From contig CBDBHB010000006.1 in NCBI GenBank assembly GCA_965205505.1, positions 416,001 to 480,000 of the forward strand: a stretch of DNA of 64,000 bases, in the 5' to 3' direction. Shown piece by piece: positions 1-64,000 of the stretch; positions within the stretch are counted from its first letter, which is position 1; each line of letters starts with the position of its first letter. A program made the position numbers and the translations under genes. Below the pieces are notes generated by a model. That model worked only from the letters and a program-made list of their open reading frames with translations, was not told the DNA's origin and made no database searches. The stretch comes from Acidobacteriota bacterium. GTDB lineage: Bacteria; Acidobacteriota; UBA890; WLXD01.

Positions 1-1
1 C

Positions 2-955
2 GACGGTGATCTCGATCTGGCGACTGCGAACCAGCAGGCGAACAGTGTCTCGATTCTGCTGAACGACGGGCGCGGCAGATTCGTCGCCGGCGTCACGATC
101 GAGGGGTTGCAGCGGCCCGAGGCGCTTGCGACAGCCGATGTGGACGCCGATGGCGACCTGGACCTGGCGATCGTCAACGCTGGTGCGGACAACGTTGCTC
201 TGCTGCTGAACGACGGCAGTGCCGGGTTTACCCTCGGTGCCACGATATCGGTCGGGTCCAGCCCGCACGCCATCGTCGCCGTGGACATCGACGGCGACGG
301 CGACACTGATTGGGCCGTGTCGGACTTCGGATCTGCGACTGTATCGATACTGGCCAACGATGGCAGCGGCGGCTACAGCCTCGTGACTGTCGTCGAGGCG
401 AGCCCTGGCACGGAGCGGGCGGTCGTTGCAGATCTGGATTCGGACGGCGATGCCGACCTCGCAGTTTCCAGCTTCAGCGCCGCCACCGTGAACGTGCTGA
501 TCAACGACGGTTCCGGTGGCTTCACGCCGGGAGCAGCGTTGACTCTGGGAGCGCGACAGCACATTGCAGCGGGCGGCGATCTCGACGGCGACGGGGATGT
601 CGACATGATTGTCACCAGCTCGGGCACCGGAGAGGTAATGCTGCTCGACAACCACGATGGGTCGCTGGAGCACGACGTATCGGTGATCGTGCCCGAGACA
701 CCCTGGGCGGCCGTGGTTCTCGACTACGACGGCGACGGAGACCTCGACGTGGCCGTCGCCGACTACTCCGGCCATCGTGTCTCGATGCTGCAGAACGACG
801 GCGCCGGTCAGCTCGAAGTGGCGTTCTCAGTGGCGGTCGGCCAGCAGCCCCACCAGGTCGTGTCGGGGGACTACGACGGCGATGGCGTGCCGGATCTGGC
901 AACCGCCAACGACGCCGAGGCCACCATCACGGTCCTTCTGAGTCGACACTCTTGA
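2..955 (+). CDS. FG-GAP/VCBS repeat beta-propeller protein (5' partial)
   Basis: Repeated DxDGDGDxDL Ca-binding motifs followed by VSILLNDG. The frame is open from base 2, so the gene starts before the window. Confidence 0.9.
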   Translation, partial: DGDLDLATANQQANSVSILLNDGRGRFVAGVTIEGLQRPEALATADVDADGDLDLAIVNAGADNVALLLNDGSAGFTLGATISVGSSPHAIVAVDIDGDGDTDWAVSDFGSATVSILANDGSGGYSLVTVVEASPGTERAVVADLDSDGDADLAVSSFSAATVNVLINDGSGGFTPGAALTLGARQHIAAGGDLDGDGDVDMIVTSSGTGEVMLLDNHDGSLEHDVSVIVPETPWAAVVLDYDGDGDLDVAVADYSGHRVSMLQNDGAGQLEVAFSVAVGQQPHQVVSGDYDGDGVPDLATANDAEATITVLLSRHS

Positions 956-1080
956 GCTGTTCGCCGGATCCGGATAGCTGTGCGGGGGGATTGGACGTTG
1001 GTCGGCCGACGTTGCAAGGTACTCGCCCGGGACTGCAACTTGCACCCCTCGAGAATCAACAACCCTAACGAAGCGCCGGA

Positions 1081-1650
1081 GTGAGCATGGCGACGAATCA
1101 CCGTATCGTCGATCTGGTCGGACACGATCGCAAGATGATCAGCCGACTCGGTCCGCTCGTCTTCGAAGCCCTCAAGCAACATTCTCCCAACTGGCTGCCG
1201 ACGGTCAACGACGCGACGCTAGAGATCCTGGAATCGCTGACTCCCGGACGCCTGAGCCGGGTACTGATCGATTCGGCAGGAGAGCCCGTGGGCTGGATCG
1301 GCATCATCCCTCATAGCGGTGGCCGCGTCTGGGAGATCCACCCGATTGCGGTTGCAACCGCGCACCAAGGCTACGGCTACGGGCGCGTGCTGATCGAGGA
1401 TATCGAGCGACACGCGCGCGAGCAGGGCGTTCTGACCCTGTGGGCCGGTACCAGCGACGAGATGGGATTGACCAACCTGGCCGACGTCGATCTATATGCC
1501 GATCCCGCGGGCGCTATCTCCGACATCGCCAGCATCAAGCCCCACGCATGGGAGTTCTGGGCCAGCGTCGGGTTCACCGTCGTAGGTCTCATGCCGGATG
1601 CGGAGGGACGGGGCAAGCCGAGCATCGTTCTGGCCAAGAGGGTGGATTGA
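1081..1650 (+). CDS. GNAT acetyltransferase, AAC(6')-Ia/Ii-like family
   Basis: Motifs WEIHPIAV, QGYGYGR (acetyl-CoA binding), LWAGTSDE and VVGLMPDAEGRGKPSIVLAK follow the AAC(6')-Ia pattern. An alternative ATG start is at 1087. Confidence 0.8.
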   Translation: MSMATNHRIVDLVGHDRKMISRLGPLVFEALKQHSPNWLPTVNDATLEILESLTPGRLSRVLIDSAGEPVGWIGIIPHSGGRVWEIHPIAVATAHQGYGYGRVLIEDIERHAREQGVLTLWAGTSDEMGLTNLADVDLYADPAGAISDIASIKPHAWEFWASVGFTVVGLMPDAEGRGKPSIVLAKRVD

Positions 1651-1653
1651 AAA

Positions 1654-2067
1654 GTGTTGAACGGCACTCGGTGGTTCTTACGCATCGCCTTGGCGGCCGG
1701 GTTTCTGTCGGCGACGGCGGATCGAGTCGGTCTGTGGGGAGCGCCAGGGGCCCCCGGCGTCGCCTGGGGAAAGTGGTCGGAGTTTCTGGATTACGTCGCG
1801 GCGCTCAACTGGTTCCTGCCGGCGTTCCTCATCCCGCTGGTGGGCTGGGTTGCCACGCTTGGCGAAATCGCTTGCGCGATCGCTCTCCTGGTAGGGTGGC
1901 GGTTGAAGTTGGCCGCATGCGCCAGCGGCGTGCTGCTGCTCTTGTTCGCGCTGACCATGGCCATCGCCGAGGGGATCAAGTCACCGCTGGATTCGTCGGT
2001 CTTCGCCGCCGCCGGCGGCGCCTTCCTGCTTGCGGCGGTGACGGCCGATGAGGATCGTTCCTGCTAA
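1654..2067 (+). CDS. DoxX family membrane protein
   Basis: FLRIALAAGFLSATADRVGLWG and AWGKW..F..Y motifs, about 4 TM helices. Confidence 0.8.
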   Translation: MLNGTRWFLRIALAAGFLSATADRVGLWGAPGAPGVAWGKWSEFLDYVAALNWFLPAFLIPLVGWVATLGEIACAIALLVGWRLKLAACASGVLLLLFALTMAIAEGIKSPLDSSVFAAAGGAFLLAAVTADEDRSC

Positions 2068-2509
2068 GCCGAGCTCAGGCTGACCGTCCCGGGTCCTGCT
2101 ACGAGTTCTGGAAGAGTAGGCCGAAGCGCTTTCCATCTTGCTTCGTGTCCTCCGTTGGCAGCTGACCGATAGGTTTTCGACCACGGTGTCGGCCTCGGGT
2201 TGTTTTGCAGGTGCCCGAGCTTGTGGTCCTGAGCTACGTAACCGAGCTTCATGTGCAGCTCTCGAGCTCCGGACAGTTCGACGGCCTGGGCATTGGCCGC
2301 GTGGCCTCGTCCAACGGACAGGCAACGGTGGGCTTGGGGCTCCATGTCGACAGCGCGCTGGCCGCCGCGGTTGCCAGCGGGGCGGTCGACCTCGACGGTG
2401 ACAGGCCAGCTCGCCGGTGTGTTCTCTGTCATCGGTACGTCGGCGAGCGATCGAATGCGGGTCTCGGTCGCCGTGGAGCAGGACACGTAGGCCGAGGCCA
2501 CTCAACGCG

Positions 2510-2630
2510 TAACGGCGAGGATCGCCTCCGTGGCGCCCCAGCCGCGTGTCGTCGGCGAGATATACCTCGCCCAAGCCACCGTTGCCGAGCAATGCGGTCA
2601 GCTCGTAGGGTCCGGGTAGGGTACCGATAG
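2510..2630 (-). pseudogene. Ser/Thr protein kinase N-terminal remnant
   Basis: The minus strand reads GTLPGPYELTALLGNGGLGEVYLADDTRLGR (kinase subdomain I), then degenerates before the VAIK motif. Confidence 0.7.
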
Positions 2631-2688
2631 GTGAGTAAGGCCCGCGCGGCTATCATGGCGCGCGGACCCATACGAAGGAGGCGACCCG

Positions 2689-4467
2689 ATGAACCAGAGA
2701 TCTCGGAGCGGCGGCCGTTGCGTGGTCGCGGTTGTTGGCATGGCGCTGGCTTCGTGTGGTGGCGGCGGGCCGACGGCAGAAGAGGCGGCCGACGTCGCGC
2801 TGGTCAACGGCAAGATCATCACCGTCGACGCCACCGATAGCGTTGCCGAGGCCGTTGCGGTGAAGGACGGTCGCATCGTCGCGGTCGGCTCGAGCGCCGA
2901 GATCGACACACTGGTCGGTGTATCCACCCGCAGGATCGATCTCGGTGGCCGGGCGGCAACGCCGGGGCTGCTCGACGCTCACGCTCACTTCGGCAACGGC
3001 CGCGCCACGCGCATGTTCGTACTCGATCTCAGTTACCCAGGTGTGACTTCGGTCGCCGATGTGGTCGACAAGGTCGCCGAGCGTGTCGCGCAGGCCGAGC
3101 CCGGCGACTGGATCCGCGGCCGTGGCTGGGACGAGGGCAAGTTCGAGGAGTTGCGCTACGTCACCGCAGCCGACCTCGACGCGATCGCTCCCGACAACCC
3201 CGTGTGGCTGACGCACACCATGGGGCACTATGGCACCGCCAACAGCCTGGCGATGGAGCTTGCCGGCGTTACCCGCGACACCCCGGATCCGCCCGGCGGC
3301 ACCATCGATCACGACGCCGACGGCAACGCCACGGGCGTGTTGAAGGAGCGCGCCCAGGGGCTGGTCAACGGTCTGATTCCACCGATGAGCCCCGAGCAGG
3401 TGCGCGAAGGCATGCGCGACCTGTCGCAGGCCTTCAACGCCGAGGGCATGACCGGGGTGAAGGACCCCGGCATCGGGCAGGCAACCTGGGACGCGTACGC
3501 CGACGTGCTCGCCGATGGCGACCTCTCGGTCAGGGTATTCGTCCTGTGGCGCAGCCGGGGAGACCTGAGCGACGCGGAGGCGTTGGCGGAGCGTGTGGGG
3601 CCGTTTACCAGGCCGTACGAATCGACCGGCGACGATCGTTTGATCTCCGGTGGTATCAAACTCATGATCGACGGCAGCGGCGGGGCGCGCACCGCCTGGA
3701 TGTACGACGACTGGAACCGCGATTTCGACCAGGTCGACATCGGCAATCGCGGCTACCCGGTGGAGCCGGCGGAGCTGATTCGCGACAAGATTCGGCTGTT
3801 CCACGACGCCGGCCTCCACGTCAGCACCCACTCGATCGGCGATCGAGGCATCGACTGGGTGGTCGACAGCTACGCCATGGCGCTCGAGGACAATCCCCGT
3901 CCCGGACTACGCCACGGCATTATCCACGCCAACATCCCCACCGACCACGCCATCGACACGATGGCGCGGCTACAGCGAGAGTTCGACGCCGGCTTCCCGG
4001 AGCCCTCGCCGCCCTTCATGTGGTGGATCGGCGATACCTACGCCGGCAACTTCGGCCCCGATCGGGCGTTGCGCCTCAACCCGTTCGCGACCTTTGTCGA
4101 GAAGGGCATCCCCTGGGCAAGTGCGTCCGATTTCAGCGTTACGCCGTTCGAGGCCCGCTATGGGTTGTGGGCGTCGGTGGCACGCGAGACCTTGCTGGGC
4201 GTGTACGGCGACAACCCGTACGGATCAGACGAGTCGGTGGATATCCGCACCGCGCTACGCTCCTACACCATCTGGAGCGCGCGCCAGATGTTCCTGGAGG
4301 ACAAGATCGGCTCGATCGAGGTCGGCAAGTACGCCGATATCGCGGTATGGGACCGTGACCCGTACACGGTGCCCACGGCCGACATCAAGGACATGGTGTG
4401 CGAGATGACGCTTTTCGACGGCCGCGTCGTGTACGTCAACCCGCAGACCACGCTCGACATTCCATAA
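2689..4467 (+). CDS. Amidohydrolase 3 (YtcJ-like), putative lipoprotein
   Basis: LASC lipobox; DAHAH, GGIKLMIDGS, HSIGDRG and GSIEVGKYAD motifs; GGAGG RBS. Confidence 0.9.
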   Translation: MNQRSRSGGRCVVAVVGMALASCGGGGPTAEEAADVALVNGKIITVDATDSVAEAVAVKDGRIVAVGSSAEIDTLVGVSTRRIDLGGRAATPGLLDAHAHFGNGRATRMFVLDLSYPGVTSVADVVDKVAERVAQAEPGDWIRGRGWDEGKFEELRYVTAADLDAIAPDNPVWLTHTMGHYGTANSLAMELAGVTRDTPDPPGGTIDHDADGNATGVLKERAQGLVNGLIPPMSPEQVREGMRDLSQAFNAEGMTGVKDPGIGQATWDAYADVLADGDLSVRVFVLWRSRGDLSDAEALAERVGPFTRPYESTGDDRLISGGIKLMIDGSGGARTAWMYDDWNRDFDQVDIGNRGYPVEPAELIRDKIRLFHDAGLHVSTHSIGDRGIDWVVDSYAMALEDNPRPGLRHGIIHANIPTDHAIDTMARLQREFDAGFPEPSPPFMWWIGDTYAGNFGPDRALRLNPFATFVEKGIPWASASDFSVTPFEARYGLWASVARETLLGVYGDNPYGSDESVDIRTALRSYTIWSARQMFLEDKIGSIEVGKYADIAVWDRDPYTVPTADIKDMVCEMTLFDGRVVYVNPQTTLDIP

Positions 4468-4491
4468 ACCTCACGCACTTCGGAGTTGAAT

Positions 4492-6774
4492 ATGCGTACC
4501 AATTGCCCGCCCCCGTTTCCCGCGTCGAGCGCGTTCATCGTCGCCGCTTTGCTGCTCGCCCCAACGCTTGCGGCCCCGGTCGAGGGCCAGGCCCCGGCCG
4601 ATGGGCCACGTGCCATGACCTTCCTCGACATGCAGCACATGGCTCGTGCCGGCTCCTTCACCCCTAGCCGCGACGGCAAGTGGATGCTGTACACGGTAAC
4701 CACACCCGATTGGGAGGAAGCGACGCAGCAGTCCGACATCCATTTGGTGTCACTGGAGCAGGGCGCCGCGTCGGGTCGTCGCATGACCTACACGGACGAC
4801 AAGAACGAGGGCTCCCCGGCATGGTCGCGCGACGGACGCTTCTTCGTGTTTGCTTCTGACCGCGACTCTGACGACGATAACGACCAGCTGTATCTGATGC
4901 GCCCGGATGGCGGCGAGGCGCGGCGAATCACGGATGCCGAGGACGGCGCGTCGAACTTCGCCTTCAGCGACGACGGCCAGTGGCTCGTCTACCGCAGCGG
5001 CGAGTCCGGCCGGGAGGAGCTGTTTCGACTTCCGGTGCAGGGCATCCACGCGGCCGTCGCCGAGCAGCTCACCGACGCCGCCGCCGGTGTCGAAGGCTGG
5101 GAGTGGGCTCCGGATAGCCGCCGGATCTACTTCGCCAGGCCCGATAGCGCCGATGCGGACGAGCGCTTGCGCACCGAGATGAAGTTCACCGTCGACGTTC
5201 GCAACCAGGAGACGCCGCTCTCGAGCCTGTGGGCGCTCGAGCTCGATTCGCTGGAGGCGACTCGGTTGACCGACAATGCGAGCATGAGCGTGGCGAGCTT
5301 CACGGTCTCCGACGACGGTCGCTGGGTGGGCTTCACGGGATCTTCGGCCGAGCGCTACGAGCGCAACATCACCGAGGAGCGTATCAACGCCGACCTCTAC
5401 CTGCTCGAGACCTCGACCGGGCATGTGGAGCGATTGACCGACAACCACGAGGTCGGTGAAGGCAGCATGAGCTTCTCGCCCGACGGGCGTCTGCTGGCGT
5501 TCTCCGCGCCCGGCGACATGCACGCCTACAGCATGAAGAACCGTCGCATCTACGTGCGCGAGGTCGAGGAGCGGGGCGGCGCGTTCCGCCAGGTCGGCAC
5601 CGGGTTCGATGGTCACGCCTCGCCGAGCTTCTGGTCCGACGACGGCGCGACCATCTTCTTCAACGGCGGCGTGCGTGTTACCAGCCAGCTTCACGGGGTC
5701 GACGTGGCCAACGATAGGGTGCAGCAGCTGACGCACGCAGAGGCCGCGCTCAGGGTCAGCCGCGACCGCGACTCCGGCGTGCTGCTGATCAACTACTCCG
5801 ATCCGAGCACCCCGCCGACGCTGTTCACGGTGGCCAGCGTCGAGGAGGTGGGCACGCGCTCGGCATGGAAGCAGCTCGTCGACGTCAACCGCCAGATAGA
5901 AGGCCTCGCCCTGGGCGAGGAGACCGAGGTCACCTGGACGTCGACCGACGGCAAGCAGGTCGGCGGCGTGCTGATGAAGCCGGTAGGCTACGAGGAAGGC
6001 AACCGCTACCCGCTCATCGTCGCCATCCACGGTGGCCCCGCCGGCGCCGACACGCTGCGGTTCAACGGCGGCTACGGATCACAGGTGTACGCTGGCGCCG
6101 GGTACGCGGTGTTGAAGCCCAACTACCGAGGCTCGTCCAACTACGGCGAGGAGCACCGCACCGCAATTGTCGGCAACTACTTTCCGCAGGGCTACGACGA
6201 CATCATGACCGGCGTCGACCACCTCATCGCCGAGGGCATAGTCGACCCCGGTCGCATGGGGGCGCTCGGCTGGAGCGCCGGCGGGCACTGGTCGAACTGG
6301 ATCCTCACCCACACCGACCGCTTCAAGGCGATCAGCTCCGGGGCGGGCACCTCGAACTGGATCTCGATGTACGCGCAGAGCGACGTACAGCGCAACCGCC
6401 AGTTCTACCTCGGCAACGACCTCCCGTACGACAACTACGACGCCTACTGGGAGCAATCGCCGATGAAGTACATCAAGAATGCCAAGACGCCGACGATGAT
6501 CCATGTGGTCGAGGGCGACCCGCGCGTTCCCAGCCCGCAGTCGGTCGAGCTGCACATGGCGCTCAAGAAGCTCGGTGTGCCGACCGAGCTGTACATGTAC
6601 CCGGGTCGCAGCCACGGCATCCCCGATCCGCGCAACCGGCTGGTGAAGTCGGTCAGCGAGATGGCGTGGATGGATTACTACGTGCGGGGCATCGGCGAGA
6701 AGTTCGCCTGGCGCGACGTGCTGAAGACACTCGAGGGCGAACCGGAAAAGACCGACGCGAACGGTGGCAGCTGA
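4492..6774 (+). CDS. S9 family serine peptidase with beta-propeller
   Basis: Signal peptide, PD40-like repeats, IHGGP, NYRGS, GWSAGG nucleophile, DPRV and SHG catalytic motifs. Confidence 0.92.
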   Translation: MRTNCPPPFPASSAFIVAALLLAPTLAAPVEGQAPADGPRAMTFLDMQHMARAGSFTPSRDGKWMLYTVTTPDWEEATQQSDIHLVSLEQGAASGRRMTYTDDKNEGSPAWSRDGRFFVFASDRDSDDDNDQLYLMRPDGGEARRITDAEDGASNFAFSDDGQWLVYRSGESGREELFRLPVQGIHAAVAEQLTDAAAGVEGWEWAPDSRRIYFARPDSADADERLRTEMKFTVDVRNQETPLSSLWALELDSLEATRLTDNASMSVASFTVSDDGRWVGFTGSSAERYERNITEERINADLYLLETSTGHVERLTDNHEVGEGSMSFSPDGRLLAFSAPGDMHAYSMKNRRIYVREVEERGGAFRQVGTGFDGHASPSFWSDDGATIFFNGGVRVTSQLHGVDVANDRVQQLTHAEAALRVSRDRDSGVLLINYSDPSTPPTLFTVASVEEVGTRSAWKQLVDVNRQIEGLALGEETEVTWTSTDGKQVGGVLMKPVGYEEGNRYPLIVAIHGGPAGADTLRFNGGYGSQVYAGAGYAVLKPNYRGSSNYGEEHRTAIVGNYFPQGYDDIMTGVDHLIAEGIVDPGRMGALGWSAGGHWSNWILTHTDRFKAISSGAGTSNWISMYAQSDVQRNRQFYLGNDLPYDNYDAYWEQSPMKYIKNAKTPTMIHVVEGDPRVPSPQSVELHMALKKLGVPTELYMYPGRSHGIPDPRNRLVKSVSEMAWMDYYVRGIGEKFAWRDVLKTLEGEPEKTDANGGS

Positions 6775-6788
6775 GAAGAGCGTTGGCC

Positions 6789-7095
6789 GTGTCCGAGGCC
6801 GCCGTACGATTCGACGATATCCACAAGAGCTACGGCGAGACCGTCGCGCTGTGCGGCGTGTCGTTCGAGGCTCGTTCTGGCGAGGCGTTCGGGCTACTGG
6901 GTCCCCAACGGTGCCGGCAAGACCAGCCTGATCGGGGTGCCAGTCTGGGAGCTGGCGCTGGCGCCGGGAATTCTGATCATCTCGACCTGGCTGGCGCTCA
7001 AGCTCGGGGCGCGGCTGTTTCGCATCGGGCTGCTGGCGCTCGGTAGCCGTCCGAAGCTGAACGAAATCTGGCGTCAGGCGCGCCTATCTAGATGA
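6789..7095 (+). pseudogene. Deleted ABC transporter operon remnant (ATPase N-terminus joined to permease C-terminus)
   Basis: IHKSYGETVAL..VSF..GEAFGLLGP/NGAGKT has a +1 shift in Walker A. It is followed directly by a NatB/YhaP-like permease tail (ARLFRIGLLALGSRPKLNEIWR). Confidence 0.75.
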
Positions 7096-7188
7096 GATGA
7101 GAAGGCCAACCTCCTGAACGCAGTAGCCTGACGGCTCTGCAAACGTTTCTTCAAACGTAACGGGCTCGAAGCCCAAGGAGGTTGGCCG

Positions 7189-8234
7189 ATGAGGAGTGTA
7201 ACGATTGGACTGGACGTAAGCGACCGGTACAGCCGTATGTGCGTGCTCGACAGTAAGGGCAGGGTGATGGAGGAAGGGCGGGTGAGGACGAGCCCGGAGG
7301 GGCTGGCGAGGCGGTTCGGGTGCGAGGAGCCCGCTCGAGTAGTGCTGGAGGTTGGAACGCACTCGCCGTGGATGAGTGAGCAGTTGAAGCAACTGGGTCA
7401 TGAGGTGCTGGTGGCTAACCCGAGGCGGCTGAAGCTGATCTATGGCGAGCACGACAAGACCGACCGGTTGGATGCCGAGCACCTGGCACGAGTGGGCAGA
7501 ATGGACCCAAAGCTGCTTAAGACGGTGCAGCATCGAGGCAGACAAGCGCGAGCGGATCTAGCCGTGATTCGGAGCCGAGATGCTCTGGTAAAGAGCCCAC
7601 GCAGTTGGTGAGCCATGTGCGTGGTGCGGTCAAGTCGGCCGGTTGTCGTATTCCCAGGTGCTCGACGCCGGCGTTCGCGCGCACCGCGCCAGAGCACATA
7701 CCGGAGCGGCTCAAGGGAGCGCTCGAGCCGGTGCTTGAAACGATCGCCATGCTGACGGGCAACATCCAGCAATACGAGCGTCAGATCGTGCAGCTGTGCC
7801 AGGGGCGATACCCGGAGACACAGCAGCTCCAGCAAGTGGCCGGGGTCGGAGCTCTGACCGCACTGGCGTATGTGCTGACGCTCGAGGAGCCGGAGCGGTT
7901 CAATACCTCCAGAGCCGTGGGCCCGTACCTGGGACTGAGACCGAAGAAACGGCAGTCGGGGGACAAGGACCCTGCGCTACGAATAACCAAGGCGGGCGAC
8001 AAAATGCTCCGACGCCTGTTGGTGGGCTCGGCGCATTACATCCTGGGCCCCTTCGGGCCCGATACTGAGCTCAGACGCTGGGGGCTCAAGCTGGCCGGAC
8101 GCGGTGGTCCTCATGGCAACAAAAAGGCAGCAGTTGCTGTCGCCCGTAAGCTCGCCGTTGTGCTGCACCGACTGTGGCTGAGTGGAGACGAGTACGAACC
8201 GTTGCGCGCACCTGTAGAGGTTTCAGCAGCATGA
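7189..8234 (+). pseudogene. IS110-family DEDD transposase/recombinase, frameshifted near 7597
   Basis: IGLDVS, VVLEVG and KTDRLDA in 7189-7611; GVG..TA, YLGLRPKKRQSG and KKAAVAVARKL in 7605-8234. One base is missing at AAGAGC-C-CACGCAG. Confidence 0.88.
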
Positions 8235-8480
8235 ACTAACCCGCAACCAGGAGGTCGGTAGGGCGACGCGACCCAACGGTTATCGATCTGACCGCCCGGT
8301 CCGGGCGACTGCGAAGGTCACTACGAGCTTCGAGCTCGGCAGCTAGATTGCAGCGCCTCGAATCGGGACGGACCCCAGAATGCACCGGACGACCTGAATC
8401 CTCGTCCACCAGAGTGCGAATAGGAGCATGGCGTGCAGATCGATTCTTCGCTGGCCACCACATTGCCCTTGACCGAACTA
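8235..8480 (+). ncRNA. Candidate seekRNA/bridge RNA in the IS1111 3' non-coding region
   Basis: The position is typical of IS1111. Short segments flanking hairpins match the reconstructed target and donor junctions. Confidence 0.55.
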
Positions 8481-8494
8481 GGCCTTCTCATAGA

Positions 8495-8770
8495 AGTGGC
8501 CTGTAGCAGATGATCGTTGCCTATCGCAGATGGGATTTGCGGGTGAGATCAAGGCGCGGCGAGGAAGGCGATGCAGAGGGCATCGTCGACGAGGCGCAAC
8601 GCCGATATCGCCCGCAACTGCCCATCTGTCCGGAGGATGGCGGCGAAATCGGCCCGTCTGCGGCGTTGCTCCTCCTCCAAGATGGGCAAACATCGTCTCG
8701 TCGTCGCGCCTGGCATCCGGACCCATTTCGCCACCACGATACGCAACGATCATCTGTTACAGACCACTAG
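8495..8770. repeat. ~278-bp palindromic MITE/REPIN-like element, copy 1 (left tip split by the IS)
   Basis: 34-bp terminal arms match at 31/34 once CT 7088-7089 is rejoined. CTAG ends and two internal hairpins. Confidence 0.8.
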
Positions 8771-8774
8771 TGGC

Positions 8775-9545
8775 CTATTTCCGTCGGCTCGGAACTGGAA
8801 CCTGAAGAACTTGGCCGGGGTAGATGCGCGTCGACTGCAGCGCGTTGTTGGACTGGATACGGTCGGTCGTTGTGCCGTGGTTCTGCGCGATTCTCCAGAG
8901 CGTGTCACTACGACTCACTCTGTAGGCCACGACATCGGTGAATCCGGTGCCGGAACGCGGACTCGACCGGCCGACAAGTTGCCGCACATACTCGGCATAC
9001 TGGCGTGGGAACAGCGCCACGTGGTAGTGCGGCGGGTGTTTCTCGGCCGCGGCCTCGAGCACGCCGCGCTCTTCGAGCGACAGCAGGATTCTCTCGAGCC
9101 AGCTACGACACGACGGCTTGTTGTGCCGCCGCAGGTCGATTGCCATCCCGGTCGGGTGTACCGACCGGGGCGATGCGTTGCGCGGCTGACCGGTTTGCGG
9201 GCGCGTCAGGCTGGTGACCACCAGTTGCTCGCCGCAGGCGGCGCGAAACTGCGCCGCCAACCGCTCGGTGAAGAGCTTTACCTCCGGCCGCGCGTAGGGG
9301 TATGAGAGATCCTTGAGGGTGTAGTCGCGATTGCCGCGCAGCTGCACCAGCAAGCCGGCGCTTACGAACCGGGAAACGTGCGTTCCGTCGCGCATGAACG
9401 TGAAGTCGTGCACGCTAGCCTGGTGGTTCTGGCGGTCCATCGAGCTGCGGCTGCCACGGAGGCTCTGCGCGTCCGCCGCGCTTGCAGACAGTGCCAGCCC
9501 GACAAGAGCAGCAAGAAGATATGAGACTGTCTTTTGAATCGTCAA
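8775..9545 (-). CDS. DUF5715-like (M15-type zinc peptidase fold) protein with C-terminal LysM
   Basis: Signal peptide; VTSLTR, SVHPTGMAIDL and PPHYHV motifs; LysM YRVSRSDTLWRIA..IYPGQVL. Start is uncertain (TTG 9545; ORF open to 9614). Confidence 0.8.
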   Translation of the reverse strand: MTIQKTVSYLLAALVGLALSASAADAQSLRGSRSSMDRQNHQASVHDFTFMRDGTHVSRFVSAGLLVQLRGNRDYTLKDLSYPYARPEVKLFTERLAAQFRAACGEQLVVTSLTRPQTGQPRNASPRSVHPTGMAIDLRRHNKPSCRSWLERILLSLEERGVLEAAAEKHPPHYHVALFPRQYAEYVRQLVGRSSPRSGTGFTDVVAYRVSRSDTLWRIAQNHGTTTDRIQSNNALQSTRIYPGQVLQVPVPSRRK

Positions 9546-9700
9546 AATATTGTTGAGTCGTGAAAACACGTTAAACCAAGGCCAACAATTGTTGAAGATG
9601 CTATAAGCTATCATTAGCTAGTTTCACCTAACAAGAGTTTGTTGAACACGTTTATTGACCGCGAAGAATCGCCATGCGCTAGCTGATGATTCGGATTGGG
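9546..9700. promoter_or_regulatory. AT-rich divergent promoter region
   Basis: Sharp GC drop between divergent genes, palindrome CAACAATTGTTG, repeated TTGTTGA and AACACGTT. Confidence 0.5.
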
Positions 9701-9727
9701 CCCGGCGTGTGCCACTATGATTTGTGC

Positions 9728-10969
9728 ATGGCCGAAACAGCAGAACCCCGAAGTGGCCTGGTAGGGCAAGGACGTGGCCAACAGCGGCCAGCAGTGCGCA
9801 GCAATGCGCCTGCGGCGCAGTCAATGGCTGGCAAGGTCCTGGGCGCGGTCCGCGCCAGACATTCCGAGGCGGTGGAATTTCTTCGGAAGCTCGTTTTCGC
9901 CGAGACCCCGACGCTCGAGCCGCATACACAGACCGTGGCGCTCCAGCAGCTCACCGAGGGGCTGGCGGCGGCCGGTCTCCGGTGTCGGCGACATTCGGGC
10001 TACACCAGCGGCGGCATGCTGTTGGCTAGCTGGCCACGCCAGCGGCGTTCGTCGCTGCAGTTGCTGATCGGCCACTGCGACACTGTTTGGCCGCTCGGCA
10101 CACTCGAGACCATGCCGGTCGAGATAGAGGGATCGCGCATGCGGGGCCCCGGCGTGTATGACATGAAATGCGGTGTAACGCAGACGGTGTATGCGTTGCA
10201 CGTGTTGCGGGACCTCGGCTTGGAGCCCGAGGTCAAGCCGGTGGTGTTCATCAACTCCGACGAAGAGATCGGTAGCCACGATTCCGAGAAGTACATTCGG
10301 TGGCTCGCCGGCTGTGTCGACCGAGCCTACGTCATGGAGCCGTCGCTGACGTCGGCAGGCTGGCTGAAAACGGCCCGCAAGGGGGTGCGGCAGTATCGAG
10401 TCAAAGTAACTGGCCGGGCGGCTCACGCCGGGTTGAATCCTGAGGAGGGAGTGAGCGCCATCTTGGAGATGTCGCGTCTGGTGGAAGAGCTGTTCGCGCT
10501 CAACGACGCCCAGCGCGGTATCAGCGTAAACGTCGGGATCATCGGTGGCGGAACGCGCTCGAACGTCATCGCTGCCGAGTGTGTGGCAGATGTCGACGTG
10601 CGCGTTCCGACGCTCGATGACGCGTCGCGGGTCGACGCCGCGATCCGCAGCCTGACGACCACGCACCCGGCCGCAACCGTGCAGGCGGTTCAAGCGCAAG
10701 GACGGTCGCCCATGGAGCAGACCGCCGGCGGGAAGTCGCTTTGGGACGCCGCGCGGCGTCACGCCGAGAGCCTGGGCTTTGAGCTCGAGCACGGACGCGC
10801 CGGCGGCGGATCGGACGGCAACATAACCAACCTCTACACGCCGACGCTCGACGGGCTCGGCGCCGTCGGCGACGGCGCGCACGCCTCGCATGAATATGTC
10901 GATCTCGAGCAGATGGTCGAACGTACGGCGCTGCTGGTGTTGCTTTTGTTGGAGCCGCCACTCTCGTGA
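9728..10969 (+). CDS. M20 metallopeptidase (carboxypeptidase G2-like)
   Basis: GHCDTVW, GPGVYDMK, SDEEIGS, GGGSDGN and GAHASHE motifs. Start is uncertain. Confidence 0.9.
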   Translation: MAETAEPRSGLVGQGRGQQRPAVRSNAPAAQSMAGKVLGAVRARHSEAVEFLRKLVFAETPTLEPHTQTVALQQLTEGLAAAGLRCRRHSGYTSGGMLLASWPRQRRSSLQLLIGHCDTVWPLGTLETMPVEIEGSRMRGPGVYDMKCGVTQTVYALHVLRDLGLEPEVKPVVFINSDEEIGSHDSEKYIRWLAGCVDRAYVMEPSLTSAGWLKTARKGVRQYRVKVTGRAAHAGLNPEEGVSAILEMSRLVEELFALNDAQRGISVNVGIIGGGTRSNVIAAECVADVDVRVPTLDDASRVDAAIRSLTTTHPAATVQAVQAQGRSPMEQTAGGKSLWDAARRHAESLGFELEHGRAGGGSDGNITNLYTPTLDGLGAVGDGAHASHEYVDLEQMVERTALLVLLLLEPPLS

Positions 10970-11532
10970 CCCTGCGCATACCCGTCGTGCTGGGCAGCAT
11001 TCGCCAGGGTCGCAACACGCCACGGCTGGCACGCTTCATTCTGCGCAAGCTCGGAGAGCGCGACGATGTGCAATCAGACTTGATCGACCTGCGCCGGCTG
11101 GAGCTTCCGCTGGTCGAAGAACGGTTGCGTTTTCTCGACGAGCCGCCGCCTGGGCTGACTGCGCTGAGCGAACACATCGACCGCGCCGACGCGGTGGTCA
11201 TTGCCACGCCGGAATACAACAAGGGTTACCCGGCGGCGCTCAAGAACGCCATCGATGCATTGGGCTCGGAATGGCGTCGCAAGCCCGTCGGAATCGTGGC
11301 CCACTCGGTGGGGGCGTTCGGTGGCATGGTGGTGCTGCAACAACTTCGCATTGTCCTCATGAACCTGGGGGCCGTGCCGATTCCCGCCGCGATGACCGTG
11401 CCGAACATCGAGCACACCCTCGACGTGGATGGTGCGGCGCTCGACGAGGCCTTCGAGGGCCGGGGTGGCCGCTTCGTCGACGAGCTGCTCTGGTACGCGC
11501 GAGCGCTGAGAAATGCTAGCGCAGACGGATGA
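10966..11532 (+). CDS. NADPH-dependent FMN reductase
   Basis: LGSIRQGR and TPEYNKGYPAALKNAID motifs. Confidence 0.92.
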   Translation: MTLRIPVVLGSIRQGRNTPRLARFILRKLGERDDVQSDLIDLRRLELPLVEERLRFLDEPPPGLTALSEHIDRADAVVIATPEYNKGYPAALKNAIDALGSEWRRKPVGIVAHSVGAFGGMVVLQQLRIVLMNLGAVPIPAAMTVPNIEHTLDVDGAALDEAFEGRGGRFVDELLWYARALRNASADG

Positions 11533-11637
11533 CATCAGAGTCGCAGAGCCGGCTCGAATTGCTCCTCTGACGCGGCTGTCGTAAGCTCCCGTGACTCTGT
11601 TTTGGTCTAGTCCCACCGCGCGAGGCAAGATGCGTTC

Positions 11638-13422
11638 ATGAGCGTCCCCGAGGAGAAGTTCGTCGACGAGGCTGGGCCCGATGATGCCCACGCACACGGC
11701 GAGAGCTTCATCTGGAAGTACGTCTTCTCGACCGATCACAAGACCATCGGGATCCAGTACGGCCTGACGGCTCTGTGCTTTCTGTTGTTCGGCTTCTGCC
11801 TGATGCTGCTGATGCGCTGGCAGCTGGCCTCGCCTGGCGCGCCCATACCCATCATCGGCGGCTTCCTGGGCCAGGCAAACGCGCCGGGCGGCATCATGCT
11901 GCCGGAGTTCTACAACCAGCTCGGTGCCATGCACGGCACCATCATGGTGTTCCTCGCCATCGTGCCGATGATCGTCGGCGCCTTCGGCAACTACGTCGTG
12001 CCGCTGCAGATCGGCGCCCCCGACATGGCGTTCCCGAAGCTCAACATGGCGAGCTACTGGTTCTACTTCGTCGGTGGCGTGGTCATGCTGGCGAGCTTCT
12101 TCCTTCCCGGCGGTGCGGCGAACTCGGGCTGGACCTCATACGCACCGCTCTCGATTATCGCCACGATGGGACAGACGGCGTGGCTGATCGGCATGATCTG
12201 CCTGATCAACTCGTCGCTGCTCGGATCGATGAACATCATCGTGACCATCTTCCAGCTGCGCGCGCCGGGTCTTACCTGGATGCGACTGCCATTTTTCGTC
12301 TGGGCGCAGCTGGTCACCTCGTTCTTGCTCGTGCTGGCGTTCCCGCCGCTCGAAGCGGCGGGGGCGATGCAGCTCATGGATCGCCTCGCCGGCACCAGCT
12401 TCTTCATGCCCAGCGGCCTCTACGTGTCGGGGCAGATTCTCGAGTATGCCGGTGGCGGCTCGGTGCTGCTGTGGCAGCATCTCTTCTGGTTCCTGGCGCA
12501 CCCAGAGGTTTACGTGCTAGTCCTGCCGGCGATGGGCATCGTCGCCGAGGTGATTGCCAACAACACCCGCAAGCCGCTTTGGGGCTACAAGGCGCTGGTG
12601 TACTCGACGGTGTTTCTCGGCTTCATGTCCTTCGTCGTGTGGGCGCACCACATGTTCATGACCGGCATGGGCACGGTGATCAGCGCCTTTTTCCAGACCA
12701 CCACGATGATCATCTCGATCCCGTCGGTGGTGATCTTGACGGCCTTGCTGATCTCTCTGTGGGGCGCCTCGATCCGCTTCAACACGCCGATGTTGTTCGC
12801 GCTGGCTTTCCTGCCCATGTTCGGCATCGGCGGGCTGACAGGGCTGCCGCTCGGTCTGGCGCCAGCGGACATCCACCTCCACGACACGTACTACGTGATC
12901 GGGCATTTCCATTATGTCGTGGCGCCCGGAACCATCTTCGGCATCTTCGCCGGCATCTACTACTGGTTCCCGAAGATTACCGGCCGGATGATGAACGAAG
13001 TGCTTGGCAAGCTGCACTTCTGGGGGTCGCTGGTCTTCATTAACTGCATCTTCGCACCGATGTTCCTGCAGGGGTTGGCCGGCGTATCACGGAGGCTGTA
13101 CGACGGTGGCGCCCAGTACTCGCACGCCCAGCCCGTGCTGCACTGGAACACCTTCATCTCGTACTCGGCGTTCCTACTGGCGGCGGCGCAGATCCTCTTC
13201 ATCGTCAACTTCCTGTGGAGCATCTTCCGCGGCAAGCGCGCGACCGCCAACCCGTGGGAGGCCACCACGATCGAGTGGACGGCTACCACCTCGCCGCCGC
13301 TCGGACACGGCAACTTCGAGACCCTGCCGAAGGTGTACCGGGGTCCCTACGAGTACAGTGCGCCCGGTGCAGAGGACAGCTTCATCGCTCAGGATGCGGC
13401 GCCCGCGCCGCAGGGGGGATAG
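11638..13422 (+). CDS. ctaD: Cytochrome c oxidase subunit I (A1-type HPEVY)
   Basis: DHKTIG, MHGTIM, PDMAFP, HPEVY, WAHHM and HDTYYVIGHFHY motifs. Confidence 0.97.
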   Translation: MSVPEEKFVDEAGPDDAHAHGESFIWKYVFSTDHKTIGIQYGLTALCFLLFGFCLMLLMRWQLASPGAPIPIIGGFLGQANAPGGIMLPEFYNQLGAMHGTIMVFLAIVPMIVGAFGNYVVPLQIGAPDMAFPKLNMASYWFYFVGGVVMLASFFLPGGAANSGWTSYAPLSIIATMGQTAWLIGMICLINSSLLGSMNIIVTIFQLRAPGLTWMRLPFFVWAQLVTSFLLVLAFPPLEAAGAMQLMDRLAGTSFFMPSGLYVSGQILEYAGGGSVLLWQHLFWFLAHPEVYVLVLPAMGIVAEVIANNTRKPLWGYKALVYSTVFLGFMSFVVWAHHMFMTGMGTVISAFFQTTTMIISIPSVVILTALLISLWGASIRFNTPMLFALAFLPMFGIGGLTGLPLGLAPADIHLHDTYYVIGHFHYVVAPGTIFGIFAGIYYWFPKITGRMMNEVLGKLHFWGSLVFINCIFAPMFLQGLAGVSRRLYDGGAQYSHAQPVLHWNTFISYSAFLLAAAQILFIVNFLWSIFRGKRATANPWEATTIEWTATTSPPLGHGNFETLPKVYRGPYEYSAPGAEDSFIAQDAAPAPQGG

Positions 13423-13425
13423 GCG

Positions 13426-14010
13426 ATGGACATTCCCTACACTGTCGAAGCGCGGCCCGACACCGGCCTTTACAACGCCAAGCTCGGAATCTGGTTGTTT
13501 CTGGCGTCCGAGGTGATGCTGTTCGGGGCACTGTTCTCGTCGTACATCCTGCTCAGGACCAGCGACCCCAACTGGTACCACGCCGACCTCAACGTCCCGA
13601 TGGCCACGTTGAACACCATGTTTCTGATCACCTCGTCGGTGACCGTGGTGCTGTCGTGGGCGTCACTGCGCCTCAACGACTTCGCCAAGTTCAAGTTGTG
13701 GGGAATCGCTACCTTCCTGCTCGCTTCGGCGTTCATGGTGGTCAAGGCCTTCGAGTACAACGAGGAGTTCACCCACGGTCTGTATCCCGCCACCAACAAT
13801 TTCATGGCGGTGTACTTCACCATGACCGGCCTGCACGGGCTGCACGTGCTCGGCGGCATGATCGTGATCGCCTACCTCCTAGGTCCTGGCGCCAAGATGT
13901 GGAACACGGCGCCCGAGCGGTTCACGAATCGCGTCGAGACCTTCGGCCTGTACTGGCACTTCGTCGATCTGGTGTGGATCTTCCTGTTTCCCGCCCTGTA
14001 CCTGCTTTAG
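13426..14010 (+). CDS. ctaE: Cytochrome c oxidase subunit III
   Basis: WLFLASEVMLF, TGLHGLHV and YWHFVDLVW motifs. Confidence 0.95.
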   Translation: MDIPYTVEARPDTGLYNAKLGIWLFLASEVMLFGALFSSYILLRTSDPNWYHADLNVPMATLNTMFLITSSVTVVLSWASLRLNDFAKFKLWGIATFLLASAFMVVKAFEYNEEFTHGLYPATNNFMAVYFTMTGLHGLHVLGGMIVIAYLLGPGAKMWNTAPERFTNRVETFGLYWHFVDLVWIFLFPALYLL

Positions 14011-14019
14011 GGAGCCCCG

Positions 14020-14361
14020 ATGAGCGGCCACAGCCCGGAAGAGATCCAGCAGGAAGTGCGTAAGTACTTCATGGTCTTCGGCGCCCTGGCAGTGCTGACG
14101 GCGGTGACCGTCGCGGTCAGCTACCTCGACCTGACGTCCGGTTTGGCGGTAACCCTGGCGATGATTATCGCCACCGTCAAGGGGTCGCTGGTTGCCGGTT
14201 ACTTCATGCACCTGCTCGACGAGAAGAAGCTCATATACAGCATCCTGTTGTTGACCCTCATGTTCTTCATCGTGCTGATGGGCCTGCCGGCGGGGACCAT
14301 AGCCGACACGACGGGCGAACCGATCCACGCAGCCGCACCGACGTCCCCGGCGGAGCATTGA
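14020..14361 (+). CDS. ctaF: Cytochrome c oxidase subunit IV
   Basis: 3 TM helices, KGSLVAGYFMHL motif. Confidence 0.88.
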   Translation: MSGHSPEEIQQEVRKYFMVFGALAVLTAVTVAVSYLDLTSGLAVTLAMIIATVKGSLVAGYFMHLLDEKKLIYSILLLTLMFFIVLMGLPAGTIADTTGEPIHAAAPTSPAEH

Positions 14362-14362
14362 G

Positions 14363-14566
14363 ATGTCGTTGAAGTCGTTTCACGTGGTGTTCATCTGTGC
14401 TTCGATCGTCCTCTGCTTCATGGTCGGCGCCTGGGCACTCCAGCAGTATCGACTCTCCGACGAGACCGGGCACCTGTGGTTGGCGGTGGTGTTCTACGCG
14501 AGCGGCGTAGCCCTGGTGGCCTACGGCCTACGGTTCGTACGCAAGATCCGGGAGCTGGGAATCTGA
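14363..14566 (+). CDS. Small 2-TM membrane protein in the cox operon
   Basis: Tightly packed with its neighbours, hydrophobic, begins MSLKSFHVVFI. Confidence 0.7.
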   Translation: MSLKSFHVVFICASIVLCFMVGAWALQQYRLSDETGHLWLAVVFYASGVALVAYGLRFVRKIRELGI

Positions 14567-14829
14567 TGCTTAGCCGGGTGGCTTCGATCGTGATACTGAC
14601 CGCCTCGGCGGCGCTCGTTCCGGCCGTCGCCGAGGCGTGCCCGGTCTGTTATGGCGATATCGGCGGTCCGGCGGCGCGCGGCATCAACAACGGAATCCTG
14701 TCGATGCTGGCCGTGGTCGGCGTCGTTCAGATCGGCTTCGTAATGCTGTTCGTGGGCATGTGGCGCCGCGGCAAGCTGCTGCGCGAGCGTAAGGAGAGCT
14801 TCAAGGTGATTGACGGAGGCGTGCGATAA
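14566..14829 (+). CDS. Small exported/membrane protein with CPVC motif
   Basis: ATG overlaps the upstream TGA. Signal peptide ends AEA, followed by CPVCYG and one TM helix. Confidence 0.7.
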   Translation: MLSRVASIVILTASAALVPAVAEACPVCYGDIGGPAARGINNGILSMLAVVGVVQIGFVMLFVGMWRRGKLLRERKESFKVIDGGVR

Positions 14830-15690
14830 ATGCTCTCGCTCATGCAGCAGTGGATGCCGGTAAATGGTGCGGCCCACGGACAGGCGCTGGACGAGATGTC
14901 GGCGCTAGTGCATTGGGTGATGCTGATCTTGTTCGTCGGCTGGGGGCTCTACTTCGCTTACGTCCTGTTTCGTTTCCGCGCCGGCGCCAATCCGCGCGCC
15001 AGCTACAAGGGCGCCACCAGCCACTTCTCACAGTACGTCGAGGTCAGCGTCGGCGTCATCGAGGTGGTGTTGCTGGTTTTCTTCGCCATTCCGGCGTGGG
15101 CGAGCTGGGTCGACCCGCCGGCCGACGGCGAGGCACTCGAGATCCGCGTGGTCGCCGAGCAGTTTCTGTGGAACGTTCAGTACAGCGGACCCGACGGTGT
15201 CTTCGGTCGTACCGGGCTCGAGTTCATTACGCCGACCAACACCATCGGGATCGACCGCTCGGACCCCTATGCGGTCGACGACGTTATCTCGACCAACCAG
15301 CTGCATCTGCCGGTAGATCGACCGATCACGCTGCTGCTGTCCTCGAAGGACGTGATCCACAGCTTCGCCCTGCAGCAGATGCGTGTGAAGCAGGACATCA
15401 TCCCCGGTCTCATGATCCCGGTGCATTTCACCCCGATCATGGTGACGCCGGAGGAGTCGGCGTATCCGGCCTGCGCCGGCGACAAGACGTGCTGGGAGAT
15501 CACCTGCGCACAGCTTTGCGGCCTCGGCCACTTCCGCATGCGCGGCTTTTACACCATCTACGAGCAGGCGGATTTCGATGCCTGGATGGCTGAACAAGTT
15601 GCCGCAGTCATGCCCGCGCCCGCAGCGGTCGAGGCAGAGGCAGCAGACGAGGAAGCCGAGCCGGAACCGGTCGTCCAGGGGGAGCAGTAG
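14830..15690 (+). CDS. ctaC: Cytochrome c oxidase subunit II
   Basis: 2 TM helices, DVIHSF, CuA motif CAQLCGLGHFRM. Confidence 0.95.
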   Translation: MLSLMQQWMPVNGAAHGQALDEMSALVHWVMLILFVGWGLYFAYVLFRFRAGANPRASYKGATSHFSQYVEVSVGVIEVVLLVFFAIPAWASWVDPPADGEALEIRVVAEQFLWNVQYSGPDGVFGRTGLEFITPTNTIGIDRSDPYAVDDVISTNQLHLPVDRPITLLLSSKDVIHSFALQQMRVKQDIIPGLMIPVHFTPIMVTPEESAYPACAGDKTCWEITCAQLCGLGHFRMRGFYTIYEQADFDAWMAEQVAAVMPAPAAVEAEAADEEAEPEPVVQGEQ

Positions 15691-15752
15691 AGTCGGCAAG
15701 CCCCGAGAGACGGCGGTCTAGCAACGGGAGGTTAGGCCATGAGGCTGTTCTC

Positions 15753-17177
15753 TTGACCTCGAACCGCCGACCTGAGGCTGCTGCTTCCGCAGTTGCTGGC
15801 CGATGTACCGTACTGCTCGTTGGTATCGCGATCGGCGCCTGTACCGGCGGAGCCACGCTTCCGATCACCGTAGGCGACCTGGCGATTACGCACGTCACCG
15901 TCCTGCCCATGGACGGCACCGAACGGCTCGTCGACCAGACGGTGGTGGTCGCTGGGGAGCGCATCGTTGCCGTGGAGGCGACTGGAACGGTAGGGCTCGC
16001 TCCGGACACAACCGTGGTCGATGCAGCGGGCAAGTACCTGATGCCCGGCATGGTCGAGATGCACGGGCACTATCCACAGGACGCCGAGGGACAGTTCACG
16101 CGCGACATCCTGTTTCTCTACGTTGCCAACGGCGTCACGTTGGTCCGCGGCATGCAGGGCGGTCCGCAGCACTTGCCGCTACGGGAGTCATTGGCCCGCG
16201 GCGAGCTCGTCGGCCCCCGAATCCTCGTCAGCGCGCCGATGTTGCACGGCCAGAACGTGACCGAGCCCGACCAGGCGATTGAGCTGGTGCGACGTGCCAG
16301 TGCCGCCGGATTCGACCATCTCAAGGTGCACGAGGATCTCAGCCGCGAGGTCTACGACGCCATTGCGGACACCGCCAACGAAATCGGTATCACCTTCTCG
16401 GGGCACGTGACCAACCACGTGGGTCTGTATCACGCCCTCGCGAAGGGTCAACTGACGATCGACCACCTCGACAACTACCTCGAAGCGCTCGTCGACGACC
16501 AGCAAGCGGTGGCTGATCTGGGTCTCTTCGATCTCGGGCAGCTGGCTGGCCGCATCGACGACACCAAGATAGCTGACGCTGTGACGGCGACGGCCGAGGC
16601 CGGCGCGGGTGTGGTGCCCACCATGGCGCTCTGGGAGGTGCTCTTCGGTGCTCGCCGCGGCGAGGAGTGGTTGGAGATGCGCCCCGAGACTCGTTACATG
16701 CCGCCCCAGATGGTCGACAGTTGGATCCAGGGAACCAATCAGCGTGTCGAGCAGCTGGGCGCAGATCGCGAGGCCGTATCGAACATCCTGGCGCTACGCC
16801 GCCGGGTGTTGAAGGCGCTCCACGATGCGGGCGTACCGGTGCTGCTGGGTACCGATTCACCGCAGATCTTCAGCGTGCCCGGGTTCTCGATCCACCACGA
16901 GATGGCGCTGATGGTGGAATCTGGGTTGACGCCCTACGACGTGCTGTTTGCGGGTACGCAGGCGGTAGCGCAATTCTATGGCGATACTGACGACTACGGC
17001 TCAGTGGCGGTCGGCCGCCGTGCCGACCTGGTGTTGCTGAACGCCGATCCGGCCGACGACGTGAGCAACTTCGCCAATCGGTCCGGGGTAGTGGTCAACG
17101 GCCGGTGGATCAGCGAAGAAGAGATTCAGGAGGAGCTCGAGACGATCGCGGCTCGTGCGGTCGAGACAAACCAGTGA
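15753..17177 (+). CDS. Amidohydrolase family protein, putative lipoprotein
   Basis: IGAC lipobox; PGMVEMHGH, LLGTDS and GSVAVGRRADLV motifs. Confidence 0.85.
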   Translation: MTSNRRPEAAASAVAGRCTVLLVGIAIGACTGGATLPITVGDLAITHVTVLPMDGTERLVDQTVVVAGERIVAVEATGTVGLAPDTTVVDAAGKYLMPGMVEMHGHYPQDAEGQFTRDILFLYVANGVTLVRGMQGGPQHLPLRESLARGELVGPRILVSAPMLHGQNVTEPDQAIELVRRASAAGFDHLKVHEDLSREVYDAIADTANEIGITFSGHVTNHVGLYHALAKGQLTIDHLDNYLEALVDDQQAVADLGLFDLGQLAGRIDDTKIADAVTATAEAGAGVVPTMALWEVLFGARRGEEWLEMRPETRYMPPQMVDSWIQGTNQRVEQLGADREAVSNILALRRRVLKALHDAGVPVLLGTDSPQIFSVPGFSIHHEMALMVESGLTPYDVLFAGTQAVAQFYGDTDDYGSVAVGRRADLVLLNADPADDVSNFANRSGVVVNGRWISEEEIQEELETIAARAVETNQ

Positions 17178-17197
17178 TCGCCTAGCTGGCCAACGAC

Positions 17198-19645
17198 CTA
17201 ATCGGTACGCAACGCCACCAGGGGATCGATGCGCGTTGCCCTCAGCGCCGGGACGAAGCTCGCCGCCGCGGCGGTCGCCCCCAAGACCAGCACCGCGATG
17301 CCGTAGGCAGCGAAATCGGTGGCGCTGACGCCATACAGCACCGTGGTTGCGGCGCGCGACAACAGGAGTCCGCCGGCCACGCCAAGCACGAGACCGACGA
17401 GCGTCAACCGAGCGCCATGGATCATCACTGCTCGAGTCACGTCAACGGCCCGGGCTCCGACCGCCATGCGGATTCCGATCTTGCGGAAACCCTGTGCCAC
17501 CGCAAAGGAGATCACACCGTAGAGCCCGACCGCCGCCAGCAGCAACGCCAGGCCGGCGAACGCCGCAACTACGCCGGCGGCGAGCCGCGCTGGCAAGAAC
17601 GCCAGCCCCAGGCTGCCGTGCCCGGTGTTCAGATCGGATACCGGCATCGTCGGATCCCGGCGTTGGATGGTTCGGCGTACGGTTTCGAGGGCGGCAGCGG
17701 GGTCGCCAGCGGTGCGCACGTGGACAAAGGTCAGCCCGCCACGGTACTGCTGGGCTCGAGCGCCATAGAAGTAAGGCTTTGGATCCTCGCCGAGGCTGAA
17801 GTACTTGCCGGTCGGCACGACGCCGATAATCTGCCGCTCCTCGCCGCCACTACGGATCCGCTTGCCGACCGCGGTGTCGCCGGGCCAGAAGCGGTCGGCG
17901 AACGCCTGGTTGATGATCGCCACGGGCGCCGCATCGAGGCCGTCGTCCGCGGCGAATGACCGCCCGCGCAAGATCGGGATTCCCATAGCGACGAAGTAGC
18001 CGTGATCGACCTCGTTGTAGTCGAGGCTGGGCCAGTCCTGCCCTTCCGGAATCTCGTATCCCTCGGGCAGCACGCCGCGCGTTCGCGACATCAGCGACAG
18101 CGGCGTCGACTGCGAATAGCCCACCGCTTCGATTCCGGGCTGTACCAGCAGGTCGGCGCGCAGCTCGTCGAAGAAGGTGCTGAGCTCCTTCACCGGGTAA
18201 CCCTGCAGCGCCGGGTCGACGCTGGCGTGAACCAGGCCCTCCGGGTTGAAGCCCAGATCAAGACGCTGCACTTGCTGCAGACTTCGCAGCACCATCCCGG
18301 CGGCAATCAGCAGCACCAGGCACACGGCCACCTGGCCGACGACGAGAGCCTCGCGCAGGCGCGTCGAGCGCCCTCCAGAGCCGGGCGCACCGTCCTTCAG
18401 CGCGACGACCAGATCCTGGCGGGTGGAGGCGATCGCGGGCGCCAGCCCGAAAACCAGCCCGGTGGCCGCCGTGACCAGGAACGTGAACGCCAGCACGGTG
18501 GCGTCCATCCCGACGTCGATCCGCAGCGGCACCCCGGTTGGCGGCTGGAATGACTTCAGCAGGCCGATCAGCGCCAAGCCGAGGAGCACGCCGAGCACTC
18601 CGCCGAGCGCCGACAACACGGCGCTCTCGGTCAGCAGCTGGCGGCTTAAGCGTCCTCTGCCGGCGCCCAACGCCAGACGGATACCCACCTCGCGCGTCCG
18701 GGCGGTCGACCGCGCCACCAGCAGGCCGGCGACGTTGGCGCAGGCCAGGAGCAACACGAAGCCGACGACGCCCGACAACAACGACAGCATGGCGACAAAG
18801 CCGCCGCGAACCGCAGGGTGCAGCGCCGCCTTACTCTCCGGATAGAAATCGACCGTGATGGCGGTATTGGTATCCGGGTAGAGATCTTCCAGATGCACGT
18901 ACAAGGCGTCGAGTGCCGATTTGGCCTGCTGCATCGTGACACCAGGCCTCAACCGGCCGGTGGCTGACTGGATCCAATGGTTACCGCGACGCTCGAGGTT
19001 GGAACCCGAAGGAGTTAGCGCAGGCTCCATGCTGAACGGGATCCAAAGCTCGGTTCGAATGGCGGTGTTGTTGCCTTCATAATCGGCGGGCGCCACCCCG
19101 ATCACGGTGATCTCCTGTCCGTTCAGCAACATACTGCGCCCCAGAGCTCCGGGATCGGCGCCGAAGACGTCGCTCCAGAACCGATGGCTGAGGACGGCCA
19201 CCGGATGGGTCCCCTCGGTCTGATCTTCTTCGGGGAGGAAGCCGCGCCCGAGCTGCGGTTCTACACCCAGCATGTCGAAGTAGTTTCCAGTGACATAGGT
19301 GCCGAAGATTCGGCGGCTCTCGCCGCCGGCGCTGAAGCTGAAGATACCGACGGTGTCGGCCAAGACCTGCTGGAACACGTCGTCGGTGGCCGCGCGCATG
19401 TCCACCAGGTCGGGGTATGACCAGGAGCCGAACTGCAGTCCGTTGTTGTAGTTGAGGTACATGCGCACGAGGCTCTCGGGCTCACGGATCGGCGCCGTCT
19501 GGTAAAGAAACGCCCGCACGAAGCTGAACGCGGCCGAGTTGGCTCCGATGCCGAGCGCCAGGCACGCTACCGCCGCCACGGTGAACCCGGGACTGTTGAT
19601 CAGCTGTCGGGCCCCGAACCTCAGATCTCGTGCGAAATCACCCAC
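17198..19645 (-). CDS. ADOP-type duplicated MacB/FtsX ABC permease
   Basis: DLRFGARQL..SPGFT, LLLACANVAGL, REVGIRLALGA and IDPLVALRTD motifs; no adjacent ATPase. Confidence 0.92.
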   Translation of the reverse strand: MGDFARDLRFGARQLINSPGFTVAAVACLALGIGANSAAFSFVRAFLYQTAPIREPESLVRMYLNYNNGLQFGSWSYPDLVDMRAATDDVFQQVLADTVGIFSFSAGGESRRIFGTYVTGNYFDMLGVEPQLGRGFLPEEDQTEGTHPVAVLSHRFWSDVFGADPGALGRSMLLNGQEITVIGVAPADYEGNNTAIRTELWIPFSMEPALTPSGSNLERRGNHWIQSATGRLRPGVTMQQAKSALDALYVHLEDLYPDTNTAITVDFYPESKAALHPAVRGGFVAMLSLLSGVVGFVLLLACANVAGLLVARSTARTREVGIRLALGAGRGRLSRQLLTESAVLSALGGVLGVLLGLALIGLLKSFQPPTGVPLRIDVGMDATVLAFTFLVTAATGLVFGLAPAIASTRQDLVVALKDGAPGSGGRSTRLREALVVGQVAVCLVLLIAAGMVLRSLQQVQRLDLGFNPEGLVHASVDPALQGYPVKELSTFFDELRADLLVQPGIEAVGYSQSTPLSLMSRTRGVLPEGYEIPEGQDWPSLDYNEVDHGYFVAMGIPILRGRSFAADDGLDAAPVAIINQAFADRFWPGDTAVGKRIRSGGEERQIIGVVPTGKYFSLGEDPKPYFYGARAQQYRGGLTFVHVRTAGDPAAALETVRRTIQRRDPTMPVSDLNTGHGSLGLAFLPARLAAGVVAAFAGLALLLAAVGLYGVISFAVAQGFRKIGIRMAVGARAVDVTRAVMIHGARLTLVGLVLGVAGGLLLSRAATTVLYGVSATDFAAYGIAVLVLGATAAAASFVPALRATRIDPLVALRTD

Positions 19646-19798
19646 GATAGCCTCCTGCCTCTGCCGCGCCGTCGGACAGACGGGACATGCGCCTGTCTAG
19701 CTGGTACGACGACGACCGCGCACGTCCGGTTTCCTTTTGTTGGCACGACCGACGGCTGATACCCTCTCGCCCAACTTCCCACGGACTCGCCTCCGATC

Positions 19799-20857
19799 GT
19801 GACGAACGTCGTCGAAACTGACTCGCAGCGCCGGACCCGCAAGCTTGCTGGCTTGCTCCAGATGGGCTTCGAGTGCGTCGAGGGACCGCTCACCACCGAG
19901 GCTGAGATGCTTGCCGATGGTTGGCGGGTCTCGCAGTCAGTGCCGGCGATGGGAACCGTGGTCTCAGTGTCTGCGTTTCATGAGTCGCGCCTGCTGTCGG
20001 AGGAAGCGATTGGACGTGGGCTGGCGGAGATGGACCGGCTCATAGCGATCCTCAATCGGCACGAGCCGACCTCTGCGATGGGGGTGCTCAACGACACCGG
20101 AGCGCTGCGATCGGCCCCCGATGAGCTCGTCTACCTGCTACGACGAGCTCGTGGGTTCGAGCTGCTCAGCGCCGGTGCCTTCGACATCGCCGTGGCGCCA
20201 GTAGTTGACCTGCTGCGCCAGCGGCGTGAGTCCGGCGACGGCCGCCCGCTGAGTAATGGCGAGCTCGGCGAAGCGCTGGCCCGGGTGGAAGCGGGCCGCG
20301 TCGATGTCGATGGGCGAGGCGTTCGATTTCGTGGAGAGCGCACCACCGTGACGCTCGACGGTATGGCGAAGGGGTTCATCGTCGACCGCATGGCGCACGC
20401 GCTGGAAGCGTGTGGCGCCGACGGCTACCTGATCAACGCGGGCGGCGATATCCGCACGGCCGGAACTCGCGATGGACGGGCGCCCTGGAGCGTGACAGTA
20501 CAGGACCCCGACAAAGGAGGCGAGTACCCTGACGTGCTGCGGTTGCACGACGGCGCCGTCGCCACTTCGGGGAGTTACGAGATCTATTTCGATCGCCAGC
20601 GCACGCTGCACCACATCATCGACCCGACCGGCGGATGGCCGGTACACACCAGCAGCGTGACCGTGCGTGCGGCCACCGCCATGACTGCAGACGCCCTGGC
20701 GACAGCAGTTTTCGTGGCCGGGCCGGAGAAAGGCATGCCGCTGGTCGCTTCGATCCCCGGGGCTGCCTGCCTGATCGTTGCCGCTAACGGCTCTATCCTC
20801 AAATCCGCCGGATGGACGAACCGGCCCGAGATCGCCGCACCCCCTGGAGACCGATGA
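19799..20857 (+). CDS. apbE: FAD:protein FMN transferase
   Basis: AMGT, GAFDI, LDGMAKG, NAGGD, ATSGSYE, HHIIDP and ADALATA motifs; no lipobox visible. Confidence 0.92.
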   Translation: MTNVVETDSQRRTRKLAGLLQMGFECVEGPLTTEAEMLADGWRVSQSVPAMGTVVSVSAFHESRLLSEEAIGRGLAEMDRLIAILNRHEPTSAMGVLNDTGALRSAPDELVYLLRRARGFELLSAGAFDIAVAPVVDLLRQRRESGDGRPLSNGELGEALARVEAGRVDVDGRGVRFRGERTTVTLDGMAKGFIVDRMAHALEACGADGYLINAGGDIRTAGTRDGRAPWSVTVQDPDKGGEYPDVLRLHDGAVATSGSYEIYFDRQRTLHHIIDPTGGWPVHTSSVTVRAATAMTADALATAVFVAGPEKGMPLVASIPGAACLIVAANGSILKSAGWTNRPEIAAPPGDR

Positions 20858-21345
20858 CCCATTCGACATCGCAGTACCGGAGTGGACAGAGGCTGGCGCT
20901 GGTGGCCCTGCGGATGCTGGTTGGCTGGCACTTGCTGTACGAGGGCATCGCCAAGCTGCAGAATTCTTACTGGACTTCGGCCGGGTTCGTTTCCGAGGCG
21001 CAGGGGCCGTTTGCGGGGTGGTTCCTGTGGTTGGTGTCGGAACCGGGGCGCCTACAGCTGGTCGACCTGCTCAACAAGTGGGGCTTGACGCTCATCGGCC
21101 TGGCCCTGGTCGTCGGTCTGGGGTCACGCACGGCGTCGTTGCTGGGCATGGTCCTGCTAGGACTCTACTACGTCGCCAACCCGCCCCTGCCCGGACTGGA
21201 CACGGCGATTCCCGCCGAGGGGTCGTACATGATCGTCAACAAGACCTTGATCGAGATTGCGGCGCTGTTGGTCATCAGGGCCTTCCCTACCGATGACGTG
21301 GTGGGCCTCGGTCGACTTCTGCGACGCGAGAGGGAATCGGCATGA
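20854..21345 (+). CDS. DoxX/DoxD-like membrane protein
   Basis: LRMLVGWHLLYEGIAK and EGSYMIVNKTLIE motifs; ATGA overlaps on both sides. Confidence 0.85.
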   Translation: MTHSTSQYRSGQRLALVALRMLVGWHLLYEGIAKLQNSYWTSAGFVSEAQGPFAGWFLWLVSEPGRLQLVDLLNKWGLTLIGLALVVGLGSRTASLLGMVLLGLYYVANPPLPGLDTAIPAEGSYMIVNKTLIEIAALLVIRAFPTDDVVGLGRLLRRERESA

Positions 21346-22958
21346 GCATGGACGACAACGAGCAGACGATCCACGACGCCGGCAACGCGCCCGACAAGAG
21401 CAGAGTTCACGGCAAGGCGCTCGACCGCCGCGACCTCTTCAAGGGGCTGGCATCGCTGCCGGTTCTCGGGACGCTCGGATGGGGGGCGTGGCGTAAGAAA
21501 ACGCTTGCTGACGAGCGCCGAAACCAGGTGCTGGCCGAGCTCGGGGTGAGCGGTGATGCGCCAGCGATCATCGACCACGCACAAAGCCGGCCACCTGCCG
21601 ATCGCATCAACCTCGGGATTATCGGCTTCGGCGGCCGGGGCGAGACGCTGATGCGCGGCGCGGGGTTCGCTCACCCTGAAGTTACCGAGGAGTGGCGGCA
21701 GGCCGCGGCCGAGGATCCGCGTAACACTCGACTCTCCGAGTTCATGCTGCAGGGCGATCTGAACGTGGCGTTTACCGCCGTCTGCGACGTGTTCGACGTG
21801 CGCGCCGAACGTGCTATCGCAGCGTCAGCTAACGAGACGCGCCCGGGCGGTGACTCGGGCTCCCGGCCCGCCTACCGGTTCCGCCACTACGAGGAGCTGC
21901 TCAATTCCCCCGATGTCGACGCCGTGCTGATCGGCACCCCCGATCACTGGCATGCGCCGATGACAATCGCCGCCGCCGCTGCCGGCAAGCACGTCTACTG
22001 CGAGAAGGCGATGACGCGCACCGAGGAAGAGGTCCTGCCGATGGTGGAGGCAGTCAAGGCCTCGGGCATCAAGTTCCAGCTCGGTCACCAGAATCGTCAG
22101 CTCGAGAGCCACGAAAAGGCGCGCGAGATCATCGAGAAGGAGATCCTCGGCAAGGTGACGCTGGTGGAAACAACCACCAACCGTAATGATCCCTGGGGCG
22201 CTTGGGTATGGGACATTCATCCCGAAGGCAACCCCGACACCATCGATTGGGAGCAGTTCCAGGGCAACGCCGCCAAGCAAGTGCCTTTCAACCTCGAGCG
22301 GTTCTTTCGATGGCGCTGCTGGTACGACTACGGCACCGGGTTGGCGGGCGATTTGCTGTCGCATGAGTACGATGCCCTCAACCAGATCATGAACCTGGGA
22401 ATCCCGAAGTCTGCGGTCGCCTCGGGCGGCGTTTACTTCTTCAAGGATGGCCGCGATGTGCCCGATACCTTCCAGGTGGTCTACGAGTATCCGGAGCGCG
22501 ACCTTACCGTCGTGTACAGCGCCACGCTGGCGAGCGGACGCGGACGCGGCAAGGTGTTCATGGGTCACGACGCCGCGATGGAAGTCGGCAGCGGCGTGCG
22601 GGTGATCGCCGACGCGCAGTCGACACGCTATGCGGATCTGATCGAGCGCGACGTTGTTGATGTCGATCGGGCTCTGCTTACGTATCGACCAGGCTTCAAG
22701 GGGCTCGACGCCGTGACCACCGCCACCGAGGAGTACTTCGCCAGTCGCGGATTGTTATTCACCTACCAAGGCGGCCGACGCGTCAGCACGCATTGGCTGC
22801 ATATCAAGGACTGGCTCGATACGGTGCGCCATGGCGGCGAGCCGAGCTGCAACATCGATCGCGGCTTCGAGGAAGCGATGACCTGTCATATGGCCACGAA
22901 GTCCTACCAGCTCGCCCGCAGGGTCGAGTGGGACCCGGTCCAGCAGAAGATCGTGTAG
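21342..22958 (+). CDS. Gfo/Idh/MocA oxidoreductase with Tat-like N-terminus
   Basis: DRRDLFK plus a hydrophobic stretch; IIGFGGRG, TPDHWH and HVYCEK motifs; DAVTTAT near the C-terminus. Confidence 0.92.
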   Translation: MSMDDNEQTIHDAGNAPDKSRVHGKALDRRDLFKGLASLPVLGTLGWGAWRKKTLADERRNQVLAELGVSGDAPAIIDHAQSRPPADRINLGIIGFGGRGETLMRGAGFAHPEVTEEWRQAAAEDPRNTRLSEFMLQGDLNVAFTAVCDVFDVRAERAIAASANETRPGGDSGSRPAYRFRHYEELLNSPDVDAVLIGTPDHWHAPMTIAAAAAGKHVYCEKAMTRTEEEVLPMVEAVKASGIKFQLGHQNRQLESHEKAREIIEKEILGKVTLVETTTNRNDPWGAWVWDIHPEGNPDTIDWEQFQGNAAKQVPFNLERFFRWRCWYDYGTGLAGDLLSHEYDALNQIMNLGIPKSAVASGGVYFFKDGRDVPDTFQVVYEYPERDLTVVYSATLASGRGRGKVFMGHDAAMEVGSGVRVIADAQSTRYADLIERDVVDVDRALLTYRPGFKGLDAVTTATEEYFASRGLLFTYQGGRRVSTHWLHIKDWLDTVRHGGEPSCNIDRGFEEAMTCHMATKSYQLARRVEWDPVQQKIV

Positions 22959-23029
22959 CGTTCGCCGGTTCGAGGGCGACGAGGAACATCGGCTCGTCGA
23001 TAGACATCCGCCAGGGGCACGTGACACGC

Positions 23030-24235
23030 ATGCACGGCAAGTTCCAGCTCGGCTTGATGATGTTCCTGCAGTACGCCATCTGGGGCGCGTGGGCCCCGGT
23101 GTTGTCTGCGTATCTGCTCGCGGACCTGAGCTTCGAGGGCACGCAAGTCGGGTTCGTCTATTCACTCTTGCCGATGGCCACGATCATCGCTCCGTTCGTC
23201 GGCGGGCAGATCGCTGATCGCTACTTCGCCTCCGAGCACACCATCGCCTTTCTGCAGCTGTCGGGCGGCGGGGTGCTGCTATACGCGGCGACGCTGACCG
23301 ACTACCGGTCGCTGGTATTGGTGATGTTCGTGTATTGCCTGTTGTATGCGCCGACGTTGGCGCTTACCAATTCGATCGCCATGAGCAACCTCGACAACTC
23401 CGAAGAGGGGTTCGGTCGGATCCGGGTCTGGGGAACGATCGGTTGGATAGCAGCGGGGTGGATGCTCTCGGCCTGGCGCGCCGGCACCGGCGGAATGGTG
23501 GTGGCCAGCGACATGTTCCTACTCGCCGGCGGCTTCTCCATCGTCATGGGGTTGCAGTCGTTTCTGTTGCCGCATACGCCGCCGCGGCGTGACAGCCGCA
23601 CGCCCTGGCCGTTTCTGGAAGCGCTGCGCATGCTCCGAGATCGCGAGTTCGCCATCTTCATGTTGATCTCGTTCGTCGTTGCCACCGAGCTGCAGTTCTA
23701 CTATGTGCTTACTGCGCCATTTCTTCAGTCGTCGGCTATCGGCATTTCACCGGCGCGCGTGCCGGCCGTCATGACGGTCGCTCAGATCGCCGAGATCTTC
23801 GTGCTGGTGGTGATGCTGTCGTGGTTTCTCAAGCGTTACGGAATGCACTCTACGCTGGCGCTGGGCGTCATCGCGTGGCCGGTGCGCTACGTGATCTTCG
23901 CCATTGGCACTCCATGGTGGCTGGTGGTGGCGTCGTTGACCCTGCACGGTTTCTGCTACGTTTTCTTTTTCGTGGCGGCGTTCATCTACGTTGACTCGGT
24001 GGCGCCGACGAGCATCCGGGCCTCGGCCCAGAGTCTCATCGCCATCGTCACCTTGGGGGTCGGCAGCTTCGTCGGCAGCAACTTTGCCGGCTACGTGCAA
24101 AGCTGGTTCACCGTTGACGGGGCGACCGATTGGTTCAACGTGTTTCTCGTACCCTGCGCCGTGACGGTGTTGTGCGCCGTAGCGTATCTCTTGTTCTTCA
24201 AGGACCAACGCGCGGCGCAGCCGGTTGCCGTTTGA
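23030..24235 (+). CDS. MFS transporter, nucleoside:H+ symporter family
   Basis: MMFLQYAIWGAW, GQIADRYF and IRVWGTIGW motifs, about 12 TM helices. Confidence 0.9.
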   Translation: MHGKFQLGLMMFLQYAIWGAWAPVLSAYLLADLSFEGTQVGFVYSLLPMATIIAPFVGGQIADRYFASEHTIAFLQLSGGGVLLYAATLTDYRSLVLVMFVYCLLYAPTLALTNSIAMSNLDNSEEGFGRIRVWGTIGWIAAGWMLSAWRAGTGGMVVASDMFLLAGGFSIVMGLQSFLLPHTPPRRDSRTPWPFLEALRMLRDREFAIFMLISFVVATELQFYYVLTAPFLQSSAIGISPARVPAVMTVAQIAEIFVLVVMLSWFLKRYGMHSTLALGVIAWPVRYVIFAIGTPWWLVVASLTLHGFCYVFFFVAAFIYVDSVAPTSIRASAQSLIAIVTLGVGSFVGSNFAGYVQSWFTVDGATDWFNVFLVPCAVTVLCAVAYLLFFKDQRAAQPVAV

Positions 24236-24256
24236 CGGCCCCATGAATCGAGCCCC

Positions 24257-25507
24257 ATGACTCAACGACGACTCGGTGTAGGGATTATCGGTGGCGGCTT
24301 CGTCGGCCGCTTCCACATCCGTTCCTTCATCGGCGTCCGCGACGCCGATGTCCTCGGCGTGGTCAGTCGAAGCGGTGAGACCGCGGAGGAAGCGGCCGCC
24401 CTAGCGCGCCAGCTTCGCGTCGGCGAGGCGCGGCCGTTCGCTTCGATTGCCGAGTTGGTTGCCGATCCTGGTATCGATGCGGTGTGGATCTGCTCGCCCA
24501 ACTTCACCCGTATCGAAGTCATGGAGGAGATCGTCGACGCGGTGAAATCGGGCAAGGGCAAGTTGCTAGGTGTAGCGTGCGAAAAACCGCTGGGGCGCAA
24601 TACCGCCGAGGCGATGCGCATGGTCGAGCTGGTGCAGGAGGCCGAGCTGCTCGACGGCTATCTGGAGAACCAGTTGTTTACGCCGAGCGTGGTACGCGGC
24701 AAGCAGATCGTCTGGGAGCGCGGCGCTGCCCTCACGGGACCACCCTACCTGGCACGGGCGGCGGAAGAGCACGCTGGCCCGCACATGCCCTGGTTCTGGT
24801 CGGGTGAGTTGCAAGGGGGCGGGGTGCTCAACGACATGATGTGCCACTCCGTGGAGACAGCGCGCTTTCTGCTGACGCCGCCCGAGGCGCCCCGCGATGC
24901 GCTGACGCCGGTTCGCGTGACCGCCTACACCAACTGCTTGAAGTGGCAGCAGCCGCACTACGCCGAGCAGCTGGCACGAGCGAGCGGAGGACAGAACGAC
25001 TACCAGACCCGCCCGTCCGAGGATTTCGCGCGTTCGCTCGTCGAGTATCGCGACCCGGACGGCAACCCGCGCATCGTCGAGACCACCACATCGTGGTGCT
25101 TCGTCGGCGCTGGGCTGCGGCTCACGATGGAGCTGCTCGGCCCCGAATACTCGATGTCAGTGAACTCACTCGACATGGGCCCCAAGCTGTTCTTCTCGAG
25201 GCAAGTGGTCGGGACGGCAGGCGAGGACCTGGTAGAGAAGCAAAACGCGGAAGTTGGCCAGATGCCGGTGGTGGCCGACGAAGAAAGCGAGTATGGCTAC
25301 GTCGGTGAGAATCGGCACATGGTGCGGTGCTTTCTCGACGGCCGACGGCCGGACGAGACGTTCGACGATGGTCTCAACGTCACGGAGTTGCTGATGACCG
25401 CTTATATGAGTGCCGAGCGTGGCGCTGCCATCGAGTTTCCGCCGCCGGACCTGGCAGGCTTCGTGCCGGCCGTGGCGCGCGGCGAATGGAACCCCAAGAG
25501 CGAATAG
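24257..25507 (+). CDS. Gfo/Idh/MocA oxidoreductase (no signal peptide)
   Basis: GIIGGGFVG, CEKPL and GGGVLNDMMCH motifs. Confidence 0.9.
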   Translation: MTQRRLGVGIIGGGFVGRFHIRSFIGVRDADVLGVVSRSGETAEEAAALARQLRVGEARPFASIAELVADPGIDAVWICSPNFTRIEVMEEIVDAVKSGKGKLLGVACEKPLGRNTAEAMRMVELVQEAELLDGYLENQLFTPSVVRGKQIVWERGAALTGPPYLARAAEEHAGPHMPWFWSGELQGGGVLNDMMCHSVETARFLLTPPEAPRDALTPVRVTAYTNCLKWQQPHYAEQLARASGGQNDYQTRPSEDFARSLVEYRDPDGNPRIVETTTSWCFVGAGLRLTMELLGPEYSMSVNSLDMGPKLFFSRQVVGTAGEDLVEKQNAEVGQMPVVADEESEYGYVGENRHMVRCFLDGRRPDETFDDGLNVTELLMTAYMSAERGAAIEFPPPDLAGFVPAVARGEWNPKSE

Positions 25508-25533
25508 AGCCGCTACAGGCAGGAGATCCCCTG

Positions 25534-26265
25534 ATGACCCATGATGTGAGACGACTACCACTACCTGCCATCGTGTTCAGCGTCGGCGCTGCAGCTGCCA
25601 TCGCTGTCGGCGCCGTACGCTCGCTGCCCGCTGGCGGTGAAGCCAGTGCGATTCCGCCGGTGGAGGAGACGATGTCGGTGAGCTCAGATGGTTTCGAGGA
25701 CCTGATCCAGCGGAACGACAACGGCGTCTTTCACAAGGGCGGTTGGAACCACTACGGACCGGGCTACTTCGTGCTCGATGGGGAAACCGGCGTGTTCGAG
25801 TCGCACGGCGGCATGGGGCTCATGTGGTACAGCGCCCGCGAGTACTCCGACTTTGCGCTCGAGCTCGATTTCAAAACCAGCAAGCTGGAAACGAATTCCG
25901 GGGTGTTTATTCGCGTTCCCGGTGTTCCGAGTAGCGACGATTACATCTATCACTCGTTCGAGATCCAGATCTACGATGCGACCGAGGAGGGGATCCACCG
26001 GACCGGCGCAGTCTACGACGCGGAACCGGCGACGCACTTGGCCTCTCGCCCGACGGGCGACTGGAACCACATGCGTGTGACCTTCGTAGGTGATCACATC
26101 GCCGTCGAGATCAATGGCGAGATGGTGGTCGATTGGGATGCGGAGCCACGCGGGAAGATTGCCGACTTCGCCGCCTCCGGCTATGTGGGGTTGCAGAACC
26201 ACGACCGCGACAGCTCGGTCTGGTTCCGCAACATCCGGGCCAAGGACTTGACCGCCGCGCCGTGA
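25534..26265 (+). CDS. DUF1080 (3-keto-glycoside lyase/hydrolase-like) exported protein
   Basis: N-terminal hydrophobic segment; NSGVFIR, EIQI, WNHM and GLQNH..VWFRNI motifs. Confidence 0.88.
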   Translation: MTHDVRRLPLPAIVFSVGAAAAIAVGAVRSLPAGGEASAIPPVEETMSVSSDGFEDLIQRNDNGVFHKGGWNHYGPGYFVLDGETGVFESHGGMGLMWYSAREYSDFALELDFKTSKLETNSGVFIRVPGVPSSDDYIYHSFEIQIYDATEEGIHRTGAVYDAEPATHLASRPTGDWNHMRVTFVGDHIAVEINGEMVVDWDAEPRGKIADFAASGYVGLQNHDRDSSVWFRNIRAKDLTAAP

Positions 26266-26295
26266 CGGCGACCTGGGCTACCGGCCACTAGCGCA

Positions 26296-26559
26296 CTAGT
26301 CGTTGCCAGGTGTCGGCGGATCCGCGGACCCTTCGTCGTCGCGCCGCGACCGTTGTCGCTCCTGGAGCATGTGGCGCCGGTCGGGCTCGAGAAGGGACTG
26401 CACTTCGAGCAGCGCGTTGCCGACCCGAGCCGACGATCCACCGCGACGCCAGTCGTCGCTTACCCAGCGTTGCTCGCGCCGCTTCATCAGCCAGCCAACC
26501 CAAAGGAAGGCGCCCACGGCTACCACGATCACGATCGCGAGCTGTGCGAGCTCACTCAT
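26296..26559 (-). CDS. Small single-TM hypothetical protein
   Basis: N-terminal TM helix, then GNALLEVQSLLEP. Confidence 0.6.
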   Translation of the reverse strand: MSELAQLAIVIVVAVGAFLWVGWLMKRREQRWVSDDWRRGGSSARVGNALLEVQSLLEPDRRHMLQERQRSRRDDEGSADPPTPGND

Positions 26560-26632
26560 CGTCGATACCGTAGACCCCACCGCCGGAGCAGCAACTCGTA
26601 TCGCAGCTGGATTGGCGCGCCGATCGCACGCT

Positions 26633-27556
26633 TCAGGACATCTCGCTGGCAAGCTCGTTGCGGACTCGCTCCAGCAGTGCCTTGGTGGCGCGAATCCCAT
26701 CGGGCTCCGACAAGCGCTCGCCCTCGTACTCAATGCCCACCCGGCCGCGATACCCGGCGTTGCCAACGATGCGCAGCAGGCGGTCATAGTCGAGCCGGAC
26801 CTCGTTGCCGTCGGGTCCGAAATCGTACGACTTGGCGCTCACGGCGCGCGCCATGGGCATCAGCTCCTCGACACCGAGGTAAAAGTCATACCAGTCATCA
26901 TCGGCGATTCGGAAGTTGCCGAAGTCCGGCAGGGTCCCGAGCCCCGGATGGTCGCCGCGACGGATCGTCTCGGCCAGCCACTTGCCATTGCTCGATAGGC
27001 CGCCGTGATTCTCGACCAGCACGCTCAAGCCATGGTCCGAGGCGAACTCCGCCAGGCGACGCAACCCATCTGCGGCCAGCCGGCTCTGCTCCTCCCAGGT
27101 GCCCTCCGACGCTGCGTTCACGCGGATGCTGTGACAGCCAAGGAAGGCGGCAGCCTCGACCCACTTGTGATGGTTCTCGATTGCCTGAGTACGTACTGCG
27201 GCGTCCGGATCTCCGAGGCGTCCCTCGCGGTCGCACATGATTAGCAGGCTGCGAACGCCCTCACCGTCGCAACGCGCCTGCATCTCCTGCAGGTAGGCTG
27301 CGTCGCGTGCCCGTTCGAAGAAGAAGACGTTGACGTACTCGACCGCGTCAATGCCGAACGTGGTGCGGGCTCCATTGATGAAGTCGAGATGGTCGAGCTC
27401 ACCCGCGAGCAGAGCCCGGTGCTGCGACCACTCCGCCAACGAGATGCTGAACCACGAGTCGCTCGCGCGGCCGTGCGCAGAAATGGCAGGAAGCGCCGCG
27501 ACCGCCCCCAGTGCTGCTGACTGCCCCAGGAATCGCCGGCGTGTCGTGGGCTTCAT
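26633..27556 (-). CDS. Tat-exported sugar phosphate isomerase/epimerase (xylose isomerase-like TIM barrel)
   Basis: TRRRFL Tat motif; ENHGG, LPDFGN, SAKS and GIEYEG motifs. Confidence 0.9.
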   Translation of the reverse strand: MKPTTRRRFLGQSAALGAVAALPAISAHGRASDSWFSISLAEWSQHRALLAGELDHLDFINGARTTFGIDAVEYVNVFFFERARDAAYLQEMQARCDGEGVRSLLIMCDREGRLGDPDAAVRTQAIENHHKWVEAAAFLGCHSIRVNAASEGTWEEQSRLAADGLRRLAEFASDHGLSVLVENHGGLSSNGKWLAETIRRGDHPGLGTLPDFGNFRIADDDWYDFYLGVEELMPMARAVSAKSYDFGPDGNEVRLDYDRLLRIVGNAGYRGRVGIEYEGERLSEPDGIRATKALLERVRNELASEMS

Positions 27557-27578
27557 GATCGAGCCTTCTCCGAGAGGC

Positions 27579-28166
27579 TCAGTCGCCGAGTCGGCTGTCG
27601 AGCCGCAACCAATGCGACGGTACGCCCAGGCGGCGCGCCTCCGCTCGCAGGGCACTTTCCAGGGCACGCCAGGCTCCTAGCTCCCGGCGATTCGCTGTCA
27701 GGCGGGCGGAGCCGTATCCGCTGCCTGCTCCGGGGCGGCTGCGTGTACGCTGCTGCCCAGCTTCCAGGCTCGAGATCTGCTCGCGCAGCCAAGCCATCTT
27801 CTCCTTCCAGTAAGCGCGGTCAGCCGGATCGAGATAGAAGCTCTCGGGCTGAGGCGCAGACGAGGCGATCGGGCTTCGTCGCTCGTGAACGCGCGTCGCG
27901 GGTCGCCGCGCCGGATTGCCATCAGCGGGTCGGGCGTTGATCGTGCGGGGCACAGACCCCGGAGAGCGACCGTCGTCGCGCCGGATCTGGCGCACGAGGT
28001 CGGCCGACATCGCCACCTCGACGCCGTAGGCTCGAAAAACCACCTTGCCGTTCTCGATGCGCGCATCCTCGACCTGCAGGACACGGCCGTTCGCAAGCCA
28101 GACCGTGTCGGCGGCGGCCGGTACGGTCACACTGGCGACGACCAGAACGAGGAGGAAGGTTCGCAT
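27579..28166 (-). CDS. Secreted hypothetical protein
   Basis: Signal peptide, DTVWLANGR, C-terminal EARRLGVPSHWLR. Confidence 0.65.
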   Translation of the reverse strand: MRTFLLVLVVASVTVPAAADTVWLANGRVLQVEDARIENGKVVFRAYGVEVAMSADLVRQIRRDDGRSPGSVPRTINARPADGNPARRPATRVHERRSPIASSAPQPESFYLDPADRAYWKEKMAWLREQISSLEAGQQRTRSRPGAGSGYGSARLTANRRELGAWRALESALRAEARRLGVPSHWLRLDSRLGD

Positions 28167-28304
28167 GCCGGCAACCTTGCACCGGCGGATGCCGCGCCGT
28201 CTAGTGTGCTGAGTCAGGAATCCGTTGCATATTGCTGGGCCGAGATGGGAGCAAGCTCAAGGCGCGATGAGGAAACGCCCGCCGCCCCCGGGTACACTCG
28301 TGGC

Positions 28305-29924
28305 ATGCGCTTGCACTACGTTCGCCACCTGCCTGCCGTGGGTCTCGGCAACATACGGCCCTGGGCGCTACGGTGTGGCTGGGAGATAACCGAGACGCGA
28401 CCCTACGCCGGGGAGAGCTTCCCTGGCCTCGACGGCATCGACCTGCTCATCGTGTTGGGTGGCCCGATGGGAGCCTGCGACGAGCACGAGCACGCCTGGC
28501 TACTGACGGAGCTCGACTTCGTGGAGCGTGCCATCGAAGCCGGCACGAACGTCCTGGGAATTTGTCTCGGCGGCCAGATAGTCGCCCGCGCTCTTGGGGC
28601 ACGGGTGGTGCGCCATCGCCATCCCGAGCTCGGATGGCACGTGATCGAGCCGACCGTCGAAGGCAGCATGGACGGGCGCCTAGCGCCCTTCTTTGCCCCC
28701 GAGCTGGCCGTGATGCAGTGGCACTTCGACACATTCGATCTGCCTCGCGGCGCCGTTCACCTGGCCCGGAACGAGGCGTGCGAGAACCAGGCCTTCAGCT
28801 GGGGCGCCAACGTTCTCGGGCTGCAATTTCACCCTGAGATGACGCTTCAAGTTGTCGCCGATGTCTTGAAGCGCTACAACCCGCTGCCGGACGGAGAGTT
28901 CGTGACGAGGGCCGACGAGATGCTCTACGCGGCACGCTTCGCCACCTTGGCGGCAGCCAACGGCAGTTTTCTCGATGGCATGACCGGGCGGGTACGTGGC
29001 GAAGGTGACGTGGCGTCGGCGCCAGCTCACGCCAGCGGAGCGGCACCTAGCGCGGACGTACATCTCGTCGACGGCACGTACGAGCTGTTCCGGCATTTCT
29101 ACGCCTTGCCGCGAAGCCAGGACGGCGCGGGCTTGGAGGTCGGCGCAGTTCGAGGCGTGCTGGCCTCCATGCTCGGATTGCTACGTGACGGCGCGACGCA
29201 CATCGGCGTGGCAACGGACCATGTGATCGAGTCGTTTCGCAACGAGATGTGGGATGGCTACAAGCGCGGGGATGGCATCGATCCCGAGCTACTGGGGCAA
29301 TTCGAACCGCTCGAGCAGGCATTGGAGGCAATGGGCATCGTGGTGTGGCCGATGCGCAAGTACGAGGCGGACGACGCGCTCGCTTCCGCCGCTGCGTGCC
29401 TCACATCCGACAGCTCAGTGCGCCGCGTGCTTATCTGTACGCCCGACAAGGACCTGGCGCAGTGTGTGGTCGACGATCGCGTGGTGCAGCTGGATCGTCG
29501 GGCGCGGACGGTGCGGGGCGTAGCCGGTGTGCTGGAGAAATTCGGTGTGCTACCGGGCTCGATCCCCGACTACTTGGCGCTGGTCGGCGATAGTGCCGAC
29601 GGTTATCCGGGGGTGCGACGCTGGGGCGCAAAATCCAGCTCGACGCTCCTGCATCAATATGTTTATCTCGAGGCGATCCCGCGTCAGGCCGAGGCCTGGA
29701 AGGTCCAGGTAAGAGGAGCCCACAAACTGGCCGCCACGCTCGCCGAGAGCTGGGACGACGTGCTCTTGTTTCGTGACCTGGCGACGCTGCGCACCGACGC
29801 GATCGTTGTATCGGCCGAGGCCCTGCGATGGGAGGGTCCGACGGACCGGTTCGCGGCGCTGGCTGACGATCTCAGGTCTCCGCAGCTCGCTGAACAAGCG
29901 GCGAAGCTGGCCGCCATTCGGTGA
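28305..29924 (+). CDS. Class I glutamine amidotransferase fused to 5'-3' exonuclease (FEN/Xni-like)
   Basis: GATase motifs GGPMG, GICLGGQ and QFHPE, then in frame VHLVDGTYELFR, EADD, TPDKD and LVGDSADGYPGV. Confidence 0.85.
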   Translation: MRLHYVRHLPAVGLGNIRPWALRCGWEITETRPYAGESFPGLDGIDLLIVLGGPMGACDEHEHAWLLTELDFVERAIEAGTNVLGICLGGQIVARALGARVVRHRHPELGWHVIEPTVEGSMDGRLAPFFAPELAVMQWHFDTFDLPRGAVHLARNEACENQAFSWGANVLGLQFHPEMTLQVVADVLKRYNPLPDGEFVTRADEMLYAARFATLAAANGSFLDGMTGRVRGEGDVASAPAHASGAAPSADVHLVDGTYELFRHFYALPRSQDGAGLEVGAVRGVLASMLGLLRDGATHIGVATDHVIESFRNEMWDGYKRGDGIDPELLGQFEPLEQALEAMGIVVWPMRKYEADDALASAAACLTSDSSVRRVLICTPDKDLAQCVVDDRVVQLDRRARTVRGVAGVLEKFGVLPGSIPDYLALVGDSADGYPGVRRWGAKSSSTLLHQYVYLEAIPRQAEAWKVQVRGAHKLAATLAESWDDVLLFRDLATLRTDAIVVSAEALRWEGPTDRFAALADDLRSPQLAEQAAKLAAIR

Positions 29925-30009
29925 TGCGCACTTCGGCGTTGTCGGAGTCGGTGATGTAGCCACGCCCGGGTCCTTCTGTCGCCGCGGCTGAGCCTGCCGG
30001 GATGTGAGC

Positions 30010-32541
30010 CTATTCGGTCGTCGGCCCGTACCCTGCGCCGAATTGTCCTTGCGCCGCCGCACGCGCGCCCTGCACCCATTCCTCGAGCCGAATCCTGCCG
30101 ATCAAGCGGGGCTCGCGCGCCTCGATCCACTCGACGTCGCTCTGGTTCCAATCCGCGATCTGGTTGTAGGTAAAGATCCCGGTGGCGTTGAGAAGCTCGG
30201 CCGTCTTCGAGCCGATTCCCTTGATGGCCGTCAGATCGTCTCCCGTAGGGGGCTCGACGCGGAGTAGGGTGCGCATCTGCCGTCCCTCGATCTCGCGCTC
30301 GTGGAGCTCGCGGAGTAGTCGCTCGCGCGTATCGTCGCTGCGAATCATCTGCGCCTCGAGCGTCTCGATCCTGGCGTTGCGACGCTCGATGCGCGTCTCC
30401 GCCACTTCTGCGTCGTCCTTGGCATGCTCGGTCTGGAGCAGGTGCTCCGCCAGCTCGGCCTCGCGGTCGCGGAGCATACCGGCAATACCGTCGCGCTCGA
30501 GCTGCCGCTCGCGCAACCGCCGCTCGTAGCTGACCTCCATTTCGGCCATGTCGGCCTGCATGGATTCCGCCAGCGCTTGGGTTCGAGCCTGGGCGGTCTC
30601 GGCGGCTTGCAGCTCCGAAATCCGCGTTCCCAACTGTGCTTGTGCGTCTAGTGCCTGGGCGCGCTCCTGATCGAGCGTCGAACGCAAGCCCGTCACCTCC
30701 TGGTCGAGTCGCCGCACGGTCTCACCGGACGTTCGGATCTCCTCCAGCTGCGCCTCGAGCGTACGGCGTAGACGGTCCATCTCCAGGTCGCGCTCACGAA
30801 GCGACCGCTCCGTCGCTGCCGTGTGCTCCTCGACCTCTGCCTGGAGTGATTCGATGCGCTCGCGATCGTTTTTTACTTGCTGGTCGCGCCTTGCCAACAT
30901 CTCGGTTTGCTGGGCGGTGCGCTGCTCGAGGCGCTCGATACTCGAGTCGCGCTCCGCGAGGATCGCTTCAGCCTCTTCGGTCTGACGCTGATTCTGCTCC
31001 GTGAGCTCGGCAAGGAGGCGATCAAGCTCGACGCGTCTCTCGCCGTTCCGGGCCATGCGCGCCTCGAGTGCCAGGAGCGAATCGTTGAGCTCCTCGATAT
31101 GGAGGACATGGGCGCGCCCCTGCTCCTGGGTGTCGAGCAGGCGGGTCCCGACCGCGTCGGCGCGCGCCTGCATTTCCTTCAACTGCTGGTCACGGCGTTC
31201 GATCTGCACGACGTAGTCAGCCTCGAGGGTCCGCGCCTCGTCACGTGCCGCGCGCAGGGCCTCGGCGCGCTCCTGGAAATCTCCGGTTAGGGCCGCCAAG
31301 CTGGCAGCGAGCTCGTCGTGCTCGGCGGTCAGGTTGTCGATCCGGGTGTTCGCCTGGCGCAACTCCTCGCCATCGCGGTCGATGCGTTCACCCGAGCTTT
31401 GGCGCTCATCGCGAAGCCGTTGGATCTCCTCGGTGCGCTCCTCCAGTCTCTGGCGGAGTTGCTGGACCTCATCGGCTGGCTCGCGCACCTGCTGCCCGTA
31501 GCGCCGCTCGAGCTCGTCCAGCTCACCCTGGAGACGGGAGACGCGCTCGCCGCCGCCGCTGATCTGATCCTCCATTGCTGCCAAGCGCTGGGTGGCTTCG
31601 TCGCGCTCGCTGGTCAGCTGGGCACGCTCTTCCTCGCTCTCCGCGAGCTCCTGGCGCACTTCGGCGAGCCAGATCTCGACTTCGGTGGTTGCCTGCGGAG
31701 CGGCTTCGAGCTCGGTGATCCGCGCGTCGCGCCAGCGGATCTCATCGTCGTGGCGAGTCTCCAGATCGACGATAGTAATGTGCGCCTCCTCTAGCTCGGT
31801 GACCGCCGCTCGAATGTCGCCATCTCTCGACAACAGGCCGATTTCTTGTGAGCCGTTTTCCGCCGCGAGTGTGGCCGTGTTTGCTTGCGCGGCCTCGAGC
31901 TCCTGTTGCAACCGAGCGGTTTCTTCGTCGCGCGCCGCCAGAGTCTGTAGCGCCTCGCGCAGCTGGCCGCCCTGGTTGTTGAGTTGACCACCCAGCCTCT
32001 CGAGGTCGAGACGCAGCGCGCCAACATCCACACCATCAGCGTTTGCAGCGCTCGCCGACGATTCGGCCACTTGACGGCGCAGAGCCTCGAGCTCTCGGGT
32101 GACCTCTTGCAGACGACCGGCATGTGCCTCGCAATCGCTCATGGTGATGTCGAGCGCAGTCTGTCGATCGATGAGTTGATGCTCGAGCGCGCTGTTCTCG
32201 CTGCGCAGCGCCTCGATCTCGTCTCGTGTCGCATGCAGTCGGGCTTGGCTCTCGGCCAGCACTTCTTCGCGGCGCTTGAGCTCCGCCGCGGCGGTGCTCG
32301 CGGACTCGTCGGCAGCATCACGTTCGAGCTCTCCACGCTCGAGCTGAGCGCGCAACGCGTCGCGATCCGACTCGGTCTCCAATAGCTTGCCGTTCAGCTC
32401 ATCACGCTCACGTTGCACGCGGCGCAGCAGTGCGGTGGATGTGCTCGAGGCGGTGCGCTTCCCGGTAGCCGAACCGATCAGGTAGCCGATCGCGGCTACT
32501 AGCAAGAGGCTGATGACGACCGTGAGAGCGGGAGGGAGCAT
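30010..32541 (-). CDS. Membrane-anchored long coiled-coil protein with C-terminal helix-hairpin-helix domain
   Basis: N-terminal TM, ~700 aa of E/R/Q/L heptads, then DDLTAIKGIG..LNATGIFTYNQIADW. Confidence 0.8.
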   Translation of the reverse strand: MLPPALTVVISLLLVAAIGYLIGSATGKRTASSTSTALLRRVQRERDELNGKLLETESDRDALRAQLERGELERDAADESASTAAAELKRREEVLAESQARLHATRDEIEALRSENSALEHQLIDRQTALDITMSDCEAHAGRLQEVTRELEALRRQVAESSASAANADGVDVGALRLDLERLGGQLNNQGGQLREALQTLAARDEETARLQQELEAAQANTATLAAENGSQEIGLLSRDGDIRAAVTELEEAHITIVDLETRHDDEIRWRDARITELEAAPQATTEVEIWLAEVRQELAESEEERAQLTSERDEATQRLAAMEDQISGGGERVSRLQGELDELERRYGQQVREPADEVQQLRQRLEERTEEIQRLRDERQSSGERIDRDGEELRQANTRIDNLTAEHDELAASLAALTGDFQERAEALRAARDEARTLEADYVVQIERRDQQLKEMQARADAVGTRLLDTQEQGRAHVLHIEELNDSLLALEARMARNGERRVELDRLLAELTEQNQRQTEEAEAILAERDSSIERLEQRTAQQTEMLARRDQQVKNDRERIESLQAEVEEHTAATERSLRERDLEMDRLRRTLEAQLEEIRTSGETVRRLDQEVTGLRSTLDQERAQALDAQAQLGTRISELQAAETAQARTQALAESMQADMAEMEVSYERRLRERQLERDGIAGMLRDREAELAEHLLQTEHAKDDAEVAETRIERRNARIETLEAQMIRSDDTRERLLRELHEREIEGRQMRTLLRVEPPTGDDLTAIKGIGSKTAELLNATGIFTYNQIADWNQSDVEWIEAREPRLIGRIRLEEWVQGARAAAQGQFGAGYGPTTE

Positions 32542-32966
32542 CCGGTTACTTCCAGTTGCGGTTGTGAGAATGGCCACGCGCCCGAAAGCGAGGTGCGCTC
32601 AGCGGTTGAGTATTACCAACAGATCCGCCACCGTCGATGCGCGGTCGTCAAGCCGGGCGTCGAATCCGGCCATCACGAGACAACCGCGTCGCCTGGTCGC
32701 CGGGACGATGCGCCGACGCACGCTGTTCGGTCCCAACGACACCCGAGCCAATCACGTGCAGGCACTTTCTGATTTTCGCGGCGGCTCGCAGCCGCGCTGG
32801 GTGGCGTCGCGAGGCGACACTAGTGGCCTACGCAAGCCTGTTCATCGCTGAGCGCACCGCGCCGGTGGACGTTGCCCTCGGTTCGCGCTATTCATGAGCT
32901 GCAGCCCAGTGTGGACAGCCAAGGCCTCGGAGGCGACTGCGGCGACCATCGGCGGGGGCGCCGGCG

Positions 32967-34028
32967 TCAGTAGTGGGCACCGGCGCCGCCCGGTCTGGCT
33001 CCGAGTAGCGGCATGACGGCCAGCCCCAGCAGCAACGGCAAGTAGAAGCTGAAGAATCGCCAGCCAGCGGTGACGATTCCGAGGATTCCCTCCGCCACGA
33101 AGCCGTCAATCACAGCACCAAAAGAAGCCTCGGCACCGAGTGCCGCGCCCGGCGTGGGTACGAACACCATCATCATGAACACTACCCACTGCAACAAAAA
33201 GAACAACACCGGGTCGACCCGGGTTCCGAGTCCGTAGAGCACTGCCGTGGCCACCGAGCAGCGGGTCACCCAGAGGCCGGTGGTCAGTACGACCGCGACC
33301 AGGAACCGGGTCTTGCCGAACTTGCCAACTAGCTCGTAGGCCGACACGAATTCGTCACGCACGCGCGCCAGGGCACCGCGAAAGCCGACCGTGTCGGCCG
33401 CTGGATTCCGGACACGAAGCCAACGCACGAAAAGGAGCAGTCCGACGACCGCGATAACCCCAACGATCCACGGCGTGGCCGAGACTGCTTTGTCAGCCAC
33501 CCTACCTAGTACTACTTGAACCTCGGGCAGGGCCCAGCGGGAGGTCGCGAAGGCGATCGCGGGAGCCACGCCGACGAAGAACACGATGTCGACGAGGTTG
33601 TCCAACATCAACATCGAGGCTGCGGTGCCGGTTCGTACCCCGCTATCGACGAGTAAGCCGACCTTGACGGGGGCGCCGCCGATCGCCTTGGGGCTGATCG
33701 ACGATCCCAGCTCGGTACCAACGCCCACCCGCAGCGCGTTGCGAGCGGTAATGGGCGAGCCAAAGAACCTCGCCCACATCCACGCTCGCGCGGCCGTAAA
33801 GAACCAAGGCGCGACTCCCAGGGCGATAGCAGCACCCAGCCATATCGGTGCTACGGAGCGCAGAGTTCCTGCTGCTCCGACGCGTATCGATTGCCAGGCC
33901 AGCGCGAGGTTGACGGCGGCACCGACGAGGATGATACCTATCCCCCACCTAGCAATCGTTGCGAACAGCTTGGACCGCGAAGGGCTCGACAATGCGCTCT
34001 CTGAAGGCGGCATGATGGCGCCGAGCAT
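32967..34028 (-). CDS. Lysylphosphatidylglycerol synthase-TM (UPF0104) flippase-like protein
   Basis: Multi-TM; SP..IGG, PTPGAALGAE and WRFFSFY motifs. Confidence 0.8.
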   Translation of the reverse strand: MLGAIMPPSESALSSPSRSKLFATIARWGIGIILVGAAVNLALAWQSIRVGAAGTLRSVAPIWLGAAIALGVAPWFFTAARAWMWARFFGSPITARNALRVGVGTELGSSISPKAIGGAPVKVGLLVDSGVRTGTAASMLMLDNLVDIVFFVGVAPAIAFATSRWALPEVQVVLGRVADKAVSATPWIVGVIAVVGLLLFVRWLRVRNPAADTVGFRGALARVRDEFVSAYELVGKFGKTRFLVAVVLTTGLWVTRCSVATAVLYGLGTRVDPVLFFLLQWVVFMMMVFVPTPGAALGAEASFGAVIDGFVAEGILGIVTAGWRFFSFYLPLLLGLAVMPLLGARPGGAGAHY

Positions 34029-34037
34029 CGTCGGCAG

Positions 34038-34682
34038 CTATCTCCAGGTGCTCGTATGCGGGTAGAAGCTCCGCCAGCCCTGCTCGTAGGCGAGCACCGA
34101 CATCAGCAACTCGCCGGCGTCGTTCTCGGCCCAAGCCGTTAGTCCTTCGGCGTCGAAGTGGATGGTTATCGCAGTTCCGCCGCCGCTCATTCGTACCGGC
34201 GTGTCGGCGCGGGCGAGCTCGGGGAAGGGAAAGAACCAAGCCTCGTTGCCGATGGCCAGACCGAGCCCGAGCGCCGAGGTGTCGTGGCCGCCGCCCGGCG
34301 ATCGTCGCTCGCCGGGCACGACGTCGTTGAGCACCTCGTAGAGTGCCAGATAGCGGATCGGATAGGCTATCGGCTGGCCGTCGACTACCAGTCCGAGGAC
34401 GAGCTCATCATCGGCGAGATCAGCGGCCGCGGCGGCTACCGAGGGCGGGTCGACCGGCGATTCGTGCACTCGCATGTCGATCTCCTCGGGCGGAGCACCC
34501 GGGCGCGGCTGCACGTGAGCACGCACGGTGCGCTGCCGGCTCTGACCATCGCCATCGGCGTATTGCTCCAAGTACTCGATAGCCGGCGCCTTTAGCGCGG
34601 CGCCCACTTCGGTGATCTCGGCTTGCGCCGGCGGTACGGGCGAAAGCGCCAGTGCGACGATGCCAATGACGAATGCGAACAT
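34038..34682 (-). CDS. DUF3179-like exported protein, apparently internally deleted
   Basis: LADDELVLGLVVDG..AYPIRYL..EVLNDVV and terminal WRSFYPHT are present; the central Cys segment is absent. Confidence 0.6.
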   Translation of the reverse strand: MFAFVIGIVALALSPVPPAQAEITEVGAALKAPAIEYLEQYADGDGQSRQRTVRAHVQPRPGAPPEEIDMRVHESPVDPPSVAAAAADLADDELVLGLVVDGQPIAYPIRYLALYEVLNDVVPGERRSPGGGHDTSALGLGLAIGNEAWFFPFPELARADTPVRMSGGGTAITIHFDAEGLTAWAENDAGELLMSVLAYEQGWRSFYPHTSTWR

Positions 34683-34783
34683 CTGATGTCGACCTCACTC
34701 CTGGATGTTGACGTTGCCACCATGCTGCCCCATCGTTGCCCCGGCGGCCACTATGCCGCCGCTGACCCAGACAAGGAGCGGGC

Positions 34784-36431
34784 GTGGGTTCCACGTACAA
34801 GGCAGACGCGGTCATCGTGGGCGGTGGGCTCGCTGGATTGACCGCCGCCCTCGAGCTCCTCGAGACCGGACGCAGCGTTGTACTGCTCGAACGCGGGTCT
34901 GAGAAGAAGCTCGGCGGGCTGGCGAGAATCTCGTTCGGCGGTGTTTTTATCGTCGGATCGCCGGAGCAGCGGCGCGCCGGCATCCGCGACAGCGTCGACC
35001 TGGCGCTGCGCGATTGGTTGAGCTTCGGCGAGCATGGAGCCGAGGACGTGTGGCCGCGCCGCTGGGCCGAAGCATACGTTTCGGGGTGTCGGGAGCAGGT
35101 ATACGACTGGCTGCGCGGTCACGGCGTGAAGTTCTTCCCGGTGGTGCACTGGGTCGAGCGAGGACTTCATGGCGGCGGCAACACGCTGCCGCGGTTTCAC
35201 ATCGTCTGGGGTACCGGCGAGAGATTGGTGCTCGCTTTACTCGAGCGACTCGAGAGTCATCCTCACCGCGACCGTTTGTTGCTACTGCATGGTCATCGCG
35301 TCACCGATCTGGAGAGCGTCAACGGTGCGTTCGTGGGCTGCTCCGGCGTTGTCGAGTCGGAAGATGCCGACGGCGACCGACTCGCCGGCAGGCAGGCGGC
35401 CGGTGAGTTTGCCGCCGCAGGCGATTGCCTGGTGATCGCCGCCGGTGGGATCTGCGGCAACCTGGCCCTGGTTCGACAACACTGGCATGCTGATTGGGGG
35501 ACACCTCCGGAGACGCTGTTGAATGGCTCGCATCCCGCCGCGGACGGGCACCTTCACGGCGTTGCCGCGCGACTCGGTGCCAACATCACGCACCTCGACA
35601 AGATGTGGAACTACGCTGCCGGCGTGCATCACTGGCGGCCGCACCACGAGCACCACGGAATGTCCCTCGTGCCACCCATGTCGGCTTTGTGGCTCAACTG
35701 GCGTGGTGAGCGGTTGGGCCCCCCGGCCATGATGGGGGGCTACGACACGCGCTATCTCGTGCAGATGGTTTGCGGCCAGGAACGCCAGTACTCGTGGCAG
35801 GTATTCAACTGGCGCATCGCCATGAAGGAGCTTGCGGTTTCCGGCGCGGAGTTCAATCATGCGGGTCCGCGAGCGCAAGCTGTTGCAGTTCCTGCTCACC
35901 ACTCTCCGAGGCGACGCGGTACTTGTGCGCGAGCTCGTCGAGCATTGTGAAGACTTCGTGACTGCCGACTCATTGCCGGAGCTGGCCGAGAAGATGAACA
36001 GCCTGACCGGTAGCGATGACGTTGATTCGCAGACGCTTGCGAATGTGGTCGGACGCTACGATGAGGCGATCAGGCGTGGTGGCAAGCTGAGCAACGACGA
36101 TCAGATCCTGCGGCTGCATCACGTTCGTCGCTACCGGGGCGACCGGGCGCGAACCTGCAGGCCGCGTCCGATCGACGATCCGCGAGCTCGTCCGCTCATC
36201 GCCGTCCGCGAGTTTGTCATCACACGCAAGAGCCTCGGCGGCCTGCAAACCGACCTGCAGTCCCGTGTCCTCGACCACGCCGGGGAGCCGTTGCCGGGTC
36301 TGTACGCGGTCGGGGAGGCGGCGGGATTCGGAGGTGGCGGTATTCACGGCTTGCGTTCGCTGGAGGGCACCTGCTTGGGTGGCTGTGTCTTCACCGGTCG
36401 CGCTGCGGCGCGAGCCATCGTCAAGGGCTAG
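34784..36431 (+). pseudogene. FAD-binding dehydrogenase (KsdD-like), frameshifted near 35864
   Basis: GGGLAG, PRFHIVWGTG and AAGGICGN in the first frame; RKSLGG and GLYAVGE..GFGGGG in the second. One extra G in GCGGGTC. Confidence 0.85.
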
Positions 36432-37561
36432 CAGCCCGCCGCGACCCGGCGACGCCTGCCGGCCACCGCCTGTCCCAAGATCTCGATAGTGTGTTGCTGT
36501 TGCGCCTCGGTGATTCCCGCGAACATCGGCAACGACAGGATCTCGTTGGCTGCCTGCTCGGCGACGGGGAATGATCCCGGCCCCTTCCGCAGGTCGGCAT
36601 AGGCACCCTGTAGATGGATCGGAATCGGATAGTGAATCCCGGCACCGATCCCTCTCGCATTGAGGTACTGCAGAACTCGGTCCCGTTCGGCTACCCGCAC
36701 GACGTACAGATGCCAGACAGGCTCGTTCCCCTCGAGCACGCTCGGTCGCGACACCTCGGGTATGTCTACGAGGAGCTCATCGTAGAGCTCTGCGGCCTCG
36801 CGACGATGTTGATTCCCCGTCGCCAAGTGCCGGAGCTTGGCCAACAGTACGACCGACTGCAGGGTGTCGAGGCGGGAGTTGAAGCCCATCTCCGGATGAT
36901 GGTACTTGCGATCGCTCCCCCAGTTCCGCAATCGTCGGACAGCATTGTGCACATCCGCGTCGTGGGTGATCACCGCACCCGCGTCGCCGTATGCTCCGAG
37001 GTTCTTGCCCGGATAGAAGCTGAACCCCGCTGCCAGCCCGAAGCTACCTGCCGTCTTTCCGTGGCGGCGGGCGCCGTGCGCCTGCGCGGCGTCCTCGATC
37101 ACCACAAGATCGTGGCGGACAGCGCACTCTAGCAGCTGTTCCATCGGCGCGAGCTGACCGTACAGGTGCACCGGGATGATCGCGCGTGTGCGCGACCCCA
37201 CGGCTTCCTCTGCTCGTTGGATGTCGATCAGATGATGCTCGGGGTCACAGTCAACCAGCACCGGGACTGCGCCGGTACGGCTGACCGCGAGCGCGGTGGC
37301 GATGAACGTATTCGCCGGCAGGATCACCTCGTCACCGGCGCCGACGCCGAGGGCGCGCAGGGCCATCTCCAGCGCGTCGGTGCCGCTGCCGACCCCCACA
37401 CAGTGGGGCGCCTCCTGGAATCGAGCAAACTCGGCCTCGAACTCCCCGACCTGGGGTCCGAGGATGAAGGCGGTGTCGGCCATCACCTGACTCAGCCCCG
37501 CAGAAACTTCATCGGCGATCAACGCGTGCTGCAGCTTCAGGTCAACGAGCGGGATCTTCAT
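36428..37561 (-). CDS. DegT/DnrJ/EryC1/StrS sugar aminotransferase
   Basis: SGTDAL, EDAAQAHGA and SFYPGKNLGAYGDAG motifs. Confidence 0.95.
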   Translation of the reverse strand: MKIPLVDLKLQHALIADEVSAGLSQVMADTAFILGPQVGEFEAEFARFQEAPHCVGVGSGTDALEMALRALGVGAGDEVILPANTFIATALAVSRTGAVPVLVDCDPEHHLIDIQRAEEAVGSRTRAIIPVHLYGQLAPMEQLLECAVRHDLVVIEDAAQAHGARRHGKTAGSFGLAAGFSFYPGKNLGAYGDAGAVITHDADVHNAVRRLRNWGSDRKYHHPEMGFNSRLDTLQSVVLLAKLRHLATGNQHRREAAELYDELLVDIPEVSRPSVLEGNEPVWHLYVVRVAERDRVLQYLNARGIGAGIHYPIPIHLQGAYADLRKGPGSFPVAEQAANEILSLPMFAGITEAQQQHTIEILGQAVAGRRRRVAAGC

Positions 37562-37562
37562 G

Positions 37563-38539
37563 TCACACGTGCATCTCGGCGCCGCCGCCCGCGATCGATC
37601 GATCGATTGCTTCCAGAGTACGCACTACCGCGAGCCCTTCCGCCCCGGCAGACAGCGGGCGACTCCTCTCCTGGACGCACTCCAGAAAGTGATTCACTTC
37701 GACCTTGAGCGGTTCGGTCATCTGTACCCGTGGGATCACGATGTCGCCCTCGCGGACGCTCATCCGGAAGCTGGCGAAGGTATCCACGAACGGCACGTCG
37801 ATGCGCTCGTTGCGTACCTTCTTGTCGTAGATGCGTAGCGGCTCCGACAGATTTCCGTCATCAAAAGTCAGCATGCGACGCTCGCCCACGACGGTGATGG
37901 CACGTGACTTGCGCGGGTTCAGCCACGAAGCGTGCAGGTGAACGAGGACGTCGGCGGGGTAGCGCAGGGTCGCAAACACCGCGTCCTCGATTCCCGGGCC
38001 CCGCCCACTGCCGAGGCGGTCACCGGGTTGCCGTTGAGCCAGTAGTTGGCGAGCGATACATCATGGGCGGCCAAGTCCCAGGCAGCGTTGACGTCGGCCC
38101 GTATCGGTCCCAGGTTCGTACGCTCCATTGAGATGTAGTACACGCGCCCGAGCTCACCTTTGCCGATGTACTCCTTCGCCCGACGAGCCGCAGCGTTGTA
38201 GACGAAGATGTGACCCACCATGAGCACGAGATCTGTGCGCTGCGCTAGCTCACAGAGCGCCTCGGCATGCTCGGCGCTATCGGCGAGCGGCTTTTCGACC
38301 AGCACGTGCTTTCCGGCTTCGAGAGCAACGGTAGCAAGCTCGTGGTGGGTGCTGGTAGGAGTAGCCACGACGACCGCATCGCCCGTAGTCTGCACCCCGG
38401 GAAAGCGGGCTGCCACCGTCGCGAGGCGATCGGGATTGGTATCGGCCACCCACGCAACCCACGCGTCGGGTTGCGTGTAGAGATTGTTGATGAGGTTTGG
38501 GCCCCAGTGACCGGCGCCCACCACCGCGACTCGTATCAC
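37563..38539 (-). pseudogene. Gfo/Idh/MocA NDP-sugar dehydrogenase, frameshifted near 37995
   Basis: VVGAGHWGPNL, HVLVEKPL and WDLAAHD in one frame, continuing in another frame as PGIEDAVFATLRY..SWLNPRK. Confidence 0.8.
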
Positions 38540-38686
38540 CGCTCCCCCGAAGAGCGTCACGACCGCGGTGCGTTCCCGGCCAGTGTCGCCCCGCTTCGAC
38601 CGTTGACACACACGTCGTGCGCCGTTAGCGTCCCCCCAACGCTAATGAGAGGATGATACCCGAAACAGGCGCGTCGGCGCGCCGGG

Positions 38687-39358
38687 CTAGTCGAGACTAT
38701 CTGTAGGAACGGTCGAATACTCGGGGTAGCGAGCGCGAATTCCGCGGCGCAGCTGTTGCCTCGCCAGCGCCACGTGGGTGCGCACAGTTGAGGTACTGCA
38801 GCCCAGCGCGCGCGCAACTTCACGCGCCGGAAGGTCTTCGATCTCGCGCAGAATGAAAGCTGCCCGCTGTCGCGCCGGAAGCTCGGCGGCGAGCTCGTCC
38901 CAGATGCGCTGTACCTCCTCCCAGCGAATCGCCAGGCTCGGGTCGGCCGAATCGTCGGCGGGCAGGCGTTGCGCCGCAGTCTCCGTAGTCACCCCGGGGG
39001 CAAGCGAATGCGCCGCCGACCCGCGTGCAGCCCCTGTCGCCTCCGACCGCTCGCCCAGCGGCACCGGCTGACGTCGCTCGTTGCGCCAGCGATCAATCGC
39101 CTTGTTGGTAACGATGCGTGCGAGCCAGGCATCTACCGTAAACCTCGTTCGGTAGCGTGGGCAGTGTCGCCAAAGCGCGACGAACGCCTCCTGCGCGACA
39201 TCCTCCGCCGCACCGCGATCACCTAGCATCTGGTAGGCAATGCGCTGCACGCGACGATGCTTGCGTTCGTATAGTTGTCGGAACGCATCCGTATCACCGC
39301 GCCCGGCAGCGCGTACCAGGTGGGCATCGGACGGCCCATCGAGCGCATCGGGCATCAC
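38687..39358 (-). CDS. ECF RNA polymerase sigma factor
   Basis: AEDVAQEAF, WLARIVTNKAID, LPARQRAAFILRE and STVRTH motifs. Confidence 0.9.
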   Translation of the reverse strand: MMPDALDGPSDAHLVRAAGRGDTDAFRQLYERKHRRVQRIAYQMLGDRGAAEDVAQEAFVALWRHCPRYRTRFTVDAWLARIVTNKAIDRWRNERRQPVPLGERSEATGAARGSAAHSLAPGVTTETAAQRLPADDSADPSLAIRWEEVQRIWDELAAELPARQRAAFILREIEDLPAREVARALGCSTSTVRTHVALARQQLRRGIRARYPEYSTVPTDSLD

Positions 39359-39364
39359 GCGCCG

Positions 39365-40387
39365 CTATGGATTGACGATCGAGACAGGCTCCGCTAGCTC
39401 GTGCGCGCTCTGTCGCGAGCTCTCCTTCCGCCGGCCGAAGATCATCTTCCCGGCGCTCGTTTGAAGAACCGACGTCACAATCAGATCAACTGTCGACCCA
39501 CGATGCGCGCTGGCGCCATCGACGACCACCATGGTCCCATCGTCGAGGTAGCCGACGCCCTGCCCCGCCTCCTTGCCCTCCTTGACGACGAACACCGACA
39601 TCGGTTCACCCGGAAGGAACGCAGGTTTGACCGCGTTGGCAAGGTCGTTGACGTTGAGCACCCGAACACCACGCACTTGTGCCACCTTGGCGAGATTGAA
39701 GTCGTTCGTAAGCACTACACCGCCACGCTGGATCCCGAGCTCGATGAGCTTCGAGTCGACCTCGGCAATACCCGGAAAGTCGGTGGCATCGATTTGAACG
39801 TCGAGATCAGCGCTGCGCTGCAGATCTCGGAGGATGTCGAGGCCGCGGCGGCCTCGCGCACGCTTGAGCGCATCACTCGAATCGGCGACCTGCTGAAGCT
39901 CGTTGAGCACGAACTGCGGTACGAGCAAGGTGCCATCGATAAACCCGGCGGCCGCGATCTCGGCAATCCGACCATCGATGATCACCGACGTGTCCAGGAT
40001 CTTGTCGGCGACGCCAGCGCGCTGGTCCTCGAGAAACGGCCTCCAGGGGATCCACCATTCGCCAGATTGACCTTTGAGCGACCCGATTACCATGCCCAAG
40101 TAGGCCAGGGTCAGAACCGCGACTCCCTGGATCACGGCCTCGGAAGTAGTGCTCAGGTCGAGCTGCCTGCCGACGACTCCGAACGCCATTGCCAGCACCA
40201 GCCCCATGAACGTGCCCACGACGCCGCCCATGAGGACGTTCGGGTGAATGCTGTGGAGCTTGACCTCCAGCAGGACGACCACGACCGCGAACACGAGCCC
40301 GACAGCCAGGCCACTCACACCACCCGGGATTCCGAGAAACCCGATGGCCGCGCAGGCCAGGATAAAGAGCACACGGATGATGCTCAT
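39365..40387 (-). CDS. Membrane PIN/TRAM domain protein (YacL-like)
   Basis: N-terminal TMs; LDTSVIIDGRI, TNDFNL and GVGYLDDGTMVVV motifs. Confidence 0.93.
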   Translation of the reverse strand: MSIIRVLFILACAAIGFLGIPGGVSGLAVGLVFAVVVVLLEVKLHSIHPNVLMGGVVGTFMGLVLAMAFGVVGRQLDLSTTSEAVIQGVAVLTLAYLGMVIGSLKGQSGEWWIPWRPFLEDQRAGVADKILDTSVIIDGRIAEIAAAGFIDGTLLVPQFVLNELQQVADSSDALKRARGRRGLDILRDLQRSADLDVQIDATDFPGIAEVDSKLIELGIQRGGVVLTNDFNLAKVAQVRGVRVLNVNDLANAVKPAFLPGEPMSVFVVKEGKEAGQGVGYLDDGTMVVVDGASAHRGSTVDLIVTSVLQTSAGKMIFGRRKESSRQSAHELAEPVSIVNP

Positions 40388-40490
40388 TGCGTATGACCTC
40401 CAGGCCACCCGTGGGGAGCCCGCGTATAAAAGGGGGGTATGACGGATGATGGCTGGATTATAACGCTGGGTGGTCGTCGGCACGCCGCGC

Positions 40491-41249
40491 TCAGACTGTC
40501 GTGCCGGACTCCACAAACCGCCCGCGCTCTATCCGCGCCCAGAAGAACGGGTAGATCATGCGCCACCAGTCGAGGCCGGGGCGGATCTTCGTGTAGGCCT
40601 GACCACGGCTCGGATAGCGCATCGTGATGGGAACCTCGAGCCAGCGGACCGCAGCTCCCGCGATCAGCACCTTGCCGTAAAGATAGGGCTCGAACGCATA
40701 GGTCCACAGCCACTCGGCACGCCAATCGAACCGGGCGCGGTCGAAGATATCGACACGAAAAGCACGGTAACCGCAGGTCGCGTCGGTGACGGGCGAGCCG
40801 GTCGCCCAACGCGCGGCCAGATTGACAATCGGGATGGCGCAGCGACGAAAGGCGGGCAGGTTGGGCGACGTGCCCCCCTCCAGATAGCGGCTGCCGGTGA
40901 CATAATCGGCCTCGCCGCGGCGAATCGGCCCTACGACACGCTCCATTTCCGCCGGCAGCATCTTTCGGTTCGAGGCCAGACCAACGAGCACGTCGTAGCC
41001 GTGCTCCCGGGCCCATTCGGTCGCGGCGATAATCGCCCAGCCGACGCCTCGATTGCGCGCCACTTCGATGCAGGGCCAGCCTGACGCGCGAACAATGTGC
41101 TCCGAGCCGTCGTTGGAGCCGTTGTTGACCAGCAAGAACTCGTCGCACGCAGGCCCCGTTGCGCTCAACTCCTCCAGCAGTGTGGGGAGCTCGCGTAGCT
41201 GGTTGAAGACCGGAGAAAAACCGAGCACCTTCAAAGAAAGTCGCTCCAT
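40491..41249 (-). CDS. GT2 glycosyltransferase (polyprenol-phosphate glycosyltransferase-like)
   Basis: PVFNQ, NNGSNDGS, NRGVG, GSRY and DATCGYRAF motifs. Confidence 0.85.
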   Translation of the reverse strand: MERLSLKVLGFSPVFNQLRELPTLLEELSATGPACDEFLLVNNGSNDGSEHIVRASGWPCIEVARNRGVGWAIIAATEWAREHGYDVLVGLASNRKMLPAEMERVVGPIRRGEADYVTGSRYLEGGTSPNLPAFRRCAIPIVNLAARWATGSPVTDATCGYRAFRVDIFDRARFDWRAEWLWTYAFEPYLYGKVLIAGAAVRWLEVPITMRYPSRGQAYTKIRPGLDWWRMIYPFFWARIERGRFVESGTTV

Positions 41250-42094
41250 TCCTCGGGTACCCAGTCCTCGACCCGTCGTTCGCCGGGCGACACCTGGGCC
41301 CACGGATAGTCGCGGTCAACGCAACGAATCCATGGATAGGGCTGGTGCACCTGGTCGCCGATCTTGTGCATGATGCGGCGGCAGTCAATGCGATTCTCGG
41401 CTGGCGATCCGTCCATGAAAGCGTACGCCGGCACCTTGCCTCCCACCTTCGAGTTTGCCCCGACGATGGCATGTACACCGAGTCGAGTGCCGGGGAGAAT
41501 CGTGGCGTGCACGGCGATGGCGCAGAACGGTGCCACCTGGGGCGCCTCTTCCACCGCGAACACCGGGAACGCTCGGTCGTTGGTGAAAACCACGAACGGA
41601 TGAACCCACACGAACGGGCCGATGCGTGTGCCGGAGCCAACCGTCACATAGGAGTGCAAGCGTACATAGTCGCCGATCTCGACGTTCGGTTGGATGTCAC
41701 AGTTGTTACCGATCGAGCAGTTGTTTCCGACACGGGTGCCTTCGCGCATGGCCACGTATGGGCCAGTCTGTAGGTTCTCGCCGACTTCGGTGCCCGCGTT
41801 GATGATGGTGCCACGGCGGAGAATCGAGCCGCTGCCAACGCGCGTCCGGTTGGCAACGTAGCCGCCGCGGTCACGAAAGAACCCGTAGGTCGGCTCGCCG
41901 AGACTGCAATCGGGCCCCACCCACACGTTGTCCCCGATGGCGACGCGATCGTACAGAATAACACCGGGCCCTACGTGAACGTTGTCGCCGAGCGTTACCC
42001 CGCCGCCCCAGCGAACCGAGTCGTCGAAGGTGCACCCGGCACCGAGCGCCACATCCGGACCCGGTGTCGCTCTCAATCCGAAGCCGGCAGTCAT
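41231..42094 (-). CDS. Left-handed beta-helix (hexapeptide repeat) acyltransferase
   Basis: Many IGDNVW-type hexapeptides, FTND motif. Confidence 0.88.
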   Translation of the reverse strand: MTAGFGLRATPGPDVALGAGCTFDDSVRWGGGVTLGDNVHVGPGVILYDRVAIGDNVWVGPDCSLGEPTYGFFRDRGGYVANRTRVGSGSILRRGTIINAGTEVGENLQTGPYVAMREGTRVGNNCSIGNNCDIQPNVEIGDYVRLHSYVTVGSGTRIGPFVWVHPFVVFTNDRAFPVFAVEEAPQVAPFCAIAVHATILPGTRLGVHAIVGANSKVGGKVPAYAFMDGSPAENRIDCRRIMHKIGDQVHQPYPWIRCVDRDYPWAQVSPGERRVEDWVPEEWSDFL

Positions 42095-42150
42095 TCCAAC
42101 TCCCCCCTGTCCAGCGCCGATGACAGACTCCACCTGCTCACTACAACCAG

Positions 42151-43419
42151 CTATACCTTCAGCGTCACCCAGCGCACGAGCTCGTTGATCAGCAGCTTCC
42201 CGTCCCAGGGAGACTCCTGCACGTTCATCAACCCCGGGCGCACGCAACGGGCGGCTCCCGCGAGGGTGGCGGCCTCGGCGAACTCGCGTGCCTCGCCGTC
42301 GTCGCCGAAGGCTATGCCGACCGTCTGCACGCGGGGATTGATCAGCGGTACCACCAGACGCCACGAATCCACCGCCGTGAGAAACACCGTGCGCGACTGG
42401 ATAGGTTCCTTGAGCGACACGTCGGCGTCCATGCACACGGTCCAGTTGGCGCCATCGCGCGATGCGATCATGTCTCGCCGCTCATCGAGCGCCCACTCGG
42501 CGCGAGTATTGGCGATCTGCACGGTTGTGTAGGCATCGAGGGCCGATTTCGGCGGCAGGCGCTCAAGAGCCGCCGCGAAGCGCTCGCCGACATCGCCCAG
42601 GGCGCCGTTCGTTGCCTCGACGAAGATCGTCTGTGGCGAAGAACAGGCACGTTGATCGAAGATGGCAACGTCTCGTACGAACGCGGCGACCACCCGGTCG
42701 AGCGCCGCGGGCTGTTCGAGAAGGGCACCACCGATCAGGCCTATCGAGTATTTCGGACCGAACTCGACGTTCACGCAATGCGGCTGCTGCGGCAACCTAC
42801 GTATCGCCTCGATAGCCGTCTGCCCGCCCCAGGTCACCTTGGCATCGGCCGCCAGCGACATCGCTGTACCCAAGTCGCTTTCGCTGGAGCTGTACCAGAC
42901 CACCGCAAGACAAGCGCACAGATCGGCGCCCGAGAGGCCATCCACCGAGCATCCGGCCAGCACGTCGAGCATTGCGTCGATGCCGCCGGGCTGGGCGTCG
43001 GCCAGCTTCACGAGGCAGACGTTCCTGGCCAACAACGCTGGTACCAGCGCGAAGACCGGCAGCGTGGGCACGTTGCCCGCCATCCACATCGACACCAGGC
43101 CGTGTGGCTTCGCCGCCAGCTGCCGATCGTCCACGTCGACGAAGCCATCGAGCGCCGTTACATGACCACCGAGGTTCAGCACCAGCATCTTCTCGAGATT
43201 TGAGCGCTTGAGCCACGCGGACAGAAACGTCACGCCCTCGAGCCCTCGGGTATGAGGGTCCTCGAGCAGGCGCGAGCCGAAGGCGGCCAGTAGATCAAGC
43301 AACGACGCGGTGGGAACCGCAGCCATCGAGACACGCCGCTGCTGCAGCGCAGCGGTGATCGCCCCCAGATCGCTGAACGATTCGGGAGGCTTGCCGGGGC
43401 GAAAGTAGATGCCGCTCAT
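42151..43419 (-). CDS. LuxC-like acyl-CoA/acyl-protein reductase
   Basis: AGNVP, WGG..AI, FGPKYS and FDQRACSSP (catalytic Cys) motifs. Confidence 0.9.
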   Translation of the reverse strand: MSGIYFRPGKPPESFSDLGAITAALQQRRVSMAAVPTASLLDLLAAFGSRLLEDPHTRGLEGVTFLSAWLKRSNLEKMLVLNLGGHVTALDGFVDVDDRQLAAKPHGLVSMWMAGNVPTLPVFALVPALLARNVCLVKLADAQPGGIDAMLDVLAGCSVDGLSGADLCACLAVVWYSSSESDLGTAMSLAADAKVTWGGQTAIEAIRRLPQQPHCVNVEFGPKYSIGLIGGALLEQPAALDRVVAAFVRDVAIFDQRACSSPQTIFVEATNGALGDVGERFAAALERLPPKSALDAYTTVQIANTRAEWALDERRDMIASRDGANWTVCMDADVSLKEPIQSRTVFLTAVDSWRLVVPLINPRVQTVGIAFGDDGEAREFAEAATLAGAARCVRPGLMNVQESPWDGKLLINELVRWVTLKV

Positions 43420-44564
43420 TCGAGCTGCTTCACTGCAAAGGTATCGCCACAACCCCGCACCGCAACGCGCTCGACACGGCGCGTAAAGCGAAAGTACTGC
43501 CCTGACCGCCCGCACGGGCAGTCGTCTACGCCGACCAGCGTTCCCTGATCTTCAGTGAGGAGAGCTTGGCCCGGATAGCTCGTCGGCAGCACGCTCACCA
43601 CCTCGATGATGCCGGTTTCCCCCGGCGCCACCGGCTCCAGCGTATGAGGCCTGCGGATCACGACATCCGCGAAGGCGGGAGCATGCTTGTTGCCGGCCAC
43701 GCAGTCGACGAAGACCGTGCCTACTTGCTCAACCATGCCGTAGAAATCAAGCACCGCACCGGAGTTCATTCCCAACACGTCGCTGACGCGCTCGTTGAAG
43801 ACAGGCTTCGACACCGCGTCGGCCTCGAGCTTCTTCCAGCCTCCAGAGTGCAACAGCACGGCTTCCGGGGCATCGAAGCGCGCGCCGCGCGCCTCCGCCG
43901 CGCGAACGAACCGCGACCAAACGATGAACGTGAACCCGAAGACGAGTATCGGCTTGTCGCCATGCAGTTGGAAGAATGCTTCGATTGCGTCCCAATCAGG
44001 CATGAGGTCACCGTTGTCTGCCGATCGCAACGCGTAGGTGGTGGAGCTCGCGAAGCTGCCGATTCCGCGGATCGCCGCGCCCCGAGCGGTCAGTACATCG
44101 CCAGCGGCGGCGGCCTCCTCGACGTCGACCACTAGATACGGGCGTCGCCTACCGCCCAACACGTCCTTGAGAATCGATACCAGCGCCCTCGACTGCCGGA
44201 AGGCGGTGGTCTTGTCGATGAAGATACGGCTGGGCTTCTGGCCGGTCGTCGACGACGAGTGCAACTCTCGAACCACCCGTTCCGGCGCGACGGCCGAAAG
44301 TGCGAAACGCTTGAACATGGTGACCGGCAAGGGCGGCACATCGGCAACCCGTGTCCAGTCTGCCGGGCTCCCGCCAAGGCGAGCGAGGAAGCGCGCATAC
44401 GGTGGACAGGCTTCCGCCATCTGCTCGCACAGAGGTCGCAGGATCGCCAGAAGGTCGTGATCCTTATCGGCCTGCTTCGACGAGAACTGATCTCCGGCGA
44501 TCAACGCGGTGATCGCCGTGTCGACCTCGGCGCGGCACGCATCGGACAGCCCTGCGGTGCTCAT
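43416..44564 (-). CDS. LuxE-like acyl-protein synthetase
   Basis: LPVTMFK, SSSTTG, GGWKK, FYGMVEQ, SYPG..LLTED and C-terminal RGC motifs. Confidence 0.9.
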   Translation of the reverse strand: MSTAGLSDACRAEVDTAITALIAGDQFSSKQADKDHDLLAILRPLCEQMAEACPPYARFLARLGGSPADWTRVADVPPLPVTMFKRFALSAVAPERVVRELHSSSTTGQKPSRIFIDKTTAFRQSRALVSILKDVLGGRRRPYLVVDVEEAAAAGDVLTARGAAIRGIGSFASSTTYALRSADNGDLMPDWDAIEAFFQLHGDKPILVFGFTFIVWSRFVRAAEARGARFDAPEAVLLHSGGWKKLEADAVSKPVFNERVSDVLGMNSGAVLDFYGMVEQVGTVFVDCVAGNKHAPAFADVVIRRPHTLEPVAPGETGIIEVVSVLPTSYPGQALLTEDQGTLVGVDDCPCGRSGQYFRFTRRVERVAVRGCGDTFAVKQLE

Positions 44565-46138
44565 GCCTCAGATCCGCAATCACTGGCCGCATCTCGCAGC
44601 TGCGCCTTCAAGACCTTACCGGCGGCGTTCTTCGGAAGGTGATTGGTGAGCTCGACGGTCGTCGGGATCATGTGGTTGGGCAAATGGTCGTGGCAGTGAC
44701 GCACGATCGATCGACCGCTGAGCTCCCCTTCGCGTACGGGCACCACAACCGCCTTGATCGCTTCCCCCCAGATCTCGTCGGGAACGCCGATGACGGCCAC
44801 TTCGACCACCTCTGGCAACGCCGCGATGACCTCCTCGATCTCTGTAGGGCTGACGCGTATCCCCATCGACTTGATGAAGTCACGGGCGCGGTCGACGATG
44901 AAGATGAACCCCTCCGCGTCGACGCGCGCCAGGTCGCCCGTTCGCAGCTTGCCATCGCCGAAGTACTTCTGCGTTCCGGCGACATCGTTCCAATACCCCG
45001 GGCTCACGTTGTCACCCGTGGCGACGATCTCGCCGATTTCGACAGAGCCGGGGCGCACCGGCGAACCATCCTCTTTCAGCACCTCCAAGACGGTCGACGG
45101 CAGGCCGCGGCCGATGGAGCCGAGCTTGTCGTCAAGCCGCTCCGGCGGAAGATAGGACAGCCTCGCGGTGGCCTCCGTCTGGCCGTACATCACGTACAAG
45201 TGCACGTCGGGAAAGGCCTCCCGCATTTCACGTATGAACGGCTCCGGCAATCTTCCACCTGCTTGCTGGAGCCATCGGAGTGCCGGGAAATCGCGCTCCT
45301 TGAAATGGCTTCGGCGTAACAGGATCTGATAGGTCGACGGTACGCCGGCGAGCCCGGTACACCCCTTGGCCTCCATGTCGTCGAGTACCTTCTCCGGAAA
45401 CATGAAAGCGTTGTTGATTACCACCGACGCGCCCGCCGACAGATGTGCATGTAGGACCGACAGACCGTAGCAATAGTGCAGCGGCAGCACCAACATCGCG
45501 CGGTCGGTCGGCACGAGCCCCATGTACTCGACAATGTCGCGCGTGTTGGTGGCGATGTTGCGATGCGTGACCATGACACCCTTCGGCACTCCCGTGGAGC
45601 CGGCCGTGAGAAAAAGGGCCGCGAGAGTGCTCGATGGATCGAACGTGCCCGTCGATTCGACCTCTGCGGCGAGCGCGTCCCCCTCCAAGGGCTGATCGAG
45701 CTCTTCCTCGGACCACAGCTCGACCTCTGCGGCGGCCATGGCCCCGATGAGATCGGCATCTGGCGCCATCCGAGACGATACGAGCATCAGCTGCATGTCG
45801 GTATCGATGGCGATGCGACGAAGTCGCTCGACTGGCAACGTCGTCGGCAAGGGAACAACGCATAGCCCGACGCGTATCGTCGCCAGGTAGGCAACGACGA
45901 AGAAAACGCCGTTCTCGGCCACCAGACCAACACGCGATCCTGGCGCGAGGCGTGGCGCGCGTAGACGCGCCGCCGCCCGGTCAACGCGGCGGCGAAGCTG
46001 CCTGTAGCTGACGTCTTCAGCACCGACCGACAGCACCAGATCGGACGCCTCCCCGGCGGCGAGCAGCTGTGAGGCGACATTATCCTGCGCTCTCTGCGGG
46101 GCAGGTTCGCAGGGGTCGGCAGCCGCGCTCTTGGTCAC
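44561..46138 (-). CDS. AMP-binding acyl-CoA/acyl-ACP ligase
   Basis: TAGSTGVPKG, MYGQTEA, RTGDL and PKNAAGK motifs. Confidence 0.92.
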   Translation of the reverse strand: MTKSAAADPCEPAPQRAQDNVASQLLAAGEASDLVLSVGAEDVSYRQLRRRVDRAAARLRAPRLAPGSRVGLVAENGVFFVVAYLATIRVGLCVVPLPTTLPVERLRRIAIDTDMQLMLVSSRMAPDADLIGAMAAAEVELWSEEELDQPLEGDALAAEVESTGTFDPSSTLAALFLTAGSTGVPKGVMVTHRNIATNTRDIVEYMGLVPTDRAMLVLPLHYCYGLSVLHAHLSAGASVVINNAFMFPEKVLDDMEAKGCTGLAGVPSTYQILLRRSHFKERDFPALRWLQQAGGRLPEPFIREMREAFPDVHLYVMYGQTEATARLSYLPPERLDDKLGSIGRGLPSTVLEVLKEDGSPVRPGSVEIGEIVATGDNVSPGYWNDVAGTQKYFGDGKLRTGDLARVDAEGFIFIVDRARDFIKSMGIRVSPTEIEEVIAALPEVVEVAVIGVPDEIWGEAIKAVVVPVREGELSGRSIVRHCHDHLPNHMIPTTVELTNHLPKNAAGKVLKAQLRDAASDCGSEA

Positions 46139-46410
46139 CCGACCCCCTTGTTCGCCAGGATCTCGAGGATCTTCCGAACGTCGACCATCTCCATGATCTC
46201 GTCGACCTCGAACTCGACTCCGAAGGCGGCTTCCATCGCCGCCACCAGATTCATGTGTCCGATCGAATCCCATTTCCTGACGTCGTCGGGAACGGTGTCC
46301 GGATGGAAGCGGGCGGCATCGTGAGCGAAGGTCTGCTCGAACACCGCCGCCAGTCGCTCAACCAGAGCGCTGTCTTCCACAGGTAGTGAGTCGGCAGGCG
46401 ATCCCGACAT
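46135..46410 (-). CDS. Acyl carrier protein
   Basis: WDSIGHMNLV phosphopantetheine site, acidic. Confidence 0.9.
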   Translation of the reverse strand: MSGSPADSLPVEDSALVERLAAVFEQTFAHDAARFHPDTVPDDVRKWDSIGHMNLVAAMEAAFGVEFEVDEIMEMVDVRKILEILANKGVG

Positions 46411-47126
46411 CAGAGGGCCATGCCGCCATCAACAGAGAACACGGCTCCGGTGACGCCGACGGCGTCGTCTGAGACCAACCAGCTCACCAGGCCGGCTACT
46501 TCGTCGACGCTTTGTAGTTTCCCGAGTGGTACGGCCTTTTCGATCATCGCGAACATGGCTCGACTGGTGAGGTTGGTCTTCACTGCGCCAGGCGCCACCG
46601 CCACGGCCCGGATCCCCGCCGCGGCATATTCGGCGGCGATGCTCCGTGTGTAGTGGATCAAGCCAGCCTTGGACGCTGCGTACACTGATAGCTTCGGCGA
46701 CGCCTTGATGCCGGCGACCGAGGCAATGTTGATAATCAGTCCCGGGGTCTGGCGCTCGCTCATCACCTTCAAAGCCGCGGCGCTGAGGCGAAGGGGCGCC
46801 GCCAGATTGGTCTGCAGTTGGTCACCGATCGTCGCGGCATCGGCATCATGAGCATTCTCAAAACGCATCACCCCGGCGTTGTTGATCAGCACGTCGAGGC
46901 CATCGCGGTCGGCGACGATCGACTCGAGCAGGCAAGCCGCGGCGTCCAGGTCTCGGACGTCGGCCTGGTGATAGCCGACCTTGGCGGCGAGCTCGCTGGA
47001 GCCTTCAGCCCACACTGCCGGCTCGCGCCGGGCGATGACCTCCACCGCGTGACCCTCAGCCGCCAGGCGACGCACTATTGCCAGCCCAATGCCGGAGGAT
47101 CCCCCGGTGACGACAATCTTCTTCAT
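46410..47126 (-). CDS. SDR oxidoreductase (FabG-like)
   Basis: TGGSSGIG, NNAG and YAASK motifs. Confidence 0.92.
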   Translation of the reverse strand: MKKIVVTGGSSGIGLAIVRRLAAEGHAVEVIARREPAVWAEGSSELAAKVGYHQADVRDLDAAACLLESIVADRDGLDVLINNAGVMRFENAHDADAATIGDQLQTNLAAPLRLSAAALKVMSERQTPGLIINIASVAGIKASPKLSVYAASKAGLIHYTRSIAAEYAAAGIRAVAVAPGAVKTNLTSRAMFAMIEKAVPLGKLQSVDEVAGLVSWLVSDDAVGVTGAVFSVDGGMAL

Positions 47127-47160
47127 TGGCTCTCCCCCAAAGAGCCTTCGCCCCCAAATT

Positions 47161-48237
47161 CTATATCACGTCCGGCGGCTTGGGACCCTCCCCCACGGCG
47201 ACCGCAGACGACGAACCCGCAGGCGTAGCACGCGCCTGCGCGGATGTCACATCGCGTAGCCGTACGCCCTCGGCGGCCAAAACCCCGAATCCGAGCAACA
47301 TCGGCGGAACGAACGTCAGCGTGTGAACCAGGAGCGAGTAGCCTAGCGCCTCGCTCTTGGGCACCCCGAAGATGCCCAGTGCGACGATGCAGCCTGCCTG
47401 AAAGGTGCCGACGAAACTGGGCGCCGCCGGGATCATCACAAACACCGCGACCAACGCCGTGGCAACGATGGCAAACCTGAGGACGGGAACGCCGTAGCCG
47501 ACGTCCATGCCCATCGCCAACGCCACGAGCGCGAACGGCGCGGCGAGCGTCGCCCAGACATAGGCGCTGGCCAACAGCAGCGTCAGCAGTTGGCGCAAGT
47601 CCGTCAACGCATGCAGGCCATCGACAAAGGAGTGGACAGAAGCGCCCACAGGGGCGCCGATCCTTTTCGGCAACCGGTCGATGAACCGGTCGAGCCACCG
47701 AAGCGACATGTCCTGAAACAGGATCAGAGCCAGGATCAGCGCCGTCACCAGGCCGGCAACCGCGGCGAGCAACCGTACCGCACCGGCCACCTGAGGACCC
47801 GCGCCTTCCGGGATCGGCACCAACATAATGGCGACAGCCAGCATCGCACCGACGGTCACCAAGTCGAAAACTCGCTCCAACACGACGGTGGCGAACGCTG
47901 TCGAGAACGGCAGCTTCTCTTTCCGCGCGATCGAGTAGGCCTTGACGGCCTCGCCGGCGCGGAGCGGCAGCACGGCGTTGGCGGCGTACCCGACCGCCTG
48001 CGAGGCGAACAGAGTGCGGGTTGCTACCGGCCGCAGATGTGCGAACAGCATCTTCCAGCGCTGCGCCCGAGCGTAGACTGACAACAACGAGACGCCGGCA
48101 ACCAGCCCCAACCACCCGGGTTTCGCGCTCCGCATGGCCCCCCACACCTCCGCCATCAAGACGTCACGGGTGACGACCCAAAGGAACAGTGCGCTCACCG
48201 CAATTCCGACCGCCAGCTGCAGATACCGCTTGTTCAC
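47161..48237 (-). CDS. Lysylphosphatidylglycerol synthase-TM (UPF0104) flippase-like protein
   Basis: RAQRW, NAVLPLRAGE, ERVFD and PAAPSFVG motifs. Confidence 0.88.
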   Translation of the reverse strand: MNKRYLQLAVGIAVSALFLWVVTRDVLMAEVWGAMRSAKPGWLGLVAGVSLLSVYARAQRWKMLFAHLRPVATRTLFASQAVGYAANAVLPLRAGEAVKAYSIARKEKLPFSTAFATVVLERVFDLVTVGAMLAVAIMLVPIPEGAGPQVAGAVRLLAAVAGLVTALILALILFQDMSLRWLDRFIDRLPKRIGAPVGASVHSFVDGLHALTDLRQLLTLLLASAYVWATLAAPFALVALAMGMDVGYGVPVLRFAIVATALVAVFVMIPAAPSFVGTFQAGCIVALGIFGVPKSEALGYSLLVHTLTFVPPMLLGFGVLAAEGVRLRDVTSAQARATPAGSSSAVAVGEGPKPPDVI

Positions 48238-48312
48238 GGACGAGGCTCGTTGCGACGCTTCGGGCGGGTGCTCGGTTCGACTAGGGAGAGCATGGTGGAG
48301 GGAGTTTAAGGC

Positions 48313-48347
48313 AAAGGAAAAGCCCGGGAGCGCGTGCGCTCCCGGGC
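48313..48347 (-). terminator. Rho-independent terminator after hsp20
   Basis: GCCCGGGAGCGC/GCGCTCCCGGGC stem followed by TTTTCCTTT on the minus strand. Confidence 0.85.
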
Positions 48348-48377
48348 CACGGGAACCGATGGATCCACCGGTGACAG

Positions 48378-48827
48378 CTAGTTGACGGTCACCTCGATCT
48401 TCTTCGGCTTGGCCTGCTCGGCCTTTGGAAGGCTGATCACCAACACGCCGTTGTGGAACTGCGCGTCGATGTGCTCCTGATCCACCGCGGTCGGCAAGGT
48501 AAAGACGCGTCGGAAGCTCCCGTAGCTGCTCTCGATGCGCCGGTAGTGGCCATCCGAAGCGTCGTGCTGGAACGTCTTCTCACCCTTGAGGGTGAGCTTG
48601 CTGTCCTCCAAGGTGATCTCGACGTCCTCTTCGGTGAGGCCGGGGAGCTCGGCGCGCAGCAGAATCTGATCCTCCTGCTCGATAACGTCCATGGCCGGCG
48701 CCCACCCTGCCGTATCGGCGGGTGAAGGGCTCTCGAAGAGGCGCCCCCAGTTACCGGCGGATATGGTGCCAAAACGGCGCTGCAGGAGCGCCAGGTCGGG
48801 GAATGTGTTGGTGCGACGGACCAGCAT
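48378..48827 (-). CDS. Hsp20/alpha-crystallin small heat shock protein
   Basis: AELPG, YGSFRRVFTLP and NGVLVISLPK motifs; AGGAGG RBS. Confidence 0.95.
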   Translation of the reverse strand: MLVRRTNTFPDLALLQRRFGTISAGNWGRLFESPSPADTAGWAPAMDVIEQEDQILLRAELPGLTEEDVEITLEDSKLTLKGEKTFQHDASDGHYRRIESSYGSFRRVFTLPTAVDQEHIDAQFHNGVLVISLPKAEQAKPKKIEVTVN

Positions 48828-48969
48828 TTGTAGTCCTCCTTCAGGAATTGAAAGCCGATTGGCAAGAGCCACCGGCGGGCAAATCGCCGGAGCTGAGTTA
48901 CACGTCGGGGGCCTCGAAACCTGTCGCGGGTTCCCCGTCATTTCCTTATCAGCTGTCGACATCATAAAA

Positions 48970-48990
48970 CTTGCTGGTTTCTTACTCAAG
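48970..48990. promoter_or_regulatory. HAIR-like (HspR) operator upstream of hsp20
   Basis: CTTGCTG-N7-ACTCAAG versus consensus CTTGAGT-N7-ACTCAAG, inside an AT-rich promoter region. Confidence 0.5.
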
Positions 48991-49110
48991 TCTTATTATG
49001 ACCAATACTTAGATTATGAATCTAGCACAGGACGTGAGACGTGCCGGCGACGTAAGTTACTGAACAATAATGAGTTACCGCCGCGGACGAAACTTCTTCG
49101 ATGGCGGTGC

Positions 49111-50016
49111 TCAGAGGGACGACTTCAGATCCGGATGGTTGGCGGCGAAATATCGCCCCATTGCATGCCGCCAGTGCGGCAGATCCGGCAACCCCAGGTC
49201 GCGCAGCGCGGCGTTGTCCAGAGCGGTGTAGTCGGAGCGCTTGGCCGGCGCCCCGAACTCGGTGGCTGTCGTGGGCCCCAGCCAGCGCCGCGCGCCGACA
49301 GCTTCGAAAGCAATCTCCGCGATCTCGAACCAGGTGGCCTGTCCCTTATTGGCAACGTGGAACAGACCGCAGGCGCCGCAGTCCAGGAGCCCCCAGATGG
49401 CCGACGCCAGGTCGAGCGCGTACGTAGGACTGACGACCTGATCGTTCACCACTCGCGTCTCTGCCCCCTGCCGGGCGCGCTCGAGCATACGCTCGATGAA
49501 CGGAGGGGTCCCGTGTCCCGAGCGAGCTCTCCCGTATACGGCCGACGTACGCACCACGGTGTGCATCTCCGAAGCCGCCAGGACCAGGTGTTCACCGGCA
49601 AGCTTGGAAGCGGCATAGACATTCTGAGGCGCCGGCAGGTCGGTCTCGCGGAACGGCACGCGACGCGGACCACCGAACACGTAGTCGGTCGACAGGTGAA
49701 CCAGTCGCGTCGCCGCTCGCTTGCAGGAGCGAGCCAGCATGCCGGCCGCCACCGCGTTCACTCGGAAGGCCTGTGCAGGCTCGGTCTCACACAGGTCGAC
49801 GGGCTGGAATACAGCGCAGTTGATGGCGGCGCCGGCCCGATGCTCCTGGAGCAGATCCTCGACGCGCTTCTCGTCGGTGATATCGGCATCGCCGCGACCG
49901 AGCTGCACGATATGCGCGGGGTCGCGCCCCGCGACCTCCGCAGTGGTGGCAAGCGCCTCCCCTACCTGGCCGTAGCCGCCGAAGACAAGGACCCTATCGG
50001 GTGAAGCTATAACCAC
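49111..50016 (-). CDS. rmlD: dTDP-4-dehydrorhamnose reductase
   Basis: GGYGQVG, STDYVF, YAASKLAGE, VVNDQ..SPT and PAKR motifs. Confidence 0.93.
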   Translation of the reverse strand: MVIASPDRVLVFGGYGQVGEALATTAEVAGRDPAHIVQLGRGDADITDEKRVEDLLQEHRAGAAINCAVFQPVDLCETEPAQAFRVNAVAAGMLARSCKRAATRLVHLSTDYVFGGPRRVPFRETDLPAPQNVYAASKLAGEHLVLAASEMHTVVRTSAVYGRARSGHGTPPFIERMLERARQGAETRVVNDQVVSPTYALDLASAIWGLLDCGACGLFHVANKGQATWFEIAEIAFEAVGARRWLGPTTATEFGAPAKRSDYTALDNAALRDLGLPDLPHWRHAMGRYFAANHPDLKSSL

Positions 50017-51460
50017 CTCCGAGATAGTAACTACGCAGCCCCGAACGCAGCGCGTCGTCCCATCCGCCGGTTAGGAAGAAGCGGCTGCCCAGGTTCCACT
50101 GAAACCGCAGCTTGACGTGCGGATCGGGGTCGCGGCCAAGATCCCAAACTTCGCCGATGAATCGCAACCGATCCTGTACGGCGAAGTAGTCGATCCCGAA
50201 ACCCGCCTGCGACTCGAGAATGCCGCCGCGCACCTGTACCCGGCCGAAGCGTTGCGCCATCACTGCGCTAACCCGAAACCCCTCGCTGCGGACGAGCTTG
50301 CGCTCGACCGTCGTAGTCAACAAGTCACCGGTGAATGGGTGGAACGTCTGCGTCGTGATGTTGGTCTCGGTGATGCCCCCGATGTTGTCGTCGACGAGAT
50401 GAAACTCGAAACCGCGGCCCGATCCCAGATCACCGAGCTCCATGCGAATCCCGAAGTAGTTCTTGCTGGACTCGAGGCGCTGATAGAACTCCGATCGCCA
50501 CTCGAAGCTGAACTGGGCCTCACCAACACGACGAAAGAACGTGTCGGCGGCGGCCAGGCTGTCATCGACCGAGTCGAGGGCCTCGTTGAGTCGATCGATC
50601 GTGTCCGACTCGTTGACCAATCTCCCCACCGTCCCTTCGCCGCGGTTCGCCTTACCGAGGATCTCTTCCAGATCGGCCGCGGAGCGATTCAGTCGCTCGG
50701 TAACTTCGCGTAGGTTCGCGCCGGCGCTGCCAAGTCCGTCGCCGCTGCGACCCATGACCTCGGACACGTCCGCCGACAAGCTGTGCATCTGGTCGATCAA
50801 CTGGGGCAGGCTCTCCTTGAGCGTTGCCGACAGCTCGTTGATGTTGCCGAACGCTGCGTCCATGTTGCCAAAGCCGGAGTCGATGATGGCGCGATTCGCC
50901 GACAGGATCTCATCAAAGCGTCCCGTAACACTCTGAACACTAATGAGAATCTCGCGAAGCGATGCCTCACCCTCTTCGGTGCCGAGCACCGACGATAAGG
51001 TGCGCGTCGTGAGTTCGAGGTTGCGCCCGATGCTCGACATGACTTCGACCAACTGGTCGACCGAAACGGGATCCCCGCCGCGGATCCATCCACCTTCCGC
51101 CACGAGCGGACGTTCGGGTGAGCCCGGCCGCAGATCGAGCACACGGTCTCCGAGCATCCCGGTGGACCCGACGATCGCCACTGCATCATCGTGCACCTCC
51201 ACGGCGCGCAACAGTTGAAGCTCGACCTCCGCAACACCCTCCCGCATGTTTAGCCGCACCGCCGACACCCTGCCGACACGTACCCCTGCAAGCATGGCGG
51301 GGTCGTCTACTCCAAGGCCGGCAGCATTCTCGAATCGGACGTTGATCACGTAGCTGTCCGCACTCTGGAAGCTACCTATGTCCTCGATCTTGATGACGAA
51401 ATAGGCCAGGGCCACGATCGCCACCAGAACCACCACGCCGACCTTGATTTCCGTACGCAT
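49994..51460 (-). CDS. mlaD: MCE/MlaD family protein with coiled coil and beta-rich C-terminus
   Basis: EIKVG plus TM, FENAAGL..AGVRVGRV, GMLGD and GEGTVGRL motifs. Confidence 0.85.
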   Translation of the reverse strand: MRTEIKVGVVVLVAIVALAYFVIKIEDIGSFQSADSYVINVRFENAAGLGVDDPAMLAGVRVGRVSAVRLNMREGVAEVELQLLRAVEVHDDAVAIVGSTGMLGDRVLDLRPGSPERPLVAEGGWIRGGDPVSVDQLVEVMSSIGRNLELTTRTLSSVLGTEEGEASLREILISVQSVTGRFDEILSANRAIIDSGFGNMDAAFGNINELSATLKESLPQLIDQMHSLSADVSEVMGRSGDGLGSAGANLREVTERLNRSAADLEEILGKANRGEGTVGRLVNESDTIDRLNEALDSVDDSLAAADTFFRRVGEAQFSFEWRSEFYQRLESSKNYFGIRMELGDLGSGRGFEFHLVDDNIGGITETNITTQTFHPFTGDLLTTTVERKLVRSEGFRVSAVMAQRFGRVQVRGGILESQAGFGIDYFAVQDRLRFIGEVWDLGRDPDPHVKLRFQWNLGSRFFLTGGWDDALRSGLRSYYLGGGYSFTR

Positions 51461-51639
51461 GCGCTTGCCTCCGCAAGATCGCCGGGTATCCGCTCTTCAA
51501 GCTACCTTGCAGGACTAAGAATAGCGGCTGCCCGGCACCGGTGCGCGGTTCCCCGCTTTTCCACCATGTTAGATTGCGCAGCTCCAAGTTTCGCGGCCAT
51601 ACTGGTTCGCCGTCTGACAATCTAGGAGCAGCGAGTCTC

Positions 51640-52212
51640 ATGCCCCTCGAAGTCGCGCCGACGGACATCCCCGATGTGCTCTTGATCCGGTCGGAGCTGC
51701 TCCGCGATAGCCGTGGTGGCTTCCTCGAGACCTTCCGGCACTCCGTGCTTGCCGCGCAGGGAGCTGACGTTCGTGTAGCACAGGTCAACGAGTCCATCTC
51801 GGAGGCCAAGGTGCTGCGTGGGTTGCACTATCAGCTAGAGCCAAATGGGCAGGGCAAGCTGGTGCGGGTGTTGCGCGGCGCCGTGTTTGACGTTGCCCTG
51901 GATGTGCGGCGCGGTTCGCCCTGGTTCGGCCAGCACGTCGCGATCGAGCTCAGCGCCGAGAACCGAAGCCTGCTATGGATCCCGCCGGGATTCGCACACG
52001 GATTCTGCGCGCTCGAGGACGACACCCACTTCCTCTACGTGCAAACAGCCGAGTATGCCCCCGAATCGGAAGCTGGAGTCAACGCCTTCGATCCGGCGTT
52101 GGGTCTTCAGTGGCCGTTCCCACGCGACGACGTGATCCTGTCGGACAAGGATCTGGAGCTGCCGTCACTATCGTCCGCCCGCCTGAACTTCGACTATCGT
52201 GCAAGGCCGTGA
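51640..52212 (+). CDS. rmlC: dTDP-4-dehydrorhamnose 3,5-epimerase
   Basis: VLRGLHYQ, QGKLVRV, PPGFAHGF and LSDKD motifs; AGGAG RBS. Confidence 0.95.
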   Translation: MPLEVAPTDIPDVLLIRSELLRDSRGGFLETFRHSVLAAQGADVRVAQVNESISEAKVLRGLHYQLEPNGQGKLVRVLRGAVFDVALDVRRGSPWFGQHVAIELSAENRSLLWIPPGFAHGFCALEDDTHFLYVQTAEYAPESEAGVNAFDPALGLQWPFPRDDVILSDKDLELPSLSSARLNFDYRARP

Positions 52213-52225
52213 TCGCGCTCGCAGG

Positions 52226-52504
52226 CTAGCAGGCCGTGGTGAAAGTGTGGTGGGTCTGGTTACGGCGAGTTGGGGCCAGATGCAAGGCGGCCTGACACTG
52301 GCGATGACCTAGCCATCGTCGAGGAAGGCCAACGTCGCAGATGGCCCCAAATCGCCGTAACCCTTCGGGCGACAGGGGGTTGCGCGCGTATCCTGCGTCG
52401 TTCCTCGTCAACGATGGGGTAACCATCGCCTCCTCCTCTCTCCTTGCCTGCACTTCGCAAGACCCTGTCGCCAGACCCACCACACTTTCACCACGGCCTG
52501 CTAG
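52226..52504. repeat. 279-bp palindromic MITE/REPIN-like element, copy 2
   Basis: Perfect 34-bp terminal inverted repeat CTAGCAGGCCGTGGTGAAAGTGTGGTGGGTCTGG. Internal motifs are shared with 8495-8770. Confidence 0.85.
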
Positions 52505-52519
52505 GCACGTTCCCCACGT

Positions 52520-53281
52520 CTACATCATCTTGATCGGCCCGTCCGCGCGCCCGTTGATGAACTGCTGGATGACCGCGTTGTCGCTGGCCTGGATCTGCTG
52601 CGGAGTGCCGGCTTCCTCGATCTTGCCCTCATGAAGCATCGCGATTCGATCGGCGATCTTGTATGCCGACACCATGTCGTGCGTGATGGTCAGCGAAGTC
52701 GCGTTAAGCCGCGTGTTGAGGTCGACGATCAGATCGTTGATCTGGTCGGCAAGAATAGGGTCGAGGCCGCTCGTGGGCTCATCGTAGAGAATGATCTCTG
52801 GCTCGAGCGCAATGGCCCGAGCCAGCCCCACGCGCTTCTTCATGCCGCCCGAAAGCTCGGCAGGCACCTTGCCCTCGATGCCCTTGAGACCCACCCAGCG
52901 GAGCACCTCACGCACCCGCTCCTGCACGCGCGCCTCGGGCCAGTCGCGTTGTTGGCGTAGCGCGAAAGCAACATTGTCGCCGACGTTCATCGAGTCAAAC
53001 AGTGCGGCGTACTGAAAGAGCATGCCCATGCGTCGGCGGAGCCTGGAGAGAGCATCACGTCCGAGCCCGGGAACCGACGACCCATCGACAACCAAGTCGC
53101 CGTGATCGGGTGCCAGCAAACCGATCACGTGCTTGAGCAGCACGCTCTTGCCGGTACCCGAGCTGCCGATAATCACCAGCGATTCGCCGCGGGCAACGTC
53201 GAGATCGACACCGCGCAATACATGCAGTTCGCCGAAGCTCTTGTGCAGATCGCTGATACGGATGAATGACTGTTCGCTCAC
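52520..53281 (-). CDS. mlaF: Mla-type ABC ATPase
   Basis: GSSGTGKS, LFQYAALFDS, LSGGMKKR and YDEPTSGLDP motifs. Confidence 0.93.
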   Translation of the reverse strand: MSEQSFIRISDLHKSFGELHVLRGVDLDVARGESLVIIGSSGTGKSVLLKHVIGLLAPDHGDLVVDGSSVPGLGRDALSRLRRRMGMLFQYAALFDSMNVGDNVAFALRQQRDWPEARVQERVREVLRWVGLKGIEGKVPAELSGGMKKRVGLARAIALEPEIILYDEPTSGLDPILADQINDLIVDLNTRLNATSLTITHDMVSAYKIADRIAMLHEGKIEEAGTPQQIQASDNAVIQQFINGRADGPIKMM

Positions 53282-54063
53282 ATGTCCCATAGAACGAGTA
53301 ACGCTTTGGTGAGAAAGAAGTCGGAGACCAAGATGGCCATGCTGCTGGTCACGACGGCGCTGGTGGTGGCCCTGCCGACACCCGCGGCTCCGCCGCTGGC
53401 GCCGAAGCCACGTATACAGGAAAAAATGGCGATCATGACGCCGAAGATCGACGCTTTGATCAGCCCAGAGACGACATCGTCGACGGTAATGAAGGCGAAG
53501 CTGGCCTCCCAGTAGGCAACCGGGCGCGCGTCGTTCATATACACGGAGACCACGTAGCCACCCAAGATGCCCAAGAGGTCGCCGATCACCACGACCACGG
53601 GCAACATCACCGCCCCCGCGATGACGCGCGGCACGACGAGGTACTTCACCGGGTCGGTCGCCATCGCTTCCATCGCGTCGATCTGCTCCGTGACGCGCAT
53701 CGTGCCAATCTCCGCCGCCATCGCGGCGCCGGCCCGGCCGGCGACCATCAATGAGCCCAGCACCGGGATGAGCTCGCGCGTCATCGCCAAGGCAACCGAG
53801 AAAGCGACCAGTGTCGTGGCACCGAACTGCTCGAAGCCTTCCCAGATCTGCAAGGCGAACACGGCACCCGAGAACACGGCGGTAACGATGATGACCGGCA
53901 AGGAACGATTGCCGAGCTCGACCATCTGCTCGAACCAATTCCGCACGTACAGCGGTCGACGAGTCAGGCTGGTAAGCGAGTGCCATAGCAGCAGCGACGC
54001 TTCCCCCGCCGATTCGAGGAACCCGATCGCGAACCGACCGATGCCGGCCACCAATCGGCTCAT
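53278..54063 (-). CDS. mlaE: Mla-type ABC permease
   Basis: RELIPV, AEIGTMRVTEQIDA and GVGRATTSAVV motifs. Confidence 0.95.
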   Translation of the reverse strand: MSRLVAGIGRFAIGFLESAGEASLLLWHSLTSLTRRPLYVRNWFEQMVELGNRSLPVIIVTAVFSGAVFALQIWEGFEQFGATTLVAFSVALAMTRELIPVLGSLMVAGRAGAAMAAEIGTMRVTEQIDAMEAMATDPVKYLVVPRVIAGAVMLPVVVVIGDLLGILGGYVVSVYMNDARPVAYWEASFAFITVDDVVSGLIKASIFGVMIAIFSCIRGFGASGGAAGVGRATTSAVVTSSMAILVSDFFLTKALLVLWDM

Positions 54064-55415
54064 CGCTGCGTCTCCGCTGCGTCGTTGACGGCGGATGTCG
54101 GGTAGCGTCGCGGCACTCTAGAGCCGATACGGCTGAGAATCTCGTGCGGGATGGTCTCCGCCCATTCCGAAACTTCCTCGACGCTGATGCACGCCTGCCT
54201 GGCGGTTTCCATAGAGACAGGCCGCGCCTTGACGGTGGCCTCGTCGTCGTCCCCATCGGCGGCCGCAACGGCGATCGACAGGGTGTCAGAATAGCCCGCC
54301 GATTCGGCTTCGGCCTCACTCGTGGAGCCCGCCAAAGGTTCGGTACCACCGAACACGACGACTTCGTCGCCGACCCGTGCCGCAGGCACATCGGTAACAT
54401 CGACGAGGGTGATGTCCATGCTGACCCTGCCGATGATCGGAGCCCGACGGCCACCTATCGAAACCCAGCCGCGGTTGCCGAGGGCGCGTGGAAGACCGTC
54501 GTGGTACCCCAGGGGCAATGCGGCTACCCGAGTCGCTTTATAGGTGGTGGCGGTCATCCCGTATCCCACCGTGACCCCCTTCGGAAGGTCGCGGATCGCC
54601 ATGATGCCGGTAACCAGCCGCATCGCCGGACGTAGCCCGGCAATACCCCTTCCCGGGTTGAGTGAGCCTCCGTAGATCGCCAGGCCCGGTCGTACGCCGG
54701 TAAATGTTGGGCCACGCCATGACCCCGCGTGGTGCATCAGACCGGCGCTATTCGCCAGGGTGCGATGCGCCGGCAGTATGTCGTCCTGTTCGAGCACTGC
54801 ACAGACCTGATCGAAGATGTCGACCTGCTGCCGCACGAAGTCCGTTCCTGGATCAGCGTCGGCGAAGCTGTCGCTGCTGGCGAGATTCGAGAAAAGCCCG
54901 TCGAACGACAAGGTCGGCTCGTCGGCCAGCGCCCGCGCCAGGTGGGTGACCTGATCTGGCACGATGCCGAGCCGCCCCATACCGGTGTCGACCTTGAGAT
55001 GGACCGAGGCCGGTCCGATTCCGAGCTCTCGAGCCGTGTCCGCCAGTCGAGCTCCGACGGTGGCATCCTGGATACCGGCGGCGAGGCCATACTCCACGAC
55101 CATTCGAAAGGCATCTTCCGATGCTGAGACGGCGAGCCCGGCCATGACCAGAACAGGCACTTCGATGCCCGCCTGCCGCAACTGGCGACCTTCACAAGCG
55201 GTCGCCACGCACAACCCGGCGACGCGTTCGGCGCAGAGCGCGCTGGCGACAGCCACGGCTCCATGTCCGTACGCGTCGGCCTTGACCACAGGCCAGATGT
55301 CGATGGCGCCGACCTTGTCGCGCAGGCGCCGCAAGTTGTGCACGCAGGCGCCGAGATCGATCTCCGCCACGGTCGGTCGGCAGGAGCTTGGCATCGGCGA
55401 TGAAGCTTCGCGCAT
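54060..55415 (-). CDS. alr: Alanine racemase
   Basis: VVKADAYGHG, KVDTGMGRLG, VGYG and GRVSMD motifs; acidic insert near the C-terminus. Confidence 0.95.
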   Translation of the reverse strand: MREASSPMPSSCRPTVAEIDLGACVHNLRRLRDKVGAIDIWPVVKADAYGHGAVAVASALCAERVAGLCVATACEGRQLRQAGIEVPVLVMAGLAVSASEDAFRMVVEYGLAAGIQDATVGARLADTARELGIGPASVHLKVDTGMGRLGIVPDQVTHLARALADEPTLSFDGLFSNLASSDSFADADPGTDFVRQQVDIFDQVCAVLEQDDILPAHRTLANSAGLMHHAGSWRGPTFTGVRPGLAIYGGSLNPGRGIAGLRPAMRLVTGIMAIRDLPKGVTVGYGMTATTYKATRVAALPLGYHDGLPRALGNRGWVSIGGRRAPIIGRVSMDITLVDVTDVPAARVGDEVVVFGGTEPLAGSTSEAEAESAGYSDTLSIAVAAADGDDDEATVKARPVSMETARQACISVEEVSEWAETIPHEILSRIGSRVPRRYPTSAVNDAAETQR

Positions 55416-55451
55416 GCGCCTATGTTAGCTGCGCGCTCAACGCCGCACCGA

Positions 55452-56801
55452 TCAGAAGGCTCCCTCGACGTCGGCGCGATCCTTGAAGAGCGTGTAGGGC
55501 TTCAGGAAGGCGAGCGGAACGCTGCCGGTCGGGCCGTTTCGCTGCTTGGCGATGATGAGCTCGGCGAGACCCTCGAGCTCCGGGTCCTCCTGGTTGTACA
55601 CCTCGGGGCGGAAGATGAACGCAACGACGTCGGCGTCTTGCTCCAGGTTGCCGGATTCGCGCAGGTCCGACAGCTGCGGGCGATGACCCGACCGCGTCTC
55701 GGTGGCACGCGAGAGCTGAGAGAGCGCCAGTACTGGCACCTGCAGCTCCTTGGCGAGCGCTTTGAGCGAGCGTGATATCTCTCCCAGCTCGAGGTTGCGG
55801 TTGTCGGTACGGGTGCTGCCGCGAACCAGCTGCAAGTAGTCGACGATCAACAAATCGAGGCCGTGCTCGGCCTTCAGCCGGCGCGCCTTGGCACGCATCT
55901 CGAGCGCCGTTAGCGAGGCCGAGTCATCGATGAAGATCTTGGTCTCGGACAGCTTGTGCAGACCGTCGAGCAGGCGGTCCTTGTCGCCGCTCGACAGAAA
56001 CCCAGTGGCGAGCTTGTGAGCATTCACCTGGGCGACGGCGGTGACCAGCCGGCGGATCACCTGCTGGACAGACATCTCGAGCGAGAACACCCCGACGGTG
56101 CCGCCCACCTCGAGCGCCACGTGTTGGGCGACGTTGAGCGCCAAGGACGTCTTACCCATCGACGGGCGCGCCGCCAGGATCACCAGGTCGCCCGGTTGCA
56201 AACCGGCGGTCAAGGCGTCGAGTCGCTTGAAACCAGTGGGCACGCCGGTGACATAGTCACCGCGCTCCATTAGCTCCTCGATCTCCTTCATGGCGTCGAA
56301 GGCGACGTCGCGGACGGAGAGGAACCCGCGCCGAATGTTGCTCTCGCTGATCGCGAAGATCGAGTGCTCGGCGCGATCGAGCAAATCGTCGGTCGCGATG
56401 GCGCCCTCCAGCGCCATGCGGATGATGGAGTTGGACGCCCCGATGAGATTCCGCAGCGCTGCCTTGTCCTTGATAATGCGCGCATACTGATCGACGTTCG
56501 CCGCTGCTGGCAAGCCGTCGATCAAGCTGGAGATATATGCCGCTCCGCCGGAGCGCTCCAGCGCGTCACGCCGTGCTAGTTCCTCGCGCAGGGTCACCGT
56601 ATCGATGGCTTCGGAACGCTCCGACAGCCAGGCCATGGCCTCGTAGATCAGCCGGTTGGCATCACCGAAGAAATCTTCGGGAGAGAGGATCTGGGCCGCG
56701 GCGTTGAACGCCTGATTGTCCAGCAGCACGGCACCAAGGATGGAGCGCTCTACCTCTACGTTGTGCGGTAACGCGCGCTCAGTGGTGAGCTCCTGCTGCA
56801 A
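55452..56801 (-). CDS. dnaB: Replicative DNA helicase
   Basis: ARPSMGKT, DYLQL, SQLSR and LRESGNLEQDAD motifs; no intein. Confidence 0.97.
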   Translation of the reverse strand: MQQELTTERALPHNVEVERSILGAVLLDNQAFNAAAQILSPEDFFGDANRLIYEAMAWLSERSEAIDTVTLREELARRDALERSGGAAYISSLIDGLPAAANVDQYARIIKDKAALRNLIGASNSIIRMALEGAIATDDLLDRAEHSIFAISESNIRRGFLSVRDVAFDAMKEIEELMERGDYVTGVPTGFKRLDALTAGLQPGDLVILAARPSMGKTSLALNVAQHVALEVGGTVGVFSLEMSVQQVIRRLVTAVAQVNAHKLATGFLSSGDKDRLLDGLHKLSETKIFIDDSASLTALEMRAKARRLKAEHGLDLLIVDYLQLVRGSTRTDNRNLELGEISRSLKALAKELQVPVLALSQLSRATETRSGHRPQLSDLRESGNLEQDADVVAFIFRPEVYNQEDPELEGLAELIIAKQRNGPTGSVPLAFLKPYTLFKDRADVEGAF

Positions 56802-56875
56802 GATCGGCCTCCGACGCTACGCGACAGCAAATGCGAATTCTATGTTACGCCGCTCGCTAGTGTCCTTACGGGACG

Positions 56876-57025
56876 CTAAAAAAGCGCATAGATGAAGGGC
56901 GCGACGGCGGAGCCCTCCGAGAGCACGATCAACAAGCCGAGCAACACGAGGAACACCACGATCGGCGTCACCCACCACTTCTTGCGGGATCTCAGAAAAC
57001 CCCAGATGAGACTTAGCCTCGACAT
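56876..57025 (-). CDS. DUF5989 (SxtK-like) small membrane protein
   Basis: FLRSRKKWW..P and GSAVAPFIYALF motifs. Confidence 0.88.
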   Translation of the reverse strand: MSRLSLIWGFLRSRKKWWVTPIVVFLVLLGLLIVLSEGSAVAPFIYALF

Positions 57026-57104
57026 CCCTGTACCTCCTGCTCCAGCGTCCTGCGATTCGTCACGGAGAATACAGCATCGCCACCGTGGCTTTCGCGGCCA
57101 AGCC

Positions 57105-57503
57105 TCAATAGGGCTTATCGGAGCGTGCCGCGGGCCCGTCCGGCTCCACCGGAACCCAGTAGCTCTCAGCATCGGGATCTCGTCGCATGTCCAGGAGGTC
57201 CTTTCCTGACAGCCGCAGCAAGAAGCCCATCGGGGTCATCACAACGAAGAACATCAGCGTCAAGATCAGCGTCGTCATGACAACCTGCAGAAGGCGCGCC
57301 AACGCCATCCAGACACGCTCGATCGGTGCCAGAACCGGCGGCAGGATCAGCGCGGCAACGAGGAACGCCGCGCTCACGTAGAGCAGATACGGGCCCGCCG
57401 GCCGCTCTCTCCACAACAGCAACGACGCCAGCAGCGCAAACGCCACCGCCATCACGATTCCGAACTTACGCAGCCGCTGCGCGTCAGTTTGCTGCTTCTT
57501 CAT
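57105..57503 (-). CDS. SxtJ family membrane protein
   Basis: LRKFG, WM..A..L, TPMG..R..GKD and SYW motifs. Confidence 0.88.
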   Translation of the reverse strand: MKKQQTDAQRLRKFGIVMAVAFALLASLLLWRERPAGPYLLYVSAAFLVAALILPPVLAPIERVWMALARLLQVVMTTLILTLMFFVVMTPMGFLLRLSGKDLLDMRRDPDAESYWVPVEPDGPAARSDKPY

Positions 57504-57515
57504 GGCCTCGATTTG

Positions 57516-59336
57516 CTAATCCAGATCGTAAATGTCGCGCCAGTCCACATCGTCACCGAGCGGCGGCTGGTCGGACTTCATCAGGATGCAATCTTGCAGG
57601 ACGAGCACGTCCATTTCCGTTCGCATGAAGCAGAGATAGGCATCCTCGGGGGTGCATACGATCGGCTCGCCGCGAACGTTGAACGACGTGTTGACTATGA
57701 TGCCGTAGCCGGTGCGCTCCTTGAACGCTTCGATCAGCCGGCGATACTGCGGATGATCACGCGCATCGACCGTCTGCACACGGGCAGAGTAGTCGACGTG
57801 TGTCACCGCTGGGATGTCGGAACGCGGTACGTTCAACTTGCTGATACCGAATAATCGTGCCTGCTCCTCGGTCATCGCGACCCGACGCTCCTCTCGCACC
57901 GGGGCAACCAGCAACATGTAGGGCGATGGCCGATCGAGGTCGAAGTACTCCGAAACGTCTTCGACCAGGCAGCTGGGTGCGAACGGGCGGAACGACTCGC
58001 GGTACTTGATCTTGAGGTTGAGCTTGCGCTGCATTTCCCGATCGCGGGAGTCGCCGATGATGCTTCGCGCGCCCAGCGCGCGCGGCCCGAACTCCATGCG
58101 TCCGCTGAACCAGCCGACCACGTTTCCCTTAGACAGCGAGTCAGCGGTGACATCGGGGATGGTCGTCTCGGTGTGACGCTCGTAGGGGTAGCGCTGCTCG
58201 AGAAGCCACTGTTCGATCTCGTCACCGCTCCACGACGGCCCCAGGTAGGACCCGCTCTGCAGATCGCGTCCATCGGCAGCGGTGTAGCGCGGCACGGCGT
58301 GAACCTGGTGGGCTACGAAGAGCGCCGCGCCCAAGGCGCCGCCGGCGTCGCCTGCCGCGGGCTGGATCCAGACATCGTCGAAGATGCCGGCTCGCAGGAT
58401 CTTACCGTTGGCGACGCAGTTCAAAGCCACGCCGCCGGCCATGACCAGATTACGCTCACCAGTCTGTGTGCGGACGTGCCTGGCCATCCGCAGCATCACC
58501 TCCTCACAAACCTCCTGGACCGACCGCGCCAGGTCCATCTCGCGCTGAGTGAGCTCACTCTCTGGCTGCCGCGGAGGCGCGCCGAACAGCTCGTGGAACG
58601 CCTCCGAGGTCATGGTCAGACCCTGGCAGTAGTTGAAGTACTTCATGTCGAGCCGAAAGGAACCGTCTGCACGCAGATCCATCAGCTCGTCGAGGATCAA
58701 GTCTACGTACTTGGGCTCGCCGTACGGTGCGAGGCCCATGACCTTGTACTCACCGGAGTTCACTCGGAAGCCGGTGTAGTAGGTGAACGCGGTGTACAGC
58801 AGGCCCAGGCTGTGCGGGAACCTGAGCTCGGCGGCAAGCTCGATGCTGTTGTCTACCCCAGCGCCCCAGGAGGCGGTCGCCCACTCGCCTACCCCGTCGA
58901 TCGTGAGGATCGCAGCCGACTCGAAAGGCGAGGGGAAGAACGCCGAGGCGGCGTGTGACTGGTGATGCTCCGGGTAGAGCATATCGCCCTCGAAACCCGT
59001 CTCCCGGGCGATCAGCTCTCCCATCCAGAGCTTCTGCTTGAGCCAGAGCGGCATGGCCTTCAGAAACGAGTTGAGGCCCTGCGGGGCGAATGCTAGGTAG
59101 GTCTCCAGGAGACGCTCGAACTTGGCCCACGGCTTGTCATAGAAGGCGACCGCGTCGAGATCCGACGCCTCGATATCGCCGGTTCTCAGACAGTACTCGA
59201 CAGCGTGGGCGGGAAAACGGAAGTCGTGCTTCTTGCGCGTGAAGCGTTCCTCTTGGGCCGCCGCCACGATGGTGTCGTCGCGCACCAAGCACGCCGCGGA
59301 GTCGTGGTAGAAAGCCGAGATCCCGAGGATGTTCAT
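57516..59336 (-). CDS. NodU/CmcH-family O-carbamoyltransferase
   Basis: GISAFYHDSAA, HHQSHAASAF, GEYKVMGLAPYG, FGPRALG and NTSFN motifs. Confidence 0.95.
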   Translation of the reverse strand: MNILGISAFYHDSAACLVRDDTIVAAAQEERFTRKKHDFRFPAHAVEYCLRTGDIEASDLDAVAFYDKPWAKFERLLETYLAFAPQGLNSFLKAMPLWLKQKLWMGELIARETGFEGDMLYPEHHQSHAASAFFPSPFESAAILTIDGVGEWATASWGAGVDNSIELAAELRFPHSLGLLYTAFTYYTGFRVNSGEYKVMGLAPYGEPKYVDLILDELMDLRADGSFRLDMKYFNYCQGLTMTSEAFHELFGAPPRQPESELTQREMDLARSVQEVCEEVMLRMARHVRTQTGERNLVMAGGVALNCVANGKILRAGIFDDVWIQPAAGDAGGALGAALFVAHQVHAVPRYTAADGRDLQSGSYLGPSWSGDEIEQWLLEQRYPYERHTETTIPDVTADSLSKGNVVGWFSGRMEFGPRALGARSIIGDSRDREMQRKLNLKIKYRESFRPFAPSCLVEDVSEYFDLDRPSPYMLLVAPVREERRVAMTEEQARLFGISKLNVPRSDIPAVTHVDYSARVQTVDARDHPQYRRLIEAFKERTGYGIIVNTSFNVRGEPIVCTPEDAYLCFMRTEMDVLVLQDCILMKSDQPPLGDDVDWRDIYDLD

Positions 59337-59412
59337 CGCGGCACCGTCCACCCTGCGATCAGCGGCCGGTGCAACCGAACCACGGCCTGCTAGGAGCACT
59401 TCGCTTCGCCGC

Positions 59413-59985
59413 TCAGGCGTCCTCGTTTTCGGAGGGAGCTTCGTCGTCGGTCACGTTGTCCTCGTCGTCGTCGGAATCGACTGGCTCGACTACCTCGTCG
59501 GCTGCGTCGCCCGGAGCGGACTCCACGGCCGCGCCATCCTCACTGGAGACGATCACACGCACCGCCGCCGCGACGCCGTGCGCCAGCGACAGCGGCACAT
59601 CGTACTCGCCGAGATGCTTGATCGGCTGCTCGAGATGGATCTCGCCTCTTTGGATCGTGAAGCCCCGCTCCCCCAGATCGTCGCCGATATCGGCGACGCT
59701 CACCGACCCGTAGAGCGTTCCCGCACCAACGTCGGCCACCTTGCGCCTGAAGCTCAGCGACACGTCGGCCAGCGACTTGGCGATGATCTCGGCCTGGGCA
59801 CGCTTCTCGGCAGCCTCGGCGCGAAGTCGCGTGAGCTCATGGTCGATCGAGCGAAGGTTGGCCTCGGTAGCGCGAATGGCCAGTTGCTGCGGTAGAAGGT
59901 AGTTGCGTGCGTAGCCTTTCTTGACTTCTACGAGGTCACCTGGCTCGCCCAGGTGGGTGACGCTCGCTCTCAAAATCAGCTTCAT
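59413..59985 (-). CDS. rplI: 50S ribosomal protein L9 with acidic tail
   Basis: VKKGYARNYLLP, LYGSV and PIKHLG motifs. Confidence 0.95.
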   Translation of the reverse strand: MKLILRASVTHLGEPGDLVEVKKGYARNYLLPQQLAIRATEANLRSIDHELTRLRAEAAEKRAQAEIIAKSLADVSLSFRRKVADVGAGTLYGSVSVADIGDDLGERGFTIQRGEIHLEQPIKHLGEYDVPLSLAHGVAAAVRVIVSSEDGAAVESAPGDAADEVVEPVDSDDDEDNVTDDEAPSENEDA

Positions 59986-60043
59986 GGTCGTGTCCTCGAT
60001 GAGTCCGACACCCGGCAGTCATGTGGCACGGGTGTCGGCCGCC

Positions 60044-60268
60044 TCACTCAGAGACGTACGGCAACAGTGCCATATAGCGCGCGCGCTTCACGGCGCCGCT
60101 CAGCATGCGCTGATGGCGGGCAGAGTTGCCGTTCGTTCGACGCGGAATGATCTTGCCGCGGGGGTCGATGTACTGCCTCAGCAGCTCGACGTCTTTGTAG
60201 TCGACGTATTGAGCGTTCGACTTGGTGAGCTTGCTGACCTTCTTGCGGCGGGGACGAAAGGAGCGCAT
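60044..60268 (-). CDS. rpsR: 30S ribosomal protein S18 (no CxxC)
   Basis: VDYKD, GKIIPRR and KRARYMALLPY motifs. Confidence 0.95.
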   Translation of the reverse strand: MRSFRPRRKKVSKLTKSNAQYVDYKDVELLRQYIDPRGKIIPRRTNGNSARHQRMLSGAVKRARYMALLPYVSE

Positions 60269-60271
60269 CGC

Positions 60272-61102
60272 TCAGTCCTCCTTCCGAGGTTCGCCTTCGG
60301 CGACGCCATCGGAGCTGTCATCAGCCGGCGGCGTTTCGCCTGCCGGCTCGTCGTCGGAATCATCGTCGGCCGAGTCGTCGTCAACCACCACTGCCTCGTC
60401 AGCGGAAGCCGTGTCATCGCCGCCGAGTGCAACAGTCTCGTCAGTCGGAGCCGTGTCATTGTCGTCGATTGCGACAGTCTCGTCAGCCGAAGCCGTGTCG
60501 TCGTCGATTGCGACAGTCTCGTCAGCCGAGGCCGTGTCGTCGTCGATCGCGACAGTCTCGTCAGCCGAAGCCGTGTCGTCGTCGATCGCGACAGTCTCGT
60601 CAGCCGAAGCCGCGTCGTCATCGATTGCGACGGTCTCGTCAGCCGAAGCCGTGTCATCAGTCTCCGCCAACTCATCGCGCTCCGACACCGACGTTTCCGC
60701 CTCGGCGCGCTTCGCTGCGGCGCGCTGATCGGCTGCTTCCATCTGCGCCTTGGCCAACTCTTCATCTACCGGGCCCCGCTCAGCGAGCGCCTGCCGCGCA
60801 GCTGTCTCTTGCACATCGCTCAGACGGACCGCCATCTCCCGAAGGATCGATTCGCGGATCTTGGTGTAGGCGCGGAACTCGCCCGGCAGCGTCGCGGGTC
60901 CCGTCGCGTAGATCAGCAGGTAGACGCCTTCGGTGTGCTTGCCGATGGGGTACGCAAGCTTGCGGCGGCCCCACCTGTTGACGTCGATGACCTCGCCACC
61001 GGACGCGGCGAGCTGCTGTCGTAGCCCGCCGATGACCGCGTCGATTCCCTCGTCAGTTTCATCGGGAGACGCGATCACCAGGATCTCGTACAGGTTATTC
61101 AT
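60272..61102 (-). CDS. rpsF: 30S ribosomal protein S6 with long acidic repeat extension
   Basis: YEILVI and WGRRKLAYPI motifs; GAGGAG RBS. Confidence 0.93.
   Translation of the reverse strand: MNNLYEILVIASPDETDEGIDAVIGGLRQQLAASGGEVIDVNRWGRRKLAYPIGKHTEGVYLLIYATGPATLPGEFRAYTKIRESILREMAVRLSDVQETAARQALAERGPVDEELAKAQMEAADQRAAAKRAEAETSVSERDELAETDDTASADETVAIDDDAASADETVAIDDDTASADETVAIDDDTASADETVAIDDDTASADETVAIDDNDTAPTDETVALGGDDTASADEAVVVDDDSADDDSDDEPAGETPPADDSSDGVAEGEPRKED
60375..60660 (-). repeat. 39-bp coding tandem repeat, about 7 units (TASADETVAIDDD)
   Basis: Five near-identical units plus two degenerate ones. Confidence 0.9.
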
Positions 61103-61105
61103 GTT

Positions 61106-61142
61106 CTCCTCTCGGACAAATGGCCCCCGGAGGGGCGAGGAG
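61106..61142 (-). promoter_or_regulatory. S6:S18 ribosomal leader (rpsF 5' UTR structure)
   Basis: CUCCUC pairs with the SD GAGGAG and encloses a GCCCC/GGGGC hairpin plus an unpaired CCG, as in the described motif. Confidence 0.65.
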
Positions 61143-61180
61143 CGCACGCTCGGAGTGCCCGTTGTGCAGGGGAACTCCTC

Positions 61181-63232
61181 TCACACCAGAAGCGGCGCGA
61201 TGACGAGCGATACGACAGACATCAACTTTATCAAGATGTTCATGGACGGGCCACTCGTGTCCTTGAACGGATCGCCGACGGTATCACCGACGACGGCCGC
61301 CTTGTGGGCATCGGAGCCCTTGCCGCCGTGGTGGCCCTCCTCGATGTACTTCTTGGCGTTGTCCCACGCGCCGCCGCCGTTGGACATCATCAGCGCCAAC
61401 AACACACCGACGACGGTCGCGCCCGCCAGCATTCCGCCGAGCGCCTCCGGGCCGAGGCCGAAGCCGACAACCACGGGCGCAATCACTGCGAGTAGCCCTG
61501 GCAGCACCATTTGCCTGAGCGCCGCATCCGCGGCGATCGACACACAGCGGGCCGGGTCCGGTTTCCCGGTGCCCTCCATGATCCCGGGAATCTCGCGGAA
61601 CTGACGGCGAATCTCCTCCACCAGCTCACCGGCCGCTCGGCCGACGGCGGTCATCGTCAGGCCCGCTGCCAGATAGGGCACCACACCGCCGATCAGCATC
61701 CCGACGACCACGTGGGGGTTAGTGAGCAGGATGACAAGCCCGCCCGGCTCACCAGCCTGGCGCATGGCATCGGACACCGACTGTGCATAGGCGGCGAACA
61801 AGGCCAGGGCGGTGAGCGCCGCCGACCCGATGGCGAACCCCTTGCCGATTGCGGCGGTGGTATTGCCCACGGAGTCGAGACTGTCGGTGATCTTGCGCAC
61901 CTCCGGCCCCAGACCCGCCATTTCGGAGATGCCTCCGGCATTGTCCGCGACGGGTCCGTAGGCATCGACGCTCATGGTGATACCTACCGTCGCCAACATG
62001 CCCACCGCAGCGATACCGATTCCGTACAGACCCGCAGACTCGAATGCGAAGTAGATCGCAGCGCAGATAGCCAGCACTGGCAGCGCCGTCGATTCGAAAC
62101 CCACCGCCAGGCCGTTGATGATGTTGGTGGCCGCGCCGGTCTCCGACGACGCCGCAATTCGGCGCACCGGGGCCGCCGACGTGTAGTACTCGGTGATGAA
62201 AGAGATCAACAGCCCTACCCCCGCTCCCCAGAAGATCGCCGACCAGATGCCGTTGGCCACCGGGATAGCATCGATATAGAGGTAAGCGATACCGACGAAC
62301 AGCGCGGCGGCGATGATCGTCGCCCAGCGCAGCGCGGCTGCCGCGTCGAAACGCTTCAGGATCGCCATCGACGCGATCCCCAGCAGGGAGCAGATGAGGC
62401 CCAGGAACGCGAGCATCAGCGGCAGGCTCATCAACCAGCTCTTGACCTGCGCCGCCTCGATCATCGGGTCGGCGGCCATGGCGATCAGTTCCTCGCCGAA
62501 AAGCGTCGCGCCGATGGCGATAGTGGCGATAATCGAACCCACGTACGATTCGAAAATGTCAGCACCCATTCCGGCGACATCGCCAACGTTGTCGCCGACA
62601 TTGTCGGCGATCACACCGGGATTGCGTGGGTCATCCTCGGGTATACCAGCTTCGACCTTGCCCACCAGGTCCGCACCAACGTCGGCGGCCTTCGTGTAGA
62701 TTCCGCCGCCGACACGGGCGAACAGCGCGATGGAGGAGGCTCCCATCGCGAACCCGTTGATCACATGGGCAGTGTCGGGGCTGCCATACCAGAGATACCA
62801 AACGCCGACGCCGATTAGCCCGAGACTGGCGACCGACAACCCCATGACCGAGCCGCCCAGAAACGCCACCATCAGCGCGGCATCGCGGCCCTCGTTCTTC
62901 GCCGCCGCTGCGGTACGCACGTTGGCCATGGTTGCCGACGTCATGCCGGCGAAACCGGCAGCGATCGAACAGGCCGCACCGGTAATAAACGCGGCGGAGG
63001 TCGGGGTCGACACGAAGTAGCCGAGCAAGACAGCAACGATGGCAATGAAAATAGCCAGCAGGGTGTATTCGCGGCGCAAGAACACCATCGCGCCGTCGTG
63101 GACCTGGGCGGCGATCTCGGCCATCTGATCGGTGCCGACATCGCGACGTCGAATGACCATGAGAATGACCAAGGCGATTACCAGGCCAATTCCGCCCAGT
63201 ACGGGAACCGCCTCGATGGGGATGTTGCTCAT
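61181..63232 (-). CDS. hppA: Membrane-bound pyrophosphatase, K+-dependent, probably Na+-pumping
   Basis: [34 protein letters not shown] (K+-dependent) and DIFESY motifs. Confidence 0.95.
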
Positions 63233-63245
63233 GCTCTTACTCCAG

Positions 63246-63848
63246 TTAATCGGGAGTCTCTTGCGGATTCGTTGTCTCGGTTTTCGGTCGCTGATTGTAC
63301 GTGTTCATCGCGGCGCTCAGACCCCGCCGGAGGATCATCCGCACCGCCGCGACGGCACGGTCGAGCATCTCGTTGAGCGCCGCCAGCTCGGTCTCGTCGA
63401 ACGCCTCGAGAACGTATCCGGCAGTGTCGCGTCCGCGACCTTGGCCCCGCACGCCGAGCCGGAGTCGTGGTACTTGCTGCGTCCCGAGCTCCTCAAGCAC
63501 GGATTTCAGACCACGGTGACCGGCGTCGCCACCCGCGGGTCGGAGACGAAGCACGCCCAAAGGCAAATCGATTTCGTCGTACGCCACGAGTAGGTCGCCG
63601 GGATCGATAGACAAGCTCCGACAAGCGTAGGAGACTCCCACGCCGCTGTTGTTCATGAACGACAGCGGACGCATCAGCCAGAGCGCTGCCGGTCCCAGCT
63701 TGACACGCTCGAGTTGCACCGATTCTTTCTGTCGTGTCTCGATGACCTTGCCGGCGGCACGCAGACGGTCAAGGAGCATCCAGCCAGCGTTGTGACGCGT
63801 GGAGACATACTCGCTCCGGGGGTTTCCGAGCCCGGCTAGAGCGCGCAT
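63246..63848 (-). CDS. pth: Peptidyl-tRNA hydrolase
   Basis: GLGNP, TRHNAGW, FMNNSG, DEIDLP and RLRLGV motifs. Confidence 0.93.
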
Positions 63849-63857
63849 TCGGCGAGT

Positions 63858-64000
63858 CTACTCGTCGTTCTCGGATTCCTCCTCGTCCTCGTGGCCAATG
63901 AGCTCTGGCTCTTCTAGGGTCGCAAGCAAATCCTCGTCTTCCTCTACAACCTCATCCTCAATCGCGACCGTCGGCGGGGCAATGGTTAGCACCGTCTGAT
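63858..64000 (-). CDS. rplY: 50S ribosomal protein L25/Ctc C-terminus (partial)
   Basis: QTVLTIAPP..EEPELIG..acidic tail directly upstream of pth, matching the conserved gene order. Confidence 0.75.
   Translation of the reverse strand, partial: QTVLTIAPPTVAIEDEVVEEDEDLLATLEEPELIGHEDEEESENDE

Follow-up and report, generated by a model that had tools for sequence, protein, structure and literature searches.

Positions 7090-8494 of the window (the whole stretch of 64,000 nucleotides analysed here) are occupied by an insertion sequence (IS) whose membership in the IS1111 family is well supported by its predicted transposase domains, inverted repeats (IRs), terminal extensions, C-terminal motif and 3' non-coding region. 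The model that we favour, with a probability of about 0.85, holds that this IS employs an IS1111-family DEDD recombinase guided by an RNA from its own 3' region, that the target is the word CT^AGTGRCCT of one MITE subfamily, and that the IS is later than the MITE. The features on which the argument draws are as follows.

7088..7089, + strand: CT, left half of the target word and first half of the MITE CTAG duplication
7090..8494, + strand: IS1111-family insertion sequence, 1,405 bp (natural undeleted form 1,406 bp)
7090..7096, + strand: left terminal extension AGATGAG, 7 nt
7097..7107, + strand: left subterminal IR ATGAGAAGGCC, 11/11 complementary to 8481-8491
7104..7187, + strand: leader hairpin, a predicted fold in which GGCCAACCUCCU is paired to the ribosome-binding site AGGAGGUUGGCC
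7189..7611, + strand: transposase, N-terminal part, DEDD/RuvC-like (PF01548, E 1.3e-15)
7605..8234, + strand: transposase, C-terminal part in a shifted frame (PF02371, E 3.3e-17; motif GLRPKKRQSG)
8235..8494, + strand: 3' non-coding region, 260 nt (the upstream non-coding part has only 99 nt)
8303..8357, + strand: predicted seekRNA target-binding module, with outer stem GGGCGACUGCG / GCAGCGCC, two guide strands and a central hairpin at 8325-8337
8315..8323, + strand: putative 5' guide AGGUCACUA, complementary to the target top strand TAGTG(G/A)CCT, in line with the occupancy by variant and the own-target score
8342..8346, + strand: putative 3' guide GCUAG, in the sense of top-strand (n)CTAG, with a conserved AU after it
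8380..8429, + strand: predicted donor-binding module, with stem GCAC/GUGC, hairpin GGACGA...UCGUCC and donor guide AUAGGAG (8420-8426)
8469..8474, + strand: TTGACC, candidate -35 box of a promoter that would be complete only in the circular form
8481..8491, + strand: right subterminal IR GGCCTTCTCAT
8492..8494, + strand: right terminal extension AGA, 3 nt
8495..8502, + strand: AGTGGCCT, right half of the target word, consisting of the AG of CTAG and the 6 nt with which the MITE terminal repeat begins
8495..8770, strand not assigned: MITE copy, ~276 bp, an imperfect palindrome with arms 8495-8526 and 8737-8770 and the right-hand CTAG at 8767-8770

Element and transposase

Members of the IS1111 family, as described in PMC11187229, encode a transposase of 330-350 aa with a DEDD (RuvC-like) N-terminal domain, a C-terminal PF02371 domain and the C-terminal motif GL-P----S(t)G. 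They carry subterminal IRs of 11-13 bp that are perfect or nearly so, extensions of 7 (or 6) bp on the left and 3 bp on the right, and a longer non-coding region located downstream of tnp, the gene for the transposase, and they enter a single specific target in a single orientation without target duplication, by way of a circular intermediate whose abutted ends form a promoter (PMC11187229). The 3' region gives rise to a seekRNA that has its top-strand match on the 5' side of its bottom-strand match (PMC11187229). The present transposase conforms to this description in domains, size and C-terminal motif (GLRPKKRQSG, residues 249-258 of the intact protein), and the element conforms to it in its IRs, extensions, 3' non-coding region, target and orientation; a seekRNA of this kind is recognised at the level of sequence only. 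The assignment to the IS1111 type in the preliminary description, as well as its placement of the IRs 7 and 3 nt from the IS ends, are thus borne out, the 11-bp IRs being perfect. At the same positions, relatives have AGATG(A/G)(G/A) on the left and AGA or GGA on the right. In the IS110 group proper, to which IS621-like bridge RNA elements belong, the left end upstream of tnp encodes the guide RNA, and long subterminal IRs are lacking; given that the long non-coding region and the RNA scaffold lie here downstream of tnp and that the IRs measure 11 bp, the element does not belong to that group.

The protein encoded by an intact copy scores 205.5 bits against NF033542, the 'IS110 family RNA-guided transposase' model (cut-off 140), and matches the solved IS621 chain with E 6e-8 in the C-terminal half only. 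The best relatives found share 47-58% protein identity with it; a scan of the genome_contigs collection with the transposase yielded one match, at 43% identity, and the tblastn matches to plasmids, at most 36% identical, are annotated only as IS110 family. Within the genome, BLAST detects 27 full-length copies of the IS (98.7-100% identity) and 6 partial pieces. The 348-aa frame is kept in 10 of the 27 full copies, and the other 17 are frameshifted, 12 by one common 4-bp deletion and 5 by one common 1-bp deletion. The latter, located between 7597 and 7598 (alignment column 511), disrupts the transposase frame of the window copy, which is, as read from this frameshift, non-autonomous.

Two further features flank the coding part. 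The leader hairpin folds with -48.3 kcal/mol (z -5.18), a value equalled by none of 200 shuffles. At the other end, the conserved TTGAC box lies 6 nt upstream of the right IR, and CTTGAC occupies the matching place in all 12 aligned elements.

Target word and occupancy

The sequences adjoining the IS are nearly invariant across the genome. All 31 right ends adjoin AGTG(G/A)CCT (a 12-nt right-end match at C9:1752269, a chance match without an IS, is excluded from this count), and CT precedes 26 of the 28 left ends; one of the two exceptions likewise comes after CT and deviates only by a slip of 5 nt within the left extension. Among the 27 full copies, the right flank is AGTGGCCT in 26 and AGTGACCT in one, and the left flank is CT in 25. 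Further out on the left, no base is preferred at -3 to -8. It follows from these flanks at the right (31/31) and left (26/28) ends that the target is CT^AGTGRCCT, that is, the CTAG duplication together with the six bases that open the ~276-bp MITE's terminal repeat.

The IS boundaries were fixed by the uninterrupted sites CTAGTGGCCT, which occur 109 times in the genome, against a chance expectation of about 13 estimated from base composition. AG is present at both IS junctions, one copy being assigned to the IS. An alternative boundary with a TAGA duplication predicts the empty site CTAGAAGTGGCC, which occurs 0 times in the genome, so that the boundaries drawn in the preliminary description hold; once the IS ends are set in this way, there is no target duplication. 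Removal of 7090-8494 joins CT (7088-7089) to AGTGGCCTGTAGCAG..., and a base-by-base comparison of the resulting 34-nt string with 8737-8770, read as reverse complement, gives 31/34 identical positions, precisely as had been claimed. The predicted empty site, CTAGTGG..., was likewise recovered, and the flanks of the other copies carry the same sequence at the point of insertion, not unrelated ones.

The host repeat is short, non-coding and multicopy and has terminal inverted repeats and a target-site duplication, in agreement with the definition of a MITE. The source genome holds many copies; CTAG stands before 110 of the 159 end-like sites, and 24 pairs of ends are spaced by 260-299 bp. As regards an autonomous partner of the MITE, a PF13751 search of the source genome gave 0 matches, and a PF01609 search gave one IS, with ends unrelated to the MITE. 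One candidate (L001), a 2,043-bp interval between MITE-like ends, was rejected: it consists of a 565-aa non-transposase frame beside an ordinary MITE copy.

Conceivably, target recognition might be the work of the transposase protein alone, which could, for instance, read the hairpin or palindrome that a MITE end is able to adopt, with the complementarity in the 3' region being coincidental. Recognition by the protein alone was once assumed for REP-targeting elements. Judged by the 7 nt after the target word, 24 of the 31 insertions indeed lie at the ends of these palindromic elements, and the RNA match of the window element is short and, by itself, insignificant. However, about 6 of the 31 insertions lie outside recognisable MITE ends, and their flanks agree through +8 only and then diverge (AACGCCT, CTGAGAA, GCGAGTC, GGGAGTC and others), at the exact end of the guide pairing. 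Moreover, occupancy depends on a single base: 30 TGGCC ends are occupied and 109 empty, 1 TGACC end is occupied and 2 are empty, and 6 TGCCC ends are all empty, as are the 87 TGTCC ends of equally palindromic MITEs (Fisher p = 2e-7 for the G versus the T variant). This pattern fits a U opposite the variable base. In relatives whose targets are unrelated, the guides found at these scaffold positions match as well, and, in four members of the IS1111 family, a seekRNA proved essential (PMC11187229). We therefore consider recognition by the protein alone very improbable. The feature recognised is the 10-bp word CT^AGTG(G/A)CCT, not the palindrome. The notion of an insertion into the tip of a palindromic repeat accordingly survives as a description of where most insertions lie, namely, at MITE ends, but not as a description of what is recognised.

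Predicted guide RNA

In the favoured model, the DEDD recombinase would be directed by an RNA of the seekRNA or bridge RNA type from the 3' non-coding region of the IS itself. The 5' guide would pair with the top strand TAGTG(G/A)CCT, and the two guides together would spell CT^AGTGRCCT, a word supplied, in this genome, mainly by one subfamily of the MITE. The IS is inserted in one orientation, with the right end against the MITE, two bases inside CTAG; this fixed orientation and position would follow from the extent of the target word, which runs across the CTAG duplication into the MITE terminal repeat and takes in six bases of the latter. Given the U at 8318, CTAGTGNCCT is expected to be used with N = G or A only. 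In this model, furthermore, the RNA would be produced and bound, the IS would pass through a circular intermediate and a junction promoter would be present.

Target specificity is apparently explained by this predicted RNA. The scaffold GACUGCG-guide-hairpin-guide-AGAU(G/U)GCAGC is present in 15 elements, RNAalifold predicts 17 pairs, 6 of these with compensatory changes, and the target loop is identical in 27 of the 27 copies. Among the 11 elements for which both flanks are available, the 5' guide matches its own target over a mean of 8.27 nt versus 4.84 nt for other targets, and the 3' guide over 6.64 versus 4.80 nt; for either guide, none of 50,000 permutations reached the observed sum. The 5' guide of the window element matches 9 nt of its own target, including one G:U pair, and at most 5 nt of each of ten other targets. 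In relatives, the sequence at the 3' guide position repeats their own left flank. In the window element, the 3' guide covers only CTAG (5 nt including the variable base before it), and in two relatives, L010 and L016, it agrees with the own left flank over only 4 and 3 nt, respectively. The ends and targets of the relatives come from one copy each and the 7/3 rule, with a boundary ambiguity of 1-5 nt in two or three cases. L009, whose genome bears an unpublished flag, was excluded throughout, and L007, L014, L015, L017, L018, L019, L022 and L027, in which one or both ends are missing or the exact IR is shorter than 10 nt, were left out of the flank tests; the scaffold is nonetheless present in L014, L019 and L027.

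On the donor side, the guide AUAGGAG matches the right end ATAGA plus AG, and the variable position of the donor guide AU(A/G)GAAG agrees with that of the right end AT(A/G)GA in 12 of the 12 aligned elements, an agreement among kin elements that may reflect only one or two changes. No convincing 5' donor guide was found; the conserved CCCCA shows a mismatch to the left end AGATGAG of this element. An Rfam search of window positions 6500-9500 with E up to 1 gave no match.

Unanchored matching of whole non-coding regions to targets is significant overall (p about 0.001 and 0.0001) but does not discriminate for the window element, which matches 10 nt of the target of L013 versus 9 nt of its own. 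This matching was replaced by scaffold-anchored guides: the own 9-nt match is not special alone, and the guide assignment rests on the scaffold shared with relatives. Two other candidates were discarded, namely, a guide CUGGCCAC at 8451-8458, which lies outside the conserved scaffold and includes a base that varies from copy to copy (18 have G and 9 have C), and a donor guide CUCGUC at 8401-8406, which is the 3' strand of a conserved hairpin.

Order of events and known parallels

The MITE is present in all four same-genus genomes, and neither the transposase nor the IS DNA was found in any of the four. The IS arrived after the MITE family, and the earlier proposal that it exploits the CTAG ends of a pre-existing repeat family holds. 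At one orthologous site in the congeneric genome G118, neither the IS nor the MITE is present and CTAG occurs once; at the other, the IS and a 14-nt stub resembling the terminal repeat are missing, again with a single CTAG. The opposite order, in which the MITE inserts beside IS ends, or else segmental duplication of IS+MITE blocks after few independent insertions, could also produce the association. In favour of copying, the left flank of the window element equals that of C6:513833, its right flank equals that of C7:11323, and the right flanks of C6:13156 and C6:189957 are the same, each over at least 600 bp; furthermore, the right flank of C8:6868 overlaps that of C9:2702236, and the 6 ends of the TGGCCTGAGTCAG type that were found are all occupied. 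Against it, the left flanks are distinct over 1.5 kb in 26 of 27 copies, which points to separate insertion events, and the opposite order is contradicted by the four congeners with the MITE alone, by the MITE-free and IS-free site in G118 and by the right IS end, ...CATAGA, which offers no CTAG to a CTAG-seeking MITE. Such explanations appear extremely improbable, and the insertion of the IS into a pre-existing target word remains our preferred reading.

The window junction itself is a special case. In G118, the two flanks of the window element lie ~228 kb apart on opposite strands, each contiguous with the partner that it has beside a contig-end copy in the source genome. The left 11.8 kb, IS included, is found again in inverted form where contig C6 ends, and the right 11.3 kb, also with the IS, is found again where contig C7 starts, both with 99.9% identity. 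As judged from this comparison, the two flanks were not adjacent before the insertion and the junction is secondary; it would have arisen later, by recombination between two IS copies or through an assembly join. What makes the 'restored' arm correct in a formal sense is solely that all insertion sites share one CT|AG junction. That the succession of left flank, IS and MITE is an assembly chimera through the repeated IS, a possibility compatible with the main explanation, is suggested by the recurrence at contig ends, by the arrangement in G118 and by the absence from the assembly of the reciprocal junction, D-IS-C. However, the three IS copies concerned differ in length (1,405, 1,402 and 1,406 bp) and the 1-bp deletion of the window copy is absent from the two others, so that it is not simply one of these assembled twice, and a real inversion polymorphism between inverted IS copies would look identical. 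We consider a chimera plausible, with the odds somewhat against it. Annotators should be warned that such IS copies mark points of rearrangement or mis-joining in this assembly.

The targeting behaviour is already documented, in the insertion of IS1111 into a MITE and of IS4321/IS5075 into transposon ends, and the present IS is a clear new example. IS1111 of Coxiella burnetii, the founding member of the family, inserts into QMITE2: 20 of 21 copies lie in this MITE, with place and orientation fixed (PMC5896051). QMITE2 is older than these insertions and allows them to be timed between strains (Wachter et al. 2018, PMC5896051). Shared with the system described there are the family, a MITE as the target, the fixed place and orientation and a MITE older than the IS (PMC5896051). 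QMITE2 has its insertion site internally, at a GTAG REP core that is 10-20 bp away from one MITE end (PMC5896051), whereas here it lies at the very end of the MITE, inside the CTAG duplication, and the host belongs to another phylum. The likeness is one of described targeting, the best relatives found here being only 47-58% identical in protein sequence.

IS4321 and IS5075, on which Partridge and Hall reportedly wrote in 2003, target IRs of 38 bp. These IS1111-family elements enter the terminal inverted repeats of the Tn21 family in one orientation (PMC11187229) and, as described there, resemble the present IS in subterminal IRs, 7/3 extensions and one-orientation insertion into the ends of another transposon. 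Their target is the IR of large plasmid resistance transposons, whereas here an environmental bacterium is the host and the end of a MITE on its chromosome is the target.

Insertion sequences and REP sequences are said to have been treated by Tobes and Pareja in 2006. ISPa11, ISPpu9/ISPpu10 and IS621 insert site-specifically in REP sequences (PMC11187229; PMC12288879). As in those systems, insertion here is site-specific into abundant, harmless chromosomal palindromic repeats; REPs, however, are units of 20-40 bp mobilised by another kind of enzyme, in contrast to the ~276-bp MITE with terminal repeats and a CTAG duplication.

The seekRNA systems of ISEc11, ISXne4 and ISKpn4, as described by Siddiquee et al. 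2024 (PMC11187229), likewise have an RNA encoded downstream of tnp, a top-strand match 5' of the bottom-strand match with overlap in the target, and naturally reprogrammed relatives in which stems are conserved and guides changed. In the present case, by comparison, all components are predicted, and one guide U is opposite G (wobble) at most sites.

The core dinucleotide of IS621 is CT. In common with the IS621 bridge RNA, as presented by Durrant et al. 2024 (PMC11208160), the predicted RNA has two internal loops, for target and donor, and in each one strand would pair with the top DNA strand and the other with the bottom strand, the two overlapping at a core dinucleotide, AG in the present element. 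IS621 differs in having the RNA in the left end, a reversed guide order and subterminal IRs of 2-3 bp (PMC11208160).

In the literature searched, no described element of the IS1111 family was found for this host lineage. The target-guide module is identical and the ends are intact in all 27 full copies, the frameshifted ones included. A tentative extension of the favoured model, which we regard as unlikely, is that the IS is maintained today chiefly through RNA-guided non-autonomous copies, which the intact minority mobilises in trans, with the single guide U, pairing with A or G but not with T or C, limiting the family to one MITE subfamily; if true, this would be a natural system for the study of wobble tolerance and trans-mobilisation in seekRNA-guided recombination. 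The 31 insertions and ~200 empty look-alikes that differ at one guide position form a natural high-copy data set for an RNA-guided recombinase, which reveals the single-base target variants that are used and those that are avoided, and shows how such an IS, by homing to the ends of a MITE family older than itself, can spread without doing harm.

Boundaries and organization of the insertion sequence

The insertion sequence (IS) at window positions 7090-8494 reads as in the preliminary description: CT (7088-7089) is followed by AGATGAG-ATGAGAAGGCC, the other end, GGCCTTCTCAT-AGA, runs up to 8494, and AGTGGCCTGTAGCAGATGATCG comes next. The inverted repeats are 11 bp long and are set in from the IS ends by 7 and 3 nt, and joining 7089 to 8495 restores an arm of 34 nt that, by manual count, is identical to the reverse complement of 8737-8770 at 31/34 positions. 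The corresponding uninterrupted empty site, CTAGTGGCCT, occurs 109 times in the genome. An alternative boundary with a TAGA duplication predicts the empty site CTAGAAGTGGCC, which has 0 occurrences, so the boundaries originally drawn are the right ones. AG is found at both IS junctions; under the usual convention, one AG is counted with the IS, leaving no duplication.

The transposase is represented by two frames:

7189-7611, + strand: first half of the transposase frame, matching Pfam DEDD_Tnp_IS110
7605-8234, + strand: second half of the transposase frame, matching Pfam Transposase_20

The transposase gene is therefore split in the window copy. The nearest solved structures are those of ISCro4 and IS621, and their match to the transposase is weak. 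All sequence-level features of the IS1111 family given in PMC11187229 are present in the element. The motif CTTGAC, conserved immediately upstream of the right repeat among the aligned elements, fits the -35 box of a predicted junction promoter. A strong hairpin (z -5.2), in which the sequence adjacent to the left repeat pairs with the transposase ribosome-binding site, is predicted in the IS leader (7104-7187) and, in this folding model, looks like a translational brake.

Genomic copies, target sites and the host repeat

A BLAST search of the genome (5.98 Mb, 9 contigs) with the IS identified 27 full-length copies at 98.7-100% identity and 6 partial pieces. The right flank of the full copies is AGTGGCCT in 26/27 cases and AGTGACCT in 1/27, and CT is found on the left of 25/27. 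When all IS ends in the genome are considered, AGTG(G/A)CCT adjoins 31/31 true right ends and CT precedes 26/28 left ends, so that the flank comparison proposed in the preliminary description returns the same target sequence in the other copies. A 32nd match to the right-end pattern (C9:1752269) was excluded as a chance 12-mer, since no IS is present there. Of the two exceptions on the left, one reflects slippage by 5 nt within the left extension and is still preceded by CT, and the other has TT; beyond CT, the left flanks show no preference. The left flanks are distinct over 1.5 kb in 26/27 copies, and the IS copies are independent insertions in one orientation.

Occupied and empty sites differ in the distribution of one variable base.

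Occupancy of CTAGTGNCCT sites by variable base
G: 30 occupied, 109 empty
A: 1 occupied, 2 empty
T: 0 occupied, 87 empty
C: 0 occupied, 6 empty

The difference between G and T is significant (Fisher's test, p = 2e-7). Most of the occupied sites (24/31) run on as the ends of a repeat, with GTAACAG in 13, GAGTCAG in 6 and GTAGCAG in 5, and the remaining ones diverge directly after position +8. Given this divergence and the dependence of occupancy on the variant, the recognized word is about 10 bp long and is not the palindrome as such.

The repeat itself (8495-8770) is a single copy of a multicopy imperfect palindrome of about 276 bp. With a 15-nt end motif and up to 2 mismatches, 159 end-like sites were found in the genome, 110 of them preceded by CTAG and 18 by an IS right end. 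Ends that face each other at a distance of 260-299 bp make up 24 cases, and subfamilies start with TGGCC, TGTCC, TGACC or TGCCC. The repeat is present in 4/4 same-genus genomes, in which the protein search described below gave no transposase match (0/4). In G118, one of these congeners, the site orthologous to the window right flank contains no IS, no repeat and one CTAG, and the same site in the window genome reads CT-(IS)-AG-(repeat)-CTAG. From its copies, its ends, the associated CTAG, its presence in congeners and the empty sites of G118, the host repeat is a miniature element (MITE) whose insertion duplicates all or part of CTAG. A search of this genome for an IS5/IS1182-like partner of the MITE turned up none with the same ends. 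The invariant flanks, the empty sites and the host MITE in IS-free congeners thus support the earlier proposal that this IS parasitizes the CTAG ends of a host repeat family.

Several other features of these repeats were observed. A second family with CTAG ends (CTAG-CAGGCCGTGGTG), located at 52226-52504 and many other loci, likewise corresponds to an empty site of this type in G118, is often found back to back with it at shared CTAG sites, and closes three IS left flanks with its terminal sequence. Mini-palindromes of about 21 bp consisting of two fused MITE ends are also present. The gene beside the MITE (8775-9614, - strand) encodes a protein with DUF5715 and LysM.

Only 10/27 full copies retain the 348-aa frame. 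A 4-bp deletion is common to 12 copies and a 1-bp deletion to five, including the window copy, in which a G is lost between 7597 and 7598; a single copy combines the two deletions, and another is altered in other ways. The variants are distributed as a mosaic among the copies, a pattern in which gene conversion and trans-mobilization of defective copies are indistinguishable. The target-guide module is identical in 27/27 copies and the donor module in 25/27. Column 1371 of the IS alignment (window 8455, in the 3' region) is polymorphic: C is found in every C6 and C7 copy and in a single C9 copy, and G elsewhere, which hints at regional gene conversion or mixed strains. A derivative with an internal deletion (C8:891216-892371) keeps positions 1-699 and 1062-1405, with both ends and the guide region.

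Origin of the window junction

The two flanks of the window copy are themselves duplicated (within the window, 1-7089 and 8495-18410). The left flank A, at least 11.8 kb with the IS, is repeated inverted at the end of C6 (C6:412751-424509 vs C6:512417-524174), and the right flank B, 11.3 kb with the IS, is repeated at the start of C7 (C6:423088-434410 vs C7:1-11325), both at 99.9% identity; each repeated flank is linked via another IS copy to different DNA. In G118, A and B are about 228 kb apart on opposite strands, A is contiguous with the right-hand neighbour of the C6:513833 copy (C), and the left-hand neighbour of the C7:11323 copy (D) is contiguous with B. The ancestral insertions are therefore A-IS-C and D-IS-B, and the junction in the window is secondary. 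Either A-IS-B arose by recombination between inverted IS copies, as an inversion that may be polymorphic in the population sampled, or it is a chimeric join or redundancy of the assembly. The three IS copies concerned differ in length (1,405, 1,402 and 1,406 bp), and the reciprocal junction, D-IS-C, is absent from the assembly. The target consensus is unaffected because the junction between CT and AG is the same at every site.

Near these junctions, about 1.9 kb is absent at 6933/6934 relative to G118, leaving the beginning of an ABC-transporter ATPase gene fused to the final part of a permease gene; the TAG stop of the remnant frame lies, in G118, in the CTAG that later served as the insertion site. 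The right flank of the C6:513833 copy (C6:512417-512432) carries just a stub of 14 nt, TGGCCTGTAACAGG, that is similar to the MITE terminal repeat and is missing at the orthologous G118 site.

Predicted guide RNA and relation to known systems

In IS1111-family elements, a seekRNA is made from the non-coding region downstream of tnp. Its match to the top strand lies 5' of a segment that pairs with the bottom strand, and the target stretches covered by the two overlap (PMC11187229). IS110 bridge RNAs, which are related, carry one internal loop for the target and another for the donor (PMC11208160). In our element, AGGUCACUA (8315-8323) is complementary to TAGTGGCCT with one G:U pair and perfectly to TAGTGACCT. 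The pairing stops at +8, the point where the non-MITE flanks cease to agree. In the predicted pairing, U at 8318 would face the variable target base, which would account for the use of G and A sites and not of T or C sites. The 3' guide of the element matches CTAG only, no 5' donor guide could be assigned, and an Rfam search around the IS (6500-9500, E up to 1) gave no match.

Taken alone, the guide match of this element is not significant, so relatives were compared. When 401 genomes of the phylum were searched with the protein (E up to 1e-30), transposase matches were found in 34, a tally that includes our own genome and two flagged as unpublished; the best full-length relatives show 47-58% protein identity. 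Ten elements, one being an intact copy of our own, have exact subterminal repeats with the common core ATGA(G/A)(G/A)AGG. With boundaries taken from one copy per relative, their left extension is AGATG.. and their right extension AGA or GGA; apart from an initial AG in every case, the right flanks are unrelated. A common scaffold, GACUGCG-(variable)-hairpin-(variable)-AGAU(G/U)GCAGC, is present in the 3' regions of 15 elements. RNAalifold analysis of 12 sequences predicts a closing stem, a central hairpin and a second stem, in all 17 pairs, of which 6 show compensatory changes.

Among the 11 elements with both flanks known, the first variable strand has a mean pairing of 8.27 nt with the right flank of its own element vs 4.84 nt with the flanks of others, and the second repeats its own left flank over 6.64 nt vs 4.80 nt, each observed sum being reached by 0/50,000 permutations. 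For our element, the score is 9 nt with its own target and no more than 5 with any of the other ten; the match of the 3' guide to the own left flank is poor in the relatives L010 (4 nt) and L016 (3 nt). A second conserved module further downstream ends in GUGCG-N-AU(A/G)GAAGC, and its AU(A/G)GAAG segment reads as a predicted donor guide covering the right end plus AG. The A/G of this module equals that of the right end AT(A/G)GA in 12/12 elements, an agreement that may stem from few independent changes because the elements are kin. The IS-free congener G118 contains a 124-bp relic (L046, G118:C12:90868-90992), 88% identical to IS positions 1247-1370, that spans the 3' half of the target loop to the donor module and adjoins a copy of the other MITE family.

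Insertion of IS1111-family elements into repeats and the ends of other mobile elements is already documented: 20/21 copies of IS1111 itself lie within the MITE QMITE2 (PMC5896051), IS4321/IS5075 insert into Tn21-family inverted repeats (as cited in PMC11187229), and ISPa11 and ISPpu9 insert into REPs (PMC11187229, PMC12288879). Among the papers retrieved on IS1111 or IS110 together with MITEs, no case places the IS at the boundary between a MITE duplication and terminal repeat, and this position differs from the documented cases in detail only. A known RNA-guided system accounts well for the targeting of the IS; in it, the seekRNA predicted from the 3' region would direct insertion.

Follow-up and report, generated by a model that had tools for sequence, protein, structure and literature searches.

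The noncoding region downstream of the transposase gene of an IS1111-group insertion sequence very probably encodes a two-armed bridge RNA or seekRNA, about 150-180 nt long and closed by an outer stem. The insertion sequence lies in the window, which is the whole stretch of 64,000 nt of an Acidobacteriota contig that was analysed, and the flagged stretch at 8235-8480 is noncoding DNA between the stop codon of the transposase gene and the right subterminal repeat. The boundaries of the element, the consensus of its target, the conservation and structure of the RNA and the covariation of guides with flanks were all observed. A preliminary description of this DNA had read the region as a seekRNA or bridge RNA, which agrees with a conserved two-armed RNA whose loops co-vary with the flanks and match the ends of the element. 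The positions of all features are collected in Table 1.

Table 1. Features of the insertion sequence, its target and the predicted guide RNA (positions in the window)
Feature	Position	Strand	Basis or remark
Left target half CTAG, last two bases being the AG core	7088-7091	+	In 25/27 copies
IS1111-group insertion sequence	7092-8496	+	1405 bp here; BLAST matches in own genome
Left subterminal inverted repeat ATGAGAAGGCC	7097-7107	+	100% complementary to 8481-8491
Left-end stem-loop, GGCCAACCTCCT with AGGAGGTTGGCC	7104-7187	+	12-bp perfect inverted repeat
IS110-family DEDD transposase gene, frameshifted	7189-8234	+	Two overlapping ORFs
Structured guide RNA (seekRNA/bridge RNA), predicted	8279-8458	+	Limits of covariance model R1, 139.5 bits
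Outer closing stem, 5' arm	8282-8290	+	Pairs with 8436-8444; 9-bp stem in MFE fold
Target-loop stem, 5' strand	8292-8314	+	Pairs with 8348-8371; single-sequence fold
5' target guide GGTCACTA, predicted	8316-8323	+	Pairs with top strand of T-AG-TGGCC (core and right flank), one G:U
Target-loop distal hairpin CGAGCTTCGAGCTCG	8324-8338	+	Fold, RNAalifold; compensatory changes at 3/6 pairs (helix 3)
3' target guide GCAGCTAG, predicted	8339-8346	+	Same sense as left flank and core; effective match CTAG at 8343-8346
Target-loop stem, 3' strand	8348-8371	+	Single-sequence fold and alignment statistics
Candidate 5' donor guide CCCA (weak)	8374-8377	+	Complementary to left-end nt 2-5
Donor-loop distal stem, 5' strand TGCAC	8381-8385	+	Pairs with GTGCG, 8414-8418
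Donor-loop distal hairpin GGACGA...TCGTCC	8387-8407	+	Hairpin in 23/24 homologues
Donor-loop distal stem, 3' strand GTGCG	8414-8418	+	Pairs with TGCAC, 8381-8385
3' donor guide ATAGGAG, predicted	8420-8426	+	Same sense as right end and core ATAGAAG; one G opposite bottom-strand T
TTGAC-containing element near right end	8469-8474	+	TTGAC 17-18 nt before GAAG/AT in homologues, by eye
Right subterminal inverted repeat GGCCTTCTCAT	8481-8491	+	100% complementary to 7097-7107
MITE-like repeat, 270 bp	8497-8766	+	32-nt terminal arms, 91% complementary

BLAST comparison of the element with its own genome (G000, nine contigs, 5.98 Mb) gave 33 matches, of which 27 are full copies and six are partial. 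The full copies are 1405 or 1406 bp long, with 1406 bp in the ten copies whose transposase frame is open, and in all of them sequence similarity breaks off at the same bases. The left terminus is A(T/G)GAGATGAG in all 27 full copies, and the right terminus is CATAGAAG in 21 and CTTAGAAG in six of them. Because AG is found at both junctions (7090-7091 and 8495-8496; ctAG/ATGAG... and ...ATAGAAG/TGGCC, with the slash at the boundary), the core dinucleotide is read as AG and each boundary has an ambiguity of 2 nt. The subterminal inverted repeats are perfect over 11 bp and are located 5 nt inside each end. Furthermore, the Shine-Dalgarno sequence that immediately precedes the ATG at 7189 is part of the 3' arm of the left-end stem-loop (AGGAGGTTGGCC), and in homologues the pairing of this stem-loop is kept with different letters, as judged by eye.

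The two overlapping ORFs of the transposase gene are 7189-7611, with the domain PF01548 (DEDD_Tnp_IS110, 1.3e-15), and 7605-8234, with the domain PF02371 (Transposase_20, 3.3e-17). The frameshift of the window copy is the loss of one G after 7597, which is found in five of the 27 copies, and 4 bp at 7454-7457 are absent from 12 of the 27. With its frame broken, the window copy would depend on enzyme supplied by another copy. The preliminary description had named a pull-down with a repaired transposase as a check; the repair is unnecessary, since an open frame of 348 aa is present in ten of the 27 copies of this genome, among them the one at G000:C7:10181-11224. The inference from the common deletions (12 and five copies) that frameshifted copies were mobilised in trans was rejected, because the eight common polymorphisms are combined in 26 different ways in the 27 copies, a pattern that fits gene conversion or consensus polishing of the repeat as well as descent. 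Given this pattern, the frameshift of the window copy may itself be unreliable. Identical copies of the element also lie at the edges of large duplications in the assembly.

The intact 348-aa copy (L006:1777-2823) scored 205.5 bits against the NCBIfam profile NF033542, 'IS110 family RNA-guided transposase', whose cut-off is 140, and the match spans residues 5-333 of the protein and positions 1-341 of the 343 of the profile. This score, together with an N-terminal DEDD domain and a C-terminal Tnp domain with its Ser, places the protein in the IS110 family. According to HMMER, residues D9, E54, D92, D95 and S257 line up with the catalytic positions of the ISCro4 transposase (9t56), with an N-terminal stretch that aligns weakly, at 8 bits, and the structure of the IS621 transposase (8wt6) is a remote match (E 5.9e-08) over the C-terminal half only. 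The IS1111 group is described as having subterminal repeats, a long noncoding region 3' of tnp, a transposase of 330-350 aa and the motif GL-P----S(t)G (PMC11187229), with subterminal repeats that range between 7 and 17 bp (PMC11208160). The present element shows 11-bp repeats, a noncoding region that is longer downstream of the transposase gene (262 nt, 8235-8496) than upstream (97 nt, 7092-7188), a transposase of 348 aa and the motif GL-P----SG as GLRPKKRQSG at residues 249-258, and on these sequence features it is assigned to the IS1111 group. The transposase family is large, with at least 8000 relatives at E <= 1e-20 (8000 of 8000 scored candidates); most of the metagenome contigs in this set are shorter than 2 kb.

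CTAG directly adjoins the left end in 25 of the 27 full copies, one of the other two having TTAG and the other CTAG five bases further left, and the right flank is TGGCC in 26 copies and TGACC in one. The target and donor junctions of the preliminary description are therefore real. Bases further left of CTAG vary among the copies, and the independent insertion sites are fewer than 27, given the large duplicated segments and a right flank that is itself a repeat family. The terminal inverted repeat of the MITE (TGGCCTGTAGCAGATGATCG...) forms the right half of the target, so that the site written through the MITE end reads CTAG/TGGCCTGTAACAG. In the window the MITE is flanked by CTAG on both sides (7088-7091 and 8767-8770), and CTAG is its target-site duplication. 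The genome contains 145 unoccupied CTAGTGGCC sites, where base composition would predict about 75, and most of them are followed by the same MITE repeat. Furthermore, the orthologous place in a genome of the same genus (G118, with a 92% identical flank) shows one CTAG and neither MITE nor insertion sequence. The CTAG/TGGCC flanks, the MITE repeats and this empty site together indicate that the element homes to the point where the CTAG duplication of the MITE meets its terminal repeat. An IS1111-family element reportedly homes to the terminal repeat of another mobile element; in the present case the host is a 270-bp MITE and the insertion is located exactly at the boundary of its CTAG duplication.

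Homologues of the element were obtained from a search of 401 genomes of the same phylum, 34 of which gave a match, and further copies were then added; a single-protein search of genome contigs gave one relative only (L021). L026, from the unpublished genome G152, was left out throughout, and L061 was left out as its 3' end is missing. The counts also leave out L052-L055, L057 and L059, which are further copies of elements already counted, and L043, L045-L048, L050 and L051, which show 30-36% identity and in which a search for the anchor motifs gave nothing. A common frame was recognised downstream of those genes whose transposases share 46-70% identity with the one in the window. Its first half is GACTGCG, a variable segment of 8-10 nt, a hairpin, a variable segment of 8-9 nt ending in AG, and AT(G/T)GCAGC; its second half is TGCAC, a hairpin, GTGCG and (A/G/C)AT(A/G)GAA(G/A).

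The single-sequence fold of the region shows two arms inside the 9-bp outer stem (8282-8290 with 8436-8444), and RNAalifold recovers the stems of the RNA. A covariance model, R1, built from 24 sequences, matches 29 of the 34 sources searched (the window and 33 homologue loci), including five loci outside its training set (L039, L021, L047, L045 and L048) and reaching down to 31-43% protein identity. In the genome of the window it gives 31 matches, every one of them inside copies of the insertion sequence. In alignment A2, which was fitted to R1 and thus favours the structure, pairing reaches 68.8% of cells, as compared with 34-41% for slid partners, and a plain MAFFT alignment gave 65.1% against 34-41%. 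Compensatory changes were found at 35 of the 46 pairs of A2, and the covariation score was 0.281 compared with 0.130 in shuffles, a value reached by none of 500 shuffles. The best-kept stems are the upper stem of the target arm and TGCAC/GTGCG. The upper target stem, GACTGCG/GCAGC (A2 columns 30-38 with 104-111), is paired in 97% of cells (225 of 232), with compensatory changes at six of eight pairs, and TGCAC/GTGCG (helix 4) is paired in 97.9% of cells over 29 sequences, with compensatory change at two pairs. The outer and basal stems are paired in 57-69% of cells; the lowest value is that of the outer stem, where the alignment is poor and equivalent stems were recognised by eye in several homologues.

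All strings reported in the preliminary description are found at the coordinates it gave: GGTCACTA at 8316-8323, CGAGCTTCGAGCTCG at 8324-8338, GCAGCTAG at 8339-8346, CTCGTC at 8401-8406 and ATAGGAG at 8420-8426. As RNA, the first of these (GGUCACUA, 8316-8323) would form seven Watson-Crick pairs and one G:U with 5'-TAGTGGCC-3', and the one copy of the element that adjoins TGACC shows a perfect match to this 5' target guide. Since the bases left of CTAG are not conserved among the copies, the 3' target guide is effectively CUAG. The guide segments are invariant in the 27 copies, with the exception of one copy changed at 8423.

In homologues, the segment after GACTGCG is the reverse complement of the element's own core and right flank, and the segment before AT(G/T)GCAGC repeats its own left flank and core. 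To score these matches, windows of 14 and 10 nt were taken at the anchors and the longest matching run against each flank was recorded. The 5' guide, compared with the reverse complement of core and right flank, gave a mean of 6.90 for self and 3.51 for non-self pairs (n=20 elements), and the 3' guide, compared with the left flank, gave 5.81 and 3.34 (n=16 elements); the observed value was reached by 0 of 20000 permutations on either side. Close relatives with a common target were kept, which raises the non-self scores and works against the test. The longest runs on the right flank were 10 nt in L023 and L027, and 9 nt in L033, L042, L035 and L038, while on the left flank they were 9 nt in L056, 8 nt in L037 and 7 nt in each of L028, L029, L030, L060, L032, L058 and L038. 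Misfits were also found, with runs of 3 nt in L040, 4 nt in L044 and 5 nt in L029 and L056 on the right flank, and of 3 nt in each of L027, L033, L035 and L040 on the left. In L036, inspected by eye outside the scored set, the 5' guide shows no flank match beyond its degenerate right end. These misfit homologues may be near-cognate or decayed insertions.

The right-flank test leaves out L024, L031, L032 and L036, in which the right end was not found or lies at a contig end, and L039, which has a variant stem. The left-flank test leaves out L041, L042, L044, L049 and L034, which show no left end, L024 and L036, with less than 15 nt of flank, and L025, in which the anchor rule failed and which by eye shows a match of 6/6. 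In the G112 element the boundary was fixed by seven unoccupied sites, a 16-nt site giving seven matches against none in the control; its left end thus begins ATAAGG, as in the family. A boundary with one CAG fewer (13-nt pattern) was rejected, as it gave no matches.

Both target-loop guides thus change with the flanks of each element. The preliminary description had proposed 8316-8323 as guide for the core and right flank, with one G:U, and 8339-8346, ending in the target CTAG, as guide for the left side. It had named guide-flank covariation across homologues as a way to check them, which was found on both sides, and its caution that the matches might be chance is overtaken, for the target loop, by the permutation results.

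In the donor arm, the 7-mer after GTGCG is identical to the element's own right end including the core in 19 of 21 elements, which supports ATAGGAG as more than a chance match; the two exceptions are the window element (ATAGGAG against ATAGAAG) and L058. At the two variable positions of the 7-mer (A/G and the AG/AA core), each of the 21 elements shows the letters of its own right end. On the transposase tree, the A/G position and the AG/AA core each change once, so that the agreement in 21 of 21 represents two coupled events and not broad covariation, and donor covariation was for this reason rejected as strong evidence. A 5' donor guide was expected just upstream of TGCAC, because the target arm is laid out in that way, and CCCA (8374-8377), the 4-nt segment that most elements carry there, is a weak candidate for this second donor guide. 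Left-end nt 2-5 are TGGG in most relatives and TGAG in the window element, which gives one C.A mismatch with CCCA. In the permutation test this segment scored 4.05 for self and 3.70 for non-self, and 112 of 20000 permutations reached the observed value. Stepwise changes of segment and left end were found in L029 (CTCA/TGAG), L023 (CTTA/TAAG), L036 (ACCA/TGGT) and L040 (TCCA/TGGA). The AG core of the preliminary description is consistent with the sequences: both junctions contain AG, each 3' guide terminates in it, the 5' target guide includes the complement CT, and AA-core relatives carry AA in the donor guide.

The donor side bears on an alternative, which we consider unlikely, in which only the 80-nt target arm (8292-8371) works as a short seekRNA and the protein reads the ends of the element through the subterminal repeats. 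The second arm would then serve processing or stability, and shared ancestry or a protein-binding sequence would explain why it resembles the right end. The 82-nt form of the ISEc11 seekRNA alone moved a mini-IS more efficiently than the 154-nt form (PMC11187229), which is close to the length of the target arm, and the two single events behind the donor covariation and the weak 5' donor guide also fit a short RNA. However, the 7-mer after GTGCG equals right end and core in all but two of the elements compared and follows both the A/G and the AG-to-AA changes, and the second arm copies the layout of the target arm, with a stem, a 5' strand, a distal hairpin and a 3' strand ending in the core. 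Moreover, two-loop bridge RNAs were predicted in the right end of 93.0% of the IS1111 elements in ISfinder according to the published account (PMC11208160).

A target loop and a donor loop were also read in the preliminary description, with a different donor loop. There, CTCGTC (8401-8406) would guide the left end GATGAG, and CAC-CAGA-GTG would form a small hairpin between the donor guides. CTCGTC and GATGAG are reverse complements apart from one G.T, and CTCATC is found at a similar place in L035. However, TCGTCC (8402-8407), which contains most of this string, is the 3' arm of a hairpin with GGACGA (8387-8392), and a hairpin of at least 4 bp folds at the equivalent of 8387-8407 in 23 of 24 homologues with unrelated sequences (GAGCTC, GGCCC, GAGCG and others), yet their left ends keep GATGAG or a near variant. 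The GTGCG assigned in part to the small hairpin pairs instead with TGCAC, 33 nt upstream, in nearly all cells of the alignment. This donor loop is thus highly improbable as a whole, and of its parts ATAGGAG stands, as a copy of the right end, while CTCGTC and the CAC-CAGA-GTG hairpin do not.

It is scarcely credible that the region encodes no guide RNA, forming instead a 3' UTR with structure or a DNA end bound by protein, and that its flank matches arose by chance. In favour of this reading, the matches in the window element are short (8 nt with a wobble, 4 nt, and 7 nt with a mismatch), the fold of the whole region is unexceptional (z -1.5 for 8235-8496 and -2.3 for 8280-8450) and an Rfam scan of 6800-9000 in the window gave no matches at E up to 1. 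Against it, almost every homologue carries the letters of a different flank at the same two positions of the alignment, compensatory changes keep the stems, and RNA guidance of the protein family is both annotated and known from experiment (PMC11187229; PMC11208158).

In the preferred reading, of a two-armed bridge RNA or seekRNA, the target arm (8292-8371) would be an internal loop in which GGUCACUA, on the 5' side, reads the top strand of T-AG-TGGCC by pairing with one G:U, and ...CUAG, on the 3' side, reads left half and core by pairing with the bottom strand. In the donor arm (8372-8434), the 3' strand AUAGGAG would pair with the bottom strand of the right end and core (ATAGA-AG), and the 5' strand probably touches left-end bases 2-5 through CCCA. 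The DEDD/Ser recombinase, supplied by open-frame copies of the same genome, would bind the RNA, and the complex would bring together the junction of right and left ends in the excised circle and the site CTAG/TGGCC. Strand exchange at the AG core would then place the element between the CTAG duplication and the terminal repeat of the MITE. We infer that the RNA is made, binds the enzyme and directs recombination by analogy with known systems: in the IS621 structures, the recombinase is bound by the RNA, whose loops recognise opposite strands around the core by pairing, and strand exchange proceeds by way of a Ser-linked intermediate (PMC11208158), and both the requirement for a seekRNA and its programmability have been reported (PMC11187229). 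A sigma-70 promoter scan of the linear sequence at 7000-8600 found none. The conserved TTGAC located 17-18 nt before the right end, which in the window element would give TTGACC, 18 nt and GAAGAT across the circle junction, would fit the circle-junction promoter described for the family by both groups (PMC11187229; PMC11208158).

RNA-guided IS1111 elements were described in 2024 (Siddiquee et al., PMC11187229; Durrant et al., PMC11208160). The present element resembles the IS1111 seekRNA systems of ISEc11, ISKpn4, ISPa11 and ISPst6, as these are set out in the text of PMC11187229, in several respects. In both cases the RNA is located 3' of the transposase gene, the inverted repeats are subterminal, and the transposase has 330-350 aa and the GL-P----SG motif. 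In the RNA, the match to the top strand is located 5' of the one to the bottom strand, a hairpin separates the two, and they overlap where the element inserts. Natural retargeting among relatives takes place through replacement of the guide letters, and no internal promoter is evident. In length, the target arm of 80 nt compares with the 82-nt short form of the ISEc11 seekRNA (PMC11187229), and both arms together, of 143 nt (8292-8434) or 163 nt with the outer stem, compare with the 154-nt long form. The present element differs from those described in PMC11187229 in its clade, its host, its target (CTAG/TGGCC at a MITE end) and its AG core; furthermore, its bottom-strand match is of only 4 nt and its top-strand match contains a G:U.

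With the IS621 bridge RNA, as described in PMC11208160 and PMC11208158, it would share two internal loops with two guides each, directed to opposite strands around a 2-nt core, and a circle junction that is expected to build a promoter. The recombinases share DEDD and Ser residues, D11, E60, D102, D105 and S241 in IS621 (PMC11208158) and, by alignment, D9, E54, D92, D95 and S257 in the present transposase. In contrast, the IS621 RNA is located in the left end and its bottom-strand (left) guide comes first, whereas in the present element the RNA is in the right end and the top-strand guide comes first. IS621 has a CT core and the present element an AG core, and the handshake guides of IS621 are not demonstrable in the present element.

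The guides of the window element are imperfect, with a G:U in the 5' target guide, a match of only 4 nt in the 3' target guide, a G.T in the 3' donor guide and a C.A in the candidate 5' donor guide. The three bases after the 3' target guide are AUU in the window element and AUG in most relatives. It is doubtful that this AUU, following the bottom-strand target guide, stays outside the stem and acts as a handshake-type extension that pairs with the left-end ATG after joining of left target and left end: the 3-nt extension is identical to the left end at all three bases in nine of 18 elements (by eye), with essentially no informative variation. Such an extension would be an IS1111 counterpart of the IS621 handshake guides, on the opposite guide, and, taken with the fixed non-Watson-Crick positions in all four guides over 31 RNA copies, it would suggest tuning for strand exchange and not for maximal pairing.

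The guide-RNA system itself was already described in 2024 and the known mechanism is unchanged by the present finding, which adds a new target and naturally retargeted relatives; the published supplementary lists may already hold a close relative of the window element. With 27 full copies, 145 unoccupied CTAGTGGCC sites and about 20 relatives with different sites, the element would offer a natural example of RNA-guided transposition, in a phylum outside the enterobacteria and pseudomonads where seekRNAs were characterised. The relatives could serve as a natural retargeting series with respect to guide lengths, wobble tolerance and AG against AA core. Local features of the genome are also explained, namely the homing to MITE ends and the identical copies bordering duplicated segments. 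One close relative of the transposase was found in a metagenome-assembled genome named as Gemmatimonadales by its source.

The left end of the IS1111-group insertion sequence (IS) folds into a stem whose second arm spans the Shine-Dalgarno sequence immediately 5' of the transposase ATG. The pairing is kept in homologues with changed letters, e.g., GGCCGGTCTCC/GGAGACCGGCC. The left-end loop itself contains a further conserved feature, a small hairpin, GGGCTCGAAGCCC. This stem likely provides translational masking of read-through transcripts. At the right end, judging from the sequence, TTGACC may serve as the -35 box of a promoter formed at the junction of the excised circle; TTGAC is kept at a spacing of 17-18 nt in the homologues inspected. 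In the homologue locus L039 (G266:C38), the stem of the target arm of the guide RNA shows CGAC/GTCG instead of CTGC/GCAG. Furthermore, about 50 nt of its own non-coding region are repeated just beyond the right end of the element, so a second copy may surround it or adjoin it in tandem.

Features at the ends and the right flank of the IS
Feature	Window position	Description
Left-end stem of the IS	7104-7187	GGCCAACCTCCT paired with AGGAGGTTGGCC
TTGACC	8469-8474	18 nt upstream of GAAG|AT, right end of the IS
MITE-like repeat, 270 bp	8497-8766	Terminal inverted repeats of 32 nt (TGGCCTGTAGCAGATGATCG...), CTAG duplication on both sides

Comparison of the 27 IS copies of the genome shows two kinds of recurrent frameshifting deletion, one of 4 bp at 7454-7457 (12 of 27 copies) and the other of 1 bp at 7597 (5 of 27), as well as six common substitutions. 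These eight polymorphisms occur in 26 distinct combinations, a mosaic that suggests either that the copies have undergone gene conversion with one another or that polishing of a multi-copy repeat introduced artefacts.

Both flanks of the copy in the window recur elsewhere in the assembly, adjoining other IS copies. The left flank (1-7091) matches C6:513832-520923 in inverted orientation with 99.99% identity, and the right flank (8497-18410) matches C7:1-9915 with 99.94% identity, the latter match beginning at the start of that contig. Either IS-mediated rearrangement or duplication took place, or the assembler collapsed alternative arrangements. Upstream of the IS, the region 6764-7095 encodes the N-terminus of an ABC-transporter ATPase, with the Walker A motif GPNGAGKTSL, which continues directly into a sequence resembling the C-terminus of a membrane permease; such an arrangement suggests an internal deletion or a gene remnant beside the IS.

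The MITE-like repeat to the right of the IS belongs to a family at whose ends lie the majority of the 145 CTAGTGGCC sites without an IS in the same genome. Its empty site is present in a genome of the same genus, with a single CTAG.

Follow-up and report, generated by a model that had tools for sequence, protein, structure and literature searches.

Three overlapping genes in the window, the 64,000-nucleotide stretch of Acidobacteriota DNA that was analysed, encode an ApbE-family protein, a DoxX-like membrane protein and a Gfo/Idh/MocA dehydrogenase, and on balance we lean towards reading this operon as encoding a periplasmic dehydrogenase of sugars or glycosides, bound to the membrane and working with two cofactors. 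According to the mechanism that we propose, the Gfo protein would fold around NAD in the cytoplasm, where the signal-less ApbE would link FMN as a phosphoester to Thr462, which lies in the loop G-L-D-A-V-T-T-A-T-E-E-Y-F. The loaded protein would then be exported by the Tat system and held by its uncleaved twin-arginine helix beside the four-helix DoxX protein. During catalysis, a sugar hydroxyl, most likely the C3-OH of a glycoside, would be oxidised and the hydride transferred to the bound NAD+; the tethered FMN would reoxidise the resulting NADH, and DoxX would deliver the electrons to the quinone pool of the membrane. The keto-sugar formed would pass to proteins encoded nearby, namely the DUF1080 hydrolase, the TIM-barrel enzyme, the MFS importer and the cytoplasmic Gfo reductase. 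With similarly guarded confidence, we regard the Gfo protein as a candidate, with good comparative support, for a new class of ApbE substrates. The broader proposal is more tentative, and we consider it possible rather than probable: a respiratory class of periplasmic dehydrogenases in which an FMN swinging arm on a flexible loop reoxidises NAD(H) bound permanently to the same polypeptide, with loading by a dedicated, signal-less ApbE in the cytoplasm, Tat co-export of both cofactors and electron transfer through DoxX to quinone.

Operon layout and the Gfo dehydrogenase

The initial annotation described the three genes as coupled by ATGA overlaps, and this is borne out by the ATG at 20854-56 overlapping the TGA at 20855-57 and by the ATG at 21342-44 overlapping the TGA at 21343-45. 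The genes that follow the operon recur in related loci. The MFS gene takes an equal position beside Gfo in L003, L010, L014 and L018, and an equivalent of the second Gfo gene (415-416 aa), the product of which is probably cytoplasmic, was found in L010, L014 and L018. The DUF1080 family adjoins the DoxX-Gfo pair in L003, L010, L018, L057, L062, L065 and L074, the TIM-barrel family is present in L003, L018, L062, L067, L071 and L074, and one or both of these genes occur in 10 of the 16 annotated loci. A DUF1080 hydrolase and a TIM-barrel enzyme are likewise neighbours of the Gfo gene in BT2156-BT2159 (excerpted text of PMC8121099), and the gene cluster of the window looks like a 3-keto-glycoside pathway.

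Table 1. Positions of the operon genes, their sequence features and the neighbouring genes within the window.
Feature	Position	Strand	Evidence
ApbE-family FAD:protein FMN transferase, 352 aa	19799..20857	+	PF02424 E 3.2e-66
DoxX-like membrane protein, 163 aa, four predicted helices	20854..21345 (ATG 20854)	+	PF07681 22.0 bits
Gfo/Idh/MocA NAD-binding dehydrogenase, 538 aa	21342..22958	+	PF01408 52.7 bits; PF22725
Twin-arginine motif and hydrophobic segment, Gfo residues 27-50, then RKK	21420..21491	+	Invariant R29, R30
Rossmann glycine motif GFGGRG, Gfo residues 95-100	21624..21641	+	G95, G97 invariant
DAVTTAT, candidate flavinylation motif, Gfo residues 456-462	22707..22727	+	Conserved in homologues
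MFS transporter, nucleoside:H+ symporter type, directly downstream of Gfo	23006..24235	+	PF03825 E 4.8e-103
Second Gfo/Idh/MocA protein, 416 aa, without signal	24257..25507	+	PF01408 E 4e-18
DUF1080 / 3-keto-disaccharide hydrolase family, N-terminal hydrophobic segment	25534..26265	+	PF06439 E 8.8e-35
Xylose-isomerase-like TIM-barrel protein, twin-arginine N-terminus (TRRRFLGQSAALGAVAAL)	26633..27667	-	PF01261 E 3.8e-25

The Gfo protein combines a Rossmann domain bearing a glycine motif with a C-terminal alpha/beta domain (PF01408, PF22725). GFGGRG sits at the first strand-helix of the structural model, and the residues G95, G97, E221-K222 and D337/H341 are invariant in 40 homologues. Foldseek matched the model to many structures of the family with a probability of 1.00, the nearest solved chains being 8tdf/8tdh, DgpA (7xr9), levoglucosan dehydrogenase (6a3f) and 4gqa. 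The best NCBIfam match, NF058561 (BT_2158_fam), covered residues 177-387 only and scored 114.8 bits against a cut-off of 750, which rules out membership in that family and leaves the protein as a relative. It belongs to a distinct subfamily of about 535 aa that is related to the glycoside 3-dehydrogenases.

The twin-arginine/hydrophobic N-terminus reported for the Gfo protein in the initial annotation was found as LDRRDLFKGLASLPVLGTLGWGAW, with R29 and R30 invariant in the 40 homologues. In DRRDLFKGLASLPVLG the invariant arginine pair precedes a hydrophobic stretch, and the genome of the window contains three TatC matches. We read this segment as a predicted Tat-type signal anchor. The Tat-exported Gfo enzymes that bind NAD(P) tightly, namely the Zymomonas glucose-fructose oxidoreductase, the Bacteroides glycoside 3-dehydrogenase BT2158 and DgpA, have the same Rossmann and C-terminal alpha/beta domains and also a twin-arginine N-terminus. 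In contrast to these enzymes, the Gfo protein of the operon is about 90 residues longer, the motif-bearing insertion included, its anchor is predicted to stay uncleaved where theirs is a cleavable signal, and it has an obligate DoxX partner: around the shorter, distant Tat-Gfo relatives (27-36% identical) DoxX neighbours were absent in all 20 loci, and none of 26 ORFs carried the motif.

The DoxX partner and the electron acceptor

The Gfo subfamily has an obligate partner in DoxX, to which it is sometimes fused. The DoxX gene lies directly upstream of the Gfo gene in 91 of 92 related loci. Of these, 80 come from MAGs of Gemmatimonadota, Acidobacteriota and Bacteroidota, with DoxX upstream in 79 and the exception (L008) being a locus without upstream DNA; the other 12, all with DoxX upstream, have 1.5 kb flanks and come from a phylum sample around a Bacteroidales MAG. 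Fused DoxX-Gfo forms make up 15 protein clusters, and in these the twin-arginine segment comes after the four DoxX helices. Homology searches indicate that the DoxX-Gfo system is widespread: a profile search at E ≤ 1e-30 returned 883 cluster representatives (clustering at 50% identity), more distant relatives included, and a word-based search returned 6209 proteins at E ≤ 1e-10 among 8000 candidates scored. The named source groups were Gemmatimonadota, Acidobacteriota, Bacteroidota, Calditrichaeota, Marinimicrobia and Deferribacteres.

All 42 orthologous DoxX partners matched PF07681 at E ≤ 0.01, the lowest E-value being 1.4e-10. AlphaFold modelling of P0099, a natural fusion, places the long DoxX helices at residues 18-44, 72-95, 99-116 and 132-151. 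Five polar residues within these helices or close to them (H26, E30, K34, D71 and N74) show complete or almost complete conservation. DoxD is linked to quinone. Like the DoxD/DoxA thiosulfate:quinone oxidoreductase, the operon combines a small multi-helix protein of the DoxX/DoxD group with an oxidoreductase, but the partner enzyme and the substrate are unrelated, and the DoxX-like protein of the window scores slightly below the PF07681 cut-off of 23.6 bits. The redox and quinone role that we propose for DoxX rests on this family association.

A flavinylated Gfo protein could also pass its electrons from FMN to oxygen, to a soluble or membrane cytochrome or to an external acceptor, and DoxX would then have a non-redox function in anchoring, assembly or substrate channelling. 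This possibility is consistent with DoxX having no assigned cofactor or quinone site and with our search finding no solved structural relative of the DoxX partners; moreover, the known ApbE systems have several unrelated membrane partners (excerpted text of Meheust et al. 2021, PMC8238504). However, the near-universal pairing, together with the fusions, argues against it, as does the match of 12 of the 42 DoxX partners to DoxD (PF04173), the subunit family of thiosulfate:quinone oxidoreductase. Since the Gfo protein has its own anchor helix, the conservation of the five polar residues also exceeds what a passive anchor would need. Therefore, we consider a different acceptor improbable and prefer electron transfer from FMN through DoxX to quinone.

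The candidate flavinylation motif

The substrates of ApbE carry the consensus D-x-x-[ST]-G-A-[ST]. The segment DAVTTAT, to which the initial annotation had drawn attention in the Gfo protein, has coordinates that agree with the translation, and D at position 1, T at position 4, A at position 6 and T at position 7 satisfy the consensus. At position 5 the window has Thr where Gly is expected, a departure that had also been recognised. Thr462, at position 7, is the predicted FMN acceptor.

A motif of the form D-x-[VI]-[TS]-[STG]-[AP]-[TS] was kept in 247 of 248 full-length homologues and was present in 80 of 80 loci and in all 12 further loci; D456, T459 and T462 were invariant in 40 sequences. 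In a tree built from 246 homologues, D occupied position 1 in all but one, which had N; position 4 was T or S with 15 changes (T or S in 247 of the 248 homologues), position 5 was S, T or G with 10 changes (S or T in 240 of 246), and position 6 was A or P with 9 changes. The acceptor position 7 was T in 228 and S in 18 homologues, with 13 changes and nothing else (T or S in 248 of 248). In addition, the canonical DAVSGAT was found at the homologous position in six relatives. Replacement of the motif glycine by alanine keeps about 50% of flavinylation, and the change of T to S is tolerated (excerpted text of the review PMC12052999).

To estimate the chance occurrence, stop-to-stop frames of the window's genome (5.80 million residues) were used as the background. 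D..[ST][ST][AP][ST] occurred 124 times and D..[ST]GA[ST] 42 times, and the chance rate of the motif was about 1.5% per 538-aa protein. A single occurrence is mildly unlikely by chance, and the weight is carried by conservation. Conservation of the motif alone is nevertheless weak evidence, because the whole Gfo protein is highly conserved (58% mean column identity in the 40-homologue alignment). In the AlphaFold2 models the motif loop has a pLDDT below 50, both in the free protein (residues 452-478) and in the natural DoxX fusion (residues 615-634), so the geometry of the motif relative to NAD or DoxX is unreadable from the model.

The segment might also be an ordinary structural or active-site loop that is not flavinylated. 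The NAD(P) would then be recycled in a ping-pong manner by a second sugar, as in glucose-fructose oxidoreductase or DgpA, DoxX would be an anchor or scaffold, and ApbE would serve another client. Ping-pong recycling has been proposed for the Tat-exported Gfo enzyme BT2158 (excerpted text of Liu et al., PMC8121099), and an ordinary loop would be in line both with conservation extending over the entire protein and with the consensus Gly missing in 242 of 248 homologues (97% of the family), the window's included. However, this explanation accounts neither for positions 4 and 7 having changed only between T and S nor for DAVSGAT standing at the equal place in six relatives. We consider it unlikely on these grounds and on those of the gene linkage described below, and favour the motif as the site of FMN attachment.

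ApbE and its linkage to the DoxX-Gfo pair

The ApbE of the operon matched PF02424 over its full length (224 bits, profile positions 1-265 of 266). Its blocks ATSGSYE, HHIIDP and TADALATA have identical counterparts when aligned to the solved ApbE/Ftp chains 1vrm and 4xdt, and we infer that they map onto Ser241/His257/Asp285 of the Vibrio enzyme. The initial annotation was right that the protein has no lipobox, and its N-terminus lacks a hydrophobic stretch as well; neither a signal peptide nor a transmembrane segment was found in it. An export signal was also absent from the operon-linked ApbE orthologues with readable N-termini, the common type being ARKLSALAxLGFERV without a hydrophobic core. 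A lipoprotein or secretion signal is typical of the ApbE family but does not define it. The signal-less ApbE has a precedent in Klebsiella pneumoniae, which has one lipoprotein and one cytoplasmic ApbE (excerpted text of PMC12052999), and the genome of the window likewise has two kinds, the second ApbE being membrane-anchored. The ApbE of the operon appears to be a cytoplasmic protein and the Gfo domain a periplasmic one; with ApbE lacking a signal peptide, flavinylation probably precedes Tat export. This step was not considered in the initial annotation, and we know of no documented Tat substrate that is flavinylated before export.

Some ApbE/Ftp homologues hydrolyse FAD instead of transferring FMN (excerpted texts of PMC4767422 and PMC4436053), and the ApbE of the operon could similarly be an FAD pyrophosphatase, take part in flavin trafficking or have another non-transferase role, the flavin being non-covalent. 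We regard this as highly improbable: the FAD-hydrolysing homologues are periplasmic lipoproteins, whereas the operon's ApbE has no export signal, and the conservation of T or S as the acceptor suggests that the flavin is attached covalently.

ApbE adjoins the DoxX-Gfo pair in 46 of 68 informative loci. Its gene lies directly upstream of DoxX on the same strand in 41 of 80 loci, and in another 5 it is divergently oriented at a distance of about 1.3 kb; the remaining 34 of 80 loci had no apbE match, 12 of them having less than 1 kb of upstream DNA. The initial annotation had proposed that ApbE flavinylates the dehydrogenase itself, with co-occurrence of the motif and apbE as a check. The motif was indeed present in all 46 apbE-linked loci, but it did not co-vary with adjacency: it persists in 34 loci without an adjacent apbE (22 with at least 1.2 kb of upstream DNA and 12 with 1.5 kb flanks), so adjacency cannot discriminate. 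In 10 of 10 checked genomes without an adjacent apbE, the gene was found elsewhere in the genome. Among 301 genomes sampled from the phylum of the window, all 26 with the Gfo subfamily had ApbE, although these are related genomes representing about three or four independent lineages, and ApbE was present in 186 of the 301 genomes overall. Within the window's order, two of three Gfo-negative genomes (G163 and G215) were without ApbE.

ApbE was also found beside motif-less Tat-Gfo genes in 2 of the 20 distant loci (L088 and L089), which means that its adjacency to Gfo genes is not specific to the motif. These two loci and the persistence of the motif without adjacent apbE favour the ordinary, unflavinylated loop. 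On the other hand, such a loop leaves unexplained the translational coupling of ApbE to DoxX-Gfo in 41 loci from at least two phyla, and neither the operon nor a Pfam scan of the genome revealed an alternative client of ApbE. As stated in the initial annotation, no standard FMN-bind protein is nearby; PF04205 matched neither the Gfo protein nor any other protein of the genome (96% complete). DUF2271 had no match in this genome, DUF3570 had none in it or in any control genome, which makes its absence uninformative, and the NqrB/RnfD match was sub-threshold only. In five Aminicenantes-type loci the partner of the lipoprotein ApbE is a NusG_II protein with a Tat signal, and this protein may be the real ApbE client there. 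Taken together, the comparisons mostly favour the initial annotation: the proposed flavinylation of Gfo by ApbE draws on the conserved motif, the DAVSGAT relatives, the T/S toggle, the DoxX pairing, the absence of DoxX around motif-less relatives and the ApbE linkage, although adjacency of motif and apbE is not discriminating.

As in the operon, the ApbE-flavinylated extracytosolic systems (NqrC/RnfG FMN_bind, DUF2271, DUF3570, flavinylated FMN_red and Flavodoxin_4) comprise apbE, a motif protein and a membrane partner, and the motif D-x-x-[ST]-x-A-[ST] is shared, with the acceptor Thr/Ser strictly retained. Unlike in those systems, the carrier in the operon has the NAD-binding Gfo/Idh/MocA fold in place of FMN_bind or a flavodoxin-type fold, its motif usually has S or T and not G at position 5, and the membrane partner DoxX is not among the partners named in the excerpted texts of Meheust 2021 and Huang 2024, whose main texts contain "Gfo" and "DoxX" 0 times. 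In our literature search, no article named Gfo-family enzymes alongside ApbE or DoxX. Moreover, the operon's ApbE is signal-less, whereas signal-less ApbE genes were removed from the large survey of those systems, and the DoxX-Gfo system may have been overlooked for this reason. The fumarate reductase system of K. pneumoniae is similar in that an exported ApbE is accompanied by a signal-less one that goes with a dedicated dehydrogenase/reductase (excerpted text of PMC12052999). However, that soluble fumarate reductase is cytoplasmic and has an FMN_bind domain, whereas the Gfo protein, with its twin-arginine anchor, would leave the cytoplasm once loaded.

The excerpted text of Liu et al. 2021 (PMC8121099) proposes that the Tat-exported BT2158 makes 3-keto-disaccharides and leaves its electron acceptor unidentified. 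The operon offers a testable electron outlet for such periplasmic Gfo-type glycoside 3-dehydrogenases and, if our reading is true, would explain how the Tat-exported ones dispose of their electrons. An NAD-dependent dehydrogenase fold would also join the short list of ApbE substrates, and the motif glycine would prove replaceable by Ser or Thr in nature, which bears on how flavinylated proteins are searched for across genomes. DoxX is a very common membrane family whose function is unclear; the mechanism provides a concrete biochemical hypothesis for it and, if true, would be the first defined redox role for this widespread family. Taken together, the operon suggests an undescribed route by which extracytoplasmic sugar oxidation could feed the respiratory chain.

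Operon architecture and the Gfo subfamily

The ApbE, DoxX and Gfo/Idh/MocA open reading frames lie on the same strand with an ATGA overlap at both junctions. At the Gfo N-terminus, a twin-arginine motif is accompanied by a hydrophobic stretch with RKK behind it, and the N-terminus of ApbE has neither a lipobox nor a hydrophobic segment. The initial annotation had described the ORFs, their overlaps, the three families, the position of DAVTTAT and the N-termini correctly in every particular. A simple scan of the 153-bp gap 5' of ApbE gave no match to a sigma-70-like promoter. The MacB/FtsX-type permease encoded upstream on the opposite strand appears unconnected with the operon.

Coordinates of the operon, its neighbours and other loci mentioned (positions without prefix refer to the window; G, genomes, with G000 that of the window; Cn, contig; L, loci fetched around relatives)
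Feature	Position	Strand	Remarks
MacB/FtsX-type permease, 815 aa	17198-19645	-	PF12704 + PF02687
ApbE	19799-20857	+	PF02424, E 3.2e-66
DoxX ORF	20854-21345	+	PF07681, 22.0 bits vs cut-off 23.6
Gfo/Idh/MocA, 538 aa	21342-22958	+	PF01408 + PF22725
DAVTTAT	22707-22727	+	Gfo residues 456-462
Nucleoside:H+-symporter-type MFS transporter	23006-24235		downstream of Gfo
Second Gfo protein, signal-less	24257-25507		downstream
DUF1080 / 3-keto-disaccharide hydrolase	25534-26265	+	downstream; hydrophobic N-terminus
Xylose-isomerase-like TIM-barrel protein	26633-27667	-	twin-arginine signal TRRRFLGQSAALGAVAAL
Second ApbE	G000:C9:1573027-1574148 (L084:8028-9149)		PF02424, E 1.1e-82
544-codon open frame	G000:C8:21442-23073	-	outside window; lipoprotein-type signal (VVAAGC)
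Gfo gene in two pieces	G128:C15:1853096-1854656		same genus
ApbE adjoining split Gfo	G128:C15:1855240-1856064
ApbE beside Tat-signal Gfo	L088:4819-8482
ApbE beside Tat-signal Gfo	L089:5314-9313
Lipoprotein ApbE with NusG_II protein	L018:3272-4964	-	PF07009; likewise L015, L043, L049, L054

Judged by sequence comparison, the window Gfo is a member of a large, tightly conserved subfamily. In a word-based search, 6209 proteins among the 8000 candidates scored reached E ≤ 1e-10, with 62-100% identity to the window Gfo among the 120 matches listed, and 883 representatives of 50%-identity clusters reached E ≤ 1e-30 in a profile search, more distant relatives included. R29, R30, the Rossmann glycines, E221-K222 and D337/H341 were invariant in 40 aligned members. 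The closest solved structures were sugar-oxidising Gfo enzymes (8tdf, 8tdh, DgpA 7xr9, levoglucosan dehydrogenase 6a3f and 4gqa). The top NCBIfam model was the BT_2158 glycoside 3-dehydrogenase family (114.8 bits vs a cut-off of 750), of which the protein is best classed as a relative and not a member. Only the main Gfo subfamily was found in 401 genomes sampled from the phylum around a Bacteroidales MAG. In one genome of the window's genus (G128), the Gfo gene matched as two pieces in separate open frames (profile positions 6-287 and 284-524), still adjoined by ApbE; the split may reflect a frameshift or faulty assembly.

Association of the Gfo subfamily with DoxX and ApbE

The 80 related loci analysed came from MAGs of Gemmatimonadota, Acidobacteriota (including Vicinamibacteria and Aminicenantes) and Bacteroidota. 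In 79 of these, Gfo was immediately preceded by a DoxX-like gene; the remaining locus (L008) has no upstream DNA. The same arrangement recurred in all 12 further loci from the 401-genome sample. DoxX is an obligate partner of the Gfo subfamily. All 42 DoxX partners tested matched PF07681, 12 of them DoxD too, and H26, E30, K34, D71 and N74 were common to the partners, invariant or nearly so. Moreover, N-terminal fusions of DoxX to Gfo were observed in fifteen protein clusters of one clade (68-100% identity), with four DoxX helices preceding the twin-arginine helix; this order, read by the positive-inside rule, would place the Gfo domain outside the cytoplasm. We consider a DoxX-Gfo complex very likely. 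The complex prediction for Gfo (residues 22-538), DoxX, NAD and FMN scored 0.19 (mark, 0.32) and speaks neither for nor against it. DoxX as a client of ApbE was rejected, as the last residue of its conserved YW[TS]SAG is G where S/T would be needed, and Bacteroidota do not retain the Ala.

In 41 of the 80 loci, ApbE immediately preceded DoxX on the same strand, and five loci of the Aminicenantes type had a different, lipoprotein-type ApbE in divergent orientation about 1.3 kb off. No ApbE match was obtained in the other 34, of which 12 have less than 1 kb of upstream DNA; ApbE was thus linked in 46 of 68 informative loci, the 22 unlinked ones being mostly from Bacteroidota. Where adjacent apbE was lacking, the gene was found elsewhere in the genome (10 of 10 genomes checked). 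Of 301 genomes sampled from the window's phylum, 26 had the Gfo subfamily, all of them together with ApbE (186/301 overall), and two of three Gfo-negative genomes of the window's order were without it; since the sampled genomes are kin, with perhaps three or four independent lineages, these co-occurrence numbers are suggestive only.

In the Aminicenantes-type loci, the lipoprotein ApbE forms a pair with a NusG_II protein that has a Tat signal and in L018 contains SLLTTAS, and the divergent pair lies about 1.3 kb upstream of DoxX-Gfo; here ApbE may serve this neighbour. ApbE also adjoins Tat-signal Gfo genes without the DAVT[ST]AT insertion in L088 and L089, which come from two distant members of the window's phylum. 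L088 additionally codes for a fucosidase and an Oxidoreduct_C (PF16490) protein; in L089, Tat-Gfo is encoded twice, one copy having VRTGAS at residue 328, alongside DUF6807 and MFS transporter genes. The link of ApbE to periplasmic Gfo enzymes may be wider than the DAVT[ST]AT subfamily.

Conservation of the candidate flavinylation motif

The motif, in which Thr462 is the predicted FMN acceptor, was present in all 80 loci and in the 12 additional ones. Exclusion of one of 249 proteins because of its length left 248 full-length proteins, of which 246 matched the search pattern; the two others were the homologues P0132 (DGISSAT, with a different tail) and P0371 (DAVASAT).

Residues at the motif positions and minimum changes on the tree of 246 proteins
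Position	Residues	Minimum changes
1	D 245, N 1	1
4	T 216, S 30	15
5	S 185, T 55, G 6	10
6	A 225, P 21	9
7	T 228, S 18	13

The occurrence of T and S only, across repeated changes, indicates that the predicted acceptor position retains its hydroxyl. According to a 2025 review (PMC12052999), the ApbE motif is D-x-x-[S/T]-G-A-[S/T], a change of G to A keeps about 50% of flavinylation, and Ser is tolerated for Thr. The variation in the Gfo motif is that permitted by the ApbE motif. The consensus Gly is usually absent (present in 6/246); canonical DAVSGAT occupies the exact motif site in six proteins (P0137, P0138, P0312, P0347, P0357 and P0379).

Relatives at ≤38% identity (P0142, P0144, P0150, P0153, P0166 and P0175) kept the insertion and had lost D/T/T, and Gfo relatives of about 430-470 aa were without the motif-bearing insertion. 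Of 20 loci with such shorter Tat-Gfo proteins in the window's phylum, none had a DoxX neighbour, and the motif was absent from all 26 of their Gfo-like ORFs, which implies that, across the loci compared, the motif travels with DoxX. AlphaFold2 gave the motif loop a pLDDT <50 in the free Gfo and in a natural DoxX-Gfo fusion alike, too low to place Thr462 relative to NAD or DoxX. The initial annotation had proposed that ApbE flavinylates Gfo and that electrons pass from NADH through FMN and DoxX to quinone. DoxX pairing, motif conservation and ApbE linkage support this interpretation in part, the comparative case being about as strong as one can be short of bench work. It is weakened by the low pLDDT of the loop, by the motif not co-varying with apbE adjacency, by the usual absence of the consensus Gly, by the motif-less Gfo genes beside ApbE in L088 and L089, and by the NusG_II protein as a possible client in the Aminicenantes-type loci. 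We regard flavinylation at Thr462 as reasonably probable.

Other potential clients were sought in the window's genome, which is 96% complete. Neither FMN_bind nor DUF2271 had a match anywhere in it; DUF3570 had none there and none in control genomes, so that this search was uninformative. An NqrB/RnfD-like match on contig C8 was rejected as a classical client, being below the cut-off (19-24 bits) and without Nqr/Rnf context. The lipoprotein-type open frame on the same contig carries, directly after the Cys, GGRAADDATGATAAYFE, a canonical D-x-x-T-G-A-T motif, then xxYF, which it shares with the Gfo loop. The second, membrane-anchored ApbE may have this protein as a client.

Compartment, pathway context and significance

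The operon-linked ApbE orthologues have a short charged N-terminus of the ARKLSALAxLGFERV type without a signal, and a Tat signal on ApbE was rejected, as SQRRTRK of the window's ApbE was not kept in them. TatC is present in the window's genome. In the simplest reading, Gfo would receive its cofactors in the cytoplasm and then be exported by Tat. The second ApbE has an N-terminal hydrophobic anchor, and its gene immediately follows those for complex I subunits (fused NuoE/F, NuoG-like, NuoH and NuoI-like). The genome resembles Klebsiella pneumoniae in having one signal-less and one exported ApbE; in that species, the signal-less ApbE flavinylates a cytoplasmic fumarate reductase (PMC12052999). 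Meheust et al. 2021 removed ApbE genes without a predicted signal (PMC8238504).

The TIM-barrel, DUF1080, MFS and signal-less Gfo genes beside the operon look like a complete periplasm-to-cytoplasm route for 3-keto-glycosides, and a DUF1080 and/or TIM-barrel gene accompanied DoxX-Gfo in 10 of 16 annotated loci. In Bacteroides thetaiotaomicron, BT2156-BT2159 consist of the same DUF1080, TIM-barrel and Gfo families. There, BT2157 (DUF1080) hydrolyses 3-keto-trehalose, and formation of the 3-keto-disaccharide was ascribed, as a proposal, to the Tat-exported Gfo BT2158 with bound NAD(P), the electron acceptor of which was left open (PMC8121099).

The full mechanism, in which an ApbE-flavinylated Gfo would pass electrons via DoxX to quinone, is slightly favoured, and quinone as the acceptor is a tentative assignment at somewhat under even chances. 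In the literature searched, which is thin on subscription journals, DoxX was not found named together with Gfo, nothing relevant linked ApbE with Gfo, and the ApbE/flavinylation matches listed did not mention DoxX. The terms 'Gfo' and 'DoxX' were absent from the main texts of Meheust et al. 2021 and Huang et al. 2024, and the supplementary gene-cluster tables of the former could still include such clusters. The system is a candidate for ApbE-dependent extracytosolic electron transfer in which both the carrier fold and the membrane partner would be new, and it would supply an acceptor route of the kind left open for BT2158.

Follow-up and report, generated by a model that had tools for sequence, protein, structure and literature searches.

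What kind of element is the 279-bp inverted-repeat structure at positions 52226-52504, and what does it share with a second, outwardly different element in the same stretch of DNA (the 64,000 nucleotides analysed here, hereafter the window)? The first of these, copy 2, is a complete MITE-like hairpin element with CTAG at both ends and near-identical copies at unrelated loci. Its terminal inverted repeats of 34 nt (52226-52259 and 52471-52504, both given on the plus strand) are complementary at 34 of 34 positions, and it lies between convergent genes encoding a dTDP-4-dehydrorhamnose 3,5-epimerase (51541-52212, plus strand) and an ABC ATPase (52520-54454, minus strand); size, arms, ends and position can be read directly and are as the initial annotation had reported them. 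Pairing of the arms continues to 47 nt at 87%, and the left and right halves of the interior each fold on themselves, through 52258-52283/52337-52362 (26 nt, 88%) and 52365-52384/52456-52475 (20 nt, 85%), so that the predicted fold is a long stem bearing two hairpins and the element as a whole would be Y-shaped. Folded as RNA, copy 2 reaches -177.9 kcal/mol compared with -105.4 +/- 4.9 for shuffled sequences (z -14.7; 0 of 200 shuffles as good), and folded as DNA it gives a z of -15.7.

The second element, copy 1 (8495-8770; folding z -9.1), represents a sister subfamily and has been interrupted. An IS110-family insertion sequence of about 1.4 kb (7090-8494, plus strand), recognised by its Pfam domains and by reading the junctions, sits in the left terminal CTAG and leaves the first two bases of the element (CT) stranded at 7088-7089. 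The length of 278 bp previously given for copy 1 is correct once the left end is rejoined across the inserted IS and does not apply to the uninterrupted stretch; an intact relative at another locus (L036:2427-2704), 96% identical to copy 1, is 278 bp long and begins CTAGTGGCCTG. Since AG is repeated at both junctions of the insertion sequence, its boundary is ambiguous by 2 bp. It has 11-bp subterminal inverted repeats of its own (7097-7107 and 8481-8491), and its transposase lies in two frames (7189-7611, DEDD_Tnp_IS110, 1.3e-15; 7605-8234, Transposase_20, 3.3e-17), and may be a pseudogene broken by a frameshift, an artefact of sequencing or a case of programmed frameshifting. IS110-family elements habitually target repeated palindromes, and the placement of this one in the CTAG of copy 1 would fit such a habit.

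Which parts do the two copies have in common? Similarity between their arms is undetectable, and blastn joins only the central 137 bp (70.8%, E 1e-9), on opposite strands. Within this centre, the motif CAAGGCG-N10-GGCGATG-N7-CATCGTCGA-N7-CAACG occurs with the same spacing at exactly two places in the window, 52283 and 8550, and in 0 of 100 shuffles, which bears out the initial annotation on this point; its finding that arms and inner stems of the two copies differ yet still pair is also borne out. The annotation went further and proposed conservation at the level of structure, unlike ordinary MITEs, in a family that BLAST would probably miss. That structural insight is right for the comparison between subfamilies and does not carry over to relatives within one, where the arms are among the best-kept parts: in the copy-2 lineage they are 89-94% identical in two relatives (L067, L039) whose whole element is 75-76% identical, so the terminal repeats of this lineage are conserved as in ordinary MITEs. 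The supposed failure of sequence searches was likewise mistaken, given that blastn both links copy 1 to copy 2 and finds at least 16 full-length copies. Judged from the sequences, the two window copies are members of two subfamilies with different arm classes, and what is common to all members is sequence as well as structure, in the form of a near-invariant apical helix and internal loops.

The shared part can be resolved into modules. A degenerate form of the core, GGCGATG-N7-CATCGTYGA-N7-CRACG, has three matches in the window against 0.03 expected, and a covariance model built from relatives, R1, finds exactly four modules there, the next best match scoring 16 bits. Copy 2 contains module A (52266-52356, sense on the plus strand; 74.5 bits, E 3e-21, with R1 scores here and below resting on a structure in which the 3' side of P2 is one column off), a hairpin of about 90 nt made up of P1, P1a, P2, GA-rich loops and P3, followed by the inverted module B (52374-52463, sense on the minus strand; 48.1 bits, E 1e-12; pattern match at 52396-52430, minus strand), in which P2 is degenerate; loss of P2 pairing is a feature of module B of the copy-2 type. 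Copy 1 carries a module A at 8533-8623 (plus strand, R1 80.7 bits) and a diverged module B at 8642-8730 (minus strand, R1 42.2 bits). With four modules, two per element and on opposite strands, each element amounts to a head-to-head pair of about 90-nt modules inside long terminal repeats. The apical helix P3, which in module A of copy 2 occupies 52300-52320 (plus strand), reads GGCGATG-N7-CATCGTC and includes a conserved G.T/G.U wobble.

Evidence that the module is kept as a fold comes from 45 instances from 33 sources, aligned to R1, and hence leaning towards the structure of the model, and counted on the corrected structure. In this alignment 80.8% of stem cells are paired compared with 60.0% in shuffles, and the stem covariation score is 0.491, against 0.150 in shuffles (0 of 500 reach the observed value) and 0.10-0.14 for slid partners, so that the structural alignment does better than shuffled controls, as the structural reading had predicted. 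Double-sided changes are seen at 15 of 15 P1 pairs and 4 of 5 P2 pairs across the 45 modules. P3 (GGCGAUG/CAUCGUC) is 98% paired, with G.U at columns 38/59 in 41 of 45 modules, and compensatory changes in it are rare (L018, L065, and a change from U-A to C-G in Streptomyces). RNAalifold run on a MAFFT alignment recovered P3 alone, because the outer stems are out of register in that alignment. Between P2 and P3 a lone pair, 33/63, covaries (CG 24, GC 11, AU 6) and is flanked by conserved GA and GA, a pattern from which tandem sheared G.A pairs may be inferred; reading this loop as a K-turn was rejected on the alignment, since the covarying pair leaves no 3-nt bulge.

Purines that are conserved without being complementary, beside covarying pairs, indicate that a single strand folds and point away from duplex DNA. 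On the module sense strand G.U exceeds A.C in P1 (54:19) and not in P2 (14:12), a count on per-sequence folds gave little asymmetry outside P3, and in 27 of 31 representatives it is the sense strand that gives the better fold of the two, partly through the fixed P3 wobble. Because the asymmetry of P1 is absent from P2, and there is little of it outside P3 in the per-sequence folds, these data argue only moderately for selection on one single strand, which could equally be RNA or one strand of DNA.

Copy 2 appears to encode no protein of its own. The ORFs within it (85 and 66 aa, both on the minus strand) are not conserved, the sole ATG of module A runs into a stop two codons later, and a small-peptide reading of the element was rejected because the frame is not conserved. 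The 85-aa ORF (52226-52483, minus strand) spans nearly all of copy 2, has its stop in the terminal CTAG and is likely a false gene call. Between 51900 and 52800, which takes in copy 2 and its surroundings, we counted 0 promoter-like and 0 terminator-like sites, and a terminator or promoter role was rejected on these counts.

How widely does the family occur? When species-representative genomes were scanned for the core pattern, at least 79 loci (denoted by L numbers) came up, 11 of which were set aside as chance matches because the flanking motifs were absent; R1 later gave six of these 23-30 bits and missed the rest. Among the matches listed, the left arm of copy 2 is present in 28 of the 79 loci. 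In one Acidobacteriota MAG alone, blastn found the copy-2 type as at least 16 separate full-length elements (L019 and L020 overlap and count as one), 94.2-97.5% identical with arms included and at unrelated intergenic loci. Among the matches listed there are further copies, one of 91.8% identity in the same MAG, others of 91.8% and 90.4% in two other MAGs, and copies of 75-76% in a fourth, and the flanks of all copy-2-type copies listed are unrelated. Of the 22 different full-length copies listed, the window copy included, 18 both begin and end with CTAG, and the four exceptions read CGAG, CTTG, ATAG and ATTG at one end, two of them keeping TA at both ends with the outer base alone differing. 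For copy 1, again among the matches listed, there is a relative of 96% identity, a one-module form of 95%, and others of 84-85% and 70%. Arm classes of the family begin CTAGCAGGCCG, CTAGTGKCCTG, CTAGTACAGCG and CTAGGGTCTTTC.

Derivatives of several kinds accompany the complete elements: 172-bp forms with a single module (L053, L034), an arm standing alone (L068:3192-3226) and, on a Streptomyces plasmid, a module-less 78-bp hairpin of arms alone (L083:2501-2580), which suggests that arms can persist without the core. A chimera at L078:330-720 starts with an arm and module of one subfamily, continues into an arm and module of copy-2 type and closes with the remaining module and arm of the starting subfamily, which suggests recombination between family members. 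Two copies in one MAG (L012 and L073) are 100% identical, have different flanks and both start with CTGG instead of CTAG; this shared start argues that the terminal tetranucleotide travels with the element and speaks against a fresh TA duplication. In the window itself, an exact 15-mer of the outer arm end of copy 2, finishing in CTAG, stands alone at 59379-59393 (plus strand) between the L9 gene (59413-59982, minus strand) and a carbamoyltransferase gene (57516-59396, minus strand); an element since lost may have left it behind, and at a blastn E of 0.05 a chance match is possible. On a Myxococcota contig (L014:2056-2557) three modules, two on the minus and one on the plus strand, lie within 500 bp, denser than the usual pair.

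The core module, including motifs outside the search pattern, extends well beyond the host of the window. It was found in other Acidobacteriota together with Thermoanaerobaculia, in Gemmatimonadota, in Myxococcota and Bradymonadales, in an unclassified proteobacterial MAG, and in Lachnospiraceae and Eubacteriaceae including the cultured Otoolea muris. Bacteroides was left out of the count of host phyla because the contig so binned is 96% identical to copies from another MAG. The Firmicutes unit is a single-module hairpin of 165-166 bp; one genome showed five copies of it, and it is often embedded in clusters made up of other repeats. At four Eubacteriaceae loci (L008, L022, L047, L069; around positions 2000-3200) the 166-bp unit stands in intergenic clusters of 1-1.7 kb composed of several unrelated inverted repeats, mosaics that recall BIME-like clusters. 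When used as a blastn query against plasmids, the Firmicutes unit matched Streptomyces only (6 records), and it had no matches in phages or in 5,426 E. coli genomes. A Streptomyces element in turn retrieved 38 Streptomyces plasmid records, two such plasmid elements scored 52.6 and 36.6 bits with R1, and neither window copy had a blastn match among plasmids.

Termini recur along with the core. Inverted repeats ending in (N)TA(N), mostly CTAG, surround 34 of the 56 modules examined, several of the others lying at contig ends, and they occur in Gemmatimonadota, Bradymonadales, Lachnospiraceae, Eubacteriaceae and other Acidobacteriota, as well as in two Streptomyces plasmid elements, with L081 as a further example. 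Some termini are alike across phyla, with Acidobacteriota CTAGTGTCCTG resembling Lachnospiraceae CTAGTGTACTG and Eubacteriaceae CTAGTACAGCG resembling Bradymonadales ATAGTACAACG. Stem covariation and the conserved GA-rich internal loops and apical helix hold in Acidobacteriota, Gemmatimonadota, Myxococcota/Bradymonadales, Bacillota and Streptomyces, and the aligned modules show some 45 core nucleotides, together with a defined fold, to be kept in at least five phyla. For comparison, 97.4% of prokaryotic MITEs are described as genus-specific (PMC11602168).

The genomic surroundings offered no fixed partner. Flanking genes are diverse and housekeeping in kind, no conserved gene neighbourhood emerged among 122 flanking ORFs, and one of these ORFs has a mobile-element-like domain (IstB-like). 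Crude ORF calls at the 54 loci with two neighbours gave 17 convergent, 27 tandem and 10 divergent arrangements, so that a position between convergent genes was rejected as a general rule, and a hand tally of single-module loci gave 7 sense and 7 antisense to neighbouring transcription. No autonomous element with matching ends was found in the window, the 79 genome loci listed or 4 plasmid loci, and among the 122 flanking ORFs and 44 further window ORFs the window IS110 was the sole transposase. Plasmid matches to the left end of the element alone turned out not to be ISs: one (L082) is a gene end overlapping an element and the other (L083) is the module-less mini-hairpin. All-against-all blastn of the loci listed and the window yielded no filled/empty site pair, and the sole shared gene was that of a 5'-3' exonuclease (window 29055-29912, with L060), in a different synteny.

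Some features of the same DNA are recorded in their own right. In the window one frame (27885-29921) joins glutamine amidotransferase-like and 5'-3' exonuclease domains, either as a fusion or as two genes run together by the ORF call. Its exonuclease part shares 80% DNA identity with L060, in which the exonuclease has a gene to itself and a one-module element precedes that gene. At 42151-48234, a LuxC/LuxE-type acyl-CoA reductase and acyl-protein synthetase stand with an AMP-binding enzyme and lysyl-phosphatidylglycerol-synthase-like membrane proteins, and at 57105-59396 an SxtJ-like small protein adjoins the carbamoyltransferase. A stretch of 766 bp without a long ORF (14064-14829), between cytochrome oxidase genes, contains no module and has no Rfam match.

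Taken together, we consider it likely that copy 2 is one copy of a non-autonomous, non-coding mobile family, that of the TA-bounded hairpin-forming bacterial MITEs. The family combines small size without a protein of its own, terminal inverted repeats and many dispersed similar copies. Movement would proceed by cut-and-paste or copy-in at the TA within CTAG, with the transposase supplied in trans, and an enzyme of the IS630/Tc1-mariner-like type would be the most likely candidate because TA is the best-kept terminal dinucleotide, as has been proposed for RUP. As no filled/empty site pair was found, we infer transposition and target duplication; the IS630-type step in particular stays conditional because neither a partner IS nor an empty site was found and because L012 and L073 share CTGG. 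Under read-through transcription, the long perfect outer duplex would be a substrate for an RNase III-type enzyme, by analogy with what is reported for Correia elements, and the core might conceivably serve as a handle for a conserved protein, be it the enzyme that mobilises the element or a host factor that processes or binds RNA.

Does the family belong to a system already described? At gathering score, Rfam 15 gave 0 matches in the window and 20 loci, and at E values up to 10 there were weak unrelated matches only. No description of the family or its core was found in the literature searched. Knowledge of hairpin MITEs, among them ERIC and Correia, goes back more than 30 years, and we read the present family as an undescribed one within this class of TA/CTAG-bounded hairpin MITEs, unusual for its deeply conserved structured core. 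Integron attC sites have consensus R''/R' core sites, RYYYAAC ... GTTRRRY, which pair at the base of the stem; these boxes were not seen in the aligned modules and arms, and an attC identity was rejected.

Bacterial MITEs of the Correia, ERIC, RUP and YPAL types are characterised in PMC2229807 as shorter than 200 bp, with terminal repeats, TA termini and long stem-loop transcripts. The transposases of Correia/NEMIS, ERIC/IRU, RUP and YPAL are described there and in PMC2759123 as mostly unidentified, RUP alone being tied to one in the former account, through IS630-Spn1; that account also presents MITE movement as lacking experimental support (PMC2229807). RUP of Streptococcus pneumoniae, a TA-targeting MITE with terminal repeats matching an IS630-family element (PMC2229807), is our model for the trans-mobilisation put forward above; the present family differs in that no IS with matching ends was found and in that its conserved part is at the hairpin tip and not at the termini. 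ERIC (also IRU or RU-1, 127 bp) is alike in being small, non-coding, intergenic and multi-copy, with terminal repeats, TA termini and a long hairpin (PMC2229807, PMC2759123). By eye, a 10-mer, GCAAGGCGGC, and an 8-mer, GCCAACGC, of the printed E. coli ERIC consensus recur on the corresponding arms at module junctions of this family. ERIC differs in its apical region, in forming one hairpin and in its AT-richer ends. On a real E. coli K-12 copy, located with the published ERIC primers in the rpsB-tsf spacer (L085:40625-40729), R1 gave 2.3 bits (E 5.8), which is not a detection, and the blastn search of 5,426 E. coli genomes was blank; neither homology with ERIC nor membership of it is supported by these results. 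Short internal motifs of Correia elements may resemble the module junctions. Correia/NEMIS elements are reported to be TA-bounded, with 24-26-bp repeats, about 105-155 bp long, present in hundreds of copies and in long and short variants, to yield hairpin transcripts cut by RNase III and to have no known transposase (PMC2229807, PMC5039591). They differ in being confined to Neisseria and in having an interior that is not an inverted module pair.

An internal core kept across phyla with varying termini runs against the prediction of the transposase-binding model, and simple duplex-DNA transposon ends would not need the signs of single-strand selection. A tentative possibility, which we hold to be rather unlikely, is that the module is an undescribed ancient structured motif, in RNA or in a folded DNA strand, which hairpin MITEs bounded by CTAG/TA have in common across five or more phyla and which acts in cis as the handle of a conserved mobilising or processing machinery.

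REP sequences and REPIN doublets with their RAYT enzymes present another way of arranging the same evidence, in which the module would be a large REP-type hairpin, joined head to head into a doublet and moved by RAYT/TIRYT, an HUH tyrosine transposase whose substrate is hairpin DNA in single-stranded form. Inverted hairpin doublets and singlets are both found here, and a folded single strand is the likely substrate in either system, but the hairpin foot of the aligned modules carries neither GTAG nor an unpaired CGTC tag and the modules lie on opposite strands, unlike IS200/IS605 ends. HUH enzymes read structure, which would suit the conserved wobble and the conserved unpaired bases in a folded single strand, and a mechanism without target duplication would suit the CTGG end common to L012 and L073; set against this, no Y1/HUH domain occurs among 56 window ORFs and 122 flanking ORFs, and no RAYT stands nearby. 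Acidobacteria are described as encoding TIR-flanked tyrosine transposases with repeated TIR families (PMC3733652), although the same source gives REPs as 20-40 bp, a size far exceeded by a module of about 90 nt and perfect outer repeats of 34 bp with CTAG ends. We rejected REP/REPIN membership on the absence of both the tag (as defined in PMC3733652) in the aligned modules and a Y1 (HUH) transposase among the ORFs scanned, and consider this account improbable.

We are quite doubtful, too, that the module is primarily a host-selected structured non-coding RNA, a protein-binding or regulatory unit whose repeat nature is secondary. Such a role could explain why about 45 nucleotides and their fold persist in at least five phyla, why the covariation extends to an isolated pair flanked by conserved G.A pairs, and why the sense strand folds to advantage, with G.U exceeding A.C in P1; it sits poorly with the loss of P2 pairing in module B of the copy-2 type, with the persistence of a module-less derivative, and with such transposon features as sharply defined CTAG ends, solo arms and near-identical copies that number dozens per genome. 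A selfish mobile element is favoured over a host RNA gene because promoter-like and terminator-like sites are absent in and beside copy 2, the orientation tally is 7:7 and the neighbourhood is not conserved; the 7:7 tally lends no support to a cis-acting RNA role.

Finally, the IS110-family insertion placed precisely within copy 1's terminal CTAG, a Streptomyces plasmid element that precedes the transposase gene of an IS110-family IS by about 450 bp, and a two-hairpin shape with internal loops that may superficially recall bridge RNAs might suggest a bridge-RNA-like guide or, mainly, a preferred landing site of IS110. A bridge-RNA region would lie within an IS110/IS1111 element beside the recombinase and have its two guide loops on the same strand. 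We regard this reading as highly improbable, and reject it as far as a bridge-RNA region is concerned, because copy 2 has no recombinase in reach (the sole one in the 64-kb window being at 7189-8234), the subterminal repeats of the IS leave copy 1 outside, relatives of the window IS110 were found by protein and DNA search in none of the 79 loci among the matches listed and an IS110 domain in none of the 122 flanking ORFs, a small ORF-like stretch separates element and IS gene in the Streptomyces case, the two modules lie on opposite strands, and conserved loops with varying stems are the opposite of programmable guide loops.

Returning to the hairpin-MITE reading, these elements matter for the annotation of the genomes that carry them, as they yield spurious ORFs in GC-rich genomes, such as the 85-aa ORF of copy 2, and can donate the stop codon of a real gene through their terminal CTAG, as in L082; they also serve as insertion sites for other ISs. 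Varying termini around a core kept across phyla, including the culturable and genetically tractable Streptomyces, provide a handle on MITE movement. If the core is the part recognised by a protein, pull-downs and genetics in Streptomyces could identify the partner, and if the reading of the module as an ancient motif is true, it would give 'orphan' bacterial MITEs, those never shown to have a transposase, a core in common.
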